Shown here: positions 1-56,758 of the stretch, piece by piece | How positions within the stretch are numbered: the first letter of the stretch is position 1 | Layout: each line of letters starts with the position of its first letter | Source of the DNA: a virus | Taxonomy: Duplodnaviria > Caudoviricetes | Length of the DNA stretch: 56,758 nucleotides | Direction: 5' to 3' (one strand) | Virus record (IMG/VR): IMGVR_UViG_3300009079_000001 | Coordinates: 1-56,758 of that record | Program-made: the position numbers and the translations under genes | The notes under the pieces: generated by a model | Told to the model about the DNA's origin: nothing | The model's database searches: none | What the model saw: the letters and a program-made list of their open reading frames with translations, nothing else

Positions 1-123
1 CACAATGTACTAAATCTGTCCTTCTCTGACTTCAACCAATACCAGAAACCATTAACAGGATTACGTTGCCAAGAATTTTGAATACACTTCTTAGTTTCTG
101 TACTCTCTGCAATAGCATCAATA
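1..123. repeat. 123-bp terminal direct repeat, copy 1 (circular assembly overlap)
   Basis: Identical to 56636-56758; lies mid-gene in DNA polymerase and joins in frame. Confidence 0.95.
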
Positions 124-1691
124 GACCAGTTTAGGTCGTGATATGCTTTCCACAGCTTCTCTGCAATTGTAAGTGAAACATTAGCTGCTCTTGCAATTGT
201 AGGTGGGCCTGCTCCGTATTGTGCTGCATAGTTACAGCTTTTACCAGCGTGCCTAACTTTGCTATGATCTTCTTTCTTATCTTTATGTGCTTCTGTTTGC
301 TCATGTGTTAGAAGCTCTGCTTGTTCACACATTAGAAGGTGAGGATCAAAGCGAGGGTCTTGCTGCATCTTTACATACTCAGGGTCAAACTTCCATTGAT
401 AATGGTGCTTACATTTATCTTCAAGAGAGGACAAATCAGAACCAAGTAACTTATGGAAATCACCAGCAATAAGCAAGCTCCTAATCTCTTTACCATAAGG
501 AACACGAGTAGAAGGAAGATTTACCAAGTTGCGATGTTTGAAACGAAGAGTATTAGTAAAGCCCTGAGCACCAGCTTCCAAGAAGCCATTTCTATGGTTA
601 GAAAGAAAGCCACTAACCATGCCAATACGATGTTTAAGAATGCCAACACCTTTAACATGTTCAAAGCCAATGTTAGGATACTTCTCAATTAGCTTCTCAA
701 TGCCGGGATCAATCTCACCACCACTATTAGGAACAGTGACTTGAGGCATCTTACGCTCTTTACCTGTAACCTTGTCTCGATCATACTTAAATGTTTCAGG
801 CACCCAACCATAACTATATAACCAGTCCTTAACCTGTGTATGTGACCCAGGATTTGGAGCTTTATAACCTGTGATAACTACCAATTCTTTGGTATCGAAG
901 GGCATTCCTTCCTCAAGAAGCAAAGTATACCATTTCTTCCCACTAGCTGAGAGTGTACCATCCATTTTATAAGGCTTAGCTGGAAAGGTTTTAAGTACTT
1001 TCTGAGCTACCATTGGCATAGTCTTTGACAAGGCACTAACCTGTTCATTGAGCTTCTCTTCCAGCTGGAGTTGAAGTTCTTCTGCCTTAGGTATATTTAG
1101 TTGCCACTTGTTGTTCTGCTGAATAGCCATGTGACGCATCTTCATATTAATGTAATCAGTAATACGAGCAATATCCTCTTTATTACCATCATACAGCTTA
1201 TGAAGCATCTTCTCTTGATCTCTATACAAAAGATATTGAATCTTCGTATCTTCAAGTACACGATGGTTATAAACCTCTTGAGGTTGATTTTCCCATTCTT
1301 CTACTTCTGGTTTAATAACACCGAATTCTTCTCCGTATTCTGCTAAACCATGCTTAAGCCTGCGAGGTTCTAGATACCAACTAAGACCAAGAGTGTCAAT
1401 AATAGGACAGTTCTTAATACCTGGATAGTTGAGGTATATTAGAGCCTCTTTATCAAAGCCAATACCATTGTGCATAACTAATGTATGACCTTTCTCAAGG
1501 AAGTCATTAAGGTATGCTAAAGGCTTTATATATTCAGGACGTTCTTTAAGCTCATCAATTCTATTAGAGAACAAAATAACACCACCTGTAACCATGTTCT
1601 TAAAGCACATGCAATGCAGGTGAGGATTATCTTGTTCTTTCATATGATGCAGCAGTCCTGTAGTTTCTATATCTGCTGCGTATATTCCCAT
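1..1691 (-). CDS. Family A DNA polymerase, N-terminal part (continues at 56635-56374; 650 aa total)
   Basis: Translated by hand, absent from ORF track: ATG at 1691 (TAATG overlap with upstream stop), ExoI ADIETTG, ExoII HNGIGFD, motif A GSDLSSLE, motif B RHAGKSCNYAAQYG; 1953 nt across the junction = 651 codons. Confidence 0.95.
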   Translation of the reverse strand, partial: MGIYAADIETTGLLHHMKEQDNPHLHCMCFKNMVTGGVILFSNRIDELKERPEYIKPLAYLNDFLEKGHTLVMHNGIGFDKEALIYLNYPGIKNCPIIDTLGLSWYLEPRRLKHGLAEYGEEFGVIKPEVEEWENQPQEVYNHRVLEDTKIQYLLYRDQEKMLHKLYDGNKEDIARITDYINMKMRHMAIQQNNKWQLNIPKAEELQLQLEEKLNEQVSALSKTMPMVAQKVLKTFPAKPYKMDGTLSASGKKWYTLLLEEGMPFDTKELVVITGYKAPNPGSHTQVKDWLYSYGWVPETFKYDRDKVTGKERKMPQVTVPNSGGEIDPGIEKLIEKYPNIGFEHVKGVGILKHRIGMVSGFLSNHRNGFLEAGAQGFTNTLRFKHRNLVNLPSTRVPYGKEIRSLLIAGDFHKLLGSDLSSLEDKCKHHYQWKFDPEYVKMQQDPRFDPHLLMCEQAELLTHEQTEAHKDKKEDHSKVRHAGKSCNYAAQYGAGPPTIARAANVSLTIAEKLWKAYHDLNWSIDAIAESTETKKCIQNSWQRNPVNGFWYWLKSEKDRFSTL

Positions 1692-1942
1692 TATATAGAC
1701 CTCTTCTTATCAATGTGTTCATCAATTTTCAGTTGAACAGCAGCGATATACTTGTCATAGCTATCTCTGGGTTTTAGTCCAAACTCTTTAGCAACACGTG
1801 GTCTAATCCTAAGTCCACTACTATGAGTTAAACCAACTTTTTCTAACTTAAGCATTCCTCTAATTTGAAGAAGCCTAAAGAACTCATGTTCTTCTGATAT
1901 TACTTTATCGCTTTTAACCATTCTGGTTCTCCTGTGGTACAC
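1691..1942 (-). CDS. Hypothetical protein
   Basis: ORF translationally coupled to DNA polymerase start. Confidence 0.65.
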   Translation of the reverse strand: MYHRRTRMVKSDKVISEEHEFFRLLQIRGMLKLEKVGLTHSSGLRIRPRVAKEFGLKPRDSYDKYIAAVQLKIDEHIDKKRSI

Positions 1943-2138
1943 ATGCTACGTATGGCACAAGTTCTATGTTCTCAAGTCTAGGACGTTGAAAATTATACTC
2001 AGCCTTACATTCTCCTAATGACTGGAAATAAGTTTTACTCATCACACAGTCATTCCAATCAGTACAACTAACAATCATCAACGCCCATAACATTAGATTA
2101 TACCTCCCAAGGTGCTTTAGTTTCAGCATCCTTAGCAA
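1914..2138 (-). CDS. Hypothetical protein, hydrophobic N-terminus with Cys residues (start uncertain)
   Basis: Fills gap in co-oriented operon. Confidence 0.5.
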   Translation of the reverse strand: MLRMLKLKHLGRYNLMLWALMIVSCTDWNDCVMSKTYFQSLGECKAEYNFQRPRLENIELVPYVACVPQENQNG

Positions 2139-2508
2139 TTTTAGTCATGCACTTATATACCATCTCAAAGAAGAAGATACGGTCTGATTTCTCAGTGATA
2201 TTAAGCTCAGTAGCAATACGAGTAGCATGCTGCCAATACAAGAACACTGAACGTTGATCTACTACAATTACATTCAAAGCTCCTTTACGGTATGCTTGGA
2301 ATGTACCTAGAGATGCACAATTCTCATAGTCTCCACATACTGTGTAGCCCATCAGTAGCATATGACCATGTGCTTCAGCACGACTATCTACATAGATAAC
2401 CAAGTCAACATCAGTGTTAGTTACGGGTGGGTCGCATACAATTGCACTACCTGTAAATACAAAATTTTTAGCTAGTCCACCAAGTTCTTCGGGGAATGAA
2501 TAAATCAT
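2098..2508 (-). CDS. Small nucleotidyltransferase-fold (Pol beta superfamily) protein
   Basis: FTGS-x10-TDVDLVI matches hG[GS]...DxD signature; candidate third Asp in NVIVVD. Confidence 0.7.
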   Translation of the reverse strand: MIYSFPEELGGLAKNFVFTGSAIVCDPPVTNTDVDLVIYVDSRAEAHGHMLLMGYTVCGDYENCASLGTFQAYRKGALNVIVVDQRSVFLYWQHATRIATELNITEKSDRIFFFEMVYKCMTKIAKDAETKAPWEV

Positions 2509-2729
2509 GGATTCTTCCTCTTAAAAGTGTAACCTTTCATATTGATAAGTTCGCCATTAACTTCAACACCTTTCTTGATGTTGTCGCAACACTCGAACAA
2601 TTGAGAAACAGCTTTAGCTGTATCATTTCTTTCAATCAGTGTACTTACAATAGTGCTATAGAATAACTCTTTAGTAGTACCATCTGGCTTTGTAACAATA
2701 ACTGTGAAATCTTTATTGCTATTATTCAC
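2505..2729 (-). CDS. Hypothetical protein
   Basis: Overlaps both neighbours by a few nt. Confidence 0.65.
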   Translation of the reverse strand: MNNSNKDFTVIVTKPDGTTKELFYSTIVSTLIERNDTAKAVSQLFECCDNIKKGVEVNGELINMKGYTFKRKNP

Positions 2730-4425
2730 TTGAAGCTCCTTTAACTAGTTTACCAATCTTGGCATCTTGGAACAGTTCTTCATTCCAGTTCTTCTGGAAC
2801 AATCTACCTGTCTTATTGTTGTAGTAAGTCTTAACAAGACCTGTCTTACCATATTTACGGTTCTTCAATAATCTAACAACTGAGCAATTACTATCAACTG
2901 CCTGCTTGTTACGCTCGAAGCCCATCATCATATGCGAGTAACGCATTAAAGCCCTTGATCCAGTAAACTGTGACTCCAACACTCTTCCACCATTTTCATG
3001 TGGTCTAGCACTCTTGTCAGGACTATTAAGGTGTGAGAATGCAAAGGCTTCAAAGTCAAACTTCATTGCAAGCTCTACAAACTCTTTACCAACTAGGCCA
3101 ATAAACTCATTCTTTTCGGACATATTAAGTCCTTCAGATAATGTGGTCATATTGTCTAGCATAACTACATCAATAGTACTTCCATGCTCTCTTATAGCAG
3201 CCTTGATTGCTGCCCATGTACTATGAGGATCACCGCTCTCATCTGGATTCCAGAGGATGACGTGACCATTAATACTATGTGCAGTAGTTCGTAGTTGCTC
3301 TTTATCAAATACAGTTCCTGGAACGTGGTAAGGTATGCTATCCAACTTACCACATACATTTCGGATAGTTTCTGCTGGAGACTCTTCCATCATTATCATA
3401 AGAGTTTTCCATCCGTGAACTATATGGTTATGCGCTGTAATTTCATGTGCAAGAAGTGACTTACCAATACCTACACCAGCACCAATGGAGATTAGTTCTC
3501 CCTTACGCTGACCATAGGTAAGTTCATCAAGTTCAGGCCAAGGATAAGACTTGCCATATACTACAGGCTCAAGTGCTTCTTCAATCATGTCATCAACATT
3601 TAGCAATGATGCTGGTAAGCGTTTAGCAGCATTAAAGATAACTGCATCTCTACATGCTTTTAGCTGACCATTAATTAGACACGCATTGGCATCTTTAGCC
3701 GGTAGTTGTGCTATAAGACAATCAGGCAATAACCTATTTTGAATGTCCTTTGCAGCCTTCTTACCTGGCCCATCATTATCGAAACATAGAGTAACTTTCT
3801 GGAAGATCTTGTTAATATCTGCAAGATGCTTGCTAATACATTTATCAGCAGATTTCACACCATTAGGCAGAGATACCACTGCATATTCTTGTGAAGCATA
3901 TGCTGTGCCTTTCTGCATTTCTTTAAGTATTTGTCTTAATGAAATAGCATCTAGCTCACCTTCTGTGATAAATAAGTTACCTCCAATCTTTTTGGCTCTT
4001 GCCCAACCAAACATATCAGCATCTCTCGTTTCGCCAATACTCCAGAAGTGTTTCTCTGCAAGTAATCTGACTTTGTATCCAACGAGTTCACTGCCGTTTG
4101 TGAACGGGAATAAGAGCTTGTCTTTTGTTGTGCCGTCAAATTGATTGACACCAATGCGTACACCGTAAAACTTGAAACTATCGGGAGTAATGCCGCGAAT
4201 CGTATCAGGGACATAATCACAATCTCTAATCTCCATTAGTTCTTGTTCTATTTCTTCTGATGTTTTAACATGTGGTGGCTCTGGTTTCTCATCCCCATAG
4301 GGGTTTGGTTCATACTTTAGACAACTAAAACAATAACCACTATATTTCTCATCTTCATAGAATGTTTGTAGTCCATCGCTGCTGCCACAACTATGTGGCA
4401 ACTTCTCAATACATGTACCTGCCAC
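2722..4425 (-). CDS. T7 gp4-like DNA primase-helicase
   Basis: N-terminal Zn ribbon (HSCGSSDG...YCFSC), TOPRIM ITEGELDA and CFDNDGPG, Walker A GAGVGIGKS, DnaB-type LLKNRKYG. Confidence 0.95.
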   Translation of the reverse strand: MAGTCIEKLPHSCGSSDGLQTFYEDEKYSGYCFSCLKYEPNPYGDEKPEPPHVKTSEEIEQELMEIRDCDYVPDTIRGITPDSFKFYGVRIGVNQFDGTTKDKLLFPFTNGSELVGYKVRLLAEKHFWSIGETRDADMFGWARAKKIGGNLFITEGELDAISLRQILKEMQKGTAYASQEYAVVSLPNGVKSADKCISKHLADINKIFQKVTLCFDNDGPGKKAAKDIQNRLLPDCLIAQLPAKDANACLINGQLKACRDAVIFNAAKRLPASLLNVDDMIEEALEPVVYGKSYPWPELDELTYGQRKGELISIGAGVGIGKSLLAHEITAHNHIVHGWKTLMIMMEESPAETIRNVCGKLDSIPYHVPGTVFDKEQLRTTAHSINGHVILWNPDESGDPHSTWAAIKAAIREHGSTIDVVMLDNMTTLSEGLNMSEKNEFIGLVGKEFVELAMKFDFEAFAFSHLNSPDKSARPHENGGRVLESQFTGSRALMRYSHMMMGFERNKQAVDSNCSVVRLLKNRKYGKTGLVKTYYNNKTGRLFQKNWNEELFQDAKIGKLVKGASSE

Positions 4426-4445
4426 AAGTTTCTCCTTATGTGAAA

Positions 4446-4522
4446 TGGTATCCCCAGCAGGGCTTGAACCTGCAACCTACAACTTAGAAGGTTGTTGCTC
4501 TATCCAATTGAGCTATGGGGAT
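4446..4522 (-). tRNA. tRNA-Arg (anticodon UCU) with encoded CCA
   Basis: Cloverleaf: ATCCCCA/TGGGGAT acceptor, TAGCTCAATTGGATAGAGC D arm, ACAAC-CTTCTAA-GTTGT anticodon arm, GGTTCAAGCCC T arm, ACCA end. Confidence 0.95.
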
Positions 4523-4540
4523 AAAAAGGGCCGAAGCCCT
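4523..4540 (-). terminator. Rho-independent terminator
   Basis: AGGGC-TTCG-GCCCT-TTTT on minus strand, directly abutting the tRNA 5' end. Confidence 0.8.
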
Positions 4541-4557
4541 AGTTGTTATTCTGCTAG

Positions 4558-4971
4558 TTATTCTGCTACTTGAACTTTCTTCTTGTAACTACCAGCAAGC
4601 AAACTTGCCAGACGTACAATAATCTTGTTCTCTCCACCATATTGATCGTTCTCTTTCTTACGAGGAACTACAGATGGAATAACATCAAGAATATCATGCA
4701 TAGCTTCAATTTGACCACGAAGCTCAGAAGCATTTTCGCTACTGTATTTGTAGCTGCTCTTGGCACTATCACGCTCTTTAGTAATTTCAGCAATAACAAT
4801 TTCTTTTGCAGCAAGATCCTCACGAAACTCACTTGCTTGAACTTGAAGTTTGCTATCCCGATCAACCATTACTTCTTGAATACGCTGATTAGCTTGTTGT
4901 ACCAGAAGTTCATTGTTGTTCTTCTGCTGTTGCAGTTCTGTTTCCAGTTGTGCGATTGTCTTGCGAGTCAT
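4558..4971 (-). CDS. Hypothetical coiled-coil protein
   Basis: AAGGAG RBS; heptad-like Q/E/K-rich sequence. Confidence 0.8.
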   Translation of the reverse strand: MTRKTIAQLETELQQQKNNNELLVQQANQRIQEVMVDRDSKLQVQASEFREDLAAKEIVIAEITKERDSAKSSYKYSSENASELRGQIEAMHDILDVIPSVVPRKKENDQYGGENKIIVRLASLLAGSYKKKVQVAE

Positions 4972-4983
4972 TGTTGGTTCTCC

Positions 4984-5058
4984 TTAAATTAATGCTAATA
5001 TGGCAAATATTATAATTATAATAATACTGCCTGCTTCTGAATCATTATCTACAAACAT
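4984..5058 (-). CDS. Small hydrophobic peptide (24 aa, MFVDNDSEAGSIIIIIIFAILALI)
   Basis: Hand-translated; exactly fills the gap between two genes. Confidence 0.45.
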   Translation of the reverse strand: MFVDNDSEAGSIIIIIIFAILALI

Positions 5059-5060
5059 AG

Positions 5061-5552
5061 TTAAACTATTCCATTTTCAGCAAAGCTATAAAACTTATCT
5101 TTACCCACAATAATGTGGTCAAGAGTTCTAATGTCAAATAATGCTAATGCATCTTTTAGTATTGTTGTTAATAGTTTATCAGCCTGACTTGGCTGTTCAT
5201 TACCACTAGGGTGGTTGTGTACTAATATTACAGCAGCAGCATTTACAGCTAATGCTTCTTTAGCAACCTCCCTAGGATAAACTGTTGCTCCATCAATTGT
5301 CCCACGAAATACCTCTTGAAACTTCAACACTTCATGTTTTGTATTAAGCCATACACAGCCAAATATCTCATGTTCCAAACTGCCTAGTTTAAAAGATAGA
5401 TAGTTTTTAACTGCTGCTGGAGATTCAAGGAAACTCCCTGACCCCAACATGCGAAGCCTAAGTATTTCTGTAGCTTCAGCTAACACTTTATCTTCATAAT
5501 AAGTGTTGATTTTACCTTCAATTATATATGTAGCATTTGTTTCTTCTTTCAT
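5061..5552 (-). CDS. radC: RadC-like JAB/MPN domain protein
   Basis: E...GTIDGATVYPREV...HNHPSG...PSQAD...LDHIIVG. Confidence 0.92.
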   Translation of the reverse strand: MKEETNATYIIEGKINTYYEDKVLAEATEILRLRMLGSGSFLESPAAVKNYLSFKLGSLEHEIFGCVWLNTKHEVLKFQEVFRGTIDGATVYPREVAKEALAVNAAAVILVHNHPSGNEQPSQADKLLTTILKDALALFDIRTLDHIIVGKDKFYSFAENGIV

Positions 5553-5592
5553 GGATTCTCCTGTGGGCCTCTGTGGGCCTCTGTGTGAGGCG

Positions 5593-5883
5593 CTAGGGCC
5601 GCCAAGCCACTACCCTAGCCATACAGCCCTTAACGCGCTGCCACAGAGCAGGCTTGCCTTGTTCCGGCGATTTGCCTGCCCTCTTTCTGGCCTCTGACAG
5701 CTCTTTCCTAGCGATACGATAGAGCTGTGCCTTTTCACTATTGTTAAGTGTAAGGTCACATCTAATATCTTCCATAATCTTATCTGTCAGTTTTACTGCT
5801 GCTGGATAGTCCAGCCTACTTATGGCAATCATTCTAAATGTTTGATATGCCATTTGTTCCTCGTTCTCAAGGTAGTTAGACAT
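5593..5883 (-). CDS. Hypothetical protein
   Basis: Co-oriented ORF; 3' end lies in a GC-rich island. Confidence 0.65.
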   Translation of the reverse strand: MSNYLENEEQMAYQTFRMIAISRLDYPAAVKLTDKIMEDIRCDLTLNNSEKAQLYRIARKELSEARKRAGKSPEQGKPALWQRVKGCMARVVAWRP

Positions 5884-5884
5884 T

Positions 5885-6289
5885 TTAATTAGTCATCCTC
5901 AATACATAATATGTTGGCATATCATTATCAGTTTCCTGATCTTCAATGATAATCATTCCATTAGCATAGAAGTAGATAGCTTCACGACGACCATCAACAT
6001 CACGTTCAATAATGCCTGTAGCCATAGCTTCACAATTGATACTGATTTGTTCATCAGTGCAAGTGAAGCTACCATCAATATCCATATCAAAACTATCGTC
6101 CATCTTGTGAGTGGACATATCCATTTTACCTACGGCTGCTGCCACTTGATCTAGGAATGATGTTTCACTATCCAAGATAATGCAGCTAGGGAGTGATCCC
6201 ATTGTTGCTGCAATACGCTCAAGTGGGTGTAGTTTAATATAGTGACCACGAGGATCAAGAATACGCATAGCGTTTTTAATGTTTTTCAA
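5885..6289 (-). CDS. Hypothetical protein
   Basis: TTG start with AAAGGA RBS. Confidence 0.7.
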   Translation of the reverse strand: MKNIKNAMRILDPRGHYIKLHPLERIAATMGSLPSCIILDSETSFLDQVAAAVGKMDMSTHKMDDSFDMDIDGSFTCTDEQISINCEAMATGIIERDVDGRREAIYFYANGMIIIEDQETDNDMPTYYVLRMTN

Positions 6290-6290
6290 T

Positions 6291-6425
6291 TTATTGTCCT
6301 TTCATTATCATTATAGTTAATGTAATACCAAATATTAAAGCTGCTGCTTTGAATATTGTAGTGAAAAGCCACTTGTAATAAATGTAGGCTACAAGTGTGT
6401 TACGCCTATTTTTGTAGCTACTCAT
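6291..6425 (-). CDS. Small membrane protein (44 aa, MSSYKNRRNTLVAYIYYKW...)
   Basis: Hand-translated; GAGGT RBS; hydrophobic C-terminal half. Confidence 0.55.
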   Translation of the reverse strand: MSSYKNRRNTLVAYIYYKWLFTTIFKAAALIFGITLTIMIMKGQ

Positions 6426-6440
6426 GTTTTTACCTCAAAG

Positions 6441-6474
6441 AAAAAAGCCCGCTACTTTTTAGGTAACGGGCTTT
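6441..6474 (-). terminator. Rho-independent terminator
   Basis: AAAGCCCGTTAC-CTAAAAA-GTAGCGGGCTTT followed by T run. Confidence 0.8.
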
Positions 6475-6500
6475 GGGTGAAACTTACAGCTTACAACGAA

Positions 6501-6872
6501 TTACAGAAGATCGTTGTCAGCTTCAGTTTCGGCTTCTTCGTCATTGGCTTCAGACGATTCAGTCTTACGACCGGCTACCTTGGCAGCATATTCATCAGCA
6601 GCTTCTTGGTTGAAGGGAACTTCTTCGCCGTCCCAAGTTTCCAGAAACTTACGGAACCTACCGATAGCGTTGTTTGCCTGAGCAACAGCACGACCAGTCA
6701 GGCCATTAGCATTGATGTATGCTTGAACGTCATCAGGAATTACTTCACTGAGGAATTCGCCAGCATCAATACGAGCTTGATGACGTTCGGCAGCTTCCAG
6801 AGTTTTGAAGGTTTTGCCATCTTCTGTGGCATAGACTTCTACCTGTACAGCTTGTGCTTGAATCTTCGACAT
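6501..6872 (-). CDS. Hypothetical protein with acidic tail
   Basis: AGGAG RBS, strongly biased codons, followed by terminator. Confidence 0.85.
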   Translation of the reverse strand: MSKIQAQAVQVEVYATEDGKTFKTLEAAERHQARIDAGEFLSEVIPDDVQAYINANGLTGRAVAQANNAIGRFRKFLETWDGEEVPFNQEAADEYAAKVAGRKTESSEANDEEAETEADNDLL

Positions 6873-6938
6873 AGATATTCTCCTATAGGGAATAGGGTTC
6901 TCACCCTTAGTAATGAGGACTAATGCCCTCGTTAGTTA

Positions 6939-7679
6939 CTAGATAGATACACCTAGTAGTTCTCTCATTTCACCAACAGCATATTTCTGAGCAGCTATAC
7001 TACCACGCAGTGCCATTAGTGCAAAGTCTTTAATCTGTTCTTCTTCAAGTTTCTCTAGCCCTATGGCTAATTTATGTTTAATGACAGCATGTACCTTGCC
7101 TTTATACATATATCTATTTTTGTAATTCTTCTCTTTGTACATGCAACCTGATCTCTCCAATACCCTCCGCATGAGTATGTTACGTTTTTCCCTGCTCAAT
7201 GGGGTCAAGCCAAGCATTGTAAAGGCTGTATCCAATACACTGCCAACGTCTACTATCAAGACGTTAATCTGTGCCATTTCAAAGTTTCTAATGATACGAG
7301 ACATAAGTTCAAGGTTAGCGTCAAGCTCTTTTACACTTGTCCTTAGTGCTTCCACATTGAAATTAAAGACTTGTGGAAGTGTCTGTACATCTGAATGAAC
7401 ACCGTAGATGAACGAGCGTCCTAATTCCATTGCAGCTACCATTACAACTTCAGCAGTACAATACTTCATTAGTCCAAATGGAAGAATTGTACTTTTAAAG
7501 ATGTTAATAGCTTCACGCATGGAATACATAATCCATTCATCGTCATCTATCGTTGATTTGGCTTTTCCCCAAAATACTATCTGGCCTTCTTTTGCCAGAT
7601 ATGCAGCGTTATTTGTTGTCATCCATTCTTTAATCAATTCAACAGCATAAACTTCTTCTTCCTTCATATCATACTCCAT
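6939..7679 (-). CDS. Hypothetical protein (true start possibly the second Met, 7667)
   Basis: 246-aa ORF; GGAG precedes second Met; basic C-terminal region. Confidence 0.8.
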   Translation of the reverse strand: MEYDMKEEEVYAVELIKEWMTTNNAAYLAKEGQIVFWGKAKSTIDDDEWIMYSMREAINIFKSTILPFGLMKYCTAEVVMVAAMELGRSFIYGVHSDVQTLPQVFNFNVEALRTSVKELDANLELMSRIIRNFEMAQINVLIVDVGSVLDTAFTMLGLTPLSREKRNILMRRVLERSGCMYKEKNYKNRYMYKGKVHAVIKHKLAIGLEKLEEEQIKDFALMALRGSIAAQKYAVGEMRELLGVSI

Positions 7680-7686
7680 TGCTTAA

Positions 7687-7860
7687 TAAGCAATAGTGAA
7701 GCATATCTCCAAAGGCGCATGACTTCCTCCATACTACTAGCTCAACGTCCGGCACGCTCCTAGTAGATGCTTGATAAAAATCTATAGTGGTTACGCCATT
7801 ATAAACCTTATCTTGTGGTTCCCCTTATCTGTGGTACGAGATATGCTTCCTATTACTTAC
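7687..7860 (-). ncRNA. Candidate structured non-coding RNA or leader
   Basis: 22-bp closing stem TAAGTAATAG-GAAGCATATCTC / GAGATATGCTTC-A-CTATTGCTTA, two inner hairpins, no ORF. Confidence 0.6.
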
Positions 7861-7888
7861 TATAACAAATCAACATCTATAACTGTGG

Positions 7889-7938
7889 TTCGGGAAAAGA
7901 GCTAAAGCCTCGGAAGGAACGCAGGATTTGAAGCCCGC
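7889..7938 (-). promoter_or_regulatory. Repeated motif copy A, candidate phage RNAP promoter
   Basis: Plus-strand TTC..AAAAGAGCTAAAGCC..GGAAG.AAC..GGA...GAAGCCCGC shared with 9601-9647. Confidence 0.55.
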
Positions 7939-7973
7939 CGCGAACCTCCGAGGATAACACGCTTACAAAGCAT

Positions 7974-8213
7974 TCAAGCGTTGTAGTAGTTCAGCAGTTC
8001 ACCTTTATGATGATTGTGCTGCAATTTACTAGCACGCATTTCACGCTTGATTGCGGCTTTAAGCATAAGTTCTTTTTGAAGCTCTTTAGACTTTGGAACT
8101 TTATGCCTATAAATTAGTGTTGGGCCAAGGCTGGATATACTTATTCCATGCTTATGCCTAGAATCAAACACCATTGATCTAATTACTTGTAGCAAATTAC
8201 TAAAGTTTTTCAT
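7974..8213 (-). CDS. Hypothetical basic protein
   Basis: ATGA overlap with upstream gene. Confidence 0.65.
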   Translation of the reverse strand: MKNFSNLLQVIRSMVFDSRHKHGISISSLGPTLIYRHKVPKSKELQKELMLKAAIKREMRASKLQHNHHKGELLNYYNA

Positions 8214-8524
8214 ATGGATTTTCCATGTTCAGTTTTATGTTCGGTTTTAGGTTGAGGTGAGCCTTTAACATTATCAAAGGCAGTATTACGTGCATTAATA
8301 CTATCATCATCACCGGCAAATACATCTTCACTGTTTCCAAATGCATTCTCCCATTCTTCAGGAGTTATTCCTGTTAGAATAAACTCCCTATGGTCTGCTG
8401 AAATATCAGGCATAGCATCCTGAATATATTCTCCTTGCATCCAAGCATCTAACTGTTCTTTGGTGCAAGGAACATCAAGTGTATGCTCCTTGCCACTAAA
8501 TGGTGAACGGCGCTTAATTAACAT
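8210..8524 (-). CDS. Hypothetical phage protein
   Basis: Coupled ORF; IQDAMP...REFILTGITPEEW resembles a recurring small phage protein family. Confidence 0.8.
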   Translation of the reverse strand: MLIKRRSPFSGKEHTLDVPCTKEQLDAWMQGEYIQDAMPDISADHREFILTGITPEEWENAFGNSEDVFAGDDDSINARNTAFDNVKGSPQPKTEHKTEHGKSI

Positions 8525-8753
8525 TATCTAACATTCCTTTTAATTCTTTCTTGACATCACGAGCTACTGCTCCCCGCCATGATTGTGCATTGGCTAGGAA
8601 ACGCATAACTATTTCCCTTGCAGTATCTTGGTAGTACATACCATTGATGCTGTCAAGTTCTAGCATTGCTGATACATATGGTGCAGCATATGGAGACATT
8701 CTGTTCCAACTGCCCATAATCTGTACTGCAATTACATGTAATGGTCTGGCCAT
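8514..8753 (-). CDS. Hypothetical phage protein
   Basis: Coupled ORF; FLANAQSWRG..AR..K.ELK pattern. Confidence 0.8.
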   Translation of the reverse strand: MARPLHVIAVQIMGSWNRMSPYAAPYVSAMLELDSINGMYYQDTAREIVMRFLANAQSWRGAVARDVKKELKGMLDNVN

Positions 8754-8754
8754 A

Positions 8755-8964
8755 CTATACTATACCTACAAAATCTTCAGGTTCTACAAAGCGTTTGTTA
8801 TAGCTAATTGCTTTGCGATTATGATTGTTGCGTTGTTTCTTTGACAACACCCTGTCACTGTTTTCTTTACAGTCAGTCAGGAATTTATCCAGTTTACTTT
8901 TGTTAAAACGTCTTACTTGTACATTTTCAAGTTTGGTTTGCAAATCTTCATAGTCCATAGACAT
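8755..8964 (-). CDS. Hypothetical protein
   Basis: AAGGG RBS, first gene after the repeat region. Confidence 0.65.
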   Translation of the reverse strand: MSMDYEDLQTKLENVQVRRFNKSKLDKFLTDCKENSDRVLSKKQRNNHNRKAISYNKRFVEPEDFVGIV

Positions 8965-8991
8965 ATGTTTACCCTTATAAAATAGTAATTA

Positions 8992-9136
8992 AAAAGCAAT
9001 AGTTTAGTGTCTTTTGCTTAATAGACATGTTGTATAAAAGCTATATCTAGACAACAGGACTATAGCGTTTTTCAGCTACAGCAGTTGAATTACTTGTAAA
9101 AGCAATAGTTTAGTGTCTTTTGCTCAATAGACATGT
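8992..9136 (-). repeat. Two 39-bp direct repeats (8992-9030, 9098-9136), each a predicted H-type pseudoknot
   Basis: 38/39 identical, 67-bp spacer; minus strand TGTCT/AGACA and RAGCAA/TTGCTT stems. Confidence 0.8.
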
Positions 9137-9202
9137 ACTCAATTTATTTAGGCTAGCTGAGTGAATAAAGAACTTGCCTAAGGTTCACCAACACATATAA
9201 GT

Positions 9203-9243
9203 AAAAAGCATGAAGAGTGTGTTGTTTCAAGTCTCTTCATGCT
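9203..9243 (-). terminator. Hairpin with T tract, probable terminator or processing stem
   Basis: AGCATGAAGAG...CTCTTCATGCT-TTTT just after the stop of 9262-9528. Confidence 0.6.
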
Positions 9244-9261
9244 AGTTTGTAGCTTAGTATC

Positions 9262-9528
9262 TTAGCAATACTTAGCTACATCTTCTTCAGTCATTTCTGT
9301 GTAAGCAAGACTAATGAAAGGTTGATCGTTGGCAGACTTCTTAGTCCAACCGCTGATCCAATACCACTTACCACCAACCATAGCCTTACCACGGCTATTA
9401 GGGTGACTATCTTTCATACGCTTCTCATTCTTGAAGAGTGCGCCACTGTTATTCTGGTCGTACTTAACAGTTTCTTCTGCACCAACCAGATCTTCTGCAA
9501 CTACTTCCTGCTTATTTACTTGAGTCAT
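9262..9528 (-). CDS. Small putative ssDNA-binding protein (DUF736-like)
   Basis: NSGALFKN...HP...G...VGG..YWISGW.K....FISL pattern; AAAGGA RBS. Confidence 0.6.
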   Translation of the reverse strand: MTQVNKQEVVAEDLVGAEETVKYDQNNSGALFKNEKRMKDSHPNSRGKAMVGGKWYWISGWTKKSANDQPFISLAYTEMTEEDVAKYC

Positions 9529-9600
9529 CTTTATATCCTTTCAATTACAATTGTCGGCACTATTGCCATTTACTTCATTTTACAAGGCTCTAGGCTCTTG

Positions 9601-9647
9601 TTCAAAAAGAGCTAAAGCCAAGGAAGAAACACGGAGCCGAAGCCCGC
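9601..9647 (-). promoter_or_regulatory. Repeated motif copy B, candidate phage RNAP promoter
   Basis: Closely matches 7889-7938; intergenic, about 70 bp upstream of 9528 start. Confidence 0.55.
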
Positions 9648-9653
9648 AATACC

Positions 9654-9857
9654 TTATTTACAAATCCTTGCATACTTACGGAGATAACCATCTATCTCTT
9701 CTGTTGCAATGAGATTATATGTACGAGATTTACCATTAAGAACAAAGGTATGTTTCTCAATGTCACCTGCACACATATTATCCCAAATCTCTTCCATGAT
9801 GTTATCAACTTCTTCATTGCTTGTAACTTCATGCACTGTAGCTTCCATTAACAACAC
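9654..9857 (-). CDS. Hypothetical protein
   Basis: GAGGTG RBS-like site; ATG at 9848 is an alternative start. Confidence 0.6.
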   Translation of the reverse strand: MLLMEATVHEVTSNEEVDNIMEEIWDNMCAGDIEKHTFVLNGKSRTYNLIATEEIDGYLRKYARICK

Positions 9858-9972
9858 CTCAATATATGATAACCTATATGATAACTTACAGAACTAGTAT
9901 ATGCAGTAATAGCTACAACATATATACCAAAGCAAGATGTTGCTCTGCTCTTGCTCTGTGCTTTTGATCTGT

Positions 9973-10017
9973 TTCAAATAGAGCTAATGTATTTGATGTA
10001 GTAAGAACTTGAAGCCC
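9973..10017 (-). promoter_or_regulatory. Repeated motif copy C (degenerate)
   Basis: TTCAAATAGAGCTAA and GAAGCCC at the same 30-bp offset as copy B. Confidence 0.45.
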
Positions 10018-10105
10018 TCACACATATAATTTATACATCAGCAGGATTATCTACGTTCGACCGGTATAATTTATTGCATATACTCCAGAGCAATACATAG
10101 GTAGC

Positions 10106-10585
10106 ATAGTCTGTAAGCCCCATGATTCAAGGGCTGCCATAAGACTATAGCAATATTGTATCCAATAAATTAGAAGGGCTATGATTCAAGGGCTGAAGAA
10201 GAAAGAAAAAGATTAGCAGCCCTTGTATTAATTAAAGATAAGAAAAAAGAGAGAAGCGTGGTGTGTCCGTCTACCACACTTTTCTGTATTAATTGCGAGC
10301 ACAGATTCCAAGTGTTAACAGACTTGATTCGTCTGCCAAGAGTCTAGAACATCTTGTTGGTCTACTGTAGCTTACAGAACATGACGCTCTTGATCTTGAT
10401 TTTAAGCTCTTGATCTTTTTCAGAAAGAGCTAAACTTGAAGTCTGCACGGAGTCCTTATGTTGGACTAATACCTAGCGATAGCTCACAGACTTCTAGCTT
10501 CTTTGATTCTTGATTCAACTATATATACTAATTAAATAATATATATAGGTGAATCAAGGCTGTACAAGCCCTTGATTCGTCTGCT
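10106..10585. other. Non-coding repeat/hairpin-rich region, candidate replication origin; includes motif copy D (10419-10434)
   Basis: ATGATTCAAGGGCTG x2, inverted AGCCCTTG x2, AT-rich hairpin 10510-10558, branched hairpin 10438-10494. Confidence 0.45.
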
Positions 10586-10587
10586 GC

Positions 10588-12585
10588 TTATTCGAAGAAA
10601 TATGCTCCTTCTATCTCTAACATTGATTCATTGAATACATTCTCCACAATATTCAGCTTGTCATAATCAAATCCTACTTGATCACACAAATGCTTCAATG
10701 GATTGTTATCAATGAATATAGTCTTGTAAGCTCGCTTGATACATCCTTGTAACAAGTGAACACTAGCAGCATCACAACGGAAGCAATCATGAATACTTAC
10801 AAAGCCCTTGATTCCAGCTTTCTTAGCTTCAACTGCCACAGTTCTTGCTATCAAAGCATCTAAGCCTTGAATGAAGTTGACTAGGAACGATGTTGCAAAC
10901 CTCTCAACATCATACTCATTAGTCTTTATGGTAATGCCTGTGTTATCTATCTTACTACCAAACTCAAGTATCTTTTGTGCATCATACCTGATCTCAGTAT
11001 AATCACGAGTTATCTCCTCCATACGATAACTAGCATGATCTACAACAGTACCATCAATATGTGTATAGATGATATGTGTCACATCATTACTCAAACACAT
11101 CTCCTCAATGTGTTCTGCAAAGGCTTGTTGGAAGTTGGTTATCTTAGCTCCTAATACTTTCTTAACAGCATTGATAACAAGGTCAGCACGTTGATCATCA
11201 TCTAGATCAGGATGCAGACTCAACAGCTTACTCATTAACACCTTACATCCTTTAACAGCAGGACGACCACCACTATACATGATAGCCATGTAAGCCTTCT
11301 TAATATCTTCCCTGAGAATACGATGATCTAACTTCTCAACTGTCAGGTGATATGGATCAGGTATCCTTGTGCTGCTAAAACCACAGGCTTGCAGTAATCC
11401 TAACTCATGGAACAAGATAGCATATATCTGTGTACCAGATGACTTAGCATCATCACCTATTGATATACGGCAGTCTACACTACCTTTAACAATGATCTGA
11501 GCTATATCAATACACAGTCTCACATACATGAATGGTGATTTAACTTTACAGTCATCACCCTCATTCAGATATTGTGCAAGTGCCTGAGAAGGCTTGATAG
11601 CTACGTTACGGATATAACGCTCATCAAGATACTTGTCATCACTAACACAATCTGCTAACTCTACAAGCAACTTCTTATGAGCATATGATCCAGCATGTAC
11701 AATGCTTACATTCTGTGAAGAATATAAAGCACGATTCATATCATCACCTTGTGGGTTAACACCGTATGTAGCTCTGAAGTACATACGTCCACGGTCATCC
11801 ATATCATACTCACTATAGTATGAACTTGATGGATGTAGAGATTGTGCTCCTTTCAATGTTGCAAATGCTGACAACCAAAGCTCATGTTTATATGTTAGCT
11901 TCTTAGTTGCAAGTACCACATTCATCATATGCTCATTAGTAGAGTATTCTGAACTCTGGAGATAATCACATGCTTCAACAGCTAAGATACTTGCAGCAAC
12001 CAAGTTCTTCTTGAAGTAGTGAACACGACGATCAGCAGGATCACTTGATGTAAGTGGGCTGAACTTCATTCCCTTCATTATCAAGCTCTTGAACTTAGTG
12101 CTAGGGATGAAGCCATAATCCTCATCCTCTTGCAAGAAGCCACAAGTAGCAAGATACTCCCTTACTGGTTGAGATGCTATCTCTGTCTCCCTCCAGTTAA
12201 ACTTATCACGATTCTTCTTAATGAAGTAATCAAGATACTCGAAGTACTCAGCCTCAAGATGATGTAGTTCATCAGCTTCTTTGCAGTTATATATTGTGGC
12301 AAATACTGCCAAGGCCATTATCTGCCTCTCCACAATATTGAACACAAAGAACTCCTCTCTCCTCATAATACTCACGAAGATGCTAGGTACAGTAGATTGA
12401 ATCATGAACTCATAGTTCTTCTCTACTGTTGTCTCCTCGAAGTGTATGGTACGAAGATCATCAACTTCGATCTTGTTGATCTTGTTGACTTTGTTAGCTG
12501 CTTTCGCAGACGCCAGTGTTAATGCTTTCATAGGTGTTGCTCCTTTAGTTACAGTTGAAGTTACAGTGTTGAATACATTATTCAT
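10588..12585 (-). CDS. Single-subunit DNA-directed RNA polymerase 1 (early position)
   Basis: DDRGRMY, GVNPQG, motif A DAKSSGTQ, motif B REDIKKAYMAIMYS, NFIQGLDA, motif C SIHDCF. Confidence 0.93.
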   Translation of the reverse strand: MNNVFNTVTSTVTKGATPMKALTLASAKAANKVNKINKIEVDDLRTIHFEETTVEKNYEFMIQSTVPSIFVSIMRREEFFVFNIVERQIMALAVFATIYNCKEADELHHLEAEYFEYLDYFIKKNRDKFNWRETEIASQPVREYLATCGFLQEDEDYGFIPSTKFKSLIMKGMKFSPLTSSDPADRRVHYFKKNLVAASILAVEACDYLQSSEYSTNEHMMNVVLATKKLTYKHELWLSAFATLKGAQSLHPSSSYYSEYDMDDRGRMYFRATYGVNPQGDDMNRALYSSQNVSIVHAGSYAHKKLLVELADCVSDDKYLDERYIRNVAIKPSQALAQYLNEGDDCKVKSPFMYVRLCIDIAQIIVKGSVDCRISIGDDAKSSGTQIYAILFHELGLLQACGFSSTRIPDPYHLTVEKLDHRILREDIKKAYMAIMYSGGRPAVKGCKVLMSKLLSLHPDLDDDQRADLVINAVKKVLGAKITNFQQAFAEHIEEMCLSNDVTHIIYTHIDGTVVDHASYRMEEITRDYTEIRYDAQKILEFGSKIDNTGITIKTNEYDVERFATSFLVNFIQGLDALIARTVAVEAKKAGIKGFVSIHDCFRCDAASVHLLQGCIKRAYKTIFIDNNPLKHLCDQVGFDYDKLNIVENVFNESMLEIEGAYFFE

Positions 12586-12609
12586 GGTTATTCTCCAGTT
12601 ACAGTTATG

Positions 12610-13296
12610 TTAGAAAGGTAAAACTTCACGGTTATCTTCAATCCAATTGTAGAGTTCAACATCCAACTCCTTATCTTCCATCTCCCTCCTGAAGCTATGT
12701 TCCCAGACTCTGATCTGATCAGCTATACCATCATCTTCAGCCCAAGGTGCTCCAAGCTCATAGTGAATGCCACCACAAGCATGATCCTCAGCTTGCGTTA
12801 GATACCATTGCTCATCGATATACTGATTCATGTCATCAATGATATTAAGTATTGCCAAGCGTTCCTTGGTATTCTCAATACCAAATTCCCTACGCAGACA
12901 ATCTTCTGTCAAGATAGACCACATGTAGTTAAGTGTTAAGTTATTCATAGTTTGATCCTTAAGGTATACTGTAAGATGAACATCATTCTCAACTTGTTTG
13001 ATCTTCCAATCTATTACACTACTCACACACTTCAACCTCTCAATAAACTGACACTCTATGTAAGGGCGAACACTACTAACAGCAGTGCCATAAATAGCCC
13101 ATAACTCCATCTTACCATCAATGCTACCAATCTTCTTGATATCCAACAGTTCTTCTCCTAGTATGATGCAAGTGCTATTCTTCAGGGTGTTGTCAGCTTT
13201 AGCTTGAATGTTGCTCAGTTTGCGAATGAACATGGTTGTTGCTCCTTTAGTAGTTACAGTAGTGTTGGTAGTACAGGCATTAGTTACAATAGTCAT
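12610..13296 (-). CDS. Hypothetical early protein (second start at 13233)
   Basis: 228-aa ORF coupled via TAATG; internal AAAGGAG RBS before Met22. Confidence 0.8.
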   Translation of the reverse strand: MTIVTNACTTNTTVTTKGATTMFIRKLSNIQAKADNTLKNSTCIILGEELLDIKKIGSIDGKMELWAIYGTAVSSVRPYIECQFIERLKCVSSVIDWKIKQVENDVHLTVYLKDQTMNNLTLNYMWSILTEDCLRREFGIENTKERLAILNIIDDMNQYIDEQWYLTQAEDHACGGIHYELGAPWAEDDGIADQIRVWEHSFRREMEDKELDVELYNWIEDNREVLPF

Positions 13297-13457
13297 TACT
13301 TCATATCCTTTTCATTACATACATTAGCAACATACGTGTTATGTGCATGAGCATCATAACACACAATAACATCATTATCATTACCACTAATAACGAGCAT
13401 TGCAAATAGCGTCACGGCTATTATGAGTGTGAGTAAGACATACATTATCTTAGTCAT
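13296..13457 (-). CDS. Small membrane-anchored protein (53 aa, MTKIMYVLLTLIIAVTLFAMLVI...)
   Basis: Hand-translated; TAATG overlaps at both ends. Confidence 0.65.
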   Translation of the reverse strand: MTKIMYVLLTLIIAVTLFAMLVISGNDNDVIVCYDAHAHNTYVANVCNEKDMK

Positions 13458-13546
13458 TACTTAGTCACCTTACGTAGAGTGTTAATAACAACAACACTAA
13501 TTGGATAAGACGCAACAACACACATAGCCAAGATTGCAATAGTCAT
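13457..13546 (-). CDS. Small hydrophobic peptide (29 aa), probable first gene of the genome
   Basis: Hand-translated; TAAGGAG RBS; TAATG coupling to next ORF. Confidence 0.65.
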   Translation of the reverse strand: MTIAILAMCVVASYPISVVVINTLRKVTK

Positions 13547-13643
13547 ATGTTTCTCCTTAAGTACAACACGTATACATTGTGTATACATACATTGTACAAA
13601 ACCTGAGTATATAGCAAAAGAGTCTTAAGAGACTCCTTATACC

Positions 13644-13821
13644 AGACACCCATAGTCGGACACACACTGTATTTTATTTTTTATTTAAAACACACATACT
13701 GTATTTTTATTTTTATTTAGGACACACACACCGTATTTATAAAAAATTTTACAAACGCTAAAGGACACACGTGGCTTCAGCCACTACTACACACTACACA
13801 CACGGGATTTTAAAATTTTTT
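13644..13821. repeat. Degenerate tandem repeats GGACACAC(AC)-YGTATTT plus A/T tracts
   Basis: About 5 units at 31-43 bp spacing in the gap between late and early regions. Confidence 0.75.
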
Positions 13822-13956
13822 GCGACTGCGGAAAAAAGACATTGTATCAAGGGCTAAAAAAAAATTTTTTATAACACAGACTATCTACTATATGTAATAC
13901 TATATAATTATATTGGTCGATCTTAACTTTGGAAAAGATTATGCAATAACACTGTA

Positions 13957-14017
13957 GGAGGGAGCTAAAAAATATATTCTGAGCGTAAGCGAAAGAATAT
14001 ATTCTTTAGGTCACTCC
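13957..14017. other. Long imperfect hairpin with GAGCGTAAGCGAA apex
   Basis: GGAG..CTAAA.AATATATTCT / AGAATATATT.TTTAG..CTCC arms. Confidence 0.65.
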
Positions 14018-14083
14018 GTAACAAATATAGATTATAAACAAAAGAAAGAAGAAGAAGAGCTTTCTTTTTATAATATTGAAATG

Positions 14084-14113
14084 GGAAAAGCTCCTTTTGG
14101 AGGGAGCTTTTCC
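14084..14113. terminator. Strong hairpin, likely late-transcript terminator
   Basis: GGAAAAGCTCC...GGAGCTTTTCC downstream of the last late gene. Confidence 0.55.
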
Positions 14114-14241
14114 TTATTTCATAAGTTACAATATTGTTAAAATACTATAATAGTATTGTTCACTTTTTTATTTAAAAGCTTTTTTAAGGCTCTTTTTCAC
14201 TCATTTTTCCCAAAAATAGTTAATATTTAGCTAAATATTCC

Positions 14242-14499
14242 TTACTTTTGAGCGGCTTTTTGCAGTAAAACTTCCAGTGCGCGAGAGGTAACTTCTGCAG
14301 AATTCTGGCTTGCAATCAAAGCATCATCAGCAGTTTGTTGTGCTACAGCAATTTTCTGATCTTGTACAGCTTGTTGTGCAGCAACTTTGTCACGATAAGA
14401 AACAAATTCACCTTGAACCTTTTCTACGTCACCGTTAGTTGCACAGCCAGCCAAAACCATAGTTGCTACCAGAGCCATTGCAGTCATAAATACTTTCAT
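14242..14499 (-). CDS. OprI/Lpp-like alanine-zipper outer-membrane lipoprotein
   Basis: Lipobox LAGC, Ala/Gln coiled coil (AQQTADDA), C-terminus RALEVLLQKAAQK ending in Lys. Confidence 0.75.
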   Translation of the reverse strand: MKVFMTAMALVATMVLAGCATNGDVEKVQGEFVSYRDKVAAQQAVQDQKIAVAQQTADDALIASQNSAEVTSRALEVLLQKAAQK

Positions 14500-14569
14500 T
14501 TGTATCTCTTTATATAATATTACTGGTCGAATGTAGATAAGCTCGACCAGTATAGTTAACTATTCCCAA

Positions 14570-15208
14570 TTAAAGGAACAGTGCAATCAGCCCGACTGGA
14601 AGAATTTCCAAGAAGAACGAGCCAATGTTTTTGGGATAATAGTGGAAGTCAGCACTCTCGCTGGCTTTAGCCACATACTTATCCATCATTTCTTTATGCA
14701 TAGCTGCTTGGTTAGTATCTCCCATTTCAGTATACATAACCCAATACTTTTGGTGTACTTCAGCCATTTTCAAGTTCTGACACATAGCAGACTCAAATAC
14801 AGTAGAACCACCTGCACTAACAGTAGAACCAGAAGCACCCTCTTGACAAGACTGAGGGAACACTCCAGCAGCAGATGAAGCAGCTACATCTTTGTTATTA
14901 GCTGCGTCTACAAAAGTGTCAGTAGTAATATCAATAGAACTATTAGAAGAAGAACCAGAGCTAGAGCCGGAAGCTGCACTGGAACCTTCTGAGATAGCTT
15001 GTTGAATTTGCTGCTGCTTTTGTTGTTGCTCTTGTTGCTGTTGTTGTTGCTGCTGTTGTTCAGCAGTGCTTCTACTATTACCATTGTTGCCATTGTTGCC
15101 GTTATTACCGTTATTTAGTCCTGGAGGTATCTCAAATGGTGGTACAGCATAACTAACTGCTGAAACAGACATGAAGATACATACAACCAACATCTTTACA
15201 AGTTTCAT
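14570..15208 (-). CDS. Exported low-complexity protein with C-terminal membrane anchor
   Basis: Signal peptide, (NNG)n, poly-Gln, Ser-rich, Cys pair, hydrophobic C-terminus. Confidence 0.8.
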   Translation of the reverse strand: MKLVKMLVVCIFMSVSAVSYAVPPFEIPPGLNNGNNGNNGNNGNSRSTAEQQQQQQQQQEQQQKQQQIQQAISEGSSAASGSSSGSSSNSSIDITTDTFVDAANNKDVAASSAAGVFPQSCQEGASGSTVSAGGSTVFESAMCQNLKMAEVHQKYWVMYTEMGDTNQAAMHKEMMDKYVAKASESADFHYYPKNIGSFFLEILPVGLIALFL

Positions 15209-15267
15209 TTATTTATTCCTTCTAGAATTGGTTTCTCCAGTTTGCCACAGGAAGTGCTGTGGCTCAC

Positions 15268-15759
15268 TTAATGTTGTTCCACTTTAGGTTCAGGTGGCAA
15301 TTCAATTGGTTGAGATACTTCGGGAGAACCTGCTGGAAGCTGTCCTCCAAATTCTACCTCAAACCATGCTTTACCTAAATAATATGAAACAGCATTTTCA
15401 TCACCTGGAGGAACATAGTCTTCACCATATGTATCCATTAAATACATAGCCTTAGTAACTGGAGGTGTCTTAGGCCCAAATACTGTTAGCATTTGTTGGT
15501 AATAACCAGCAGCTGTTTTTGGCTCACCTGTAGATAGTTCTTCATCGCTATTAAACGGTGTAGCTCTAGTTGCAGCTTGCAGTTTAGCTCTGGTAAGAAC
15601 TTCAGGTCTAAATGGTTTAGATAGGGCTTTTAATTGAAAGTCGTGATTATCTAAGATTATCTCTTGTTCACTCCTCATTTCATCCATATTAATAAACCTC
15701 TTTATAATAAGTAAATATTCCATTAGGGTTAACTTGTTGAGAGAAGCCAAACTTAGCAA
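15268..15759 (-). CDS. Hypothetical protein, possibly tail fibre assembly (true start likely 15687)
   Basis: GAGG RBS before MDEMRSE; follows the tail fibre cluster. Confidence 0.65.
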   Translation of the reverse strand: MLSLASLNKLTLMEYLLIIKRFINMDEMRSEQEIILDNHDFQLKALSKPFRPEVLTRAKLQAATRATPFNSDEELSTGEPKTAAGYYQQMLTVFGPKTPPVTKAMYLMDTYGEDYVPPGDENAVSYYLGKAWFEVEFGGQLPAGSPEVSQPIELPPEPKVEQH

Positions 15760-16126
15760 ACACTCTTTGCCAACCTTTCCTAGTTGTATGGAACACTACT
15801 CTTTTAGCCTTAAACACCATACTGGCAACATCATTTATAGCTTCAAATGCAGCAGTTATTCCTGTTATATCATCAGGAGGTCTGATATAGCCATGCCATA
15901 TAACAAGCTCTTCCCCATTCATAAAACAAGTGAAGAAACCTTTAGCAACTAAGTCTCTGCCGCCCACAACAAACAACACCCTACCACTGCATATCAAGTC
16001 CATCATCTGGTTAAGGTTTTGTTTTTGACCACACCTATCAAGCCCTTCTTCTAGTAAGGACATTTGAGGGAAAATACCTTCTGCATCACTAATGATACTA
16101 AAATTGATTTTCCCTTTCATGGCCAA
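15689..16126 (-). CDS. GNAT-fold-like phage protein
   Basis: ...AKRVVFHTTRKGWQRV...GF pattern typical of virion-module acetyltransferase-like proteins. Confidence 0.55.
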   Translation of the reverse strand: MAMKGKINFSIISDAEGIFPQMSLLEEGLDRCGQKQNLNQMMDLICSGRVLFVVGGRDLVAKGFFTCFMNGEELVIWHGYIRPPDDITGITAAFEAINDVASMVFKAKRVVFHTTRKGWQRVFAKFGFSQQVNPNGIFTYYKEVY

Positions 16127-16600
16127 GTGAACCAGTGGAATGTACCATTAACTGTACCAAACACGTTTGTAGGCATATTGAAAAATGCAACAGTGTTTGG
16201 ATTACTTGCTGTCCAGCCCAGATTGGTTACATATAACTTTTCTATCATGTTATTGTCTGTAATACGAAGTGTCTTAGATGCAGGCGCTGATCCATATAAA
16301 TTAATATATCCACCAACTCCTGGCATATAACGTAACTGATCTATTTGCACTCCATTATAATCCCCCTCAAAATACCCCGCTACATTTCGATGTGTGCCCC
16401 ATGAGCCGCTTCCTTGATCCCAATTCTGACATTTAGTACCAGCCCATTTACCGTGGAAATTAGCTATTGATATCAAACTATCAGGGTCTGGTCTCTGGGC
16501 AAGCCCTCTCCATTGCGTATTATTGAAATTACAATTCAAAAAACTATAAGGCTGTGTATATCTAAGTTGATTTGCAATATCATCAAACCCTAACTCTCCG

Positions 16601-16617
<17 letters not shown>
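16117..16617 (-). CDS. Putative tail fibre tip adhesin / receptor-binding protein
   Basis: MALPSSG...ISIANFHGK N-terminal attachment-type motif; aromatic/Gly-rich; directly after long fibre. Confidence 0.55.
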
Positions 16618-21631
<5,014 letters not shown>

Positions 21632-21641
21632 AGTTATCTCC

Positions 21642-22451
21642 CTACTTATATTTAACGCATTTCATCATAAGGATACCAGCAGGCAAGTTAAATGTATTAC
21701 CTGTTGCGCCTGTAGTTCCTGATTGTGAAGTGGATCTCTGATCTGGAGCACCACCATCATCAGTGTAGCCACCAATGGGTTGTTGTGCTGTAAAGGTGTG
21801 AGTGTGGCTTTTAACTTCACCAGTAGTTGTAAGACCTGCATAAACACCAGCACCGTTAAGTGTAGGTTGCCAACCTGGACACCAAGGCATACCAAATGTT
21901 GTAGAACCATTACCAGCACCCCATTGAGTACCTATTGCAGCAAACAACTTTGCATATGTAGTTCTTGATATATCAGTTGGTTGAAAAGGTAGTGTTAGAT
22001 AACCATCAGGAGCCACAGCACCAGCAAAGTCTATAACGCTTCCAATTGGTGTAGGCATAACTAAGCTGGCAATAAAAGCCCTAATCCAACTTGTGTTAAC
22101 TACTTTTGTACTATCATCACTTTGAGGTACTGTAGGAACAGTAGCTTGTGTTGTTACATTAAGTGTAGTTAGTGTAGCTGTACTATTACTTACATTAACA
22201 CCACTAATATTGCCACCAGAAATAGTTACGTTATTACTATTTTGAGTAGCAATAGTTCCTAATCCTAATGTATTTCTTTGTTCAGTGTTGTTGTTATCAT
22301 CTAGTATGGCTAGTCCAGCAGCAGTAACTACTGCATTGTTTCCTTTAACCTTTTTACCAGTAGTTCCGTCAAACAACACCATAGAGTTATCTGTGGATGA
22401 AGCAGGGCCGGTAACATCACCAGTAGATTGTAGTACAATAGGATCTGTCAT
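21642..22451 (-). CDS. Short tail fibre with tail collar domain
   Basis: PIGSVIDFAG...P.GYL...SRTTYAKLFAAIGT.WGAGNGSTTF; SHTH motif. Confidence 0.85.
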   Translation of the reverse strand: MTDPIVLQSTGDVTGPASSTDNSMVLFDGTTGKKVKGNNAVVTAAGLAILDDNNNTEQRNTLGLGTIATQNSNNVTISGGNISGVNVSNSTATLTTLNVTTQATVPTVPQSDDSTKVVNTSWIRAFIASLVMPTPIGSVIDFAGAVAPDGYLTLPFQPTDISRTTYAKLFAAIGTQWGAGNGSTTFGMPWCPGWQPTLNGAGVYAGLTTTGEVKSHTHTFTAQQPIGGYTDDGGAPDQRSTSQSGTTGATGNTFNLPAGILMMKCVKYK

Positions 22452-22460
22452 ATAACCTCC

Positions 22461-23876
22461 TTATGTGTTAGAGACTTGTCTGTCAGTAAGAGCCTTAGCC
22501 CATATCTTCAGAGAGTTGTAAGAGTTAGTTATTTGGTAGTCAGGATTTAATACAATCTGACCATCTGTTGGTAGATTTACTACAGCAGGAACACTTGCAT
22601 AAAGAAAACCTTGCACATATGTTCTTATAGTTGTTCCATCATATGTAACGCCAAACTTTAATGGAGTATTTACTACTAGGAAAGATGCTGGTAAAACTAC
22701 TATTGATTTTTGTACACCACCTTCTGAGTATAGATATATTACACCTTCGGCATTCCTATAAAACCCACTATTCTTTGTTCCAGATGGATAACGCAATAAC
22801 CAACCCCAAACACTTTGTGCAATACCAAGTTCACAATCTAATACTATTGTATAATTTTGAAAACCAGACAAATTATTTAGTGTAGGGTATCTTAAAGATT
22901 CTGAACTCAGGCTATCTAACTGTAATCCCTTAACGGATTGTCTAGGCTCATTAAGTCCAGCAGTTGCAGCTTTACCACTTTTATTTATATAGCCTCTGCC
23001 TGCTGGTGCAGTAAATACTACATCACCCATTCCATACTTAATATTAATACTATTTCTAAAGTCAACACCGAAGTCCATGAAAGGAGGTACAAATGTTGCT
23101 TCCACAGATTCCCTTAATGGTAGATAGTCTGCTTCTGATAATAGGTTAGTTGAAGCTCCAAGGTCATTGATAAATACAGCCTGAGAGGTAGCATCCAAAC
23201 CAATCTTAGCAACACCTTTTTGAATGAAAGTACCGCCAGTATCACTATTAATTTTTGCATTTAAGTTAGCAGCACCTACACCTGTAGCTGCGTTCAAATG
23301 ATTAACAAGTCCAGTATAAGAACCACCAGTTACAGGAACAGCACCAACTTGTGCTGCTGTAACTACATGAGGGTTAGCTCTGTTTGCAACGTGGTTATTA
23401 ATGTCTGTTTGAGGTACATTAACTTTGGCGTCTATTTCAGCTCTTGTGTAGGTATCAAGGATAGCACAAGTAAGCTGATGAGGATTAGACATATTAGCAG
23501 TATGACTATTCCAGCGATTAACTTCTGTATCATACTGTGCCCTTGTAATCTGTATTGAAGATCTTTCCCATTGTGTAGCATTATTGTTCGGAGTAAGTGT
23601 AGTAGATGGAGCATTTACTTTAGATACATAAATAAAACCATCAGCTTCATTCCAAACTGTTGCACCATTAACATAAGTAATATCACTTCCCCATTGAAAC
23701 TGACCACGTTCAGCTAGAGATAGTGTATTAGTATCATGTCTGTTGTTAATAAAGTTAAGCATCTGATAGATAGGGATCTCAGCAATCCAACCTAAGTTGT
23801 ACTTATCTGCTCCAGGATCTATATTTGGTGTTGCTGGTGCAGCAGCCCAAACTCTCCCTAAGACTTTTGTATCCAT
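22461..23876 (-). CDS. Tail fibre/baseplate-attached protein with LamG-like C-terminus
   Basis: H.AN..NPH.VTAAQVGA fibre repeats; GVTYDGTTIRTYV...IWAKALT. Confidence 0.75.
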   Translation of the reverse strand: MDTKVLGRVWAAAPATPNIDPGADKYNLGWIAEIPIYQMLNFINNRHDTNTLSLAERGQFQWGSDITYVNGATVWNEADGFIYVSKVNAPSTTLTPNNNATQWERSSIQITRAQYDTEVNRWNSHTANMSNPHQLTCAILDTYTRAEIDAKVNVPQTDINNHVANRANPHVVTAAQVGAVPVTGGSYTGLVNHLNAATGVGAANLNAKINSDTGGTFIQKGVAKIGLDATSQAVFINDLGASTNLLSEADYLPLRESVEATFVPPFMDFGVDFRNSINIKYGMGDVVFTAPAGRGYINKSGKAATAGLNEPRQSVKGLQLDSLSSESLRYPTLNNLSGFQNYTIVLDCELGIAQSVWGWLLRYPSGTKNSGFYRNAEGVIYLYSEGGVQKSIVVLPASFLVVNTPLKFGVTYDGTTIRTYVQGFLYASVPAVVNLPTDGQIVLNPDYQITNSYNSLKIWAKALTDRQVSNT

Positions 23877-23888
23877 AATTAATACCTC

Positions 23889-25142
23889 TTAAGTTTGTAT
23901 GTTGAGTTTCTGTCTAGGAGTTAACCTATTAATCCATACTTGGAAGTTACGGACATTGCCAGTGTTTCCAAAGTAGTAGGTTAGTGAGTCTGATAGCAAG
24001 TGCATATCCCTTACAAACAAAACATCATTGAGAACATAAGCTATAGTACATTGTGTAGCACCCAACATGTCTGGAATGTCTATGGTTATAGTAGTATTAG
24101 CATTTAATTTAAGACCTTTTAATTCAAATGCTGGTACGTTGGGCTGTGCTACTTGAGCGTTACCAGACCTATCTGTATAAGCTAATGTCCCACTTCTACT
24201 ATAAGTTATGTTGGCAGTAGAAGAAAGATCAAACTTTAGTGGTATTGATATATCTCTTACAGGTAATGTAAATAAACCATTATAAAGATTTCTAGCATCT
24301 ATATATGTGTCAGCAGACAGTAGCATTTGCCACTTACCACCTAGTCTATAATCCGAAGTACCTAAGCCAATACCACCATCATTATCTCTGGCAAGAATAA
24401 TCTTGTCAGAGTTGTACATAAGCTCACCTTGACTACCAACCTTGAAACCATTTAGGTAGTTAATTCTGCCAGTGAAATTGCCACCACCAAGTGCAGGAAG
24501 TGTACCAACACCTATAGCAGTTTCCACATGAGGGTTTGACTTATTGTTTACATGATTGTTAGTGGTAGTTACTATTGGAGATAGCAAACCATCTATTTGG
24601 CTTTTAGTATATCCACCTATTTGTGCAATAGTCTCACTATGTGCAAGTGGCGTACCAACATGAGTATTATGTTGGCTGAACATACCTTGTGTAATACCAT
24701 CATATGCAGCTTTGGTATATGCAAGAACAGGAGTCCAATCTTCATCAGCAAATGTTTCTGGCCCTTCTTGTTTAAGATAGTCCATGTATTCTGAGTAAAG
24801 AGTGTCAACACCATCTTCATGTATAATAGGATTGACAATATCAACCACACTAATAAACATCTGAGGTACACCATTATATATAGCAATGGCACCAAACTGA
24901 TAGTTAACTGTAGATTGATATAGCTCCCAACCATTCTGTAGCTTCTGAAGTTCTATATCTTCAAACCTTTTGAGTATATAGTTTTCCCACTCTTGAGGTT
25001 CAGTTTCTGCTTCCCACCCTTTCAAATACTTACCTGGGCCACCTTCACCACTAGGATGATCTACATCATCATCAGGGTCTACTACTTGTGAGAAAGAGTC
25101 GGTGGCCCAATTGTAATTAAGTCTACTATATCTTGTGGCCAT
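23889..25142 (-). CDS. Tail fibre-related protein, paralogous architecture to 22461-23876
   Basis: KY..GW.AE.., HVNNKSNPH, Y.DRSG......N.P shared with neighbour. Confidence 0.75.
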   Translation of the reverse strand: MATRYSRLNYNWATDSFSQVVDPDDDVDHPSGEGGPGKYLKGWEAETEPQEWENYILKRFEDIELQKLQNGWELYQSTVNYQFGAIAIYNGVPQMFISVVDIVNPIIHEDGVDTLYSEYMDYLKQEGPETFADEDWTPVLAYTKAAYDGITQGMFSQHNTHVGTPLAHSETIAQIGGYTKSQIDGLLSPIVTTTNNHVNNKSNPHVETAIGVGTLPALGGGNFTGRINYLNGFKVGSQGELMYNSDKIILARDNDGGIGLGTSDYRLGGKWQMLLSADTYIDARNLYNGLFTLPVRDISIPLKFDLSSTANITYSRSGTLAYTDRSGNAQVAQPNVPAFELKGLKLNANTTITIDIPDMLGATQCTIAYVLNDVLFVRDMHLLSDSLTYYFGNTGNVRNFQVWINRLTPRQKLNIQT

Positions 25143-25836
25143 ACAACCTCCCTACTTTAAGTAAACTCTCATTAGTATATGGTGTAGTATCAATGATACC
25201 ACGGTTGTCTTGTACTACGAACTTTACACCAGTAGGTCTTACCATGTTCATAGTCAGACCAATACCTACACGCTGCAATTGTCCCAAGTTTTCATGGATA
25301 GTAATTAATGCATTGTTAGGTGAAGGCTCTGTTATCTCTGTATCACACTGCATACCAACGACATAATCTATAAAGTTAAGTACGTGTTCAATTCTACAAT
25401 TGGTGCTATTTTGGATAATTTTTGCATATATAATGTTACGATAACTTGAGTCATCTAGTATCAAATCATTACTGTCTAGTTGTCCTCTGCCCTTATATAC
25501 ACCACCTAAAGTTCTATCATAGTAAGAGCCAATAGAAGGAACTTTAGATTCAGGATCATCATAGAAACCAAAGTAACCAATAGGTGAAGCACCATAGAAG
25601 ATACGACCTATACCTACAATCTCTCCAATAATATCTAGTTGATAACCATAAGCATCTGCTAAGTATCTATAGTTAATAGTATCTTCAATAGCTTTAACTA
25701 ATATATCTATTTCACCCACAAAAGCTTTAATGTAGTTTTGTAGGTTTGGAGAATCTTTGTATTGCCATATGAGTATATCTACAACTTTTTCTGTTGGTAC
25801 GATAAACTCTACTGTTTTGCTTGGTTTAAGAGCCAC
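25126..25836 (-). CDS. Baseplate wedge protein (DUF2612-like)
   Basis: QY.DSPNL, A.G.QLDIIGEIVG..R, L.D..YR..I.AKI..N, RPTGV. Confidence 0.85.
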   Translation of the reverse strand: MALKPSKTVEFIVPTEKVVDILIWQYKDSPNLQNYIKAFVGEIDILVKAIEDTINYRYLADAYGYQLDIIGEIVGIGRIFYGASPIGYFGFYDDPESKVPSIGSYYDRTLGGVYKGRGQLDSNDLILDDSSYRNIIYAKIIQNSTNCRIEHVLNFIDYVVGMQCDTEITEPSPNNALITIHENLGQLQRVGIGLTMNMVRPTGVKFVVQDNRGIIDTTPYTNESLLKVGRLYGHKI

Positions 25837-26962
25837 TTACCACCACCTTGCTAGTATCTGTCCTAGCTCGTTGCTGTACAGTTATTGGCAAGTCAGCTGT
25901 ACCCATAGTGCCAGATGCAGTAAACTTAATAGTAATACTCGTTACTGATACATTAGGTGTAGCTTCAAGAACCACGTTAAACAGTTTAGACCAAACAACA
26001 TCATCAGATATTTGCAAGTTGTTTATATACTCTACAAGTGCATTCTGTGCAAGACTTTCACTATCAAGTGAAGCACCTTGCAGCTTCTTAATCACAACAG
26101 CAATATCAATATCAATAGGTACTGGCCTGCTAATACCAATAGGGTGAGGATAGCCTCTAGTGTCATATACTTGAGTAACAATATCACCAAAAGCTTGACA
26201 ACCAATTGGTTTGTTATCGTAAATAGCCTTAGAGATTTCCTCTGGAGTACCACCCTCTACAATAGTTAAGAAGCTGTGAGCAGGTATACCATTAACAGGA
26301 ACATTTTCATAGTTCTCAATAATAGCAATATAGGGAAGTCTCAATCTAATAACTGCTGCATATATAGCATCAATAGAAGATGTACCAGCGTTAACTACTA
26401 AAGATTCCCTTCTGGCTCTTAGTGCTGGATCTTCTTCTGAGATAATACCAGTGATTCCAGGCTCTAGGTTAGTTGCAGAAGATAAGCCTGCAATAACATC
26501 TGTAATGGTATTTACTTCGTTAGCTGCAATGTATATAGCTCCAGGTGTTGTACACTCAGCAGTTACTACTTCTGGTATTACAGCATCAGCTATAGTAGCA
26601 AACTCCAAATCATCAGAAGTTTTAATTATATATCCTTTTGGTATCAGTGTGCCGTTCGATCCATTGAAAGTAATAGCAACTGTTGTTGGCTGGTTACTAA
26701 TCCTAGTTACACCATTCAGTTCACATAGTTTATCTAGTCCTACACCAAAAGAACTGGAAGGACTATAGGCATTGTAAGCAGCCTCAGCTTGTTGCCACAT
26801 AGTTGCAAGCAAGTTTGATATAACACCAATTACTTGACCATCAGCACTTTCAGGTGATGTATCAAATCCTGTACCAAATTTTGCAACCATGCTGCTATTA
26901 ATATCGTTTGTAATCTCTACTAGGCTTCTAGGTATGAAGCCTTCATTCGTAACTCCAGCCAT
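25826..26962 (-). CDS. Baseplate J-like wedge protein
   Basis: G..LD.L....G..R, E.D..LR.R, IPAHS....VEGG. Confidence 0.88.
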   Translation of the reverse strand: MAGVTNEGFIPRSLVEITNDINSSMVAKFGTGFDTSPESADGQVIGVISNLLATMWQQAEAAYNAYSPSSSFGVGLDKLCELNGVTRISNQPTTVAITFNGSNGTLIPKGYIIKTSDDLEFATIADAVIPEVVTAECTTPGAIYIAANEVNTITDVIAGLSSATNLEPGITGIISEEDPALRARRESLVVNAGTSSIDAIYAAVIRLRLPYIAIIENYENVPVNGIPAHSFLTIVEGGTPEEISKAIYDNKPIGCQAFGDIVTQVYDTRGYPHPIGISRPVPIDIDIAVVIKKLQGASLDSESLAQNALVEYINNLQISDDVVWSKLFNVVLEATPNVSVTSITIKFTASGTMGTADLPITVQQRARTDTSKVVVSGS

Positions 26963-26963
26963 A

Positions 26964-27326
26964 TTAGCCTCCTACTGTTATATTGTTTGAGAACTCTCCC
27001 CAATCTGATTGGGCAACAAATGTGATTGTAAGTATCCTAGTATCTTTATTCAAACTAAGTTCAATATTTAATACATCCTGAACATGATCTACTTTTCTGA
27101 TCTCATCTGTTACCAGAGCTTGTATTAAGGATATGTCTGGAGCTTTAGTGAATACACTATCAAACCAAGGCATACCAAGCTCAGGATTAGGAGGCCACTC
27201 ACCAAGAATAGTTTGTAGTCTGTTCCTAACTAGCTGTGCTGTTAGTGCTAAACCCTCTACTCTCTCTGCACCTCTGCCTACTATAATGTCCCAAGTAAAG
27301 GGATCTAGTTGTAAATTTCCTGCCAT
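26964..27326 (-). CDS. Baseplate wedge / sheath initiator (gp25-like)
   Basis: RLQTILGEW......GMPW; position between spike and J. Confidence 0.75.
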   Translation of the reverse strand: MAGNLQLDPFTWDIIVGRGAERVEGLALTAQLVRNRLQTILGEWPPNPELGMPWFDSVFTKAPDISLIQALVTDEIRKVDHVQDVLNIELSLNKDTRILTITFVAQSDWGEFSNNITVGG

Positions 27327-27336
27327 ATATTACTCC

Positions 27337-28020
27337 TTAAGCATCAGGTATTGGCCCATGGTTGTGAGTATGAGTGGACAGGTTAACAGTCTTAGCTGTA
27401 ACTTCAGTGTTAGACTTTATAGTTCCCGTCACCAGAAGCTCACCAGTTATTTTGACATTACCTGTGATGTTTGTATTTGGAGCGGTAACTTCTACAAGAC
27501 TGTTAGCAACTACTTTTACAGTAGGTGTAGTCAAATCAAGTTCCACTTGAGATAGAACTTCTATTACACCATTTGGCTTAAGTGTTATACGTTGACCTCT
27601 ATCTACATTTCTTAATTCTACATCTGTAGGGCTAAAATTAGGTATTGCTTTAGCTACTGGATTAAAACCAACTATACATAAGGTGTCATCTATATCATGA
27701 TCCTTAAAATATGCAGGTTTAGGTATACCAGAACTATACTTACCTATCTCATCAGAATTGTTATACAACCAATGCTCATAACCTTTCTGGCTGAATATAA
27801 CTAAACAACTGTCGCCAACAGCTATAGGGAAAGTAATACTGTAACTACCACACTGAGGGAAGTGTACAGGAACGTCAGTAAGTATTGGATATTGTATAGT
27901 TTCATAAAGAGTGCCAATACCATTATAAAACCTTTCCATAGCTAACTTAACTGTAGCTAATTGTGTCACAGGATCAAATGAAGTAATGGTTCCAGGATAT
28001 GCAGTATTTGAATTACTCAT
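27337..28020 (-). CDS. Baseplate central spike (gp138/gpV-like)
   Basis: PG.I.SFD, DVPV.FP, P...GD.CLVIF OB-fold; beta-repeats; HTH.H metal-binding tip. Confidence 0.88.
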   Translation of the reverse strand: MSNSNTAYPGTITSFDPVTQLATVKLAMERFYNGIGTLYETIQYPILTDVPVHFPQCGSYSITFPIAVGDSCLVIFSQKGYEHWLYNNSDEIGKYSSGIPKPAYFKDHDIDDTLCIVGFNPVAKAIPNFSPTDVELRNVDRGQRITLKPNGVIEVLSQVELDLTTPTVKVVANSLVEVTAPNTNITGNVKITGELLVTGTIKSNTEVTAKTVNLSTHTHNHGPIPDA

Positions 28021-28352
28021 ACATTCACCAATATATTACTGTCATCTATTACCTGAGATAAGTCTCCAGGTTCTATAATAAATAACCTAATACCGCTAAA
28101 CTTAATTGGATCTAATTCTGCATCAGCAGCGTTTACAACATAGATATTAAATGGTATTCCATACTGTCCCAGTATGTTAACTCCACCTCTAATACATAAA
28201 CCTTTAATTGATACATCATTATATCTAAAGTCGCATATCCAACAGAAGGTGAATATATTCCACCTCATTGCTGACATATATACTGTACCACCTTTATAAT
28301 CAAAAGTGTTACCATAGCCTCTTTCAACTCTAATTCTCTTAGCCATTAGCAT
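28017..28352 (-). CDS. Baseplate-associated protein
   Basis: RWN.....W..D pattern, synteny. Confidence 0.6.
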   Translation of the reverse strand: MLMAKRIRVERGYGNTFDYKGGTVYMSAMRWNIFTFCWICDFRYNDVSIKGLCIRGGVNILGQYGIPFNIYVVNAADAELDPIKFSGIRLFIIEPGDLSQVIDDSNILVNV

Positions 28353-29196
28353 CTACTCCTGTAGCTACCTGTAAGATATTAACTCCCTGTTTAGTAAGCA
28401 TACCGAACATGTTGTCCAGCCATGAACCTGTAGTATCATTCTTTACAGCTTCGAGAGCCTTAGAAAGTTCAGGGCTTATATAACCTGCTATGCCACCCTC
28501 TACCATGTACAACTTTTCAAATGATAAGCTAACAGGTAGCACACTGGAGTTAGAAACGTTCTGAGTAATTGAGGCACTTCTTATAACACTGTTCTCATAT
28601 GTACCAAGAATAGTAGATACATGAACAATAGTACCTTGCATTACAAGTTCCTTTATAAGTTCAAACGCATCTTTTGTAGGACTACTATCTTTGTACATAA
28701 GGTTATCAACAACATTACCGGCACTGCCCAGCAAACTTCCAAGTACAGGACTTCCTCCACGAGCAAGCATACTGCCAGCAACTTTACCTACAGTACCTAC
28801 GGATACAATATCAACAGGCATAGCAACATCTGTAACCCAACCATTCAAATTGAATTGTGGATTCTTTCTTATAGTGTGTTCGCTAACAATAAAACCATTA
28901 CTAATTGGATAACCAGTTACTTCATTAGAGAAGTTATGACTTTCAGATAGTACAACATCTAATGACATAGACTTCCAAATAGTTGTGTCTAATTCTTCAG
29001 GTTCATTTTTGGCAGCTTCTTCCTCCCCAAATATGGTGCCTTTAATTGCACTAACACCTTTGTCTAGTTTATCACCTATCCATTCTTGAGCTTCATTTAC
29101 ATAGCCCTGTGCTTGCTGTAAAAGATTCTTTTCTGGTTCAGTCTCTTTCTTACTCTTCTCCGTACTCCAGAAGATTATTGATTTAGTAAATGCCAT
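28339..29196 (-). CDS. Baseplate hub / tube initiator (Dit-like) protein
   Basis: D....ESH......T.YPI..G..VSEH....P motif. Confidence 0.7.
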   Translation of the reverse strand: MAFTKSIIFWSTEKSKKETEPEKNLLQQAQGYVNEAQEWIGDKLDKGVSAIKGTIFGEEEAAKNEPEELDTTIWKSMSLDVVLSESHNFSNEVTGYPISNGFIVSEHTIRKNPQFNLNGWVTDVAMPVDIVSVGTVGKVAGSMLARGGSPVLGSLLGSAGNVVDNLMYKDSSPTKDAFELIKELVMQGTIVHVSTILGTYENSVIRSASITQNVSNSSVLPVSLSFEKLYMVEGGIAGYISPELSKALEAVKNDTTGSWLDNMFGMLTKQGVNILQVATGVDANG

Positions 29197-29207
29197 AATT
29201 AATCTCC

Positions 29208-30743
29208 TTAATCATTATGCAGTTGATTAGCCATAGCTAAATAGTTTAGTGAATGTTCACCAACTCCTTTCCCTTCATACTTGCCGTGGTTTACTATGTT
29301 ATCTGACAACTCATTACCAGCAATATAGTTTCCATAGAATGCTTCAGGAGTAAACTTATCTCCATACCTTGACTTAATTTGCTCAATGTATTTCTTAACA
29401 CCTTGCACACTTTGTCTAAAGTTTGTTCTATCTTTTACACCTAAATTGCTGGCTGTATCTGGCATAAACTGGAAAGGCCCAACTGCTCCTGCTGGAGATA
29501 CAGCATTCATTTGTACTTCATTGTGCCCTCTATTTTCTATTTGAGCTACAGTCATTATCATTTCTTTAACATCTTCTCTTCCACCAGATGCTTCTTCTAT
29601 AACTCTCATTTGGTCATCATTAAACTTAACCATTTTTGCAGCTTTAACACCTTTATCTACATTACGATAAGTATCACCAGTTGGATTTCCTGGGAAACTA
29701 GCCTGTAGCTTACCATTAGCATTAAAGATTATCTGAGGGTCACTAGGACGATAGCCACCTTTAACACCACTAGCATTCTGTGCTGCTGCACTTCCTGTAG
29801 TAACATACTCATTAAATACAGTACCAGTTATGTTTGTTTCCCAAGTGTTAGTATAGTTGCTACCTGTATGCGACACGTATCTTATCTGGTATCTTTCATA
29901 AATCATATAACCAAAAGCTTTAGGGTCACGTATTAATATTGATTCATCACCAATACCGAATACGTTATATTCCTGTGTACCACCATCACCAATTTCCATT
30001 AGGAAAGTATAGTCAAGAATATCTCCAGCCTTAATAGCACCATCGAGATTCAGTTTAATATTCGTTGATGCTACTGTAAGTTGTGGTGTCCCTTTAATCA
30101 TCCAAGGTTCTACTGTATGAACTTTAGCTTCACCACTAGCAATTTGATCTACAACAGTTCTAGAATTAACATCACTAATAATTTTTACATAAGAGTCTGT
30201 GAGTTGATAGTTAAAGCCTAGCTGCCTGCCAAGGCGTATCAACTCACTAGACATAGTTCCTTCTATAGTATATGTATTCCTGACCTCACTAAGTACATCT
30301 TTGTTCATTCCAATATATACTGTAGAGTTAGGTATGAAGCCACCTTTACTTACGATAGCTTCAATTATCTCCTTATTAGTATATCCTACAAATGTACCTG
30401 TAAGTAGTAGTGGCTTAATAGGTACATAAGCCGAACGGGGAATACACCACATAGTAGTAACATGGTTAGGAAGTTCTTTCCGTCCCCATGTATTAGTAAT
30501 GAAACCTTCCATAAGAACATCCATCTTTCCATCTTCGTAACCAGCACTTAGGATGAATGTCTTATCTTTAATAGTGTACAACGACTGGACGAACTCAGGA
30601 CTAAGGTTATAAACATCAATCTTAAGTTCGTCAGCATTCCAGCCTATCTGACTTTGCAGAATAAAATCTATTCTGTTTAAGGTGATAAGCTGTATGGTTT
30701 GATCTTTAGCTTTTACTTCTAATACAATCTTTCTCTTCCACAT
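29208..30743 (-). CDS. Baseplate hub protein with C-terminal lytic transglycosylase (SLT) domain
   Basis: VYNLS, L.AGYE hub motifs; AQIEN...AVSPAGAVGPFQFMPDTA...Y.AG. Confidence 0.85.
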   Translation of the reverse strand: MWKRKIVLEVKAKDQTIQLITLNRIDFILQSQIGWNADELKIDVYNLSPEFVQSLYTIKDKTFILSAGYEDGKMDVLMEGFITNTWGRKELPNHVTTMWCIPRSAYVPIKPLLLTGTFVGYTNKEIIEAIVSKGGFIPNSTVYIGMNKDVLSEVRNTYTIEGTMSSELIRLGRQLGFNYQLTDSYVKIISDVNSRTVVDQIASGEAKVHTVEPWMIKGTPQLTVASTNIKLNLDGAIKAGDILDYTFLMEIGDGGTQEYNVFGIGDESILIRDPKAFGYMIYERYQIRYVSHTGSNYTNTWETNITGTVFNEYVTTGSAAAQNASGVKGGYRPSDPQIIFNANGKLQASFPGNPTGDTYRNVDKGVKAAKMVKFNDDQMRVIEEASGGREDVKEMIMTVAQIENRGHNEVQMNAVSPAGAVGPFQFMPDTASNLGVKDRTNFRQSVQGVKKYIEQIKSRYGDKFTPEAFYGNYIAGNELSDNIVNHGKYEGKGVGEHSLNYLAMANQLHND

Positions 30744-30752
30744 AGTACCTCC

Positions 30753-33700
30753 TTAAACAGTGCCTAATGCTCCATCAGGCTTAATGGCTGCTGCTACAGT
30801 TTTATCACCTCTGTTTCCTACGAAGTTGATATTACTGCCGTCAATTGTAACCAGAACATTTACATCTTTATTATTAGATGCTTGTGGTCTACCTTGTGCT
30901 TTCTCCCAATCTTCAGCAGACTTATCGTACTCACTCTTATAACCTCTTTCCTTCTTCTCTAATTCAGGGTTATGTTCCCAAGCAGGATTATAGTTATTAT
31001 CTTTAGGAAGTTGTTTAGGAGAATGTCCTAGTCCGTAGTTCATATCTTTAGTTAGGTCTACCAGACTTTTAGTTAAACTATTCTCAGCACTCTGTGGAAG
31101 ATTGCTCAAGTCTTTAAGGGCACCATTTACTTTGTCTGTGTTTGCTTTTGCTTCAGCCTCCCTTTTCTCTATATTTTCTGGAGACATACCTAAAGTTTTA
31201 CTAACAGAACTAAAGATATTTGCATTCGGGCCACCAGTGTTAAAGTTGTCATATATGTCAGCGCCATATACAGCAGCCATACCACCAAGATTGTCCCTAT
31301 CTGTAAGGAATTTTGAGCCTTGTGCAAGAGCCAGTACAGAGTGTTGAGTATCTCCGGAGTGCCCTAGTCTTAGTAAAGATGAATCAAGACCTCCAGACAA
31401 CATCATAGAAGCTAAAGCTCTTTCACTATATTGTCCATTATTCTTGGCTCTTATAATAGAGACAAGTGCTGCTGGATCATTAGAGTGCTGCATAACATCT
31501 TCGAAAGTAACTAGACCTCTCATGGCAGCTACAAGTCTTTTAGCAGAGTCAAAGTTACCTGACTCCATTCCACCTGCCATTAAAGATATGGTACTCATTG
31601 CACCAGAGCTTTGACTCTGAGTCATTCCTCCAGCAGCCATCATTATACTGTTAGTAGTATATGTTGTAGGATCCATTCCAATATCATATGCAGCACCAAT
31701 AAATCTATCAGTACCTTTAGCTGCAATATTAATACCAGACTGTAGAGTATCTACAACATCACCAACAAGACCTGCAACGGAAGCTCCTTTAGATTTTCTT
31801 TTAGGAGTAGCAGCACCACCATTTTTGGATGCAGATGATTTACCTCCACCTCCACCTCCACCGCTACCACCACTGGCACCAGTTGTTCCACCAACTCCTT
31901 TAGCAGCTTTAGCATCATCCTCTCTTTCAACCATAGCACCATGCTTCTTGCTTAGGATGTAAGGAGTCTCACCACCTTCTGCCAACATTGCTTCAATTTC
32001 TTTTAGCGGTTTTCCTTTGAACTGTCCTAGTCCTTCAACACCACGTTGAATATCTTTAGCAGCTCTTAAGCCCCATGTAGGGTCACGCTTAAATGTATGG
32101 TCACGAAGCTCTAACTCTTTCTTTTGATTATACGTTCCCTGTACAACAGTCATCTGATCTAAGTTACCAACATGCATTTGATGTTGTGCTTGATGATAAT
32201 AATTCTTAAAGTCCTGAAACTCTGCCGTAGACTTAATTTCCAAACCTTCTCTCATAGGTCTGCCAGCTTTATCTACAAGCAACCTATCAATGGAAGTACC
32301 ACCAGGAAATTGACTGTTAGTCAACATTGGCATCTTCATTGCTGTGATACCAGTACCACTAAACTTAGATTTCATATAAGCATCAGCAATAGGATCTTCC
32401 ATGTCCACACCACGTTGCATGTGTTCATTCATTGCTTGAAACTTATTACTTGTTATATCGCTAAGTCTCTTACCAATTGTATTATTCAGCTTCTCATCAG
32501 AGATAGGCCCAAGACCTTTTACTCCTCTGTTGTTTCCAATCCAACTACTAATAACAGATGAAGTGGGAGTCCACTGTCTATCTTCGTGCCACTGTTTAGT
32601 ACCTTGTTCTGCACCTCTAGTTAGTTGAGGGTTAGCTGCAAGATACGCTGCTAGTGGATCAATATTTCTCCCTAAGCCTAAGCCTGTACTAAAGGAACCT
32701 GCTTTACCAACAAGATCAGAACCCATGTTGCCGTCATATCCAATATGGGCAGGTTTGATAATTGTAGGTGCAGCACCTCTTGTAGTACCTTCACTTGCTC
32801 TATCATTGACATTTACATTAGTCTGAGAATGTGCAGCAGCAATTTCTGAGTTTGTGCCAGCTAAGTTTGGTTCATCCATTGCAGGTCTTGCATTAGCAAA
32901 GCCTCCACCTTCTCCAGACATACCTCCTCTATCGCTTCCTCCTACTGAGCCTGATGAACCTGAAGCTCCAGTAGTATTTACTACTTCTTCTTCTTCTTCC
33001 TCAAACTCCATAGGCATAGCCATTAGCAGTGCCATTTTATCTTCTTCTGACATATTGGCAGTATTAGTATTCCACCAATCTTCTAATGTATTTGCCTTTT
33101 GTTGTGGTGTTCTTATTAGTTCATTATCTGCAACACCAGTATTGTGTACCCACTGTTCTATGAGTTCTTCTATTCTTTCATCCATAGTTCTACTATGCTG
33201 TTCACCATAATCATCTGGAGTGAACATTGGATAGTCAGGAATATAATCACCAGCTCTATCTTCCCAATTACCTGTGAACTCATCATAGCCACTAACTCTA
33301 TTAGGATTAGGTGCAGAGAAGTTCTCATTGCTTCCGAACGTCTTGCCAAAGTTTAGCTGGCTGCGAAAGAACTCATCTTGAAATTCTTCCATCATAGACT
33401 TGTATACAGGCCTGCCACTACCATCTAGTGTCTCACCTGCATCAGTACCAATCATGCCAGAAGGTCTAAAGTAGTTATCAAATGTCTTTCTTAGTTCATC
33501 TTCATTAAACCCATAGTCTCTCCAATCTTCTGGTGAGATACTGCCTTCTTCCATCATCTCTTCTAGTGACTTCTGAGTTATATCTGCAATAGGTTTGTTC
33601 CATACCATACCAGCTTGGTCAGGAACTTTATCCATACCTACGCCATATACGTTAGCAGCTTCTCTTGTAATCCTATTTATTGCAGCTCTCATAATAAGTT

Positions 33701-35540
33701 TCTGAGAGTTGCTCTCTATCTGGTCAACACCTTCTTTGCCATACCTAACGCTTGTTACACCGAAGCCAAGTAAGGAAGATACTACATGCTCTTCTCCACC
33801 ATATATCTCAGAAGGATGACCTTCTTTATTAAGTGGAAACTTAATACCTTCACCAAACTTAGCCCTCATATCAATCATAGAAGGTAAAGCTTCTGTATAG
33901 GAAATAGGTGCAGTAGGTTTTACTCCAGACAAATCTCCAGCTTTAACTCCGGATTTAAATGCCTCTTCGAACTCTCCAATTAACATAGCATTATGAGCAC
34001 CAACATTCTTAAACTGTGGTGGCATAGTATGTGCTAAGTATCTAGCAACTTTAGGAACCATATCCTCATGGCCTTCCTGAACATACATACGAGCTACGGC
34101 ATTAAAGTATTCATCAATACTGCTGTTCTCATGAAGTCCCATAGAGTAATACTGCTGAGACTTAAAGTCATCTTCACTATAGTCCATCCAACCATCAATA
34201 CCTTCCTCTCTTTTCCTCACTCCTTGTAAGAAATCTATAGAGCTAATCTGTTGGTAAGATGGTAAATCACCTTTAGTGTAAAGACTGTAGTCAAACTGCA
34301 TAAACTCATCTGTAGCAACTGGCCCCCTTATAGGGATAACATCAGTTGATCTACGAGGGTCATTAGTAAACTGCTGAGAAGCACCTCTATTGAAATGCCC
34401 AAAGATAGCTGCAACACCTCTCAATGCGAGTTTGTTATCACCTCTCATTGGGTTCTTGTCACGATACTTTCTTATACGATCGTCAGTGTCATCTTCATAT
34501 TCATCTTCATATTCAACAACATTTAACATACCAGTTGTTGATCTTTCTCCATCTTCTTCACTAACTTCATTGAGAGCGTCTAGTTGACCTTCCCAACTAT
34601 CTTCACCTAACTTACCAGTAAGATGACTTATGCGAAGATGGTTAGAGTTAATTATACCAAAGATAGATAACTCATCTTTACTAAATACACTGCCTCTTTC
34701 AGCTATAGGAGTTTCATCATACAGCTGTGCCTTACTAAGAACTTGAGATAACACATCGTCATATCCCATAGCCTTAACTTTACCAGCCAAGATAACTTCA
34801 AGTGTCATCTTGTCAGCAGCTTCCTGTACTGTACCTGTACTTAGTTGTCCAGTCTCTTCCTTAATAGTCATCTCATTATATTGAGCTAAGTCAGACTTCT
34901 TCTTTCTATCATAAGAAACTTTTCTTGCAGTAGATGGTGAAAAGCCTTTAGCTTTTAAATCTTCTTCTGCAAACCTATTAAATTCTTCTATGTTAAGTGC
35001 TTCATATACTTCAGAAGTACTGAACTTTTCTACAGCATTATTTACATCATACTCCAAACCTCTTTCAGTCTCTGGAGTACCTGACAGAATATAGTGCATA
35101 AGCATATAGTCTTTAAGTCTTTGCTTTTCAAACTCAAAGTCTTGCTTTCTTCTAAATACTTTGTCAGCTTCAATTCTATAATTATATGTTTCGTATGCAG
35201 ATTCAACTTTGGTTACTTTAAGTTCCTCTTGTACAGTCTTACCATTGGCTCCTGTAACAGCAACGAAGTGCTTAGGTTGATCTGGCAATTCTTTCTTGCC
35301 TGCTACCATTGGTGTAGCTATAGCTTTCTTGTATAACTTATCACCTTCTCTTGAAAGTGATCTAATCCATTTACCTTTCTTCAAGGTAAAGTTTCTTACT
35401 TTGGCACCTTCTACAGCATTATCCCAAGTTACTGTTACTGTTCTGAAAGAGCCTGCTGACATTGTTTCGCCAGCCTTTGTTCTAGGATTCTTCTTATCCC
35501 ATTTTGCTTTAGAACCTTCTGGGTCTTTTTTCCTAGCCAT
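30753..35540 (-). CDS. Tape-measure-position virion protein with internal YqaJ/lambda-exonuclease domain
   Basis: Follows tail chaperones; EQGTKQWHEDR..PTSS, RG...E, SID, LEIKS, YYHQAQHQM near aa 978-1130. Confidence 0.8.
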   Translation of the reverse strand: MARKKDPEGSKAKWDKKNPRTKAGETMSAGSFRTVTVTWDNAVEGAKVRNFTLKKGKWIRSLSREGDKLYKKAIATPMVAGKKELPDQPKHFVAVTGANGKTVQEELKVTKVESAYETYNYRIEADKVFRRKQDFEFEKQRLKDYMLMHYILSGTPETERGLEYDVNNAVEKFSTSEVYEALNIEEFNRFAEEDLKAKGFSPSTARKVSYDRKKKSDLAQYNEMTIKEETGQLSTGTVQEAADKMTLEVILAGKVKAMGYDDVLSQVLSKAQLYDETPIAERGSVFSKDELSIFGIINSNHLRISHLTGKLGEDSWEGQLDALNEVSEEDGERSTTGMLNVVEYEDEYEDDTDDRIRKYRDKNPMRGDNKLALRGVAAIFGHFNRGASQQFTNDPRRSTDVIPIRGPVATDEFMQFDYSLYTKGDLPSYQQISSIDFLQGVRKREEGIDGWMDYSEDDFKSQQYYSMGLHENSSIDEYFNAVARMYVQEGHEDMVPKVARYLAHTMPPQFKNVGAHNAMLIGEFEEAFKSGVKAGDLSGVKPTAPISYTEALPSMIDMRAKFGEGIKFPLNKEGHPSEIYGGEEHVVSSLLGFGVTSVRYGKEGVDQIESNSQKLIMRAAINRITREAANVYGVGMDKVPDQAGMVWNKPIADITQKSLEEMMEEGSISPEDWRDYGFNEDELRKTFDNYFRPSGMIGTDAGETLDGSGRPVYKSMMEEFQDEFFRSQLNFGKTFGSNENFSAPNPNRVSGYDEFTGNWEDRAGDYIPDYPMFTPDDYGEQHSRTMDERIEELIEQWVHNTGVADNELIRTPQQKANTLEDWWNTNTANMSEEDKMALLMAMPMEFEEEEEEVVNTTGASGSSGSVGGSDRGGMSGEGGGFANARPAMDEPNLAGTNSEIAAAHSQTNVNVNDRASEGTTRGAAPTIIKPAHIGYDGNMGSDLVGKAGSFSTGLGLGRNIDPLAAYLAANPQLTRGAEQGTKQWHEDRQWTPTSSVISSWIGNNRGVKGLGPISDEKLNNTIGKRLSDITSNKFQAMNEHMQRGVDMEDPIADAYMKSKFSGTGITAMKMPMLTNSQFPGGTSIDRLLVDKAGRPMREGLEIKSTAEFQDFKNYYHQAQHQMHVGNLDQMTVVQGTYNQKKELELRDHTFKRDPTWGLRAAKDIQRGVEGLGQFKGKPLKEIEAMLAEGGETPYILSKKHGAMVEREDDAKAAKGVGGTTGASGGSGGGGGGGKSSASKNGGAATPKRKSKGASVAGLVGDVVDTLQSGINIAAKGTDRFIGAAYDIGMDPTTYTTNSIMMAAGGMTQSQSSGAMSTISLMAGGMESGNFDSAKRLVAAMRGLVTFEDVMQHSNDPAALVSIIRAKNNGQYSERALASMMLSGGLDSSLLRLGHSGDTQHSVLALAQGSKFLTDRDNLGGMAAVYGADIYDNFNTGGPNANIFSSVSKTLGMSPENIEKREAEAKANTDKVNGALKDLSNLPQSAENSLTKSLVDLTKDMNYGLGHSPKQLPKDNNYNPAWEHNPELEKKERGYKSEYDKSAEDWEKAQGRPQASNNKDVNVLVTIDGSNINFVGNRGDKTVAAAIKPDGALGTV

Positions 35541-35542
35541 AG

Positions 35543-35830
35543 TTATTCACCTCTCTTGAGACGTTCTTTAAGGTCAAGCAATTCATGCATCATAAACAAG
35601 TCATCAATACTATATGTACCATCTTGCAATTCCCTCATTAAACAGAGAGGTGGCTCAACAACTAGAGGACGATGCAGATAGTAATTAAGAGCTGGGAAAT
35701 CTTTATCCAATTCTTGATCTTCTTCCTCAGTCTCATATATTGTATTACCATCTGCATCCAGTTTTATAGAAGTAACTTGTTCTTCAACTACTTGCTGCTG
35801 TCTTTTGTTTGCTGACCTTGCTCGAAAAAA
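35543..35830 (-). CDS. Tail assembly chaperone, -1 frameshift extension (gpGT-like)
   Basis: Slippery T-TTT-TTC at 35830-35824; -1 frame open 93 codons to TAA at 35543 with ELQDGTYSIDDLFMMHELLD; no own start with RBS. Confidence 0.8.
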   Translation of the reverse strand, partial: FFRARSANKRQQQVVEEQVTSIKLDADGNTIYETEEEDQELDKDFPALNYYLHRPLVVEPPLCLMRELQDGTYSIDDLFMMHELLDLKERLKRGE

Positions 35831-36168
35831 TCTTTGAAGTTTACCTCCAAAACAAATGCAAAGACTTTGTACATAAACAACAAGTCGCCAGATAGTTCAG
35901 TATCAAATGTGGAAGAATTAATTTCTTTACTATCAATACGAACACCGATACAGCAATCTTTTACAAGTGTAGTAAACATATTAATATTACAATTAGTTAA
36001 GATATAGGAGAAATGATTAAGTTCCCACTCTCCATAAACTAAAGGAAGAGCAGTATCTCCCAAAGCATTCATCATTCTAACTTGCATTTCCATAGCCTTT
36101 GTTGCAGGCCATTGGATTACATAAACCTGTTTGTTTCCTATTTCTCTTGTTTCTGATTTACACGCCAC
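35788..36168 (-). CDS. Tail assembly chaperone (gpG-like)
   Basis: After tail tube; ends VLEVNFKDFF at slippery site; AAGGAG RBS with GTG start. Confidence 0.85.
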   Translation of the reverse strand: MACKSETREIGNKQVYVIQWPATKAMEMQVRMMNALGDTALPLVYGEWELNHFSYILTNCNINMFTTLVKDCCIGVRIDSKEINSSTFDTELSGDLLFMYKVFAFVLEVNFKDFFEQGQQTKDSSK

Positions 36169-36193
36169 GATACTTCTCCTTATTCTCTTAACT

Positions 36194-36222
36194 AAAATAG
36201 GGACTACTATGGTAGCCCCTAT
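36194..36222 (-). terminator. Rho-independent terminator after tail tube
   Basis: ATAGGGGCTAC-CATA-GTAGTCCCTAT-TTT. Confidence 0.75.
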
Positions 36223-36229
36223 GTGTTTG

Positions 36230-36685
36230 TTACAGTCCTACGTACTCATATTGACCTTGAACAAACCAGATTTGTTCATACTCAATAGTCCAACTCAAAG
36301 ATACAATACCAGAACCACGAACGATAGCTGGCATTACTGGAATAAACCCATTAACACCTGTTACCAAAGTGACACCCATCTTATCGTTAAGCAGACCCTG
36401 AATAGGATCAAACACTTGACGGTTGCCAGACAAGCCAGTGTTTTGAGACAACATAGCTCTGCTGTTTAGAATGGTGTTGTAATCTGAGGTTTGCAGCAGG
36501 GCAAATACCATACGACCAGAACGGTCAGCGATAGTTGCTACAGACATTTCACCGCGAGCACCAATTACTTTAGTGTGTTGCACATTAGTACGGCCTGCAC
36601 TAATGATGCTATTGGTATCAGTAAAGCCAGTTACTGGAATACCGTCGAGCAACAAATCGACATTATAAAAACTATACTGCTTCAT
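36230..36685 (-). CDS. Tail tube protein (DUF3277-like)
   Basis: Follows sheath; GARGE, SG.....LLQTS..N. Confidence 0.85.
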   Translation of the reverse strand: MKQYSFYNVDLLLDGIPVTGFTDTNSIISAGRTNVQHTKVIGARGEMSVATIADRSGRMVFALLQTSDYNTILNSRAMLSQNTGLSGNRQVFDPIQGLLNDKMGVTLVTGVNGFIPVMPAIVRGSGIVSLSWTIEYEQIWFVQGQYEYVGL

Positions 36686-36696
36686 ATGTTACTCCT

Positions 36697-38136
36697 TTAT
36701 TCGCTGAACGAGCCAGTGATAACAACCTTGTGGATTGCGCCAGCGCCAACTGCAATGAAAGTAATACCACGATAGATACGGTTGCCCTTATCTGCCGAGG
36801 ATACATCACTAACAGGTACATAATTAATCTGATAACCAAGTTCCAGATAGGTTCCATCGGTAGTATTACCAGGAGCAATCAAACCGTTACGAACACCTTG
36901 TCTCAAACCTTGCTCAACCTTCTGGATAATCATGCCAACACCAGTGTCCGTGTATGGAACCTTAGTAGTAGATTGATACAGCAGATTGAATACATCAGTC
37001 TCAATGCGATTTTGCAGCCAGTCAGTACCATGAATAGTATCGAAGTAAGAACCACCAGCCATTTTACTTTCTGCAAAGAAGCTATTAGAACCAACATCAA
37101 GGAACACGTTACAGTTGATTAACTGTAGTTTAGCATTCTGAGTAGAGGTTAGTTTAGCAACTGGAATAGTAGGCAGCTTCTTATACATCAGAGTAATAGT
37201 AGTGTTAGTGCCTTCGAAGTTAACAGTGAATGCACGACCGGCAACAGAAGCACCAGCATAAGTGCCAGCAATAGGAGCATATACAGAAAGAGTTCTGCTA
37301 TTCTCTTTAGCATCAATCTGACCAGCAATAGTAGATTCATTGCCCACTTCAAGTACGCCTCTGTCAGAGGTAGTGTTAAACATTACCTTAGTACGAGCTT
37401 GTACCCAATCAGAAGCACTCAATACAGAATCTGTATCGTCATAGGAGCTATCAAGAACTACACCGTAGAAAGTACCATCTACTTCTTCACACTTGCTCAG
37501 AGCTTGTGTAACAGTTTCTTGTGAACTACCTTGAGTGAGTGTTGCAGACAACAACTTCATAGCTGCGGCAAGACCACCAACATCAGCAGAAGCTACTGTA
37601 ATAGTAGAACTCTCACCAGTTGTAGGACTTACTACTTCAAACTGAACACCATTGTAAAAGCAAATAGTACCTGCAAGTTCAGCAGCCATTGCAGTACTTA
37701 CTACACCAGCGATAGCAGACAGGGATGTTTCTCCCGACAAATCTATGGCACTAATAGTAACGTCTGTACCATCAATAGTCATAGTAAAGCCACCAGCAGT
37801 AACAGCTTGCAAGTCTGCCAGCAGTGGTTCAGAACTACCAGTTGCAGTTGCTGGAGTTGGCGCACCAGAAACCAAACCTACAAGGAAGTAGACAGGCTTT
37901 GGTTGTTGTGCATAGTATGCAGTAGCAGCTTTATTAATTTCACCAGATGGGAAATCTTCTGCCACAGCAGACATAGAACTATACTGTCTAACACGTTCAG
38001 TAGTGTTAATTGGATTAGAGCCAGCACTAGCTTCTGGACTCAACATCAGCAGAGAACCAAAACCAGCTAGTCCCTGTGGTGTAGGAGCAAGAGCAATGCT
38101 GACATTGACATACTCGGAAATTGGAACAGTTGACAT
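36697..38136 (-). CDS. Tail sheath protein (DUF3383-like)
   Basis: TITLMYK.LP, FD.IHG.DWL, KVPYTD.G, AGAIH.V.I. Confidence 0.92.
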   Translation of the reverse strand: MSTVPISEYVNVSIALAPTPQGLAGFGSLLMLSPEASAGSNPINTTERVRQYSSMSAVAEDFPSGEINKAATAYYAQQPKPVYFLVGLVSGAPTPATATGSSEPLLADLQAVTAGGFTMTIDGTDVTISAIDLSGETSLSAIAGVVSTAMAAELAGTICFYNGVQFEVVSPTTGESSTITVASADVGGLAAAMKLLSATLTQGSSQETVTQALSKCEEVDGTFYGVVLDSSYDDTDSVLSASDWVQARTKVMFNTTSDRGVLEVGNESTIAGQIDAKENSRTLSVYAPIAGTYAGASVAGRAFTVNFEGTNTTITLMYKKLPTIPVAKLTSTQNAKLQLINCNVFLDVGSNSFFAESKMAGGSYFDTIHGTDWLQNRIETDVFNLLYQSTTKVPYTDTGVGMIIQKVEQGLRQGVRNGLIAPGNTTDGTYLELGYQINYVPVSDVSSADKGNRIYRGITFIAVGAGAIHKVVITGSFSE

Positions 38137-38151
38137 ATATTAATGTCTCCT

Positions 38152-38691
38152 TTATTTGTGATATTTAATATCAATGTGTACAGGGACGACTACATCTTCA
38201 ATTTGATGCTCGCCATTAATCTCTGCTTCTACAATTCTTGGGATTCTAGTTTCTTGCGTTCTGATAACATTAAAGTTAAGTCTTACTCCTGTTCTCACTT
38301 CCCATTGAGATTCCAGCGATAGTGTCCTAACTTGTAGTGGCCCTTTATCAATAAGAACCATTCCAGACTTTTTCATTAGGTCTAATACATCCGGCCTATA
38401 GAAACTGTTATTGAAGAAGTCTGCATCTACATCATCTCTCGAAAACAGTACGTCAAAGGATAATATCCGAATACCTTTAGTTCTAAATACAAATTCATCT
38501 GTATCTGGATCATACTCATTCTCGTATTCATCATATCCTGGGCTGAATGTTCCCATAGGTCTTACAGCAGCATAAGCATCTACAGGAGGACGTGGAGCAT
38601 TCTTAAACATAGGGTAAGAGTAGTTAGGTTTTAATACACACTGATCGACAATCTTCTGTACGTTCTGAATGTCTATATCCATTAGTCCCAC
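38152..38691 (-). CDS. Neck / tail completion protein
   Basis: NAPRP...YA motif; synteny before sheath. Confidence 0.7.
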   Translation of the reverse strand: MGLMDIDIQNVQKIVDQCVLKPNYSYPMFKNAPRPPVDAYAAVRPMGTFSPGYDEYENEYDPDTDEFVFRTKGIRILSFDVLFSRDDVDADFFNNSFYRPDVLDLMKKSGMVLIDKGPLQVRTLSLESQWEVRTGVRLNFNVIRTQETRIPRIVEAEINGEHQIEDVVVPVHIDIKYHK

Positions 38692-39194
38692 CCATTAACA
38701 CTAGAAACTCTAGTGCCCCTTCTTTCTTTCTTGACAGCTTCCAAAGTATCTTTTACTTCCACATTAAAGCAATCAACCATTTGGTTAACAAGCTCATCAG
38801 TAAGAGGTACTGGAACAGACTCTTGAAGTATAAGGTTCTGAACCTTAGCTCCAATAAGTTTCTGAAAGCCTGCTGCTTCATAGTGTCCATGCTGCAACAC
38901 AATGTAAGTTGTGTCGTAGATACACAACAATGATCTAATAGGAACATCGTGTGTAGTATGAAAGCCCATGAAGGCTGGTATTCTTTCAAGCTCAGGGTTT
39001 GCTTTAAGCTGTTCCCCGAATACACCTTCCTCCCTATTGCCGTATGGGAGAGGTGTAGCTCTAATCTTTATAACTGGCCCCATAGCATTAACTACCCATT
39101 GATTGTTTGCATCCCAATAGCCACCAATAGGTGCTGCAAATAAAACATTATCAACAGTAGTATATCTGTTAAAGGCTCTTCGTTGGTTTATCAT
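38682..39194 (-). CDS. Head closure / neck protein
   Basis: GGYWD..NQWV; synteny. Confidence 0.65.
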   Translation of the reverse strand: MINQRRAFNRYTTVDNVLFAAPIGGYWDANNQWVVNAMGPVIKIRATPLPYGNREEGVFGEQLKANPELERIPAFMGFHTTHDVPIRSLLCIYDTTYIVLQHGHYEAAGFQKLIGAKVQNLILQESVPVPLTDELVNQMVDCFNVEVKDTLEAVKKERRGTRVSSVNGWD

Positions 39195-39589
39195 TATGGA
39201 TAACCAGCAGCAACAACACGAGCACCGGCAAATGCTTGGTTACGCCACTTAATATATTGTTGACCATAGATAGTGGACGTATAAAGTCCAGCACCACTTA
39301 TACCTATGTCAGCAGACTTACCTGTAGCGAAGTCAACTTCAACTTCATCTACGTCTGTCTTGCTGAGAGGTAACATTGGTGTAGTGTCGCCAGAGCTACT
39401 AGCGTCAGAGATTGCAAGGTTGTGGGCGATGAGGTATGACAATGCAACATCATACACAGGCTCATTGAGCCACCTATTAAAGTCATCACCCATTTCCAAG
39501 ACAGCATCACCAAAGTAAATATCAAATCTACCTTGGCTAAGACTAGAGAACTCTGGAAACCTTGCTGTAAAACTTGCAAGATCAACCAT
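39194..39589 (-). CDS. Head-tail adaptor (DUF4054-like)
   Basis: F.ARFPEF, YL.AH.L, ST.YGQQY. Confidence 0.85.
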   Translation of the reverse strand: MVDLASFTARFPEFSSLSQGRFDIYFGDAVLEMGDDFNRWLNEPVYDVALSYLIAHNLAISDASSSGDTTPMLPLSKTDVDEVEVDFATGKSADIGISGAGLYTSTIYGQQYIKWRNQAFAGARVVAAGYP

Positions 39590-39605
39590 TGTTCATTCCT
39601 CTATG

Positions 39606-40091
39606 TTAGACACACAGAGTCTGGTAAAGATCATTAATCTCATCCAGAGTATGAGTCTCGATTGTCACAGTAATCTTCTTCTTAGCAAGTGCTTTAATCA
39701 TTGCAGGAACTTCAACTTCAGTTCCCTTAACTTTCTCAGTGATTTCTAAATCACCACATCTGATCCGCTCTGCAACAAGATTGACTTTCTTAGTTGCACC
39801 AGTAGGTTCAAAGATAGTGCGGTAGACAGGTTTACCGTCCATAGTAGCTCCCGGAATAACTTCCAGAACTTCTGCATAAATCTTTACCGTGGTGGTGCCC
39901 TTAGTTGCTTGTTTCCACAATTCATCTTCAATTTCTACTTCTGCCAAAGCAGGAACACAAATCAAGGTACTCTGTGGATATTCAGCTTTTACAATCTTGT
40001 TGCCATACTGATCAACAGTCTCCGTGTTCTTTCCCGCATTAGTACGGGCTTGGAACATAATGGGAGCTTCGGTTTTGTTTCTTAGACGCAT
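39606..40091 (-). CDS. Hypothetical head-module protein
   Basis: AAGGAG RBS; directly after capsid gene. Confidence 0.8.
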   Translation of the reverse strand: MRLRNKTEAPIMFQARTNAGKNTETVDQYGNKIVKAEYPQSTLICVPALAEVEIEDELWKQATKGTTTVKIYAEVLEVIPGATMDGKPVYRTIFEPTGATKKVNLVAERIRCGDLEITEKVKGTEVEVPAMIKALAKKKITVTIETHTLDEINDLYQTLCV

Positions 40092-40135
40092 GTTGGTTTC
40101 TCCTTTTGAGAATGATTAAAACGTTAGGCTTTATA

Positions 40136-41140
40136 TTAGATACCATACCAAATGTCAATAGCGCGAGGATAAGTTACTTCCAGTCCTGCGAAACGACCAC
40201 GGCCAGGAATTTCATAGACAAGACCATGAAGTTGTACTGGCATAAATTGCAGAGGCAGAGGTTCACGAATACGAATAGTCTGAGTACCTTCTGGAGTAGT
40301 CTTGGTCAGTACAACGAAGCACTCAGAACCACCGTCACCCATACCTTCAATAGCATTGAGAGGCTTAATGGTGGTGATATTAAAGCTGTTGTTCTGAGTG
40401 AAGTACTTCAGAATGGTGGTGTCAGACAAAGACGAACGTGGAGTACTGTTAATGTAGTTCCACTGAGCCACAGGCAACCAAATCTCGGTAGGTCTGTGAA
40501 TCTTCTTAGTGGCAGCATACATAGCACCACAAGCAAAGTTCAGGTCATGGATGATTTCATCCGGTGTTTTGTCAGCCCATTCTGTGTTGGTGGAAGCACC
40601 AGCAACTACAGGGTTGTGAGCAATGTTGTTAGCAGGATTGAAGAAGCCATTAAAGCTACCAGTAGAATCACCATACCAAATAGCAGTGTTGATGAATTCT
40701 TCATAGCCACGACGAGCAGCCATTGCTTTACGAGCTTCAAGTGGCATACCACTCATTTGTGCAGAAGCAACTTCGTCAATGTCATAGTCATAAGCACAGC
40801 CTACGCTCTTAACATTAATCGAGTATTCCCGACCAGAAATATCAGACTTAGGCAAATCAGTTGCGCGAGCATTGATTACCTGAGCTTTACCAATACGGTC
40901 GTAGCTTCTGTAAGTCAAAGATGTTGCACCAGCACCACCAAGGGTAAGTGTAGGGAAGCAGTCACGGGCTTCCAAGTCTGGATACAGAACATCATAAGTT
41001 GTCTGCTCAATTACTTCGAGCTGACGTTGAAAGAACAGACCATCGCTATCATTCAAGCGAGCATCTGAGTCTACGAGTTTCTGGAAGTGATCATTGAGAA
41101 TCTCTACACTACCATCAGCCATTTTTACTTCACGAGCCAT
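40136..41140 (-). CDS. Major capsid protein (DUF2184-like, HK97 fold)
   Basis: FF.RQLE.IE...Y...YP.L, A.DLP, WA.KT..EI..D, G.....YP.A; strong RBS and codon bias. Confidence 0.92.
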   Translation of the reverse strand: MAREVKMADGSVEILNDHFQKLVDSDARLNDSDGLFFQRQLEVIEQTTYDVLYPDLEARDCFPTLTLGGAGATSLTYRSYDRIGKAQVINARATDLPKSDISGREYSINVKSVGCAYDYDIDEVASAQMSGMPLEARKAMAARRGYEEFINTAIWYGDSTGSFNGFFNPANNIAHNPVVAGASTNTEWADKTPDEIIHDLNFACGAMYAATKKIHRPTEIWLPVAQWNYINSTPRSSLSDTTILKYFTQNNSFNITTIKPLNAIEGMGDGGSECFVVLTKTTPEGTQTIRIREPLPLQFMPVQLHGLVYEIPGRGRFAGLEVTYPRAIDIWYGI

Positions 41141-41168
41141 AATTTTACATCTCCTTTAAAAAATTGAA

Positions 41169-41699
41169 TTACTTCTTAGCTTTCGGTTCGGCTTCTGAAG
41201 AAGCAACGATAGGAGCAGCATTGATAATGGCACGACTAATAAATACTTTAGCAAGACCACCAGCAGCACAAGAAGATTCAAACACCATGTTGCTAGACTT
41301 AACATAGCCAGCAGTTACGGCGTTAGTAAAACGACCAGTAGTCGAGTGTACATATACAGCATCACCAACAGCGGCAGCACCAGCAGAAACAACCCAAATG
41401 AAACCATCTTCCAGAATAGGAACGATAGCACCAACAGGATATGCAGAAGCACCAGTGTTAGGACGGAAGTCAGATTCAGTAGTTACCTGACGGATAGCAA
41501 CACCAAAGGTATGACCCTCTAGAGCTTGACCAGTTTGAACAACACGATCACCATCAGCAGGTACGCGATCAACAGCAGTACCATAGTTAACTACGTTCTT
41601 TGCTTTGAAACTTTCACGAATACTATTAGTGTAAGACAGACCATCAAGGTTGCCTTCGATGTTGTCGCGAGTGTTAATGTTATAGGCTTGAACAGGCAT
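41169..41699 (-). CDS. Head decoration / cement protein
   Basis: Between protease and capsid; G.IWV......GD.VY motif. Confidence 0.75.
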   Translation of the reverse strand: MPVQAYNINTRDNIEGNLDGLSYTNSIRESFKAKNVVNYGTAVDRVPADGDRVVQTGQALEGHTFGVAIRQVTTESDFRPNTGASAYPVGAIVPILEDGFIWVVSAGAAAVGDAVYVHSTTGRFTNAVTAGYVKSSNMVFESSCAAGGLAKVFISRAIINAAPIVASSEAEPKAKK

Positions 41700-42811
41700 T
41701 ATTTAACTCCTTCATTTCGTTTAATCATGTTCTCACGCGCTTTAGTGTTGGCGGGAACATAAGTTTCCTTCTTCAGTTCTTTACCAGCAACATCTTTCAG
41801 TACCTGAGTAATGCCAGAGTCATCAGTAACTTCATCTTCAAGAAGAATTTGATAGCGAACATCAACGTATGTGTCAGACTTATCTTTAAGGTCAATGCCC
41901 TTAACTTTACTAACTACAGCACGCTTGATATCCATTTCAGACTTACCTTTTACTTCTACGTCTGCGATAGAAAGAGCTTCTGCAACAAATGCCATACGAG
42001 CTTCTACCAAAGTATCAATGTCTGCAAGCTGTGCTTGAGCATCCTTCAGCTTAGTCTCGGTATCTTCTAGCTTGGCTTTAAGAACATCAACTTCATCCTG
42101 CAACTTAACGTCACCGACTTTAGTTTCTTCTTCTTTTGGAGCTTCTTCTTTTGGGGCTTCTTCAGCTTCTACTTCTACTTCAACTTCTTCAACTACTACT
42201 TCTGGTTCTTCTTCTTTATCTTCTTTATCTTCGTCTGCAATGTTAGCAACACCAGCACGACCATTCTTTACAATGGCAATGTGGTTAGCACGAATCATAG
42301 TTTTCTCTGCATCCCACTCACTACCTTCATCAGCTAGTTTCAGAATACAAGTATGACCAGAACTCAGCTGACTAACATTAGTCTTAACTAAGCTGATTGC
42401 ATCTGCATCGTTAAGAACCAGAGTACCAACAAGTACATCACCGTCACGCAAAGGCATACCTTCCAGAACACCTTTAATAAGATCTTTAGCATTTTCAGTA
42501 TTTACATCTGCTTCTGGATGACCAATAGTAATTGGCGCAGAACGATAGGAGTCAATACTGTCTGCTGCAAAGAGTTCTTCTTCTGTTGTCATAATCTTAA
42601 CAATAGAATCTGGCTCTCTGTCTGCGAACAAAGCTCCGCATTCTTTAGCCTTATACTCCATGATGCCTGTTCTTGCGATAGAACAAGGAGCAATCATCTG
42701 ACCACTAATCTTGTACTTTCGTTTGGTAGGCATTTGAAGTTTGTCATTAAACTGGATAGAAGCAGTAGCCTCATCACCAAATCTAACAACATCCTTACGA
42801 ATGTCCTTCAT
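41699..42811 (-). CDS. Prohead protease/scaffold (DUF2213-like)
   Basis: IARTG...Y, PITIGHP, LSSG, NHIAIV..GRAG; acidic coiled-coil C-terminus. Confidence 0.9.
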   Translation of the reverse strand: MKDIRKDVVRFGDEATASIQFNDKLQMPTKRKYKISGQMIAPCSIARTGIMEYKAKECGALFADREPDSIVKIMTTEEELFAADSIDSYRSAPITIGHPEADVNTENAKDLIKGVLEGMPLRDGDVLVGTLVLNDADAISLVKTNVSQLSSGHTCILKLADEGSEWDAEKTMIRANHIAIVKNGRAGVANIADEDKEDKEEEPEVVVEEVEVEVEAEEAPKEEAPKEEETKVGDVKLQDEVDVLKAKLEDTETKLKDAQAQLADIDTLVEARMAFVAEALSIADVEVKGKSEMDIKRAVVSKVKGIDLKDKSDTYVDVRYQILLEDEVTDDSGITQVLKDVAGKELKKETYVPANTKARENMIKRNEGVK

Positions 42812-42820
42812 ATATAATCC

Positions 42821-44155
42821 TCATTTCTTAGGGCTAGGTTTGTCTCCACCTTCTGACGGACGAGAAATCTTAGAGGCTCCTGCTGCTGGTGCTGTAGGAA
42901 CAGCGCCCATATCTTCCTTACTAAAGATGTTCTTAGTATTGAGGATATTATGTGCAGCTTGTGGTGTTAGTACACCTTGCTCTACAAGAGATGCCAAAGA
43001 ATCACAAACATCTTTCTCTCTCTTATCTTTCTCAGCAGTAGATTCTGGAAACAGACTATTCCACTTATATGTATACTCACCAATACCACAATGAGCTTGA
43101 ATAATAGCATCTATCTTCTCAAGTCTAGGTGCGAACATCATAGTCTGAATTGCTTCAAGAACTTCAATGTAGTTAACCATATCACTCTCACCTGTAGCAT
43201 TCATGCCAGTGGGTGATGTACTGAGAAATCTAGTTGCTGGAATACCAACTGCTGCTGCAAGAATCTCAAGATACTCCCAGCATAAGTCCTTAACTCCGTT
43301 GAGGGCTATTTTCTTCATGTCGTATACTTCATTGCTATCCATAAGAATAACATTGTATACAGACTTAAGTTGCTTCATCATTCTAAAACGTCTCATAACA
43401 GCTAACTCACCAGCAGGGTTTGTCAGCATATTTTGCAGGCCGTTAATAGTAATCACATCTACGTTTGCTTCTGTAACCAACTGTGCAGCAGACTTCATAG
43501 CAGAATGAAAGTTGTCTATCATCTCTCTGAGGGGAATCAAAACACTATCACTGTACCATTGGTTATGCCAGTTTTCATACATGGGCAGTTCTGTTCCTTC
43601 AAACCTGATCAACCGAGAGTTATGAATGCGAGCAGAACTACCAGCAATCATATAAAATTCAGGTTGACCATAAGATGGTGACAAAGGATTCTGGTCAATA
43701 CCACCAGTGCCCAACAATCTAGTGCGATCAATAATTTGTAGCGACTTAATACAGTTTGGTTTTAGCCTCTCTATATCTAATGGTGTTTCCATTCTTCCTG
43801 CTTTCTTTAGGTCAAGGAGAATAGCACTTGTGCCATAGACTCTTGCCCACTTATATGCATTGTAGAATAGCTGCTGAACACTAAACAACCTGTCAGCTTC
43901 CACACCTTCTTCCGTACTAATCTCTCTCCACTTACGAGTAGCATCAAGTGGAATAATAGTACAAACCTTTTGAGACACCCAATCTTCACGGAAACGAGTA
44001 ATCAGATCATCTTGATCTTGGTTAGCTCCACTTCTATTCCATTGATTGTAAGTAGTCTTATCCATCGGGCCACCTAAACCAGATACTACGTTCTCTAGTC
44101 CATCAGCAGCTTTAAAACTTTCTTCTACTCCATCTAACTCCAGTTGCTCATTCAT
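42821..44155 (-). CDS. Portal protein (DUF1073-like); start set at MNEQ
   Basis: DGL.N..SGLG...DK, W.R.YG, IH.SRL..F.G, GIPATR.....P.G.NATGESD..NY. Confidence 0.92.
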   Translation of the reverse strand: MNEQLELDGVEESFKAADGLENVVSGLGGPMDKTTYNQWNRSGANQDQDDLITRFREDWVSQKVCTIIPLDATRKWREISTEEGVEADRLFSVQQLFYNAYKWARVYGTSAILLDLKKAGRMETPLDIERLKPNCIKSLQIIDRTRLLGTGGIDQNPLSPSYGQPEFYMIAGSSARIHNSRLIRFEGTELPMYENWHNQWYSDSVLIPLREMIDNFHSAMKSAAQLVTEANVDVITINGLQNMLTNPAGELAVMRRFRMMKQLKSVYNVILMDSNEVYDMKKIALNGVKDLCWEYLEILAAAVGIPATRFLSTSPTGMNATGESDMVNYIEVLEAIQTMMFAPRLEKIDAIIQAHCGIGEYTYKWNSLFPESTAEKDKREKDVCDSLASLVEQGVLTPQAAHNILNTKNIFSKEDMGAVPTAPAAGASKISRPSEGGDKPSPKK

Positions 44156-44393
44156 TTTTAGCCCTCTTACTTGTATAGCCATTGGGCTTTTCAATATGGT
44201 ACTCAGGCTTAGTACTAATAATAAGTTCTGCCTTTTCTCCAGAGGTTTCTACAGTGGCAATCTTATTGCCCTGCTCGTCTACAATATGAAAGAGATTGTT
44301 GCCAGATGCTTTCTTACACAATCTTGTGTTCAGCATACATATCTCCTTATTAAACCCATGACTCGTAGTTAGCAGAGCTACCACTGTATACAA
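44148..44393 (-). CDS. Hypothetical protein (true start likely 44340 or 44336)
   Basis: AAGGAG RBS just after terminase stop. Confidence 0.65.
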   Translation of the reverse strand: MYTVVALLTTSHGFNKEICMLNTRLCKKASGNNLFHIVDEQGNKIATVETSGEKAELIISTKPEYHIEKPNGYTSKRAKNE

Positions 44394-46353
44394 TATCTAC
44401 AGCATCACTAACATTATCTACACAGTCATCATGCCCTGTACCACTTCCCAAGCCTGTCATAGATAGTATCTCCCTCATGAAATGTGCTTTATGTACATGT
44501 TCATGTGGAAACCATATTCTACCTTGTGCGAAGTAGGGGACAGCATTAAGGAATCTCGCTATCTTATCTCCGCTACTCTTATCTTTAGGAACTGGCAGTA
44601 TTCTAATATTACCATCTCTAGTAAACTGTTGGTTTAAGAACTGTCCACTACTCTTATCTTCCATATATAGTGCAGTTGGGAGCATAGTTGGGAAGTTCAT
44701 ATCTAATACATTATGCTTATTCCAAAACTTAATTAATTCTTTCTTTAGTTCAGGTGTTTCATACTTACCTAACATAATATCTAACAGATGTAAATCATTA
44801 GCATAAGTCACACCCCAAAAACAAGCTACTGAATAGTCAGAGTAGTCCTTTGTAGTTGATGCAGTATCAGCAGTCATAAATGTACGAGAGAATAATTTCT
44901 TATCTATCTCATGCCATTCTTGCCACCATTCATCTTGTACAAGTCCTGTACCTTGTGCAGTAGGATCACCCATATACTGACTGTTAAATGTATATGGTGT
45001 TGCCTGCTTCATAGCTAAGAGAGAATCTAAATTCTTTCTTGAAGGCCATAATGCAGAAGGATATTCTTCTCTGTTTAATTTATACAACACTGGTTTAGCA
45101 TGTGTGTAGCTTTGCTTTTCTAATATTCTTTCATACCAACCTTTGCTACCAGTTTCTTTGTCAATGATGCCAGGAATGTTTAAGTAGTCATAAGTATCAG
45201 AAGAGTTTCCTCTTAACAAATAACCAATTAAGTCTAGGTCATGTACTCTCTGCATAATAATAACGATAGGAGTACGAGGACACTTTACAATTTTACCACT
45301 GTCATCTTGCACTTCACCATCATTAGCCAAACGTGACATAAATGTGTTGTCGTATCTATCATTTATCTCACCTCTGATTGCTGGAGAATAAGCATCTTTA
45401 GGTTTAATACTATCATCGACTACAAACACTCCAGAGTATTTAGTAGATAATGATCCAGCACCTTTACCAGTAAGTTTACCACCAGTAGGTACTGCGTGCA
45501 TTACACCACCTTTAGTTGTTCCCCATCTTTCCAAAGATCGTTTAGAAGAATCAATCCTAAGAGAAGGATAGATCTTCATAAATAATTCAGAAAGCATAAC
45601 ACTACGAATATAGCCAGAAGATTCGGAAACAACATCATCTGCATAAGAAGTAATAATATTATGCGAACCAGGATTATGGCAAAAGGAAAAGAGTGGTAAA
45701 GATATAGATAGTATTTGAGTTTTAGAATGTCGAGGAGGAATAGTAATAATAACTCTATCACGTTTACCATCTACAACATCTTGGCAGACATCAAACATAA
45801 TGGAGTGAAAGTCTTGCATCTGAAACTTAAAGCCCATTTGTATTTCAAAAGTCCAAAGAGCAAAAGCTTTGAAATCATTATGGAAAAGTTTCCTTACTGC
45901 AATACAATCTTCATTACTAATTTTACTAATATCTACTTCTAAAGGACTATTAACAATCTCATCTACCATACTCTTTTGCTTTTTATTTGCTGTTGCTATT
46001 TTTGCTCTACCATCTGCATCTACTTCTACTTTACCACCTGTTACTATCTTCTTTATTTCATTTGCGAAGATAGTATTATTCTTATGGTCTGCTTTCTCAA
46101 AAGCTTTTAATTGAGCTTCTTGTAGAGAACTTAGTATAGCATTATCTTCCAGTCCTTGACCTTCAATCTCACTATCTAAATTGATTTTGTATCGTTCTAA
46201 TATAAATGGATTCTCAGATATATATTTTCTGAGTTGTGGTAATGGTAATAATATACCTCTTGTTCTACTTACTTTTAGCAGGTCGCCATAGTATTGTGTT
46301 AAGAGGGATACTATATAGTTATCTACCTGTTCATCTATTGGCTGACTTAACAT
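44350..46353 (-). CDS. Terminase large subunit with long N-terminal extension
   Basis: IPPRHSKT Walker A, LTGKGA, VVDD Walker B, MQRVH..DL.G, ADTA, EDKSSG, HDD.VD nuclease. Confidence 0.95.
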   Translation of the reverse strand: MLSQPIDEQVDNYIVSLLTQYYGDLLKVSRTRGILLPLPQLRKYISENPFILERYKINLDSEIEGQGLEDNAILSSLQEAQLKAFEKADHKNNTIFANEIKKIVTGGKVEVDADGRAKIATANKKQKSMVDEIVNSPLEVDISKISNEDCIAVRKLFHNDFKAFALWTFEIQMGFKFQMQDFHSIMFDVCQDVVDGKRDRVIITIPPRHSKTQILSISLPLFSFCHNPGSHNIITSYADDVVSESSGYIRSVMLSELFMKIYPSLRIDSSKRSLERWGTTKGGVMHAVPTGGKLTGKGAGSLSTKYSGVFVVDDSIKPKDAYSPAIRGEINDRYDNTFMSRLANDGEVQDDSGKIVKCPRTPIVIIMQRVHDLDLIGYLLRGNSSDTYDYLNIPGIIDKETGSKGWYERILEKQSYTHAKPVLYKLNREEYPSALWPSRKNLDSLLAMKQATPYTFNSQYMGDPTAQGTGLVQDEWWQEWHEIDKKLFSRTFMTADTASTTKDYSDYSVACFWGVTYANDLHLLDIMLGKYETPELKKELIKFWNKHNVLDMNFPTMLPTALYMEDKSSGQFLNQQFTRDGNIRILPVPKDKSSGDKIARFLNAVPYFAQGRIWFPHEHVHKAHFMREILSMTGLGSGTGHDDCVDNVSDAVDIVYSGSSANYESWV

Positions 46354-46547
46354 TACATAGAGTCCTTATCAAACTCTCTACTGCGTTTAACTCTTTCTTC
46401 AAATTCCCTACGGTTCTCTGAATTAAAGTTATCTGTATCTCTAATAATCTTTTGTTCCATGTTGAATGTAGCATCACAACATGGACACTCTGTTTGGCCA
46501 TAACTTAGGCAAGCATGGCAAGCTGGACATAAAATATGAATAGCCAT
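46353..46547 (-). CDS. Small zinc-ribbon protein
   Basis: CPAC...CPCC; AAAGGAG RBS; TAATG-coupled to terminase. Confidence 0.75.
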   Translation of the reverse strand: MAIHILCPACHACLSYGQTECPCCDATFNMEQKIIRDTDNFNSENRREFEERVKRSREFDKDSM

Positions 46548-46686
46548 TGGATTCTCCTTTAATTTTTATTTAATAAACTTTTGTAGCGCCTTCTTATGGA
46601 TACCCCTGATACCTACAGCCCTAGTGCCCCGTGGCTTTCAGGAAACGGCCTTTGGCCAATTTCCCGAAAACTTTGGAAACTTTTTG

Positions 46687-48495
46687 TTAGCTGAAGAATT
46701 TCGGACACTTCATCACTGTTGTTACATCCCAAGTTCCTAGTGTTGGATGATCTGGAAGCTCTACATTGTAAAACATTTCCCAATATTCCTTAAGTTCCTG
46801 CATTATATTACGAGAATACAAAGCAACAAACTCTTGTCGTATGATCTTATCCAGCATTGGTATGTAATTAGCATGTACTGCAAAGGAGTCATGTATCCAA
46901 ATAGAGTCTAGTCCCATATCATTAAGCCGTTTTGCTACCATCCTAAGATGTGTAGCGTCTAAGCTATGAATGATGTTAGGGCCAATCGCTAGTTGAGCTT
47001 TAGAGAGTTTAGGCACAAACCTACCATCTTCTATTATGTCATCCTTACAATCTACTGTGAATGATTTCCTTCTTACAATAACCTTTACCTGTGTGAACTC
47101 TTTCTTAGTATAAGACTGTCTAGCCATGAAACCATCTGGAGTAGGCCACTGTATTTCATAGTGACCTTTCTCAGTGATTATTCTGACACACTCTTTAAGC
47201 CAGTCTACACCAGCTACCATTGGTTGTAGTATTTCATTGGAAACATTAAACATAGAACTACCTAAAGCAGAACTAATCTTTATATCTAGTTCAGGATATA
47301 AGTCACGCATATTATCCATTGAGGACATACGAGTTGCTGAGTATGCGAAAGTCATGACTGTTTTCTTTGCAGTCTTTCTTATTCCATACTTCTTATATTC
47401 TTCTTCCAGCGTTTCTCTCCAACGATATGCTACATACTCATAAATATCCATACCATCTTCAGCAGGTAATACTTCCATACCTAATCTGTTTGTAATGGCA
47501 TTAGTTCTGAGCAGTGCTGACCAATGTTGTAGTCCTGAACACTTACCATCTCTCTCTACAAAAGAGTTAATTGGAGCATCAGGATTGGTTAGATATTCTC
47601 TAATGGTTTGAGCCACTGCAAGCCCGTAAAACGGCTTGTCCCAGTCCATCCAGCCCCTGTCAGTCAGCGCATTGGCTGCTGCCGTGGCGTATGCGTAGGC
47701 TTTGGCCTCCGGTGGTAGGGCAGTAAGGGTAGGGCATTCAGACTGGCTGTCAGCGTGGCTCAGGAGGGCCATTAGACCGCCAGGACTCAAAACCTCCCTG
47801 TGTGAAGGTATGCACATTGCCTTCTCATAATTACTACCTTGAGGATTTACTCCCACTGTTACATCACAATAGGTTCTTCCTCTACAGTCTAGGAAGTATG
47901 GAAACCTAAACTTATCGTGGCCTACAATTACAGATGTTTCTACAGCCCTGTGTGCCATTACATCCTTATGAACATCCATCACTTGAGGAATTATGTCTGC
48001 TATAAAATGGTTAACTTCAAACACAGTTTGAGAGATACCTTCAATGACTTCATAATGTACCTTTTGTGCAATACCTCTCCTAACTTCTGGACTTGGTATC
48101 TCAAGCCCAAGAAGAATAGGATACTTCAGGCTCTCTGGTAGAGTTCCTTCAGTAAGTATATATAGTAGTTTGTCAGTAGGTTGGTATAAGGTTTGTTTCC
48201 ACTTTGCATTAATAGGATGCTGAATCTTAATCTTCCTCATAAAGCCTGCAAGCTCTAGTGCTATTAACAGGTTAAAGCTAATAGACCAATCATCATGCAG
48301 ATACTTAACAAGATAAGCAGCAGTATCACTTCCTTCACGCTTTGTGGCCAATGCAGTATAGAGCTTAGGTATACAATCAACATATACCTGAGCATCTTTC
48401 CTATATGGTGGTCGGAGGTTAGGTATCAACCTCCTAGCAACAACTTCTTCAAATCTGCGATGTTTGAACAACTTCTCCGGTAATAATACTTCCAT
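46687..48495 (-). CDS. Single-subunit DNA-directed RNA polymerase 2
   Basis: DCRGRTY, GVNPQG, motif A DGKCSGLQH, motif B RKTAKKTVMTFAYS, W.TPDGF...Q.Y, PNIIHSLDATHL, motif C WIHDSF. Confidence 0.95.
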   Translation of the reverse strand: MEVLLPEKLFKHRRFEEVVARRLIPNLRPPYRKDAQVYVDCIPKLYTALATKREGSDTAAYLVKYLHDDWSISFNLLIALELAGFMRKIKIQHPINAKWKQTLYQPTDKLLYILTEGTLPESLKYPILLGLEIPSPEVRRGIAQKVHYEVIEGISQTVFEVNHFIADIIPQVMDVHKDVMAHRAVETSVIVGHDKFRFPYFLDCRGRTYCDVTVGVNPQGSNYEKAMCIPSHREVLSPGGLMALLSHADSQSECPTLTALPPEAKAYAYATAAANALTDRGWMDWDKPFYGLAVAQTIREYLTNPDAPINSFVERDGKCSGLQHWSALLRTNAITNRLGMEVLPAEDGMDIYEYVAYRWRETLEEEYKKYGIRKTAKKTVMTFAYSATRMSSMDNMRDLYPELDIKISSALGSSMFNVSNEILQPMVAGVDWLKECVRIITEKGHYEIQWPTPDGFMARQSYTKKEFTQVKVIVRRKSFTVDCKDDIIEDGRFVPKLSKAQLAIGPNIIHSLDATHLRMVAKRLNDMGLDSIWIHDSFAVHANYIPMLDKIIRQEFVALYSRNIMQELKEYWEMFYNVELPDHPTLGTWDVTTVMKCPKFFS

Positions 48496-49438
48496 AATCC
48501 CACTCTCCTGTTAGGCCACTAACTGAGTATTCAGAAACAGTAGCTTCAAAGAAGTTAGTCTGCCCTTCTGCAATAATCCAGTCAAGCCAAGGAAAAGGAT
48601 TAGTAACACCTGTCCAGTTGTCCTTAAAACCAATTTGATTCAGTCTGCGATTAGCAATGAAACGAATATACTGTTTAACTTCCAGAGCAGTAATGCCTTC
48701 TACACCACCCATCTTAAATGCATCATCAATGAAAGCATCTTCCAATGCTACAGCATCTCTGTACATCTGATAAATAGATAGCTTGAATTCATCTGTCAGT
48801 ATACCTTGGTTTTCTTTGCAGTAAGCCTTAAAGAGTTCAGACATTCCAAGTACATGTTCTGTCTCATCTCTCAGACTCCATTCTGTAATAGAGCAGAGTC
48901 CTTTCATCTTACCAAACCTCTGGAAGTTTAATAGCATGACAAAGCTGCTAAACAAACTCATACCTTCATTGCATACAGATTGTGCAAGACTCTTGGCAAT
49001 ACCTTTAGGAGTACCAATATTGTTATCTTGCATCATATAGATCTTGGCAGCCATATGTTCAAAGTTCAGAAACTCTGAATAGATATGTTCAGGCAAACCA
49101 ATAGTATCTGTAAACAAAGCATAAGCTCGCTGGTGAATACCTTCTCTTGCTGCGAAAGCAAGTAGCATACATCTCACTTCATTGTTCTTGAATATAGGAA
49201 TAAACAAGTCACAATAGTTCTGACCTACTTGTACATCTGTTTGAGTAAAGAGCTTCATAATTTGTAGTATGAAGTTCTTTTCCTCTGGAGATAGTATGTC
49301 ACCACTATTCCATTGCATTACATCATCACCAAGTTCTACTTCTTCCTCAGCCCAATGGATAAGTTCATGCCTGTTGGCAAAGTCCATAAACTGAGGATAC
49401 TTGAATGGCTTATATGTTTTACTAAACTCTGTTAACAT
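48449..49438 (-). CDS. nrdB: Ribonucleotide reductase class I beta subunit
   Basis: FTQTD, EGIHQRAY, EGMSLFSSF, RDETEH di-iron ligands; NFFE. Confidence 0.95.
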   Translation of the reverse strand: MLTEFSKTYKPFKYPQFMDFANRHELIHWAEEEVELGDDVMQWNSGDILSPEEKNFILQIMKLFTQTDVQVGQNYCDLFIPIFKNNEVRCMLLAFAAREGIHQRAYALFTDTIGLPEHIYSEFLNFEHMAAKIYMMQDNNIGTPKGIAKSLAQSVCNEGMSLFSSFVMLLNFQRFGKMKGLCSITEWSLRDETEHVLGMSELFKAYCKENQGILTDEFKLSIYQMYRDAVALEDAFIDDAFKMGGVEGITALEVKQYIRFIANRRLNQIGFKDNWTGVTNPFPWLDWIIAEGQTNFFEATVSEYSVSGLTGEWDYGSIITGEVVQTSQI

Positions 49439-49447
49439 ATACTTCTC

Positions 49448-51211
49448 CTATGCGTGGCAAGCTGTACATTCTTCTGCATCACCAAGTATTTCCCTGACGA
49501 TAGCAGAACTAACTTTATCAGCCTGTACAACACTACCTGTTCTCAAGTAGTAAAGTCCTTTAAGCCCCATCTTCCATGCCATGTAGTGAATGTAATTAAC
49601 CAAACCTTTATCAGCATTAGCCTTAAAGTATAAGTTAACAGATTGACCTTGACATAGAAATTCCTGTCTTGCAGACGCCTGATTAATAACAGCAATCATG
49701 TTTATTTCCTTAAAGGTTTTAAACACTGCCTTCTCATCATCAGACAAACAATGCAGCTTCTGCACACTACCTTCGTTCTGGATAATAAGTTCCCACTGTT
49801 TGTTAATCCATTCAGTAGAAGTCATTCCCATCATGTTAAGTGTTTTCCAAGGTACTTTATTCTCTAGCAGTTCTTGGAGATATTGATTCTTAACAAGGTG
49901 TGTTCCAATCCTAGTGCGGTGAGCATAAGCATTACTATTAACAGGCTCAATACTAGCAGTACAGTTGGCCATGATCGAACTGTTCGCATTAGGTGCAATT
50001 GCAAGTAAGTGCAAGTTACGACACTTATAACCAGCATCAACAGCGTCAGGACAGCTACCTCGAATTGTAGCCAGTCGAATGGTTGCACGTTGTGCCTCCG
50101 CTTTTATATATGAGAATATATTTCTCGTTAATCTTACAGCATCATCACTCTCGAAAGGAATCATCCGCTTCATCAGCAGACCATGCCAGCCCATTGCTCC
50201 AATACCAATATCTCTACTTCTTTCAGCAGCATATCTTGCTCTGCTAATATTATCAGGAGCCTTATTAATAAAGACTTCCAATACATTATCCAGCATCTCT
50301 ACTAGGTCTTGTACCAGTGTTTCACTCCAGTCATTTAGTGTTTCTAAGTTAAGACTAGCAAGACAACAAACTGCTGTTCTTTCCTCATCTGTTACTAAGT
50401 GAATTTCATTACATAGGTTAGAACCTTTGATAGAGAGATTTAACTTCTGTTGTGCTGGATGCAAAAAGCGGTTAGCAGTGTCAATGAAGTTAAAGTATGG
50501 TTCACCAGTTCGGTGTCTAACAGTGAGAGCAAGCTCCCACAGTTCCCTAGCCTTAACTACCTCTTTAGTCGATCCAGTCTTAGGATCAATTAAAGCCCAC
50601 TCTCCATTACTCTCTACAGCTTCCATGAAAATATCAGGGATATTTATAGCGTTATGAATGTTAGTGGATTTTCGGTTAATGTCACCACCAGGAACACGCA
50701 CAGAAATAAACTCCCTAATGTCAGGATGAGAAATATCCATGTAAGCAGCATATGCTCCTTTTCTTGTTTCTCCTTGTTTGTATGCAGTAAGAGCACCATC
50801 AACAGAATGCAAGAAAGGAATAGGGCCAGGACTCTTACTTGATACACATCGTATATCGTTCCAATGTCCACCTACTCCACCTCCATAAACAGACAACCAT
50901 TTAGTCTCAATTTCATGTCCAATAAGTCCTTCTAGTGTATCTGGGACATAAGACAAGAAACAAGATATGGGTAGCCCACGATCTGTAGGACTACAATTAG
51001 AAAGGATAGGACTAGAAAACATAAAGTGTAATCTAGAGACTGCATCGTACAACCTTTGCGCGTGTTCATCATCACTCCCGAAATACATACAAGCTCTTGC
51101 AAAAGCATCTTGAGGAGAGGTATCTCCCTCCTTCATATAATGCTTTTGTATTAGCTCTTTACCTTGTTGTGTTAAAAGTTCATCCCTAGAATAATCAATC
51201 TTAATTTTCAT
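49448..51211 (-). CDS. nrdA: Ribonucleotide reductase class I alpha subunit (no ATP cone)
   Basis: SSPILSN, PISCFL, SNLCNEI, VCCLASLNL, AIAPNANSS, LYYLR, C-terminal CTAC. Confidence 0.95.
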   Translation of the reverse strand: MKIKIDYSRDELLTQQGKELIQKHYMKEGDTSPQDAFARACMYFGSDDEHAQRLYDAVSRLHFMFSSPILSNCSPTDRGLPISCFLSYVPDTLEGLIGHEIETKWLSVYGGGVGGHWNDIRCVSSKSPGPIPFLHSVDGALTAYKQGETRKGAYAAYMDISHPDIREFISVRVPGGDINRKSTNIHNAINIPDIFMEAVESNGEWALIDPKTGSTKEVVKARELWELALTVRHRTGEPYFNFIDTANRFLHPAQQKLNLSIKGSNLCNEIHLVTDEERTAVCCLASLNLETLNDWSETLVQDLVEMLDNVLEVFINKAPDNISRARYAAERSRDIGIGAMGWHGLLMKRMIPFESDDAVRLTRNIFSYIKAEAQRATIRLATIRGSCPDAVDAGYKCRNLHLLAIAPNANSSIMANCTASIEPVNSNAYAHRTRIGTHLVKNQYLQELLENKVPWKTLNMMGMTSTEWINKQWELIIQNEGSVQKLHCLSDDEKAVFKTFKEINMIAVINQASARQEFLCQGQSVNLYFKANADKGLVNYIHYMAWKMGLKGLYYLRTGSVVQADKVSSAIVREILGDAEECTACHA

Positions 51212-51219
51212 ATAACCTC

Positions 51220-51909
51220 TTAAGTGATAATGTTAGGGAAGAATTCTTTCAACGCCTCCTTAACTTTGTTAGCAACAATAACGTGCTCTTTCTGAGTACC
51301 GTTACCTTCTCGTACAGCAATGTAGTGCATCCAAGACCTCAAGTTACCAGTCATGTATAGACGAGTAAGTGTTAGTCCTTCAGGTAGAATACAGCGAGCA
51401 ACCTCTTTAGCAACACCAGCATCAATCAGCCTATTGTAGTGATACATAGCAGCTTGAGTTACTTCATGCTGTGCATCTAGCCACATATTAATAATGTCTC
51501 TGCGCTCTTCCTTATTAAGGTTTGCACACTCTGACATCATTACACTGTTCTGCCTGTTGCTATAGTCTTGCATACGACATTCACGCTGAGTAAAAGTGTC
51601 GTTAATTACTGCTGCATATCTCTGACTAAACTCTTGAAAGCTGAAACTACGATGCCTCAATATTTGCCTACTAATATCTCTAGGACAAATTATTTCGACT
51701 GTGGCAGTGGCTTGTTCAAATACTGACCAATGTCCATGGGATGCACAGTAGTTGAGCAATCCTTTCGCTGTATCAAAGTTGTCTTGATTTGAAGGATTGC
51801 TAACTCTCGCTGCATAGCTGATAACACCCTCAGCATTTGGAATGTCATTAGTAACTGGCTCAGACACAGAAATAACACGGACAGCAATATCATTGTGGAA
51901 TTCATGCAT
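51220..51909 (-). CDS. thyX: Flavin-dependent thymidylate synthase
   Basis: H.SVFE, RHRSFSFQEFSQRY, KEVAR..LP, GNLRSW.HY. Confidence 0.95.
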   Translation of the reverse strand: MHEFHNDIAVRVISVSEPVTNDIPNAEGVISYAARVSNPSNQDNFDTAKGLLNYCASHGHWSVFEQATATVEIICPRDISRQILRHRSFSFQEFSQRYAAVINDTFTQRECRMQDYSNRQNSVMMSECANLNKEERRDIINMWLDAQHEVTQAAMYHYNRLIDAGVAKEVARCILPEGLTLTRLYMTGNLRSWMHYIAVREGNGTQKEHVIVANKVKEALKEFFPNIIT

Positions 51910-52384
51910 TACTTGCTCCTTGTTTTAGGACAGCCTCATCTTCATTATCTTCATCTGCATCAGCATCTGGCATATTATCTTCTGGAGGCAACATACCAAC
52001 TTCTGCATAGTATTGCTTGCAGATAGTTAGGTAGGATGGATCAGTTGACTTCACGAAGATGTTGTTGTACATGATACCTTTACGGTCTTTAATGTCATTA
52101 TAAGCAGCATCAAGACATGAGATAAAAGATACATTATTCCGGATGCAGATATTAACAAGCACCACCATAATGTCACCAACATCGTCACGAATATCCTTTC
52201 CTTTACAGAGGCTATCACTTAGTTCTCCCACTTCTTGAATAAGTTTCATGAACTGAGTTTTATCATCAGAACCATCCAACAAGTTACGGTTGGAGTGCCA
52301 TGTGGCAATATCCCTCAGACGCATTCCAATATGTTTGTAGTCCTTAAACTCAGCAATAACCTTTCTAGCTTCTAGTCTATTCAT
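51902..52384 (-). CDS. MazG-like nucleotide pyrophosphohydrolase
   Basis: KLIQEVGEL...DDVGDIMVVL...AYNDIKDRKG. Confidence 0.88.
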   Translation of the reverse strand: MNRLEARKVIAEFKDYKHIGMRLRDIATWHSNRNLLDGSDDKTQFMKLIQEVGELSDSLCKGKDIRDDVGDIMVVLVNICIRNNVSFISCLDAAYNDIKDRKGIMYNNIFVKSTDPSYLTICKQYYAEVGMLPPEDNMPDADADEDNEDEAVLKQGASNA

Positions 52385-53028
52385 ATGCGGTCAATCTCCT
52401 CTGGCTCATCTTCTGTCATAAATGGTGTGTCATCTCTTTCACCATCGTCCTCTTGAACATAAGTACCACCCATGTCAAGAATAATATCCCACAACTCATC
52501 AATGGTTTGTGCAACATTGTTTTCAATAACATCTAGCTGGAAAGTAATACTAGGAAAGTCATTAACATAGTTACGACTGTCTCCTTCATAAGTACAACCT
52601 TCTCTGCGTAGTTGTACAATGACAACTTCATGTATGCCTTCTACCATTTGTAGCATAACTTTCATCTCTGCGACAAATCCACCATCAGAGATAATATAGT
52701 TCATGTGGTCTGGTTCATTAAGGATACGGTCTGCAAGAACAGCACCATAATGGTGTAAACCATACATAGGCTTAATGATCTTTTCACTTACATGGATAAG
52801 AGCACCACGTGGAGTAAGACCACCAAAGACTTTTGTATGCTTCTCTTTCTTCTTACGATCTGTAAAGTACGGCATAGCCTTCTTCAAAGGAACATCATAC
52901 ACTTTGCATACATCATAATATAGTTGCTCCTTAAACATCAGGTGCATCCAATTCTCTGTAGTCTCTGCAATAAGATTAGCTATAGTATCTTTACCAGAAC
53001 CTGGAGGCCCGTTAAGAATTACAATCAT
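52381..53028 (-). CDS. Deoxynucleoside monophosphate kinase-like P-loop protein
   Basis: GPPGSGKDT, TPR..LI..SE, ISDGGF..E, DSR.Y. Confidence 0.8.
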   Translation of the reverse strand: MIVILNGPPGSGKDTIANLIAETTENWMHLMFKEQLYYDVCKVYDVPLKKAMPYFTDRKKKEKHTKVFGGLTPRGALIHVSEKIIKPMYGLHHYGAVLADRILNEPDHMNYIISDGGFVAEMKVMLQMVEGIHEVVIVQLRREGCTYEGDSRNYVNDFPSITFQLDVIENNVAQTIDELWDIILDMGGTYVQEDDGERDDTPFMTEDEPEEIDRI

Positions 53029-53744
53029 ATACTTTCCTCATTTTTATCTTCACGAAACCTAACGAATGCAGGAAACCGCAACTTACCTTTCTCAGTAACT
53101 TCACGATATTCTACCTGAATGATAGCTCCCATAAGTGCGCCTCTATTATGCCAAATAGCATACCTACCTTTATCATCAAAGCCACTACCAACTGAACCAT
53201 GATTAGTTTGTATACTGCCTAGAGTACCTTTAAGCCTGCCAGTTCCTTCCTTAAAACCAGTGATACGAACATCAGCTTGTTTCTTAGGAACTACTTTAAG
53301 CCAATCATAGATACCTTTACGCTGGTTAAACTTACGAAGAACAAGTCCTTCATTACCTTTAGCCAACTCTAGGTTCATCAAGTATTCTAGCTTAGCCCAA
53401 TCAGGATTAAGTACTTTACCAAGATAAAGCCTTTCATCTACATAGCCGTCACGTAGTTCATATACCATAGATTGATCTGCTGGAACATGAAACTCTGAAC
53501 GAGTAATACTAACGCTAGTACTCCAGTCAATATGAAACAGTTCAGCATCTTTGAATTCCAAGTGTCCGACATTGAACAACTCTTTACTATTTCTGCTAAC
53601 CACCATATCAGACTTATTACGAAGAACACGAACCCCATCCAATTTACGATAGACATGCCAAATACCTGTTAGTTTATCCTCTGGCTCATGATAGGACGCC
53701 TTAATATAAGACGTACCATCATCCAGAGCTTTACGAATACTCAC
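53025..53744 (-). CDS. Minimal ATP-dependent DNA ligase
   Basis: KLDGVR, EGLVLR, LKV.P, VGSGF, LRFPAF..FR.DK. Confidence 0.9.
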   Translation of the reverse strand: MSIRKALDDGTSYIKASYHEPEDKLTGIWHVYRKLDGVRVLRNKSDMVVSRNSKELFNVGHLEFKDAELFHIDWSTSVSITRSEFHVPADQSMVYELRDGYVDERLYLGKVLNPDWAKLEYLMNLELAKGNEGLVLRKFNQRKGIYDWLKVVPKKQADVRITGFKEGTGRLKGTLGSIQTNHGSVGSGFDDKGRYAIWHNRGALMGAIIQVEYREVTEKGKLRFPAFVRFREDKNEESI

Positions 53745-53999
53745 TTACAACCCATAAATGGTATGTGTATGAGCCATTTCTTTCACTTCATTGATAGCAT
53801 CACTATGACGCAGTGATTCTTTACTCAGAAGTGTAAGATGCTTCGTATGTGTAGCATCAATATCTTTCATTGTAGCAATAACTTCGTAAGCTATTTCAAG
53901 TGCTTCACTATGCTTGTTAACAACACCAATCAGTTCATTAATTTGATCTTTCATTTCATTATACTTTTCTTGCAGACGCATGTAATCAATATCACTCAT
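53745..53999 (-). CDS. Hypothetical coiled-coil protein
   Basis: AAGGAG RBS; coupled. Confidence 0.75.
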   Translation of the reverse strand: MSDIDYMRLQEKYNEMKDQINELIGVVNKHSEALEIAYEVIATMKDIDATHTKHLTLLSKESLRHSDAINEVKEMAHTHTIYGL

Positions 54000-54511
54000 T
54001 TTTGTTTCTCCTTACTTTTTAAGAATTCTCTGGCTTGCGCCCTTCTAATACCAGCGGTTTTTCCGGGATCAATCCCAAGCTGTGTGAGCTTCTTCTTCTG
54101 GAATTCTGCTGGCTTCTTTGTAAACTCGATGACTTTCTTTTCAATTGCTGCATCCTCCATTGTCATACCACTTCTTTCGGAATAGGTAACTACACTGTGA
54201 CACGCTTTACACAATATCTCTAAGTCTGCGGTAGTAACCATTAATAGATTTTCAACATGCTCTCCAATATTATCCTTAGATAGTCTGCCTACTTGTTTCT
54301 TGTGGTTTACCTCAACATCTGCCATCTTATAATCTTTCTTACAACTTTCACACTTTACATGCCAGATTCTTCTGCCAGTGTTAGTCGCTTTAAGAAATCT
54401 ACGGTCTTGCAGCATCCCTACTTTCGCAGGGTGCTGTGACCATATCTTACGCAAGTTAGAGCGAAGCCAATTTAAGAACTGTGCTTCACTCTTAGCCCAA
54501 CCGTACATCAA
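53996..54511 (-). CDS. HNH-type endonuclease (possible resolvase)
   Basis: CESC...EVNH...LEILCKACH. Confidence 0.8.
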   Translation of the reverse strand: MMYGWAKSEAQFLNWLRSNLRKIWSQHPAKVGMLQDRRFLKATNTGRRIWHVKCESCKKDYKMADVEVNHKKQVGRLSKDNIGEHVENLLMVTTADLEILCKACHSVVTYSERSGMTMEDAAIEKKVIEFTKKPAEFQKKKLTQLGIDPGKTAGIRRAQAREFLKSKEKQK

Positions 54512-55404
54512 CCAAACATCCTAGTTTCTAGACAGTACAGAGACTCATTAAGTCTGCTGGTGTCGTGATGCCATAGTTGCAGTTTACCATCAGTAATACG
54601 TGTAGTCATATATAGGCAGCGTCCTTGCTTAAGCAATTCAACTTCCCAATCATCACCAAACATAATTACATACTGCTTACGAACAACCTTCATCCCTTCT
54701 GCATAACTTGTGCAATGCAGTAACAGGTCATAGGCTTCTACAGCACCAATACCTTCTCTTGCTTGGTATGCTTGTCCGGCCTTCTTTCCGGTCTTGTATA
54801 CCTTGTCTACTTTAACGCCACAGCCCATAACATTATCTGTGCTGTCTCCTGTCAACAACTGCCAACATAAGAACAACGGGCCATGTCCACTAATTTTCTT
54901 TGTACCTTTATCACTGATCTTACAGTTCAGTTCACCAACATTATCGACGAAGATAAATTCTTCACCTTTATGTTGTGTTTCCCATCTGTAATGCCAACCT
55001 TTACACTGCAACATATCTTTATCAATAGTTACAATGATAGTACTATCATCTTGCTTTTGGTAAATACACATGAGGTCATCAGCTTCAACTCCCTCCATGC
55101 TTTCTGCATTCCATTTAGCCTCTACATACTTTCTTGCTGTATCTAGGTAGTAAGGACGTTCTTTATCTGCACGATGAGCTTTATACTCTGGCATAATATC
55201 GAAACGGAAATTCCTTTTACCACTAAAGAACACACGAACTTTCTCAGCTTCTGTTCTGTTCTTTAGGAATATGATTTTACTGTCAATGGCGGATAGAATT
55301 TCTTCTACCCGCACATATGCAATATCGTTACCATATTCAGCAGCAGCGCATATAGAGTAGACAATAAGATCACCATCTAATAGTGCTTCCTTAAATCTAC
55401 TCAT
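54508..55404 (-). CDS. 5'-3' exonuclease (T7 gp6 / FEN family)
   Basis: LLDGD, NFR....PEYKAHR, EADD, IDKD, GDSTDN. Confidence 0.92.
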   Translation of the reverse strand: MSRFKEALLDGDLIVYSICAAAEYGNDIAYVRVEEILSAIDSKIIFLKNRTEAEKVRVFFSGKRNFRFDIMPEYKAHRADKERPYYLDTARKYVEAKWNAESMEGVEADDLMCIYQKQDDSTIIVTIDKDMLQCKGWHYRWETQHKGEEFIFVDNVGELNCKISDKGTKKISGHGPLFLCWQLLTGDSTDNVMGCGVKVDKVYKTGKKAGQAYQAREGIGAVEAYDLLLHCTSYAEGMKVVRKQYVIMFGDDWEVELLKQGRCLYMTTRITDGKLQLWHHDTSRLNESLYCLETRMFG

Positions 55405-55416
55405 ATACCTTACTCC

Positions 55417-56127
55417 TTAATATGGAACATCAGCATCCAGATCAACATCTTCATCAACCAGTTCGTTAGGAGCATCATCTTCATTAGAGTCACTAACTTC
55501 TTCAGGTGTTGCACCGAGCATCTTCTGAATCAGAGAGCCTTGGAAAGAACTAGAAGCCATGATACGATCACGTTGAGCGTACTTGTTACCAGAGTACAAC
55601 TTGTTCCATGCTTCCATAGTCGGTTCAGCCATATCGAAGAACAATGGAGTATTAATCAGAGCAGGTGCTGCAGCTACTTCCTTAGCCTTCATGGTCAGAA
55701 CAGATACAACCTTGTTATCTTCCTTACCTGCATTCTTGCCAGACTTCTTAATGTACTTAGAGATCATTACATTGACTGGAGTACCAATCATTTCACTCAA
55801 GGACATTGTAAAGCCTTCTGGAATGGCGCTAATAAGTTTGTAGATATTAGCCTTCTCGTTCATATAACCATCAGCATTATATGTAACTTCATAGCTAAAT
55901 ACACGAGGCTTGTCAGTAAGAACTTTGCCTTCTTCATCTAGCATGAATTCGTCAAGCAGCTCAAAGCGGAATTCGAGTTTCAGCTTTTCTTCTGGGTACT
56001 GTGGAGAGCCTGGTTGCATACCAAGGTCTACAATACTAAGAATACGTGCTGGGTATACACCTTCATCTAGCAAAGGTGCTGTGCTTTTTACTTTGTCGCC
56101 TGCTTTTACGGGTTTTGCGAATGCCAT
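55417..56127 (-). CDS. Putative single-stranded DNA-binding protein
   Basis: G.YPARI..IVDLG.Q; acidic tail ending D.DVPY; between polymerase and exonuclease. Confidence 0.65.
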   Translation of the reverse strand: MAFAKPVKAGDKVKSTAPLLDEGVYPARILSIVDLGMQPGSPQYPEEKLKLEFRFELLDEFMLDEEGKVLTDKPRVFSYEVTYNADGYMNEKANIYKLISAIPEGFTMSLSEMIGTPVNVMISKYIKKSGKNAGKEDNKVVSVLTMKAKEVAAAPALINTPLFFDMAEPTMEAWNKLYSGNKYAQRDRIMASSSFQGSLIQKMLGATPEEVSDSNEDDAPNELVDEDVDLDADVPY

Positions 56128-56138
56128 GTTGTTTCTCC

Positions 56139-56414
56139 TTAAAATATACTTTGAATTTCAATTGCTTTATCAACAATTTTCTTCAGTTCGGTTTCGTAAC
56201 TATTATTTGCTTCTGCAACATGCTTCATTATAAGTTTACCAACAGTACCTTTTTCCTCTGCTGGTATTTCCTTACATTCGTTTATTTGCTCTTCAAATAA
56301 TGCTGCTGCACTTCTAATAGCTTTACGTCTATTGATTAAATGCAGCATTTGCTTTAGTGCTGTTGGTTGCATGTTAATGGATTTCGGCATAGTTATCTCC
56401 AAACGATACGGCAC
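56139..56414 (-). CDS. Hypothetical protein (true start likely 56390)
   Basis: GGAG RBS before MPKS. Confidence 0.65.
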   Translation of the reverse strand: MPYRLEITMPKSINMQPTALKQMLHLINRRKAIRSAAALFEEQINECKEIPAEEKGTVGKLIMKHVAEANNSYETELKKIVDKAIEIQSIF

Positions 56415-56758
56415 ATGCTAATGTTACATTAAGCTGTAGCATATCATTAACCTTGTCCATTGCCTCATAAACAACATCACCTAATGCTTCAAGTGATCTC
56501 TCGTTATCTTTAAGTCGCATAACAAGTTCATCATGAAACTCTCCAATTACAGGAGCATTGCTGCCATACCTTTCATTACAAATCTGGTGGCAACTTTCAA
56601 TCCACATATCACAGATATAACTACCAGTGCCTTGGCACAATGTACTAAATCTGTCCTTCTCTGACTTCAACCAATACCAGAAACCATTAACAGGATTACG
56701 TTGCCAAGAATTTTGAATACACTTCTTAGTTTCTGTACTCTCTGCAATAGCATCAATA
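56374..56758 (-). CDS. Family A DNA polymerase, C-terminal part
   Basis: STLCQGTG, motif C FHDE, terminal GDNYAEIH; in frame with 1-1691. Confidence 0.95.
   Translation of the reverse strand, partial: IDAIAESTETKKCIQNSWQRNPVNGFWYWLKSEKDRFSTLCQGTGSYICDMWIESCHQICNERYGSNAPVIGEFHDELVMRLKDNERSLEALGDVVYEAMDKVNDMLQLNVTLACAVSFGDNYAEIH
56636..56758. repeat. 123-bp terminal direct repeat, copy 2
   Basis: Identical to 1-123. Confidence 0.95.

Follow-up and report, generated by a model that had tools for sequence, protein, structure and literature searches.

A conserved sense-strand RNA structure, probably an RNA-processing or control leader, upstream of a phrog_13087 gene in uncultured marine Chaseviridae-like phages

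The window, by which we mean the whole stretch of DNA analysed, corresponds to a complete virus record (56,758 bp) and has terminal repeats of 123 bp. Among its genes are those of a T7-type single-subunit RNA polymerase (10588-12585), a primase-helicase likewise of T7 type (2722-4425), a RadC-like protein and a single tRNA-Arg. Coding direction was examined in two stretches, 4-12 kb and 12.5-16.8 kb, and every long reading frame there is on the minus strand. An excerpt of one published description of the Chaseviridae (PMC12842549) characterises them as myoviruses of 52-56 kb with an RNA polymerase like that of the Autographiviridae. From this description, and as the cultured phages opened for homologues of the gene discussed below all belong to this family, we regard the phage of the window as a distant, uncultured marine relative of the Chaseviridae. 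The sequencing runs holding the phage are labelled as marine or estuary metagenomes. Part of the stretch is contained in 13 runs, one of them RNA, and this RNA run, searched on 7100-8300, gave a single 173-nt contig covering only 7396-7568, inside the coding region of the 242-aa gene. A blastn search against cultured phages returned no match.

On the minus strand, the order of transcription at the locus runs from the stop codon of a 79-aa gene (7974) through a G+C-rich hairpin and a promoter-like motif to the 5' arm of a long helix, termed P1, which closes a structured element in front of the 242-aa gene. The hairpin, CCTCGGAGG...CCTTCCGAGG (7908-7953), directly follows the stop codon and looks like a terminator. 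A related copy with 82 % identity over 44 nt is located at 9605-9647, where the combination of hairpin and motif recurs. Copy A of the motif, GGCTTTAGCTCTTTTCCCGAACCACAG, covers 7883-7909; GGCTTTAGCTCTTTT is found in exact copies at 7895 (7895-7909) and 9605. The motif core TTAGCTCTNTNTGAA has three exact copies on the minus strand (at 9601, 9973 and 10419), all of which fall within 9601-10433, a non-coding stretch after the polymerase gene, and with mismatches allowed it is not enriched in the whole genome (5 matches vs 3.2 expected). The early region of the metagenomic relatives described below contains ATTAGCTCG(N4)TGAAT twice, and an E. coli Chaseviridae phage has predicted GJ1-type promoters in a similar context, a terminator and then CTTTAGTCTGAAACATTAGT. 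From these comparisons, it is reasonable to regard copy A as a candidate promoter. A scan for sigma-70 promoters and terminators gave no match inside the element.

The 5' arm of P1 begins 20 nt past the extended copy A. Its 3' arm ends 5 nt before the first ATG of the open reading frame (7679), 17 nt before a second ATG at 7667 and 7 nt before a GGAG (7674-7677) that qualifies as a Shine-Dalgarno sequence. The ATG at 7665-7667 is the likelier start, since it is preceded by this GGAG and since database homologues are called at 242 aa. A 22-codon upstream frame ends at the start of the gene in the window and is not kept in the relatives. The 3' arm of P1 can also pair with the region of the Shine-Dalgarno sequence and first AUG, forming an alternative hairpin at 7666-7706 on the minus strand (inverted repeat I19; 20 nt, 75 % complementary) with a predicted energy of -11.7 kcal/mol that 2 of 300 shuffles equalled. 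It was absent in all three relatives tested (L006, L010 and L011).

P1 itself is a helix of 25 bp on the minus (sense) strand, in which 7838-7862 pairs with 7684-7709 and about 127 nt are enclosed; both arms were seen in the predicted fold, in a genome-wide helix scan and in the sequence. The helix has two G-U pairs (G7860-U7686 and U7855-G7691) and one bulged A in the 3' arm (7697), and is A+U-rich, with G-C in 7 of its 25 pairs as read from the sequence. An earlier note on this DNA had described a 22-bp closing helix with one bulge. We found it inside 7687-7860, and it extends to 25 bp once the flanks are included. The strand dependence claimed for it was equally evident, as the plus strand reaches only 17 bp at the same place. 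Folding of the 174 nt of the minus strand resulted in -59.2 kcal/mol (z -5.34), which none of 200 shuffles matched, whereas the plus-strand fold was weaker (-49.0 kcal/mol, z -4.13). In the genome scan, the arms could be separated by as much as 330 nt, and G-U pairs as well as a single bulge were permitted. P1 was the longest helix on either strand of the genome, and the runners-up measured 21 bp (plus strand) and 20 bp (minus strand). The maxima in ten block-shuffled genomes ranged from 19 to 23 bp, and none reached 25 bp. The long P1 helix is exceptional for this genome and strand-specific. The interior alone (7711-7837) had a z of only -0.73 and was equalled by 48 of 200 shuffles, which is within chance, indicating that the statistical signal at this place in the window comes from the closing helix and not from the inner hairpins.

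The predicted fold of the element comprises 61 pairs, 7 of them G-U. The motifs that had been read in its interior were all recovered. Both copies of the tandem ACCACA(A)GAUAAGG repeat are present on the minus strand, ACCACAGATAAGG at 7823-7835 and ACCACAAGATAAGG at 7806-7819 (together 7806-7835). They are mainly unpaired in the predicted fold, and the second GAUAAGG makes the base of the hairpin P2. Additional genome copies of the repeat at up to two mismatches were not above chance. A complement of the unpaired repeat was also absent in the phage genome: the three matches with up to two mismatches are at chance level and all on the strand of the repeat. P2, GAUAAGGUUUAUAAUGG-CGUAA-CCACUAUAGAUUUUUAUC at 7773-7812, contains the described CGUAA-loop hairpin (TATAATGG/CCACTATA, 7783-7803). 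P3 at 7730-7770 is the hairpin CUACUAG...CUAGUAG (CTACTAG/CTAGTAG, 7734-7766) with an inner GCGUG/CGUUG stem. P2 and P3 appear in both the minimum-energy and the centroid folds. The small and weak hairpin P4 (7711-7729), which includes the UGCGCC of a proposed pseudoknot, appears in the minimum-energy fold only; it is missing from the centroid fold of the interior and from the relatives. The two strings of that pseudoknot do occur, GGCGTA at 7792-7797 and TGCGCC at 7714-7719. Comparison with Rfam, suggested by the earlier note, assigned neither the element nor its relatives to a family: with E up to 10, six matches were obtained in 7400-8300 and none of them overlapped 7687-7860, the four relatives had no match with E up to 1, and in the whole window only the tRNA matched Rfam 15 at the gathering score.

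The gene downstream of P1 (6939-7667, within a frame of 246 aa at 6939-7679) belongs to the replication region and encodes a 242-aa protein of phrog_13087, a family without assigned function (PHROG E 1.1e-36). Searches with the protein gave no match in Pfam and no usable match in the ESM Atlas, and a sequence profile of the PDB returned nothing beyond SurA and designed repeat proteins, with E 0.002 or worse. Relatives with about 30 % identity were detected by tblastn in 109 cultured-phage records, and the four records that we opened, phages of E. coli, Shewanella, Vibrio and Aeromonas, were all Chaseviridae. Close relatives with 60-64 % identity came from metagenomes only. An AlphaFold2 model built from 53 homologues had two domains (pLDDT 92, pTM 0.59) and no Foldseek match in the PDB with E 0.001 or better. 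Residues 115-200 of the model matched winged-helix domains (Orc/Cdc6, RFX, cullin) with Z 6-6.9, and residues 1-104 matched the start of the C-terminal region of the NrS-1 polymerase with Z 6.0, both being scores that the tool describes as common. Among predicted viral structures, the best non-orthologous matches were two proteins annotated as 'NrS-1 polymerase-like helicase domain' (E 2.5e-4 and 6.3e-4). Judged by the model, the C-terminal half looks like a winged helix and the whole protein like a DNA-binding replication accessory. This appearance counts against the idea of the earlier note that the element is the RNA partner of the adjacent protein, and it keeps a role of the element at the DNA level alive. 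Nor do the cultured E. coli and Aeromonas phages support the partner idea, since their homologues have no intergenic space upstream.

A metagenome scan returned eight loci for the 242-aa protein. One of them (L004) is the same phage, with an identical element and differences confined to the 25 nt before the 5' arm, and another (L009) is a distant homologue with 31 % identity and a different upstream sequence. The complete upstream region was available for L006, L007, L010 and L011, whose neighbouring proteins are 61-62 % identical to that of the window, and only the 3' part for L008 and L005. Further searches did not enlarge this set. Scans of IMG/VR with the 242-aa protein alone and with P0010 and P0011 (41-43 % identity) found no further relatives, and the close alignment of the protein yielded one weak fragment. 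The primase-helicase returned one fragment without the 242-aa gene, and the upstream MLIKRRSP protein five loci of other phages without a 242-aa homologue by tblastn. A genome-contig collection contained no more relatives.

All four complete relatives have the same arrangement: a stop codon, a G+C-rich hairpin, a closing helix of 18-19 bp, two long irregular hairpins and the 3' arm. The two hairpins are predicted to meet in a three-way junction, and a conserved spacer of about 40 nt leads to the gene. At the position of the 7908-7953 hairpin the relatives have another hairpin, GTGCCTTCGTAAGAGGGCAC, and they have a single GGTGGATAAG compared to the tandem repeat of the window. The gene order is common to the window and the relatives and consists of the gene for the MLIKRRSP protein, a small basic gene, the hairpin, the closing helix and the 242-aa gene. 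In L006 the small basic gene is missing, and the element still lies directly upstream of the 242-aa gene.

For the analysis of covariation, which the earlier note had named as a check, we used the 53 pairs that RNAalifold predicts on these four relatives, which are 81-93 % identical to each other. Standard pairing was found in 96.7 % of the cells, compared to 29-45 % when the partners were slid by 1-3 columns. Seven of the 53 pairs had changed on both sides, four in P1, one in P2 and two in P3, a number not reached in any of 500 shuffles, a control that ignores relatedness and here applies to four close sequences. The double changes in P1 and in the outer stem of P3 are all in L010, the one in P2 in L007. 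In the first hairpin (P2), four G-U pairs are invariant and others alternate between G-C and G-U. The compensatory changes together with the conserved G-U pairs argue for a fold of the sense-strand RNA. The distal stem of the second hairpin appears broken in L011 because MAFFT misaligns a replaced loop; L011 folds a longer stem there, and its interior alone has a z of -3.27.

The relatives also differ from each other helix by helix. After the element, L006 and L007 have 3 differences in an alignment of 1260 nt, up to a divergence near the end of the L006 contig, and in contrast 11 differences are clustered in or beside the first hairpin. Between L010 and L011, identity is 98.6 % in the first 138 nt of the gene vs 80.6 % in the element, while L006 and L011 are 72 % identical in the same part of the gene vs 90 % in the element. 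Each helix exists in two versions that preserve pairing, and these are assorted independently of the flanking genes. Between the deeper branches, the element is more conserved than the gene. The variation may have arisen by recombination with variants outside the sample, or compensatory changes may have evolved rapidly.

Between the window and the relatives, the sequence of the element is not conserved. We built a covariance model from the four relatives and ran it on 6500-11000 with no filters applied. It did not detect the element of the window; its best match there was confined to the 3' arm (7660-7710; 5.2 bits, E 0.85). Words common to both forms (GATAAG, AAGCATCT and a TATAAT...TATAG hairpin) are ordered differently, and AAGCATCT is not specific to the element, since it is enriched genome-wide on both strands (15 observed vs 3.5 expected). 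From arm to arm, the element measures 179 nt in the window and about 165 nt in the relatives. The partial locus L005, with 79 nt upstream of the gene, resembles both the 3' arm of the window (CTTCACTA...) and the spacer of the relatives (ATTGTAAA.GGG). As the covariance model fails, the homology rests on position in the gene order, on size and on this intermediate, and common descent of the two forms is likely.

In the cultured phages, the homologous gene is differently placed. There is no gap in the E. coli and Aeromonas phages, where the homologue directly adjoins the preceding gene or overlaps it, an unannotated ORF fills the gap upstream of it in the Vibrio phage, and the Shewanella phage has an upstream gap of 143 nt with small hairpins and without a long closing helix. 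The element is therefore not general to the phrog_13087 gene family, and the co-occurrence with the gene that the earlier note had proposed to check holds for the four metagenomic relatives and not for the cultured Chaseviridae opened. Taken together, the analysis confirmed a real, conserved sense-strand RNA structure that belongs to no Rfam family and whose occurrence is confined to a narrow clade among uncultured marine Chaseviridae-like phages.

Regarding its function, the element is probably an RNA-processing or control leader, ordinary in kind and unusual in its enlarged form. More specifically, we tentatively favour, with a probability of roughly 0.45, a cis-acting T7-style leader of the phrog_13087 gene that lies past the promoter-like motif, with its long stem acting as a stalk for processing by RNase III. 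Transcripts would start at the motif 20 nt upstream or read through from the upstream genes, and sequences about 130 nt apart would pair into the A+U-rich helix of 22-25 bp; in the relatives, the helix of 18-19 bp would stack on the two long hairpins. Host RNase III would then cut the helix as it does at the promoter-proximal processing signals of T7. Such a cut may detach the downstream message from the upstream RNA, set a defined 5' end near the ribosome-binding site and, in addition, set free a fragment of about 150 nt made up of the branched interior. That the motif drives transcription, that RNase III cleaves the helix and that translation or stability is affected in any way are points that we infer here rather than observe.

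Several lines of evidence are consistent with this processing leader. A review (PMC3867540) gives the idealised E. coli substrate of RNase III as a 22-bp helix of about two turns, lists G-C pairs at positions 2 and 4 of the proximal box as inhibitory and counts five RNase III signals in the polycistronic early precursor of T7. With 22-25 bp the helix of the window has the length expected for an E. coli-type enzyme, from which the enzyme of the host may differ; the 18-19 bp of the relatives are under the ideal of 22 bp, though continued by the stacked hairpins. The complete replacement of the sequence between lineages while the helices persist fits a role that lies in double-strandedness and not in specific nucleotides. 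The T7-type polymerase, the genes on one strand and the motif 20 nt upstream provide a context that fits T7, where, as Dunn and Studier reportedly described in 1983, several RNase III sites directly follow phage promoters and precede the first gene served. The layout of promoter and then stalk is not general, however, as the relatives have no promoter-like motif between hairpin and helix. It also speaks against this function that cultured relatives express the gene with no leader of this kind. In the lineage of the window, the proximity of P1 to the Shine-Dalgarno sequence and the alternative pairing of its 3' arm suggest that cleavage or the choice between arms could affect translation. Moreover, since the helix closes a branched insert, cleavage of both its strands would liberate about 150 nt of RNA, much like rRNA from its precursor. 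The earlier note had listed an RNA leader and an RNase III substrate among its readings; the length and position of the helix and the compensatory changes of the relatives support this indirectly, and cleavage itself stays the conjectural part.

All structural and conservation evidence for the processing leader applies equally to a structured leader that works without RNase III, in which a 5' domain would protect the message from decay dependent on the 5' end or set the rate of translation, for example by arm choice, with transcripts that contain the 5' arm being translated and those without it silenced. The alternative hairpin between 3' arm and Shine-Dalgarno sequence (-11.7 kcal/mol, 2 of 300 shuffles) would suit such a switch. 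A leader of this kind also agrees with the element of L006, which adjoins the 242-aa gene despite the missing small upstream gene. We nevertheless consider this possible but unlikely, given that the alternative hairpin is lacking in the three relatives tested and that 22-25 perfect pairs would presumably not easily escape RNase III if the host is a gammaproteobacterium. In addition, the helix of the relatives is about 40 nt away from the start codon, so that steric control of the ribosome-binding site cannot be a general function. A somewhat more doubtful alternative is a stand-alone small RNA, for which the stalk would serve only for excision or as a terminal stem. The part acting in trans, for instance as a decoy or regulator in host takeover, would be the branched interior with its 130-150 nt or so. 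The inner hairpins of the relatives speak for it with their conservation, compensatory changes, G-U pairs and a stability above chance (z -3.27 in L011), and the differences between near-identical strains, helix by helix and with pairing kept (L006/L007 and L010/L011), hint at selection on the RNA itself. Pictured in full, the helix would be the excision signal of a three-way-junction RNA of about 150 nt that serves as an anti-defence decoy or takeover regulator and diversifies rapidly while preserving its structure. Such an RNA would explain both the helix-by-helix differences between strains and the loss of sequence between lineages, and yet we hold this version to be rather improbable too: sequence and topology of the interior are not conserved between the window and the relatives, the interior of the window does not fold beyond chance (z -0.73), the phage genome offers no complement of the tandem repeat beyond chance, and the 3' side is without a terminator. 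The earlier note had also listed a sponge that titrates CsrA/RsmA and had counted seven GGA triplets. The count is correct and high against a background of 2.3 +/- 1.6 per 174 nt, at least seven being present in 1.3 % of 1952 windows of 174 nt on this strand. However, the minimum-energy fold places only one of the seven in an apical loop and the rest in or beside stems, the relatives have 4-5 GGA triplets, the Csr/Rsm families of Rfam have no match in 7400-8300 at E up to 10 and a terminator is lacking, and the sponge is accordingly scarcely credible. A Y RNA of the YrlA type, which would call for an Rfam match and a Ro60/Rsr gene next to it, was rejected as well, there being no Rfam match and no Pfam family for the neighbouring proteins.

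Two further explanations place the function, or its absence, in the DNA. A replication origin or single-strand initiation signal, activated by transcription and with A+T-rich repeats bound by the neighbouring winged-helix protein, would recall the primary origin of T7, which is located at promoters downstream of gene 1 and is activated by transcription. The model of the protein agrees with this through the matches of residues 115-200 to winged-helix domains including Orc/Cdc6 (Z 6.2-6.5, a level that is common according to the tool) and of the whole model to NrS-1-like helicase-domain proteins (E 2.5e-4), as do the two direct repeats and the long A+T-rich inverted repeat just upstream of the gene. 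On the other hand, the helices need G-U pairs and are far weaker on the other strand, the inner hairpins show compensatory changes as well, the direct repeats number only two in the window and one in the relatives, and cultured phages carry the protein without such an upstream element, all of which makes a DNA-level element improbable in our view. An origin of the iteron type, which needs at least three direct repeats conserved along with the initiator gene, was rejected on these repeat numbers and on the cultured phages without the element. Alternatively, the element could be a neutral palindromic insertion or what is left of a miniature inverted-repeat mobile element, in either case with no function at all. 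Inverted repeats flanking a short insert are the usual shape of such elements, and here about 130 bp lie between inverted repeats of 18-25 bp, the sequence being completely different between the lineages. This is very unlikely to be the explanation, because the element is a single copy in the genome, neither arm occurs elsewhere in IMG/VR in an exact scan, and no target-site duplication is found at its ends. Its position and size are also constant in all sampled lineages, the inner helices have compensatory changes and G-U pairs, and between L006 and L011 it is more conserved than the neighbouring gene.

If the element is a processing leader, the T7 signals are among its closest counterparts. 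That host RNase III processes the long transcripts of a phage is a classic result obtained with T7, and to our knowledge such processing has hardly been examined in Chaseviridae-like myoviruses with a T7-type polymerase or in uncultured marine phages. Both systems concern a phage with a single-subunit RNA polymerase and polycistronic transcription in one direction, and both have a double-stranded intercistronic structure just upstream of a gene, here after a promoter-like motif. In T7, each known signal is a single hairpin with an internal loop, about 50-60 nt long and cut once, and the window differs in having a near-perfect helix that closes a branched interior of about 130 nt and whose cleavage is putative. 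The two turns of this helix resemble the idealised 22-bp substrate as given in the review cited above (PMC3867540). Among publications on Chaseviridae promoters and on phage or T7 RNase III sites, the titles and opening lines of the abstracts describe no such element. Should the reading be true, the combination of stalk and insert would illustrate a way in which these phages shield a gene from the transcription around it, and it could be a compact natural insulator part for engineering. Should the insert be a functional RNA, it would represent an undescribed phage RNA family and a new class of phage non-coding RNA.

Three other systems offer partial parallels to the element. In bacterial rRNA operons, the flanks of 16S and 23S rRNA pair into a long stalk, and double cleavage by RNase III excises the RNA. 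The arrangement of distant flanks in a long helix around a structured RNA is alike, whereas the insert of the window measures only about 130 nt, has no conserved sequence and lies in a phage mRNA leader. The leader of the lambda N gene contains an RNase III-controlled structure by the ribosome-binding site, so that cleavage could change translation. The structure of the window likewise adjoins a ribosome-binding site, but this proximity is restricted to its own lineage, and there is no likeness in sequence or structure. The pRNA of phi29, with about 174 nt, a long helix of its 5' and 3' ends and a three-way junction with two hairpins, is similar in size, end helix and junction. It differs in that the element and its counterparts in the relatives have no Rfam match of any kind and that the phage is not phi29-like. 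In the relatives, a hairpin loop with the sequence GGUUAG is complementary to a downstream CUAACC, and this pair is invariant among them.

In the metagenomic relatives that carry the complete region upstream of the homologous gene (L006, L007, L010 and L011), the element at the place of the window's folded RNA leader (7684-7862, minus strand) varies helix by helix between near-identical strains, with the pairing kept. Comparison of L006 with L007 revealed 11 differences clustered in and beside the first hairpin, and 3 in the following 1260 nt of the alignment. For L010 and L011, the identity was 80.6% across the element compared with 98.6% across the gene. In the case of the window and L004, which are strain variants of the same phage, the element is identical and differences are restricted to the 25 nt (7861-7885) that separate the promoter-like motif from the 5' arm of the closing helix, where we found one indel and three substitutions. 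One metagenome contig also diverges from the window sequence from position 7861 on. Further upstream, two metagenome runs yielded contigs that leave the window sequence at position 8049, within the 79-aa gene, and continue into one common sequence unlike the window, which suggests a strain-variable or mosaic junction at this point.

L006 (619-828) lacks the small basic gene that would separate the MLIKRRSP gene from the element, and the MLIKRRSP frame of L006 ends in ...NAIK, the C-terminal residues of the small basic protein of L010. A deletion appears to have joined the MLIKRRSP and small basic frames. In Vibrio phage vB_VpaM_VPs20 (L014), an unannotated open frame of 85 codons (2236-2490) fills the space ahead of the phrog_13087 homologue, which is likewise without annotation in the record.

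After the RNA polymerase gene, the window contains 730 nt (9858-10587) without a minus-strand ORF of at least 40 aa. The promoter-like core TTAGCTCTNTNTGAA occurs here twice without mismatch, and once more just downstream, at 9601-9615. The stretch also includes repeated words GAATCAAG/ATCAAGA and a near-perfect, A+T-rich palindrome at 10509-10558, whose 25-nt arms are 88% complementary and directly adjacent. A regulatory or origin function is possible for this region. In E. coli phage SA91KD, two annotated promoters are followed by a comparable segment of about 770 nt without annotated gene.

The early region includes about 780 nt (13458-14241) without an ORF of at least 45 aa, with long A/T runs and several palindromes, among them 13957-14017 and 14211-14250. 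A long-range helix consisting of A/U only spans 13731-13879 (z -3.0).

The intergenic region that precedes the 69-aa gene (8755-8964) contains two direct repeats of 39 nt (8992-9030 and 9098-9136; 97% identical, 106 nt apart), both of which can form a small hairpin (AAGCAAAAG / CTATTGCTT). Finally, a frame of 1676 aa (16601-21631) contains dozens of 9-nt-periodic repeats at 18.1-19.6 kb, which look like collagen-type Gly-X-Y repeats, and its product is probably a tail-fibre-type protein.

What the first reader, a model, noticed from the sequence alone, without database searches (positions are those of the whole stretch)
46687..48495. A myovirus with two separate, intact single-subunit RNA polymerases
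Seen: both 10588-12585 (665 aa) and 46687-48495 (602 aa) keep DxRGR, NPQG, the motif A Asp, motif B R-x3-K-x7-Y and motif C HD. They are highly diverged yet share GVNPQG and YS in place of T7's YG. Known: T7 RNAP is 883 aa and single-copy; N4 RNAPII is a split enzyme of similar reduced size; N4 also has a giant virion RNAP. Inference: a two-polymerase cascade in a 57-kb myovirus. RNAP1 would serve early/middle genes. RNAP2, the last gene before the zinc-ribbon/terminase/structural block, would be either a late polymerase or a virion-packaged enzyme for first transcription. I cannot confirm whether relatives already show this.
Basis: partly seen in the sequence, partly recalled or inferred. Interest (0 to 1): 0.9.

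Follow-up and report, generated by a model that had tools for sequence, protein, structure and literature searches.

The report
Marine myovirus with two RNA polymerases
An uncultured marine phage related to the chaseviruses carries two different, intact T7-type RNA polymerase genes where its cultured relatives carry one, which suggests a two-step phage-run transcription programme that has not been tested by experiment.

Summary
Confirmed. Both minus-strand ORFs (46687-48495, 602 aa; 10588-12585, 665 aa) are intact single-subunit RNA polymerases. Both pass Pfam PF00940, keep every catalytic motif at the T7-equivalent positions, and model confidently as T7/mitochondrial-type RNAPs.

They are not recent duplicates (20% identity). 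RNAP1 is the orthologue of the Chaseviridae polymerase. RNAP2 belongs to a separate family that groups with Autographiviridae polymerases. RNAP2 sits where phiKMV-type phages keep their late polymerase: last gene of the DNA/nucleotide module, directly before the terminase.

The pair is conserved. 8 of 29 near-complete chasevirus-like records carry both (9 of 30 with the window), at the same position and with congruent gene trees. 9 of 9 named cultured chaseviruses have one polymerase only. Independent marine assemblies bridge both RNAP2 junctions without indels.

The early/middle versus late cascade is the best reading but rests on gene position only; no RNA data exist. Virion packaging of RNAP2 has no support.

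Precedents for two T7-family polymerases in one phage are N4 and Lactococcus phage KSY1, so this is a new variant of a known kind. This scan also flagged the same arrangement on another genome (e1-6285628).

The parts
46687..48495 (-). RNAP2: 602-aa single-subunit RNA polymerase of a family that groups with Autographiviridae polymerases. Its N-terminal part is short: about 196 aa before the DxRGR block, against about 414 aa in T7.
   Evidence: PF00940 E 7.5e-52. Motifs at T7-equivalent positions. 27-sequence family with invariant catalytic residues. AF2 pLDDT 89.4, pTM 0.86. Foldseek to mitochondrial and T7 RNAPs at E 1e-20 to 1e-24. Clade support 99. AGGAGAG Shine-Dalgarno before the ATG.
10588..12585 (-). 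RNAP1: 665-aa single-subunit RNA polymerase (648 aa if the ATG at 12534 is the true start). It is the orthologue of the Chaseviridae polymerase.
   Evidence: PF00940 E 1.7e-11, PHROG 414 E 4.9e-53. 32% identity over 91% to Erwinia phage Y2-type RNAPs. Catalytic residues invariant in 24 sequences. AF2 pLDDT 84.0, pTM 0.81, with residues 1-55 of low confidence. Foldseek to T7 RNAP at E 7e-18. Clade with Chaseviridae, support 99.
46548..46686 (-). 139-nt non-coding gap between RNAP2 and the late block. It is the candidate site of the late promoter or a processing signal.
   Evidence: It is one of three gaps of 35 nt or more found in the block from 46.5 to 16.1 kb, and the only one at the head of that block. 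It has 3 population variants.
46655..46683 (-). Conserved box AAAGTTTnCAAAnTTTTnGGnAnATTGGC, starting 4 nt after the RNAP2 stop codon.
   Evidence: Shared with G001/L005 and L007, whose RNAP2 is only 49% identical. Single copy in G000 and in G001.
46641..46665 (-). Stable hairpin GGGAAAUUGGCC-AAA-GGCCGUUUCC with no U-run after it.
   Evidence: Present in both the MFE and the centroid structure. The z-score of the whole 161-nt stretch is only -1.56.
46353..46547 (-). 64-aa zinc-ribbon ORF (CPAC...CPCC), the first gene of the late block. Its end overlaps the terminase start.
   Evidence: A Cys-rich 92-aa ORF occupies the same place in L005 and L007.
44350..46353 (-). Large terminase, followed by portal, protease, capsid, sheath, baseplate and fibre genes.
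   Evidence: 61% identical to Y2 gp62. The block is collinear with Y2.
48449..49438 (-). NrdB (ribonucleotide reductase small chain). Its 3' end overlaps the RNAP2 start by 47 nt.
   Evidence: PF00268 E 4.5e-65. Overlap shown.
49448..51211 (-). NrdA (ribonucleotide reductase large chain).
   Evidence: PF02867 E 3.8e-100.
51220..51909 (-). ThyX thymidylate synthase.
   Evidence: PF02511 E 6e-44.
7898..10433 (-). Early region downstream of RNAP1 holding four sense-strand copies of TTAGCTCT(t/a)T (starts at 10433, 9987, 9615, 7905). Three of them lie 25-31 nt after GGGCTTC. Candidate early/middle promoter or terminator-promoter units.
   Evidence: G001 has three copies of ATTAGCTCG in its own early region. 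Also noted earlier as e1-6337713.
13666..14241 (-). 576-nt gap between the end of the late/lysis block and the operon that holds RNAP1. It contains a 14-bp terminator-like hairpin (14083-14114) and sigma-70-like hexamer pairs (for example 13935-13907, 10 of 12 matches).
   Evidence: Promoter-like hits in the region are not enriched over shuffles (36 found against 40.0 +/- 6.6 expected), so this is weak evidence.

Best explanation
The phage encodes two active single-subunit RNA polymerases from two deep lineages of the T7 family, and most likely uses them one after the other.

RNAP1 is the chasevirus-type enzyme. It lies at the head of the early region and would be made first, by the host polymerase. 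It would then transcribe the early/middle genes: the small early ORFs, the replication genes, the nucleotide-metabolism genes and finally RNAP2.

RNAP2 is translated as the last gene of that middle operon. It would then start transcription in the 139-nt gap just after its own stop codon and read the almost gap-free block of about 30 kb that holds the packaging, structural and lysis genes. This is how phiKMV-type podoviruses are thought to use an RNAP gene in the same position.

Shown: both genes are intact, catalytically complete, RNAP-folded, of different lineages, co-inherited and at conserved positions. Inferred: the timing, which genes each enzyme reads, and the promoters.
For: Both are RNAPs by Pfam/PHROG, by motifs at T7 positions, by invariant catalytic residues in 27 and 24 relatives, and by confident AF2 models matching T7 and mitochondrial RNAPs.

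They belong to different lineages. The split {RNAP1 + Chaseviridae} against {RNAP2 family + Autographiviridae} has support 99 on both sides (40 rows). Pairwise identity is 20%.

The pair is conserved. 4 of 4 near-complete relatives first examined carry both. 8 of 29 near-complete records with an RNAP1-type gene carry a full-length RNAP2 at E <= 1e-214. The sub-trees are congruent: window+G001 against G003+G004 for both genes.

The position is conserved. The order replication module, RNAP2, terminase holds in G001, G003 and G004, with or without adjacent RNR genes, and in the other loci.

RNAP2's start overlaps NrdB, so it is part of the middle operon. [quoted passage not shown]

There are two distinct cis-element classes. 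TTAGCTC motifs occur only in the early regions of the window (4 copies) and of G001 (3 copies). A single-copy conserved element lies directly after RNAP2 in each subclade.

There is no sign of decay. Independent assemblies show no indels, and the one variant in RNAP2 is synonymous: 0.6 listed sites per kb, against 8.0 in TerL.
Against: There is no transcript, promoter or protein evidence at all.

No repeated T7-style promoter consensus was found in the window. The element after RNAP2 is single-copy and differs between subclades. In one subclade it is a covarying hairpin with G-U pairs on the coding strand, which points to an RNA structure (a processing or regulatory site) and not a duplex promoter.

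Sigma-70-like hits upstream of RNAP1 are not enriched over shuffles.

Cultured chaseviruses manage with RNAP1 alone, so RNAP1 can in principle serve late genes too.

The physical genome ends of this phage are unknown, because the record is a permuted assembly. 'RNAP1 enters first' is therefore taken from relatives, whose RNAP gene lies in the terminal repeat.
Confidence: 0.55

Rival explanations
1. RNAP2 is not a late-gene transcriptase. It serves DNA replication by making primers or activating an origin through transcription, as T7 RNAP and mitochondrial RNAP do (recalled). That would explain why it sits at the end of the replication/nucleotide module.
For: The gene is embedded in the DNA-metabolism operon after ThyX, NrdA and NrdB. 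Its best solved structural matches are mitochondrial RNAPs. Only one conserved cis-element per genome lies next to it, as would fit a single origin.
Against: The phage has its own primase-helicase, 43% identical to Y2 gp49. The position next to the terminase, not next to the polymerase/primase genes, is what is conserved across G001, G003 and G004. The nearest relatives are late-gene transcriptases of phiKMV-type phages.
Confidence: 0.1
2. The two enzymes are partly redundant. Both read overlapping gene sets, and the second one is kept as insurance against host defences or inhibitors that target one polymerase, or for different hosts or conditions.
For: Single-RNAP chaseviruses are viable. 21 of 29 related near-complete records lack RNAP2. 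No clear-cut pair of genome-wide promoter sets was found.
Against: The position at the middle/late junction is strictly conserved and the two genes co-diverge over deep distances (TerL down to 40% identity). The cis-motifs of the early region and of the junction are distinct.
Confidence: 0.12
3. RNAP2 is packaged in the virion and injected to make the first transcripts. This is the N4-like alternative proposed by the first reader.
For: The gene is adjacent to the packaging and structural block. N4 sets a precedent for an injected T7-family polymerase (PMC3821669 passages).
Against: At 602 aa it has no domains beyond the polymerase and an RPOL_N-like N-terminus. N4-type virion RNAPs match only at E about 1e-10, against 1e-26 for Autographiviridae enzymes. 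It is coupled to NrdB and separated from the late genes by the gap. No giant virion RNAP-like ORF exists: PF00940 hits only the two ORFs.
Confidence: 0.04
4. One of the two genes is a decaying or inactive relic, or an assembly chimera.
For: RNAP1 and RNAP2 are the least conserved core genes between the window and G001 (36% and 49%, against 64-78% for the TerL, capsid, portal and primase genes). RNAP1 has a private G438S change next to the motif B tyrosine.
Against: All catalytic residues are invariant. Both models are confident. There are no stops or indels in the window, in 8 other genomes or in the contigs of three runs that bridge the junctions. The only RNAP2 variant is synonymous.
Confidence: 0.03

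Closest known systems
Chaseviridae single-subunit RNA polymerase (e.g. Erwinia phage Y2 gp01, phiEcoM-GJ1 gp01)
   Same: RNAP1 is its orthologue: 32% identity over 91%, same clade at support 99, and the same DAKxSG / HDCFR motif variants. The whole genome is collinear with Y2, and TerL is 61% identical.
   Different: The ICTV profile describes one RNAP per chasevirus (PMC12842549 passages), and 9 of 9 cultured representatives have one. This phage and 8 related records add a second polymerase of another lineage.
RNAP of phiKMV-type Autographiviridae (phiKMV gp26, Lullwater, Prado, RSB3)
   Same: These are RNAP2's nearest named relatives (28-30% identity, E down to 2e-35). The joint clade has support 99. 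The gene position is the same, at the end of the DNA-metabolism cluster before the structural genes. The DGxCSGxQH and HDSF motif variants are the same.
   Different: Those enzymes are 800-880 aa, and RNAP2 lacks about 200 N-terminal residues. The first 200 aa of RNAP2 match no cultured phage. RNAP2 forms its own long branch (1.88). It sits in a myovirus and coexists with another RNAP.
Coliphage N4 (Schitoviridae) transcription scheme
   Same: One phage uses two T7-family polymerases in temporal order (PMC3821669 passages). N4 RNAPII has a similar total size, 269 + 404 aa.
   Different: N4's first enzyme is a virion protein of about 3,500 aa, its second is a heterodimer, and the third polymerase in its scheme is the host's (recalled). 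Both enzymes here are single chains of 602 and 665 aa. Similarity to N4 gp16 is at motif level only (E 0.009 and 1.9).
Lactococcus phage KSY1 (Chopinvirus)
   Same: The genome is reported to hold two T7-like RNAP genes (PMC11476376 abstract and passages). Both proteins (Gp014 and Gp033) appear among the structural matches of RNAP2.
   Different: KSY1 is a 79-kb podovirus of a Gram-positive host, and its RNAPs are said to form a separate clade. The matches here are weak (E 1e-9 and 4e-7, TM 0.34). I did not see what roles, if any, are assigned to the two KSY1 enzymes.
T7 RNA polymerase
   Same: The fold and all catalytic motifs are shared. There is a beta-hairpin at the specificity-loop position.
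   Different: T7 RNAP is 883 aa and the only RNAP gene of its phage. RNAP2 and RNAP1 are 602 and 665 aa, with short N-terminal domains that do not align to it.

Membership tests
[quoted passage not shown] | Profile match above the curated cut-off | tested here: met
   RNAP2 scores 177.1 bits and RNAP1 44.1 bits, against a cut-off of 22.
[quoted passage not shown] | Two metal-binding aspartates (motifs A and C) and the motif B Arg/Lys/Tyr | tested here: met
   They align to T7 D537, D812, R627, K631 and Y639 in both proteins. They are invariant in both families.
[quoted passage not shown] | Right-hand polymerase fold like T7 RNAP | tested here: met
   AF2 pLDDT 89.4 and 84.0. Foldseek to T7 and mitochondrial RNAPs at E 1e-17 to 1e-24, with TM 0.55-0.72 by query.
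[quoted passage not shown] | Promoter-specific RNA synthesis without host factors | not testable with these tools
   This needs purified enzyme and template. A beta-hairpin occupies the specificity-loop position, but the N-terminal promoter-binding elements of T7 could not be matched.
Chaseviridae (ICTV) | Myovirus structural module and gene order of the family | tested here: met
   34 window ORFs match Y2 in collinear order, and the DNA polymerase, sheath, baseplate, TerL and capsid are among them.
Chaseviridae (ICTV) | Genome of 52-56 kbp with one large single-subunit RNAP | tested here: not met
   The genome has 56,635 unique bp and two RNAP genes. The profile text is cited.
Chaseviridae (ICTV) | Monophyly with the family in a concatenated-marker phylogeny | tested here: inconclusive
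   Only the RNAP1 tree was made. The window and G001 group with the cultured family at support 88, with G003 and G004 outside. One clade of all four dual-genome RNAP1s is not rejected (AU p = 0.142).
N4-like (Schitoviridae) transcription system | Giant virion-encapsidated RNAP | tested here: not met
   PF00940 matches only the two ORFs of 602 and 665 aa. The two ORFs above 1,500 aa are a collagen-repeat fibre and the homologue of a Y2 virion structural protein.
N4-like (Schitoviridae) transcription system | Heterodimeric RNAPII split into two genes | tested here: not met
   Both enzymes are single open frames that hold motifs A, B and C.
phiKMV-type late RNAP (Autographiviridae) | RNAP gene at the end of the DNA-metabolism cluster, directly before the structural genes | tested here: met
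   RNAP2 in the window and in G001, G003 and G004.
phiKMV-type late RNAP (Autographiviridae) | Full-length enzyme of about 800 aa in a podovirus genome with one RNAP | tested here: not met
   RNAP2 is 602 aa, the genome is a myovirus genome and there is a second RNAP. The reference enzymes are 803-883 aa.

The most novel reading that the evidence does not exclude
RNAP2 is a dedicated late polymerase that fires from a single site per genome, the conserved and partly hairpin-forming element right after its own stop codon. From there it reads the whole block of about 30 kb holding the packaging, structural and lysis genes as one transcript, and it recognises that site with a compact, possibly winged-helix-like N-terminal domain unlike that of T7. 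In addition, the two-polymerase state is ancestral for the whole chasevirus lineage and the cultured family lost RNAP2. Together, the two enzymes would be naturally orthogonal, very small (about 600-650 aa) T7-family polymerases.
Probability: 0.2. Interest if true: 0.85.

Novelty: new variant of a known kind. Interest (0 to 1): 0.62.

Why it matters
Chasevirus transcription is uncharted; the ICTV profile states that the promoters have not been identified. A sister group with two polymerases of different lineages, each with candidate cis-elements, gives a handle on how such myoviruses schedule their genes.

It would be the first T7-style cascade in which both steps are run by small single-chain phage polymerases. 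That differs from N4, which uses a giant virion enzyme and a split enzyme.

It also bears on how the T7 family spread among tailed phages, because here the N4 RNAPII/chasevirus-like branch and the autographivirus-like branch sit side by side in one genome.

If both enzymes are promoter-specific and orthogonal, they are also compact candidates for expression tools.

Tried and rejected
Promoter discovery inside the window. The general repeat search was dominated by collagen-like repeats of the fibre gene. The k-mer enrichment over 19 intergenic stretches mostly returned ribosome-binding sites. The 'CTATTGTAA' word turned out to be a leader/RBS repeat and coding matches, not a promoter. The consensus sigma-70 scan was not enriched (36 found against 40.0 +/- 6.6 expected).

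The core GYTACYAYYYYG of the relatives' hairpin was searched in 5 records. The extra copies (G003:8258, G006:21854, G004:21407) lack the rest of the element and lie in coding sequence, so the idea of a multi-copy promoter was dropped.

An N4-like template-strand DNA hairpin promoter was considered for that element. It was judged unlikely because the G-U pairs lie on the coding strand. Rfam has no match to it (0 matches at E <= 1 in 4 loci).

Megablast of the locus against cultured phages found no match. A single-sequence search of viral contigs found no match. The word-seeded homologue search for RNAP1 found only itself. N4 gp16 was too distant for a meaningful pairwise alignment.

For gain versus loss of RNAP2, the AU test does not reject one clade (p = 0.142), so no direction is claimed.

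No RNA holder is listed among the 15 sequencing runs found, so expression could not be examined.

The structural resemblance of the N-terminal domain to winged-helix proteins has TM below 0.5 and is kept as a lead only.

Literature. The searches (listings), with passages read from PMC12842549, 10.1101/2025.10.29.685362, PMC3821669, PMC5638911 and PMC11476376, gave no report of a chasevirus-like phage with two T7-family polymerases. Supplementary files were not opened and may hold gene tables that bear on this. The 2002 N4 RNAPII paper (PMC135322) is not held.
Full report
WHAT IS THERE

The window is a complete IMG/VR virus record (CheckV 100%). Every long ORF lies on the minus strand. The 123-bp 'terminal repeat' (1-123 = 56636-56758) falls inside the DNA polymerase gene, whose two ends sit at the two ends of the window. 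It is therefore the overlap of a circularly permuted assembly and not the physical end. The unique genome is 56,635 bp.

34 minus-strand ORFs match Erwinia phage Y2 (Chaseviridae) in collinear order. Examples are DNA polymerase, 5'-3' exonuclease, ligase, TerL (61% identity), portal, capsid (58%), sheath, baseplate and primase-helicase. This is a chasevirus-like myovirus.

Five runs labelled marine metagenome hold at least half of the sampled words of the locus. All date from 2017 and may belong to one campaign.

THE TWO POLYMERASES

The ORF at 46687-48495 (RNAP2, 602 aa) and the ORF at 10588-12585 (RNAP1, 665 aa) both pass Pfam PF00940, at 177 and 44 bits against a cut-off of 22. Both also match PHROG 414.

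Aligned with T7 RNAP, both keep the following:
- the DxRGR block (T7 D421/R423/R425);
- NPQG (T7 433-436);
- the motif A Asp (T7 D537: D316 in RNAP2, D379 in RNAP1);
- motif B (R627/K631/Y639: R373/K377/Y385 and R425/K429/Y437);
- motif C (H811-D812: H535-D536 and H599-D600).

These residues are invariant in 27 RNAP2-family sequences that go down to 32% identity, and in 24 RNAP1-type sequences that go down to 22%.

AlphaFold models are confident: RNAP2 has pLDDT 89.4 and pTM 0.86, and RNAP1 has 84.0 and 0.81. Their best solved matches are mitochondrial and T7 RNAPs (E 1e-20 to 1e-24; E about 1e-17). The refutation test 'one fails to model as an RNAP' is therefore not met.

The RNAP2 family has YS or YN, but RNAP1's relatives have YG, so S438 is a private change.

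RNAP1 has two possible starts, each with an RBS (12585 or 12534). Residues 1-55 model poorly.

THEY ARE NOT DUPLICATES

The two proteins share 20% identity (E 2e-9).

RNAP1's best named hits are chasevirus RNAPs, at 32% identity over 91%. 117 records match, all below 60%. RNAP2's best named hits are phiKMV-type Autographiviridae (Caulobacter Quill/Lullwater, Xylella Prado, Ralstonia RSB3), at 28-30% identity over its C-terminal two thirds. Its first 200 residues match no cultured phage. By language-model features they resemble the RPOL_N domain (score 0.94).

A 40-row tree gives {RNAP1-type + Chaseviridae} at support 99, {RNAP2 family + Autographiviridae} at 99, and the RNAP2 family alone at 99 on a long branch of 1.88 (quick IQ-TREE, SH-aLRT support). 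The program warns that long branches meet here. In the unrooted tree N4 gp16 lies on the RNAP1 side.

IS THE PAIR REAL AND CONSERVED?

RNAP2 has 43 metagenomic relatives at 32-66% identity. These are the 45 hits minus the query itself and one 886-aa outlier.

Of five related viral records first examined, 4 of 4 that are at least 90% complete hold both types.

I then searched viral contigs with an RNAP1 profile and found 52 loci. I scanned the 29 records of at least 45 kb with the RNAP2 profile. Eight carry a full-length RNAP2 (E <= 1e-214, open frames of 594-623 aa). Nineteen show only a weak match (E 5e-13 to 4e-8). Where I could check the coordinates, that weak match lies on the RNAP1-type gene itself. 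Two show nothing. With the window, that makes 9 of 30.

Among named cultured chaseviruses, 9 of 9 have no second distinct RNAP: Y2, GJ1, pAh6-C, Spp001, VPs20, Myduc, PM1, Faunus and pAh6.2TG. Y2 and PM1 each show two matches with identical scores at the two record ends, which I read as terminal-repeat copies. VPs20's enzyme is missed by Pfam altogether. The ICTV profile likewise speaks of one RNAP and of unidentified promoters.

Gene order is conserved. The order replication module, RNAP2, terminase, structural genes and then RNAP1 holds in G001, G003 and G004. RNR genes stand next to RNAP2 only in the window.

The RNAP1 and RNAP2 sub-trees agree: window+G001 against G003+G004.

By TerL and capsid identity, single-RNAP Y2 (61% and 58%) is closer to the window than dual-RNAP G003 and G004 (40-45% and 41-42%). 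This hints that two polymerases may be ancestral. However, one clade of the four dual-genome RNAP1s is not rejected (AU p = 0.142), so the direction stays open.

Contigs from three runs bridge the NrdB/RNAP2 and RNAP2/TerL junctions with no indels, though X1's contig is near-identical and may be this DNA's own source, which would leave X2 and X3 as the independent bridges. The only listed variant in RNAP2 is synonymous (Arg553). RNAP2 has 0.6 listed sites per kb, against 8.0 in TerL and 10.1 in NrdB. This rests on contigs only, and the runs may come from one campaign.

HOW IT PROBABLY WORKS

RNAP2 follows ThyX, NrdA and NrdB. Its ATG has an AGGAGAG Shine-Dalgarno and overlaps the NrdB 3' end by 47 nt, so it is the last cistron of the middle operon.

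A 139-nt gap follows. Then come a 64-aa zinc-ribbon ORF, TerL and about 30 kb of late genes. That block holds only two further gaps of at least 35 nt before 16.1 kb.

This is the layout of phiKMV-type phages. [quoted passage not shown] RNAP2's nearest named relatives all have that layout.

RNAP1 heads the early region. In relatives its gene lies in or next to the terminal repeat at the genome's left end.

My reading is host RNAP, then RNAP1 for early/middle genes, then RNAP2 for late genes. The timing is inference.

CIS-ELEMENTS

(a) The early region has four coding-strand copies of TTAGCTCT(t/a)T, starting at 10433, 9987, 9615 and 7905. Three of them lie 25-31 nt after GGGCTTC. G001 has three copies of ATTAGCTCG in its own early region.

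(b) Right after the RNAP2 stop codon, the window and G001/G002 share a single-copy box, AAAGTTTnCAAAnTTTTnGGnAnATTGGC. In the window a stable hairpin follows it.

(c) In the other subclade (9 distinct loci) the same place holds a different element: an outer stem, an internal loop with the invariant GYTACYA, a 3-4 bp inner stem, and then (A)GGGAGAGG. The structure is well supported. 90.9% of cells are paired, against 66.4% in shuffles (0 of 500 shuffles reach it). 9 of 11 pairs show changes on both sides. Pairing falls to 57% or less when the 3' partner is slid. The complete element is single-copy per genome and matches no Rfam family. Its G-U pairs are on the coding strand, which favours an RNA structure, such as a processing or regulatory site, over an N4-type DNA hairpin promoter.

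Whether any of these elements is a promoter is untested.

COMPARISON AND NOVELTY

Two T7-family polymerases in one phage are known from N4. N4 has a 3,500-aa virion RNAP and a heterodimeric RNAPII (passages in PMC3821669); the two RNAPII genes encode 269 and 404 aa. [quoted passage not shown]

Five literature searches gave no report for chasevirus-like myoviruses. The same scan noted the arrangement on another genome (e1-6285628).

I therefore rate it a new variant of a known kind. It is a conserved, uncultured, marine sister group of the Chaseviridae in which a chasevirus-type polymerase and an autographivirus-type polymerase coexist.

Noticed in passing
L008:4656-4721, L009:4694-4759, L010:4659-4724, L011:2565-2630, L017:4658-4723, L023:4655-4720, L024:4642-4707, L028:4649-4714, L029:4678-4743: There is a conserved, strongly covarying hairpin directly after the RNAP2 stop codon in one subclade. 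It has an outer stem, an invariant GYTACYA internal loop, an inner stem of 3-4 bp, and then GGGAGAGG. A GCTAATGGTAAG box precedes it. It is single-copy per genome and matches no Rfam family. It may be an RNA processing or regulatory site, or a promoter embedded in a hairpin.
   Followed up: partly
window 1-123 and 56636-56758: The 'direct terminal repeat' of the record is a 123-bp overlap inside the DNA polymerase gene. It is an assembly artefact of a permuted genome and not the physical end. The true ends are unknown; in relatives they lie next to RNAP1.
   Followed up: partly
window 12523-12560 and 13225-13262 (minus strand): A near-identical leader, CTGTAACTA..AAAGGAGCAACA.C.ATG, stands before an internal ATG of RNAP1 and before an internal ATG of the upstream 228-aa ORF. 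Both annotated starts may be too far upstream, or the two genes may share a translation-initiation cassette.
   Followed up: partly
window 16601-21631 (minus strand): A 1,676-aa tail fibre with long collagen triple-helix repeats (PF01391, E 7.8e-63) and a C-terminal endosialidase-chaperone domain (PF13884). It has no counterpart of that size in Y2.
   Followed up: no
G003 (L103, L105): positions 665 and 56090: An identical sequence recurs 55,425 bp apart. This implies a genuine terminal repeat of about 3.6 kb in this dual-RNAP relative, similar in size to the 3.2-kb repeat annotated in Proteus phage Myduc.
   Followed up: no
window 46687-48495 compared with 44350-46353 and 48449-49438: In the contigs of four marine runs, RNAP2 shows 1 listed variant site (synonymous). 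TerL shows 16 and NrdB shows 10. RNAP2 is the least variable of the six coding stretches scored there (the 195-nt Zn-ribbon ORF has none).
   Followed up: partly
RNAP2 residues 8-118 (window about 48142-48474): The N-terminal four helices plus a beta-hairpin weakly resemble winged-helix (MarR/HxlR-type) DNA-binding domains in the Atlas structure search (TM 0.37-0.48). This is a possible compact promoter-binding module, but only a lead.
   Followed up: no
L115, L116, L121 (Aeromonas pAh6-C, Shewanella Spp001, Aeromonas pAh6.2TG): RNAPs of the Nefertitivirinae are much longer (781-844 aa annotated) than those of the Cleopatravirinae (about 640 aa) and than RNAP1. N-terminal domain size therefore varies widely within the chasevirus polymerase lineage.
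   Followed up: no
window 5061-5552 and 51902-52384 (minus strand): The genome holds a RadC-like 'DNA repair protein' (phrog_10276) in the early region, and a MazG-like pyrophosphatase next to ThyX.
   Followed up: no
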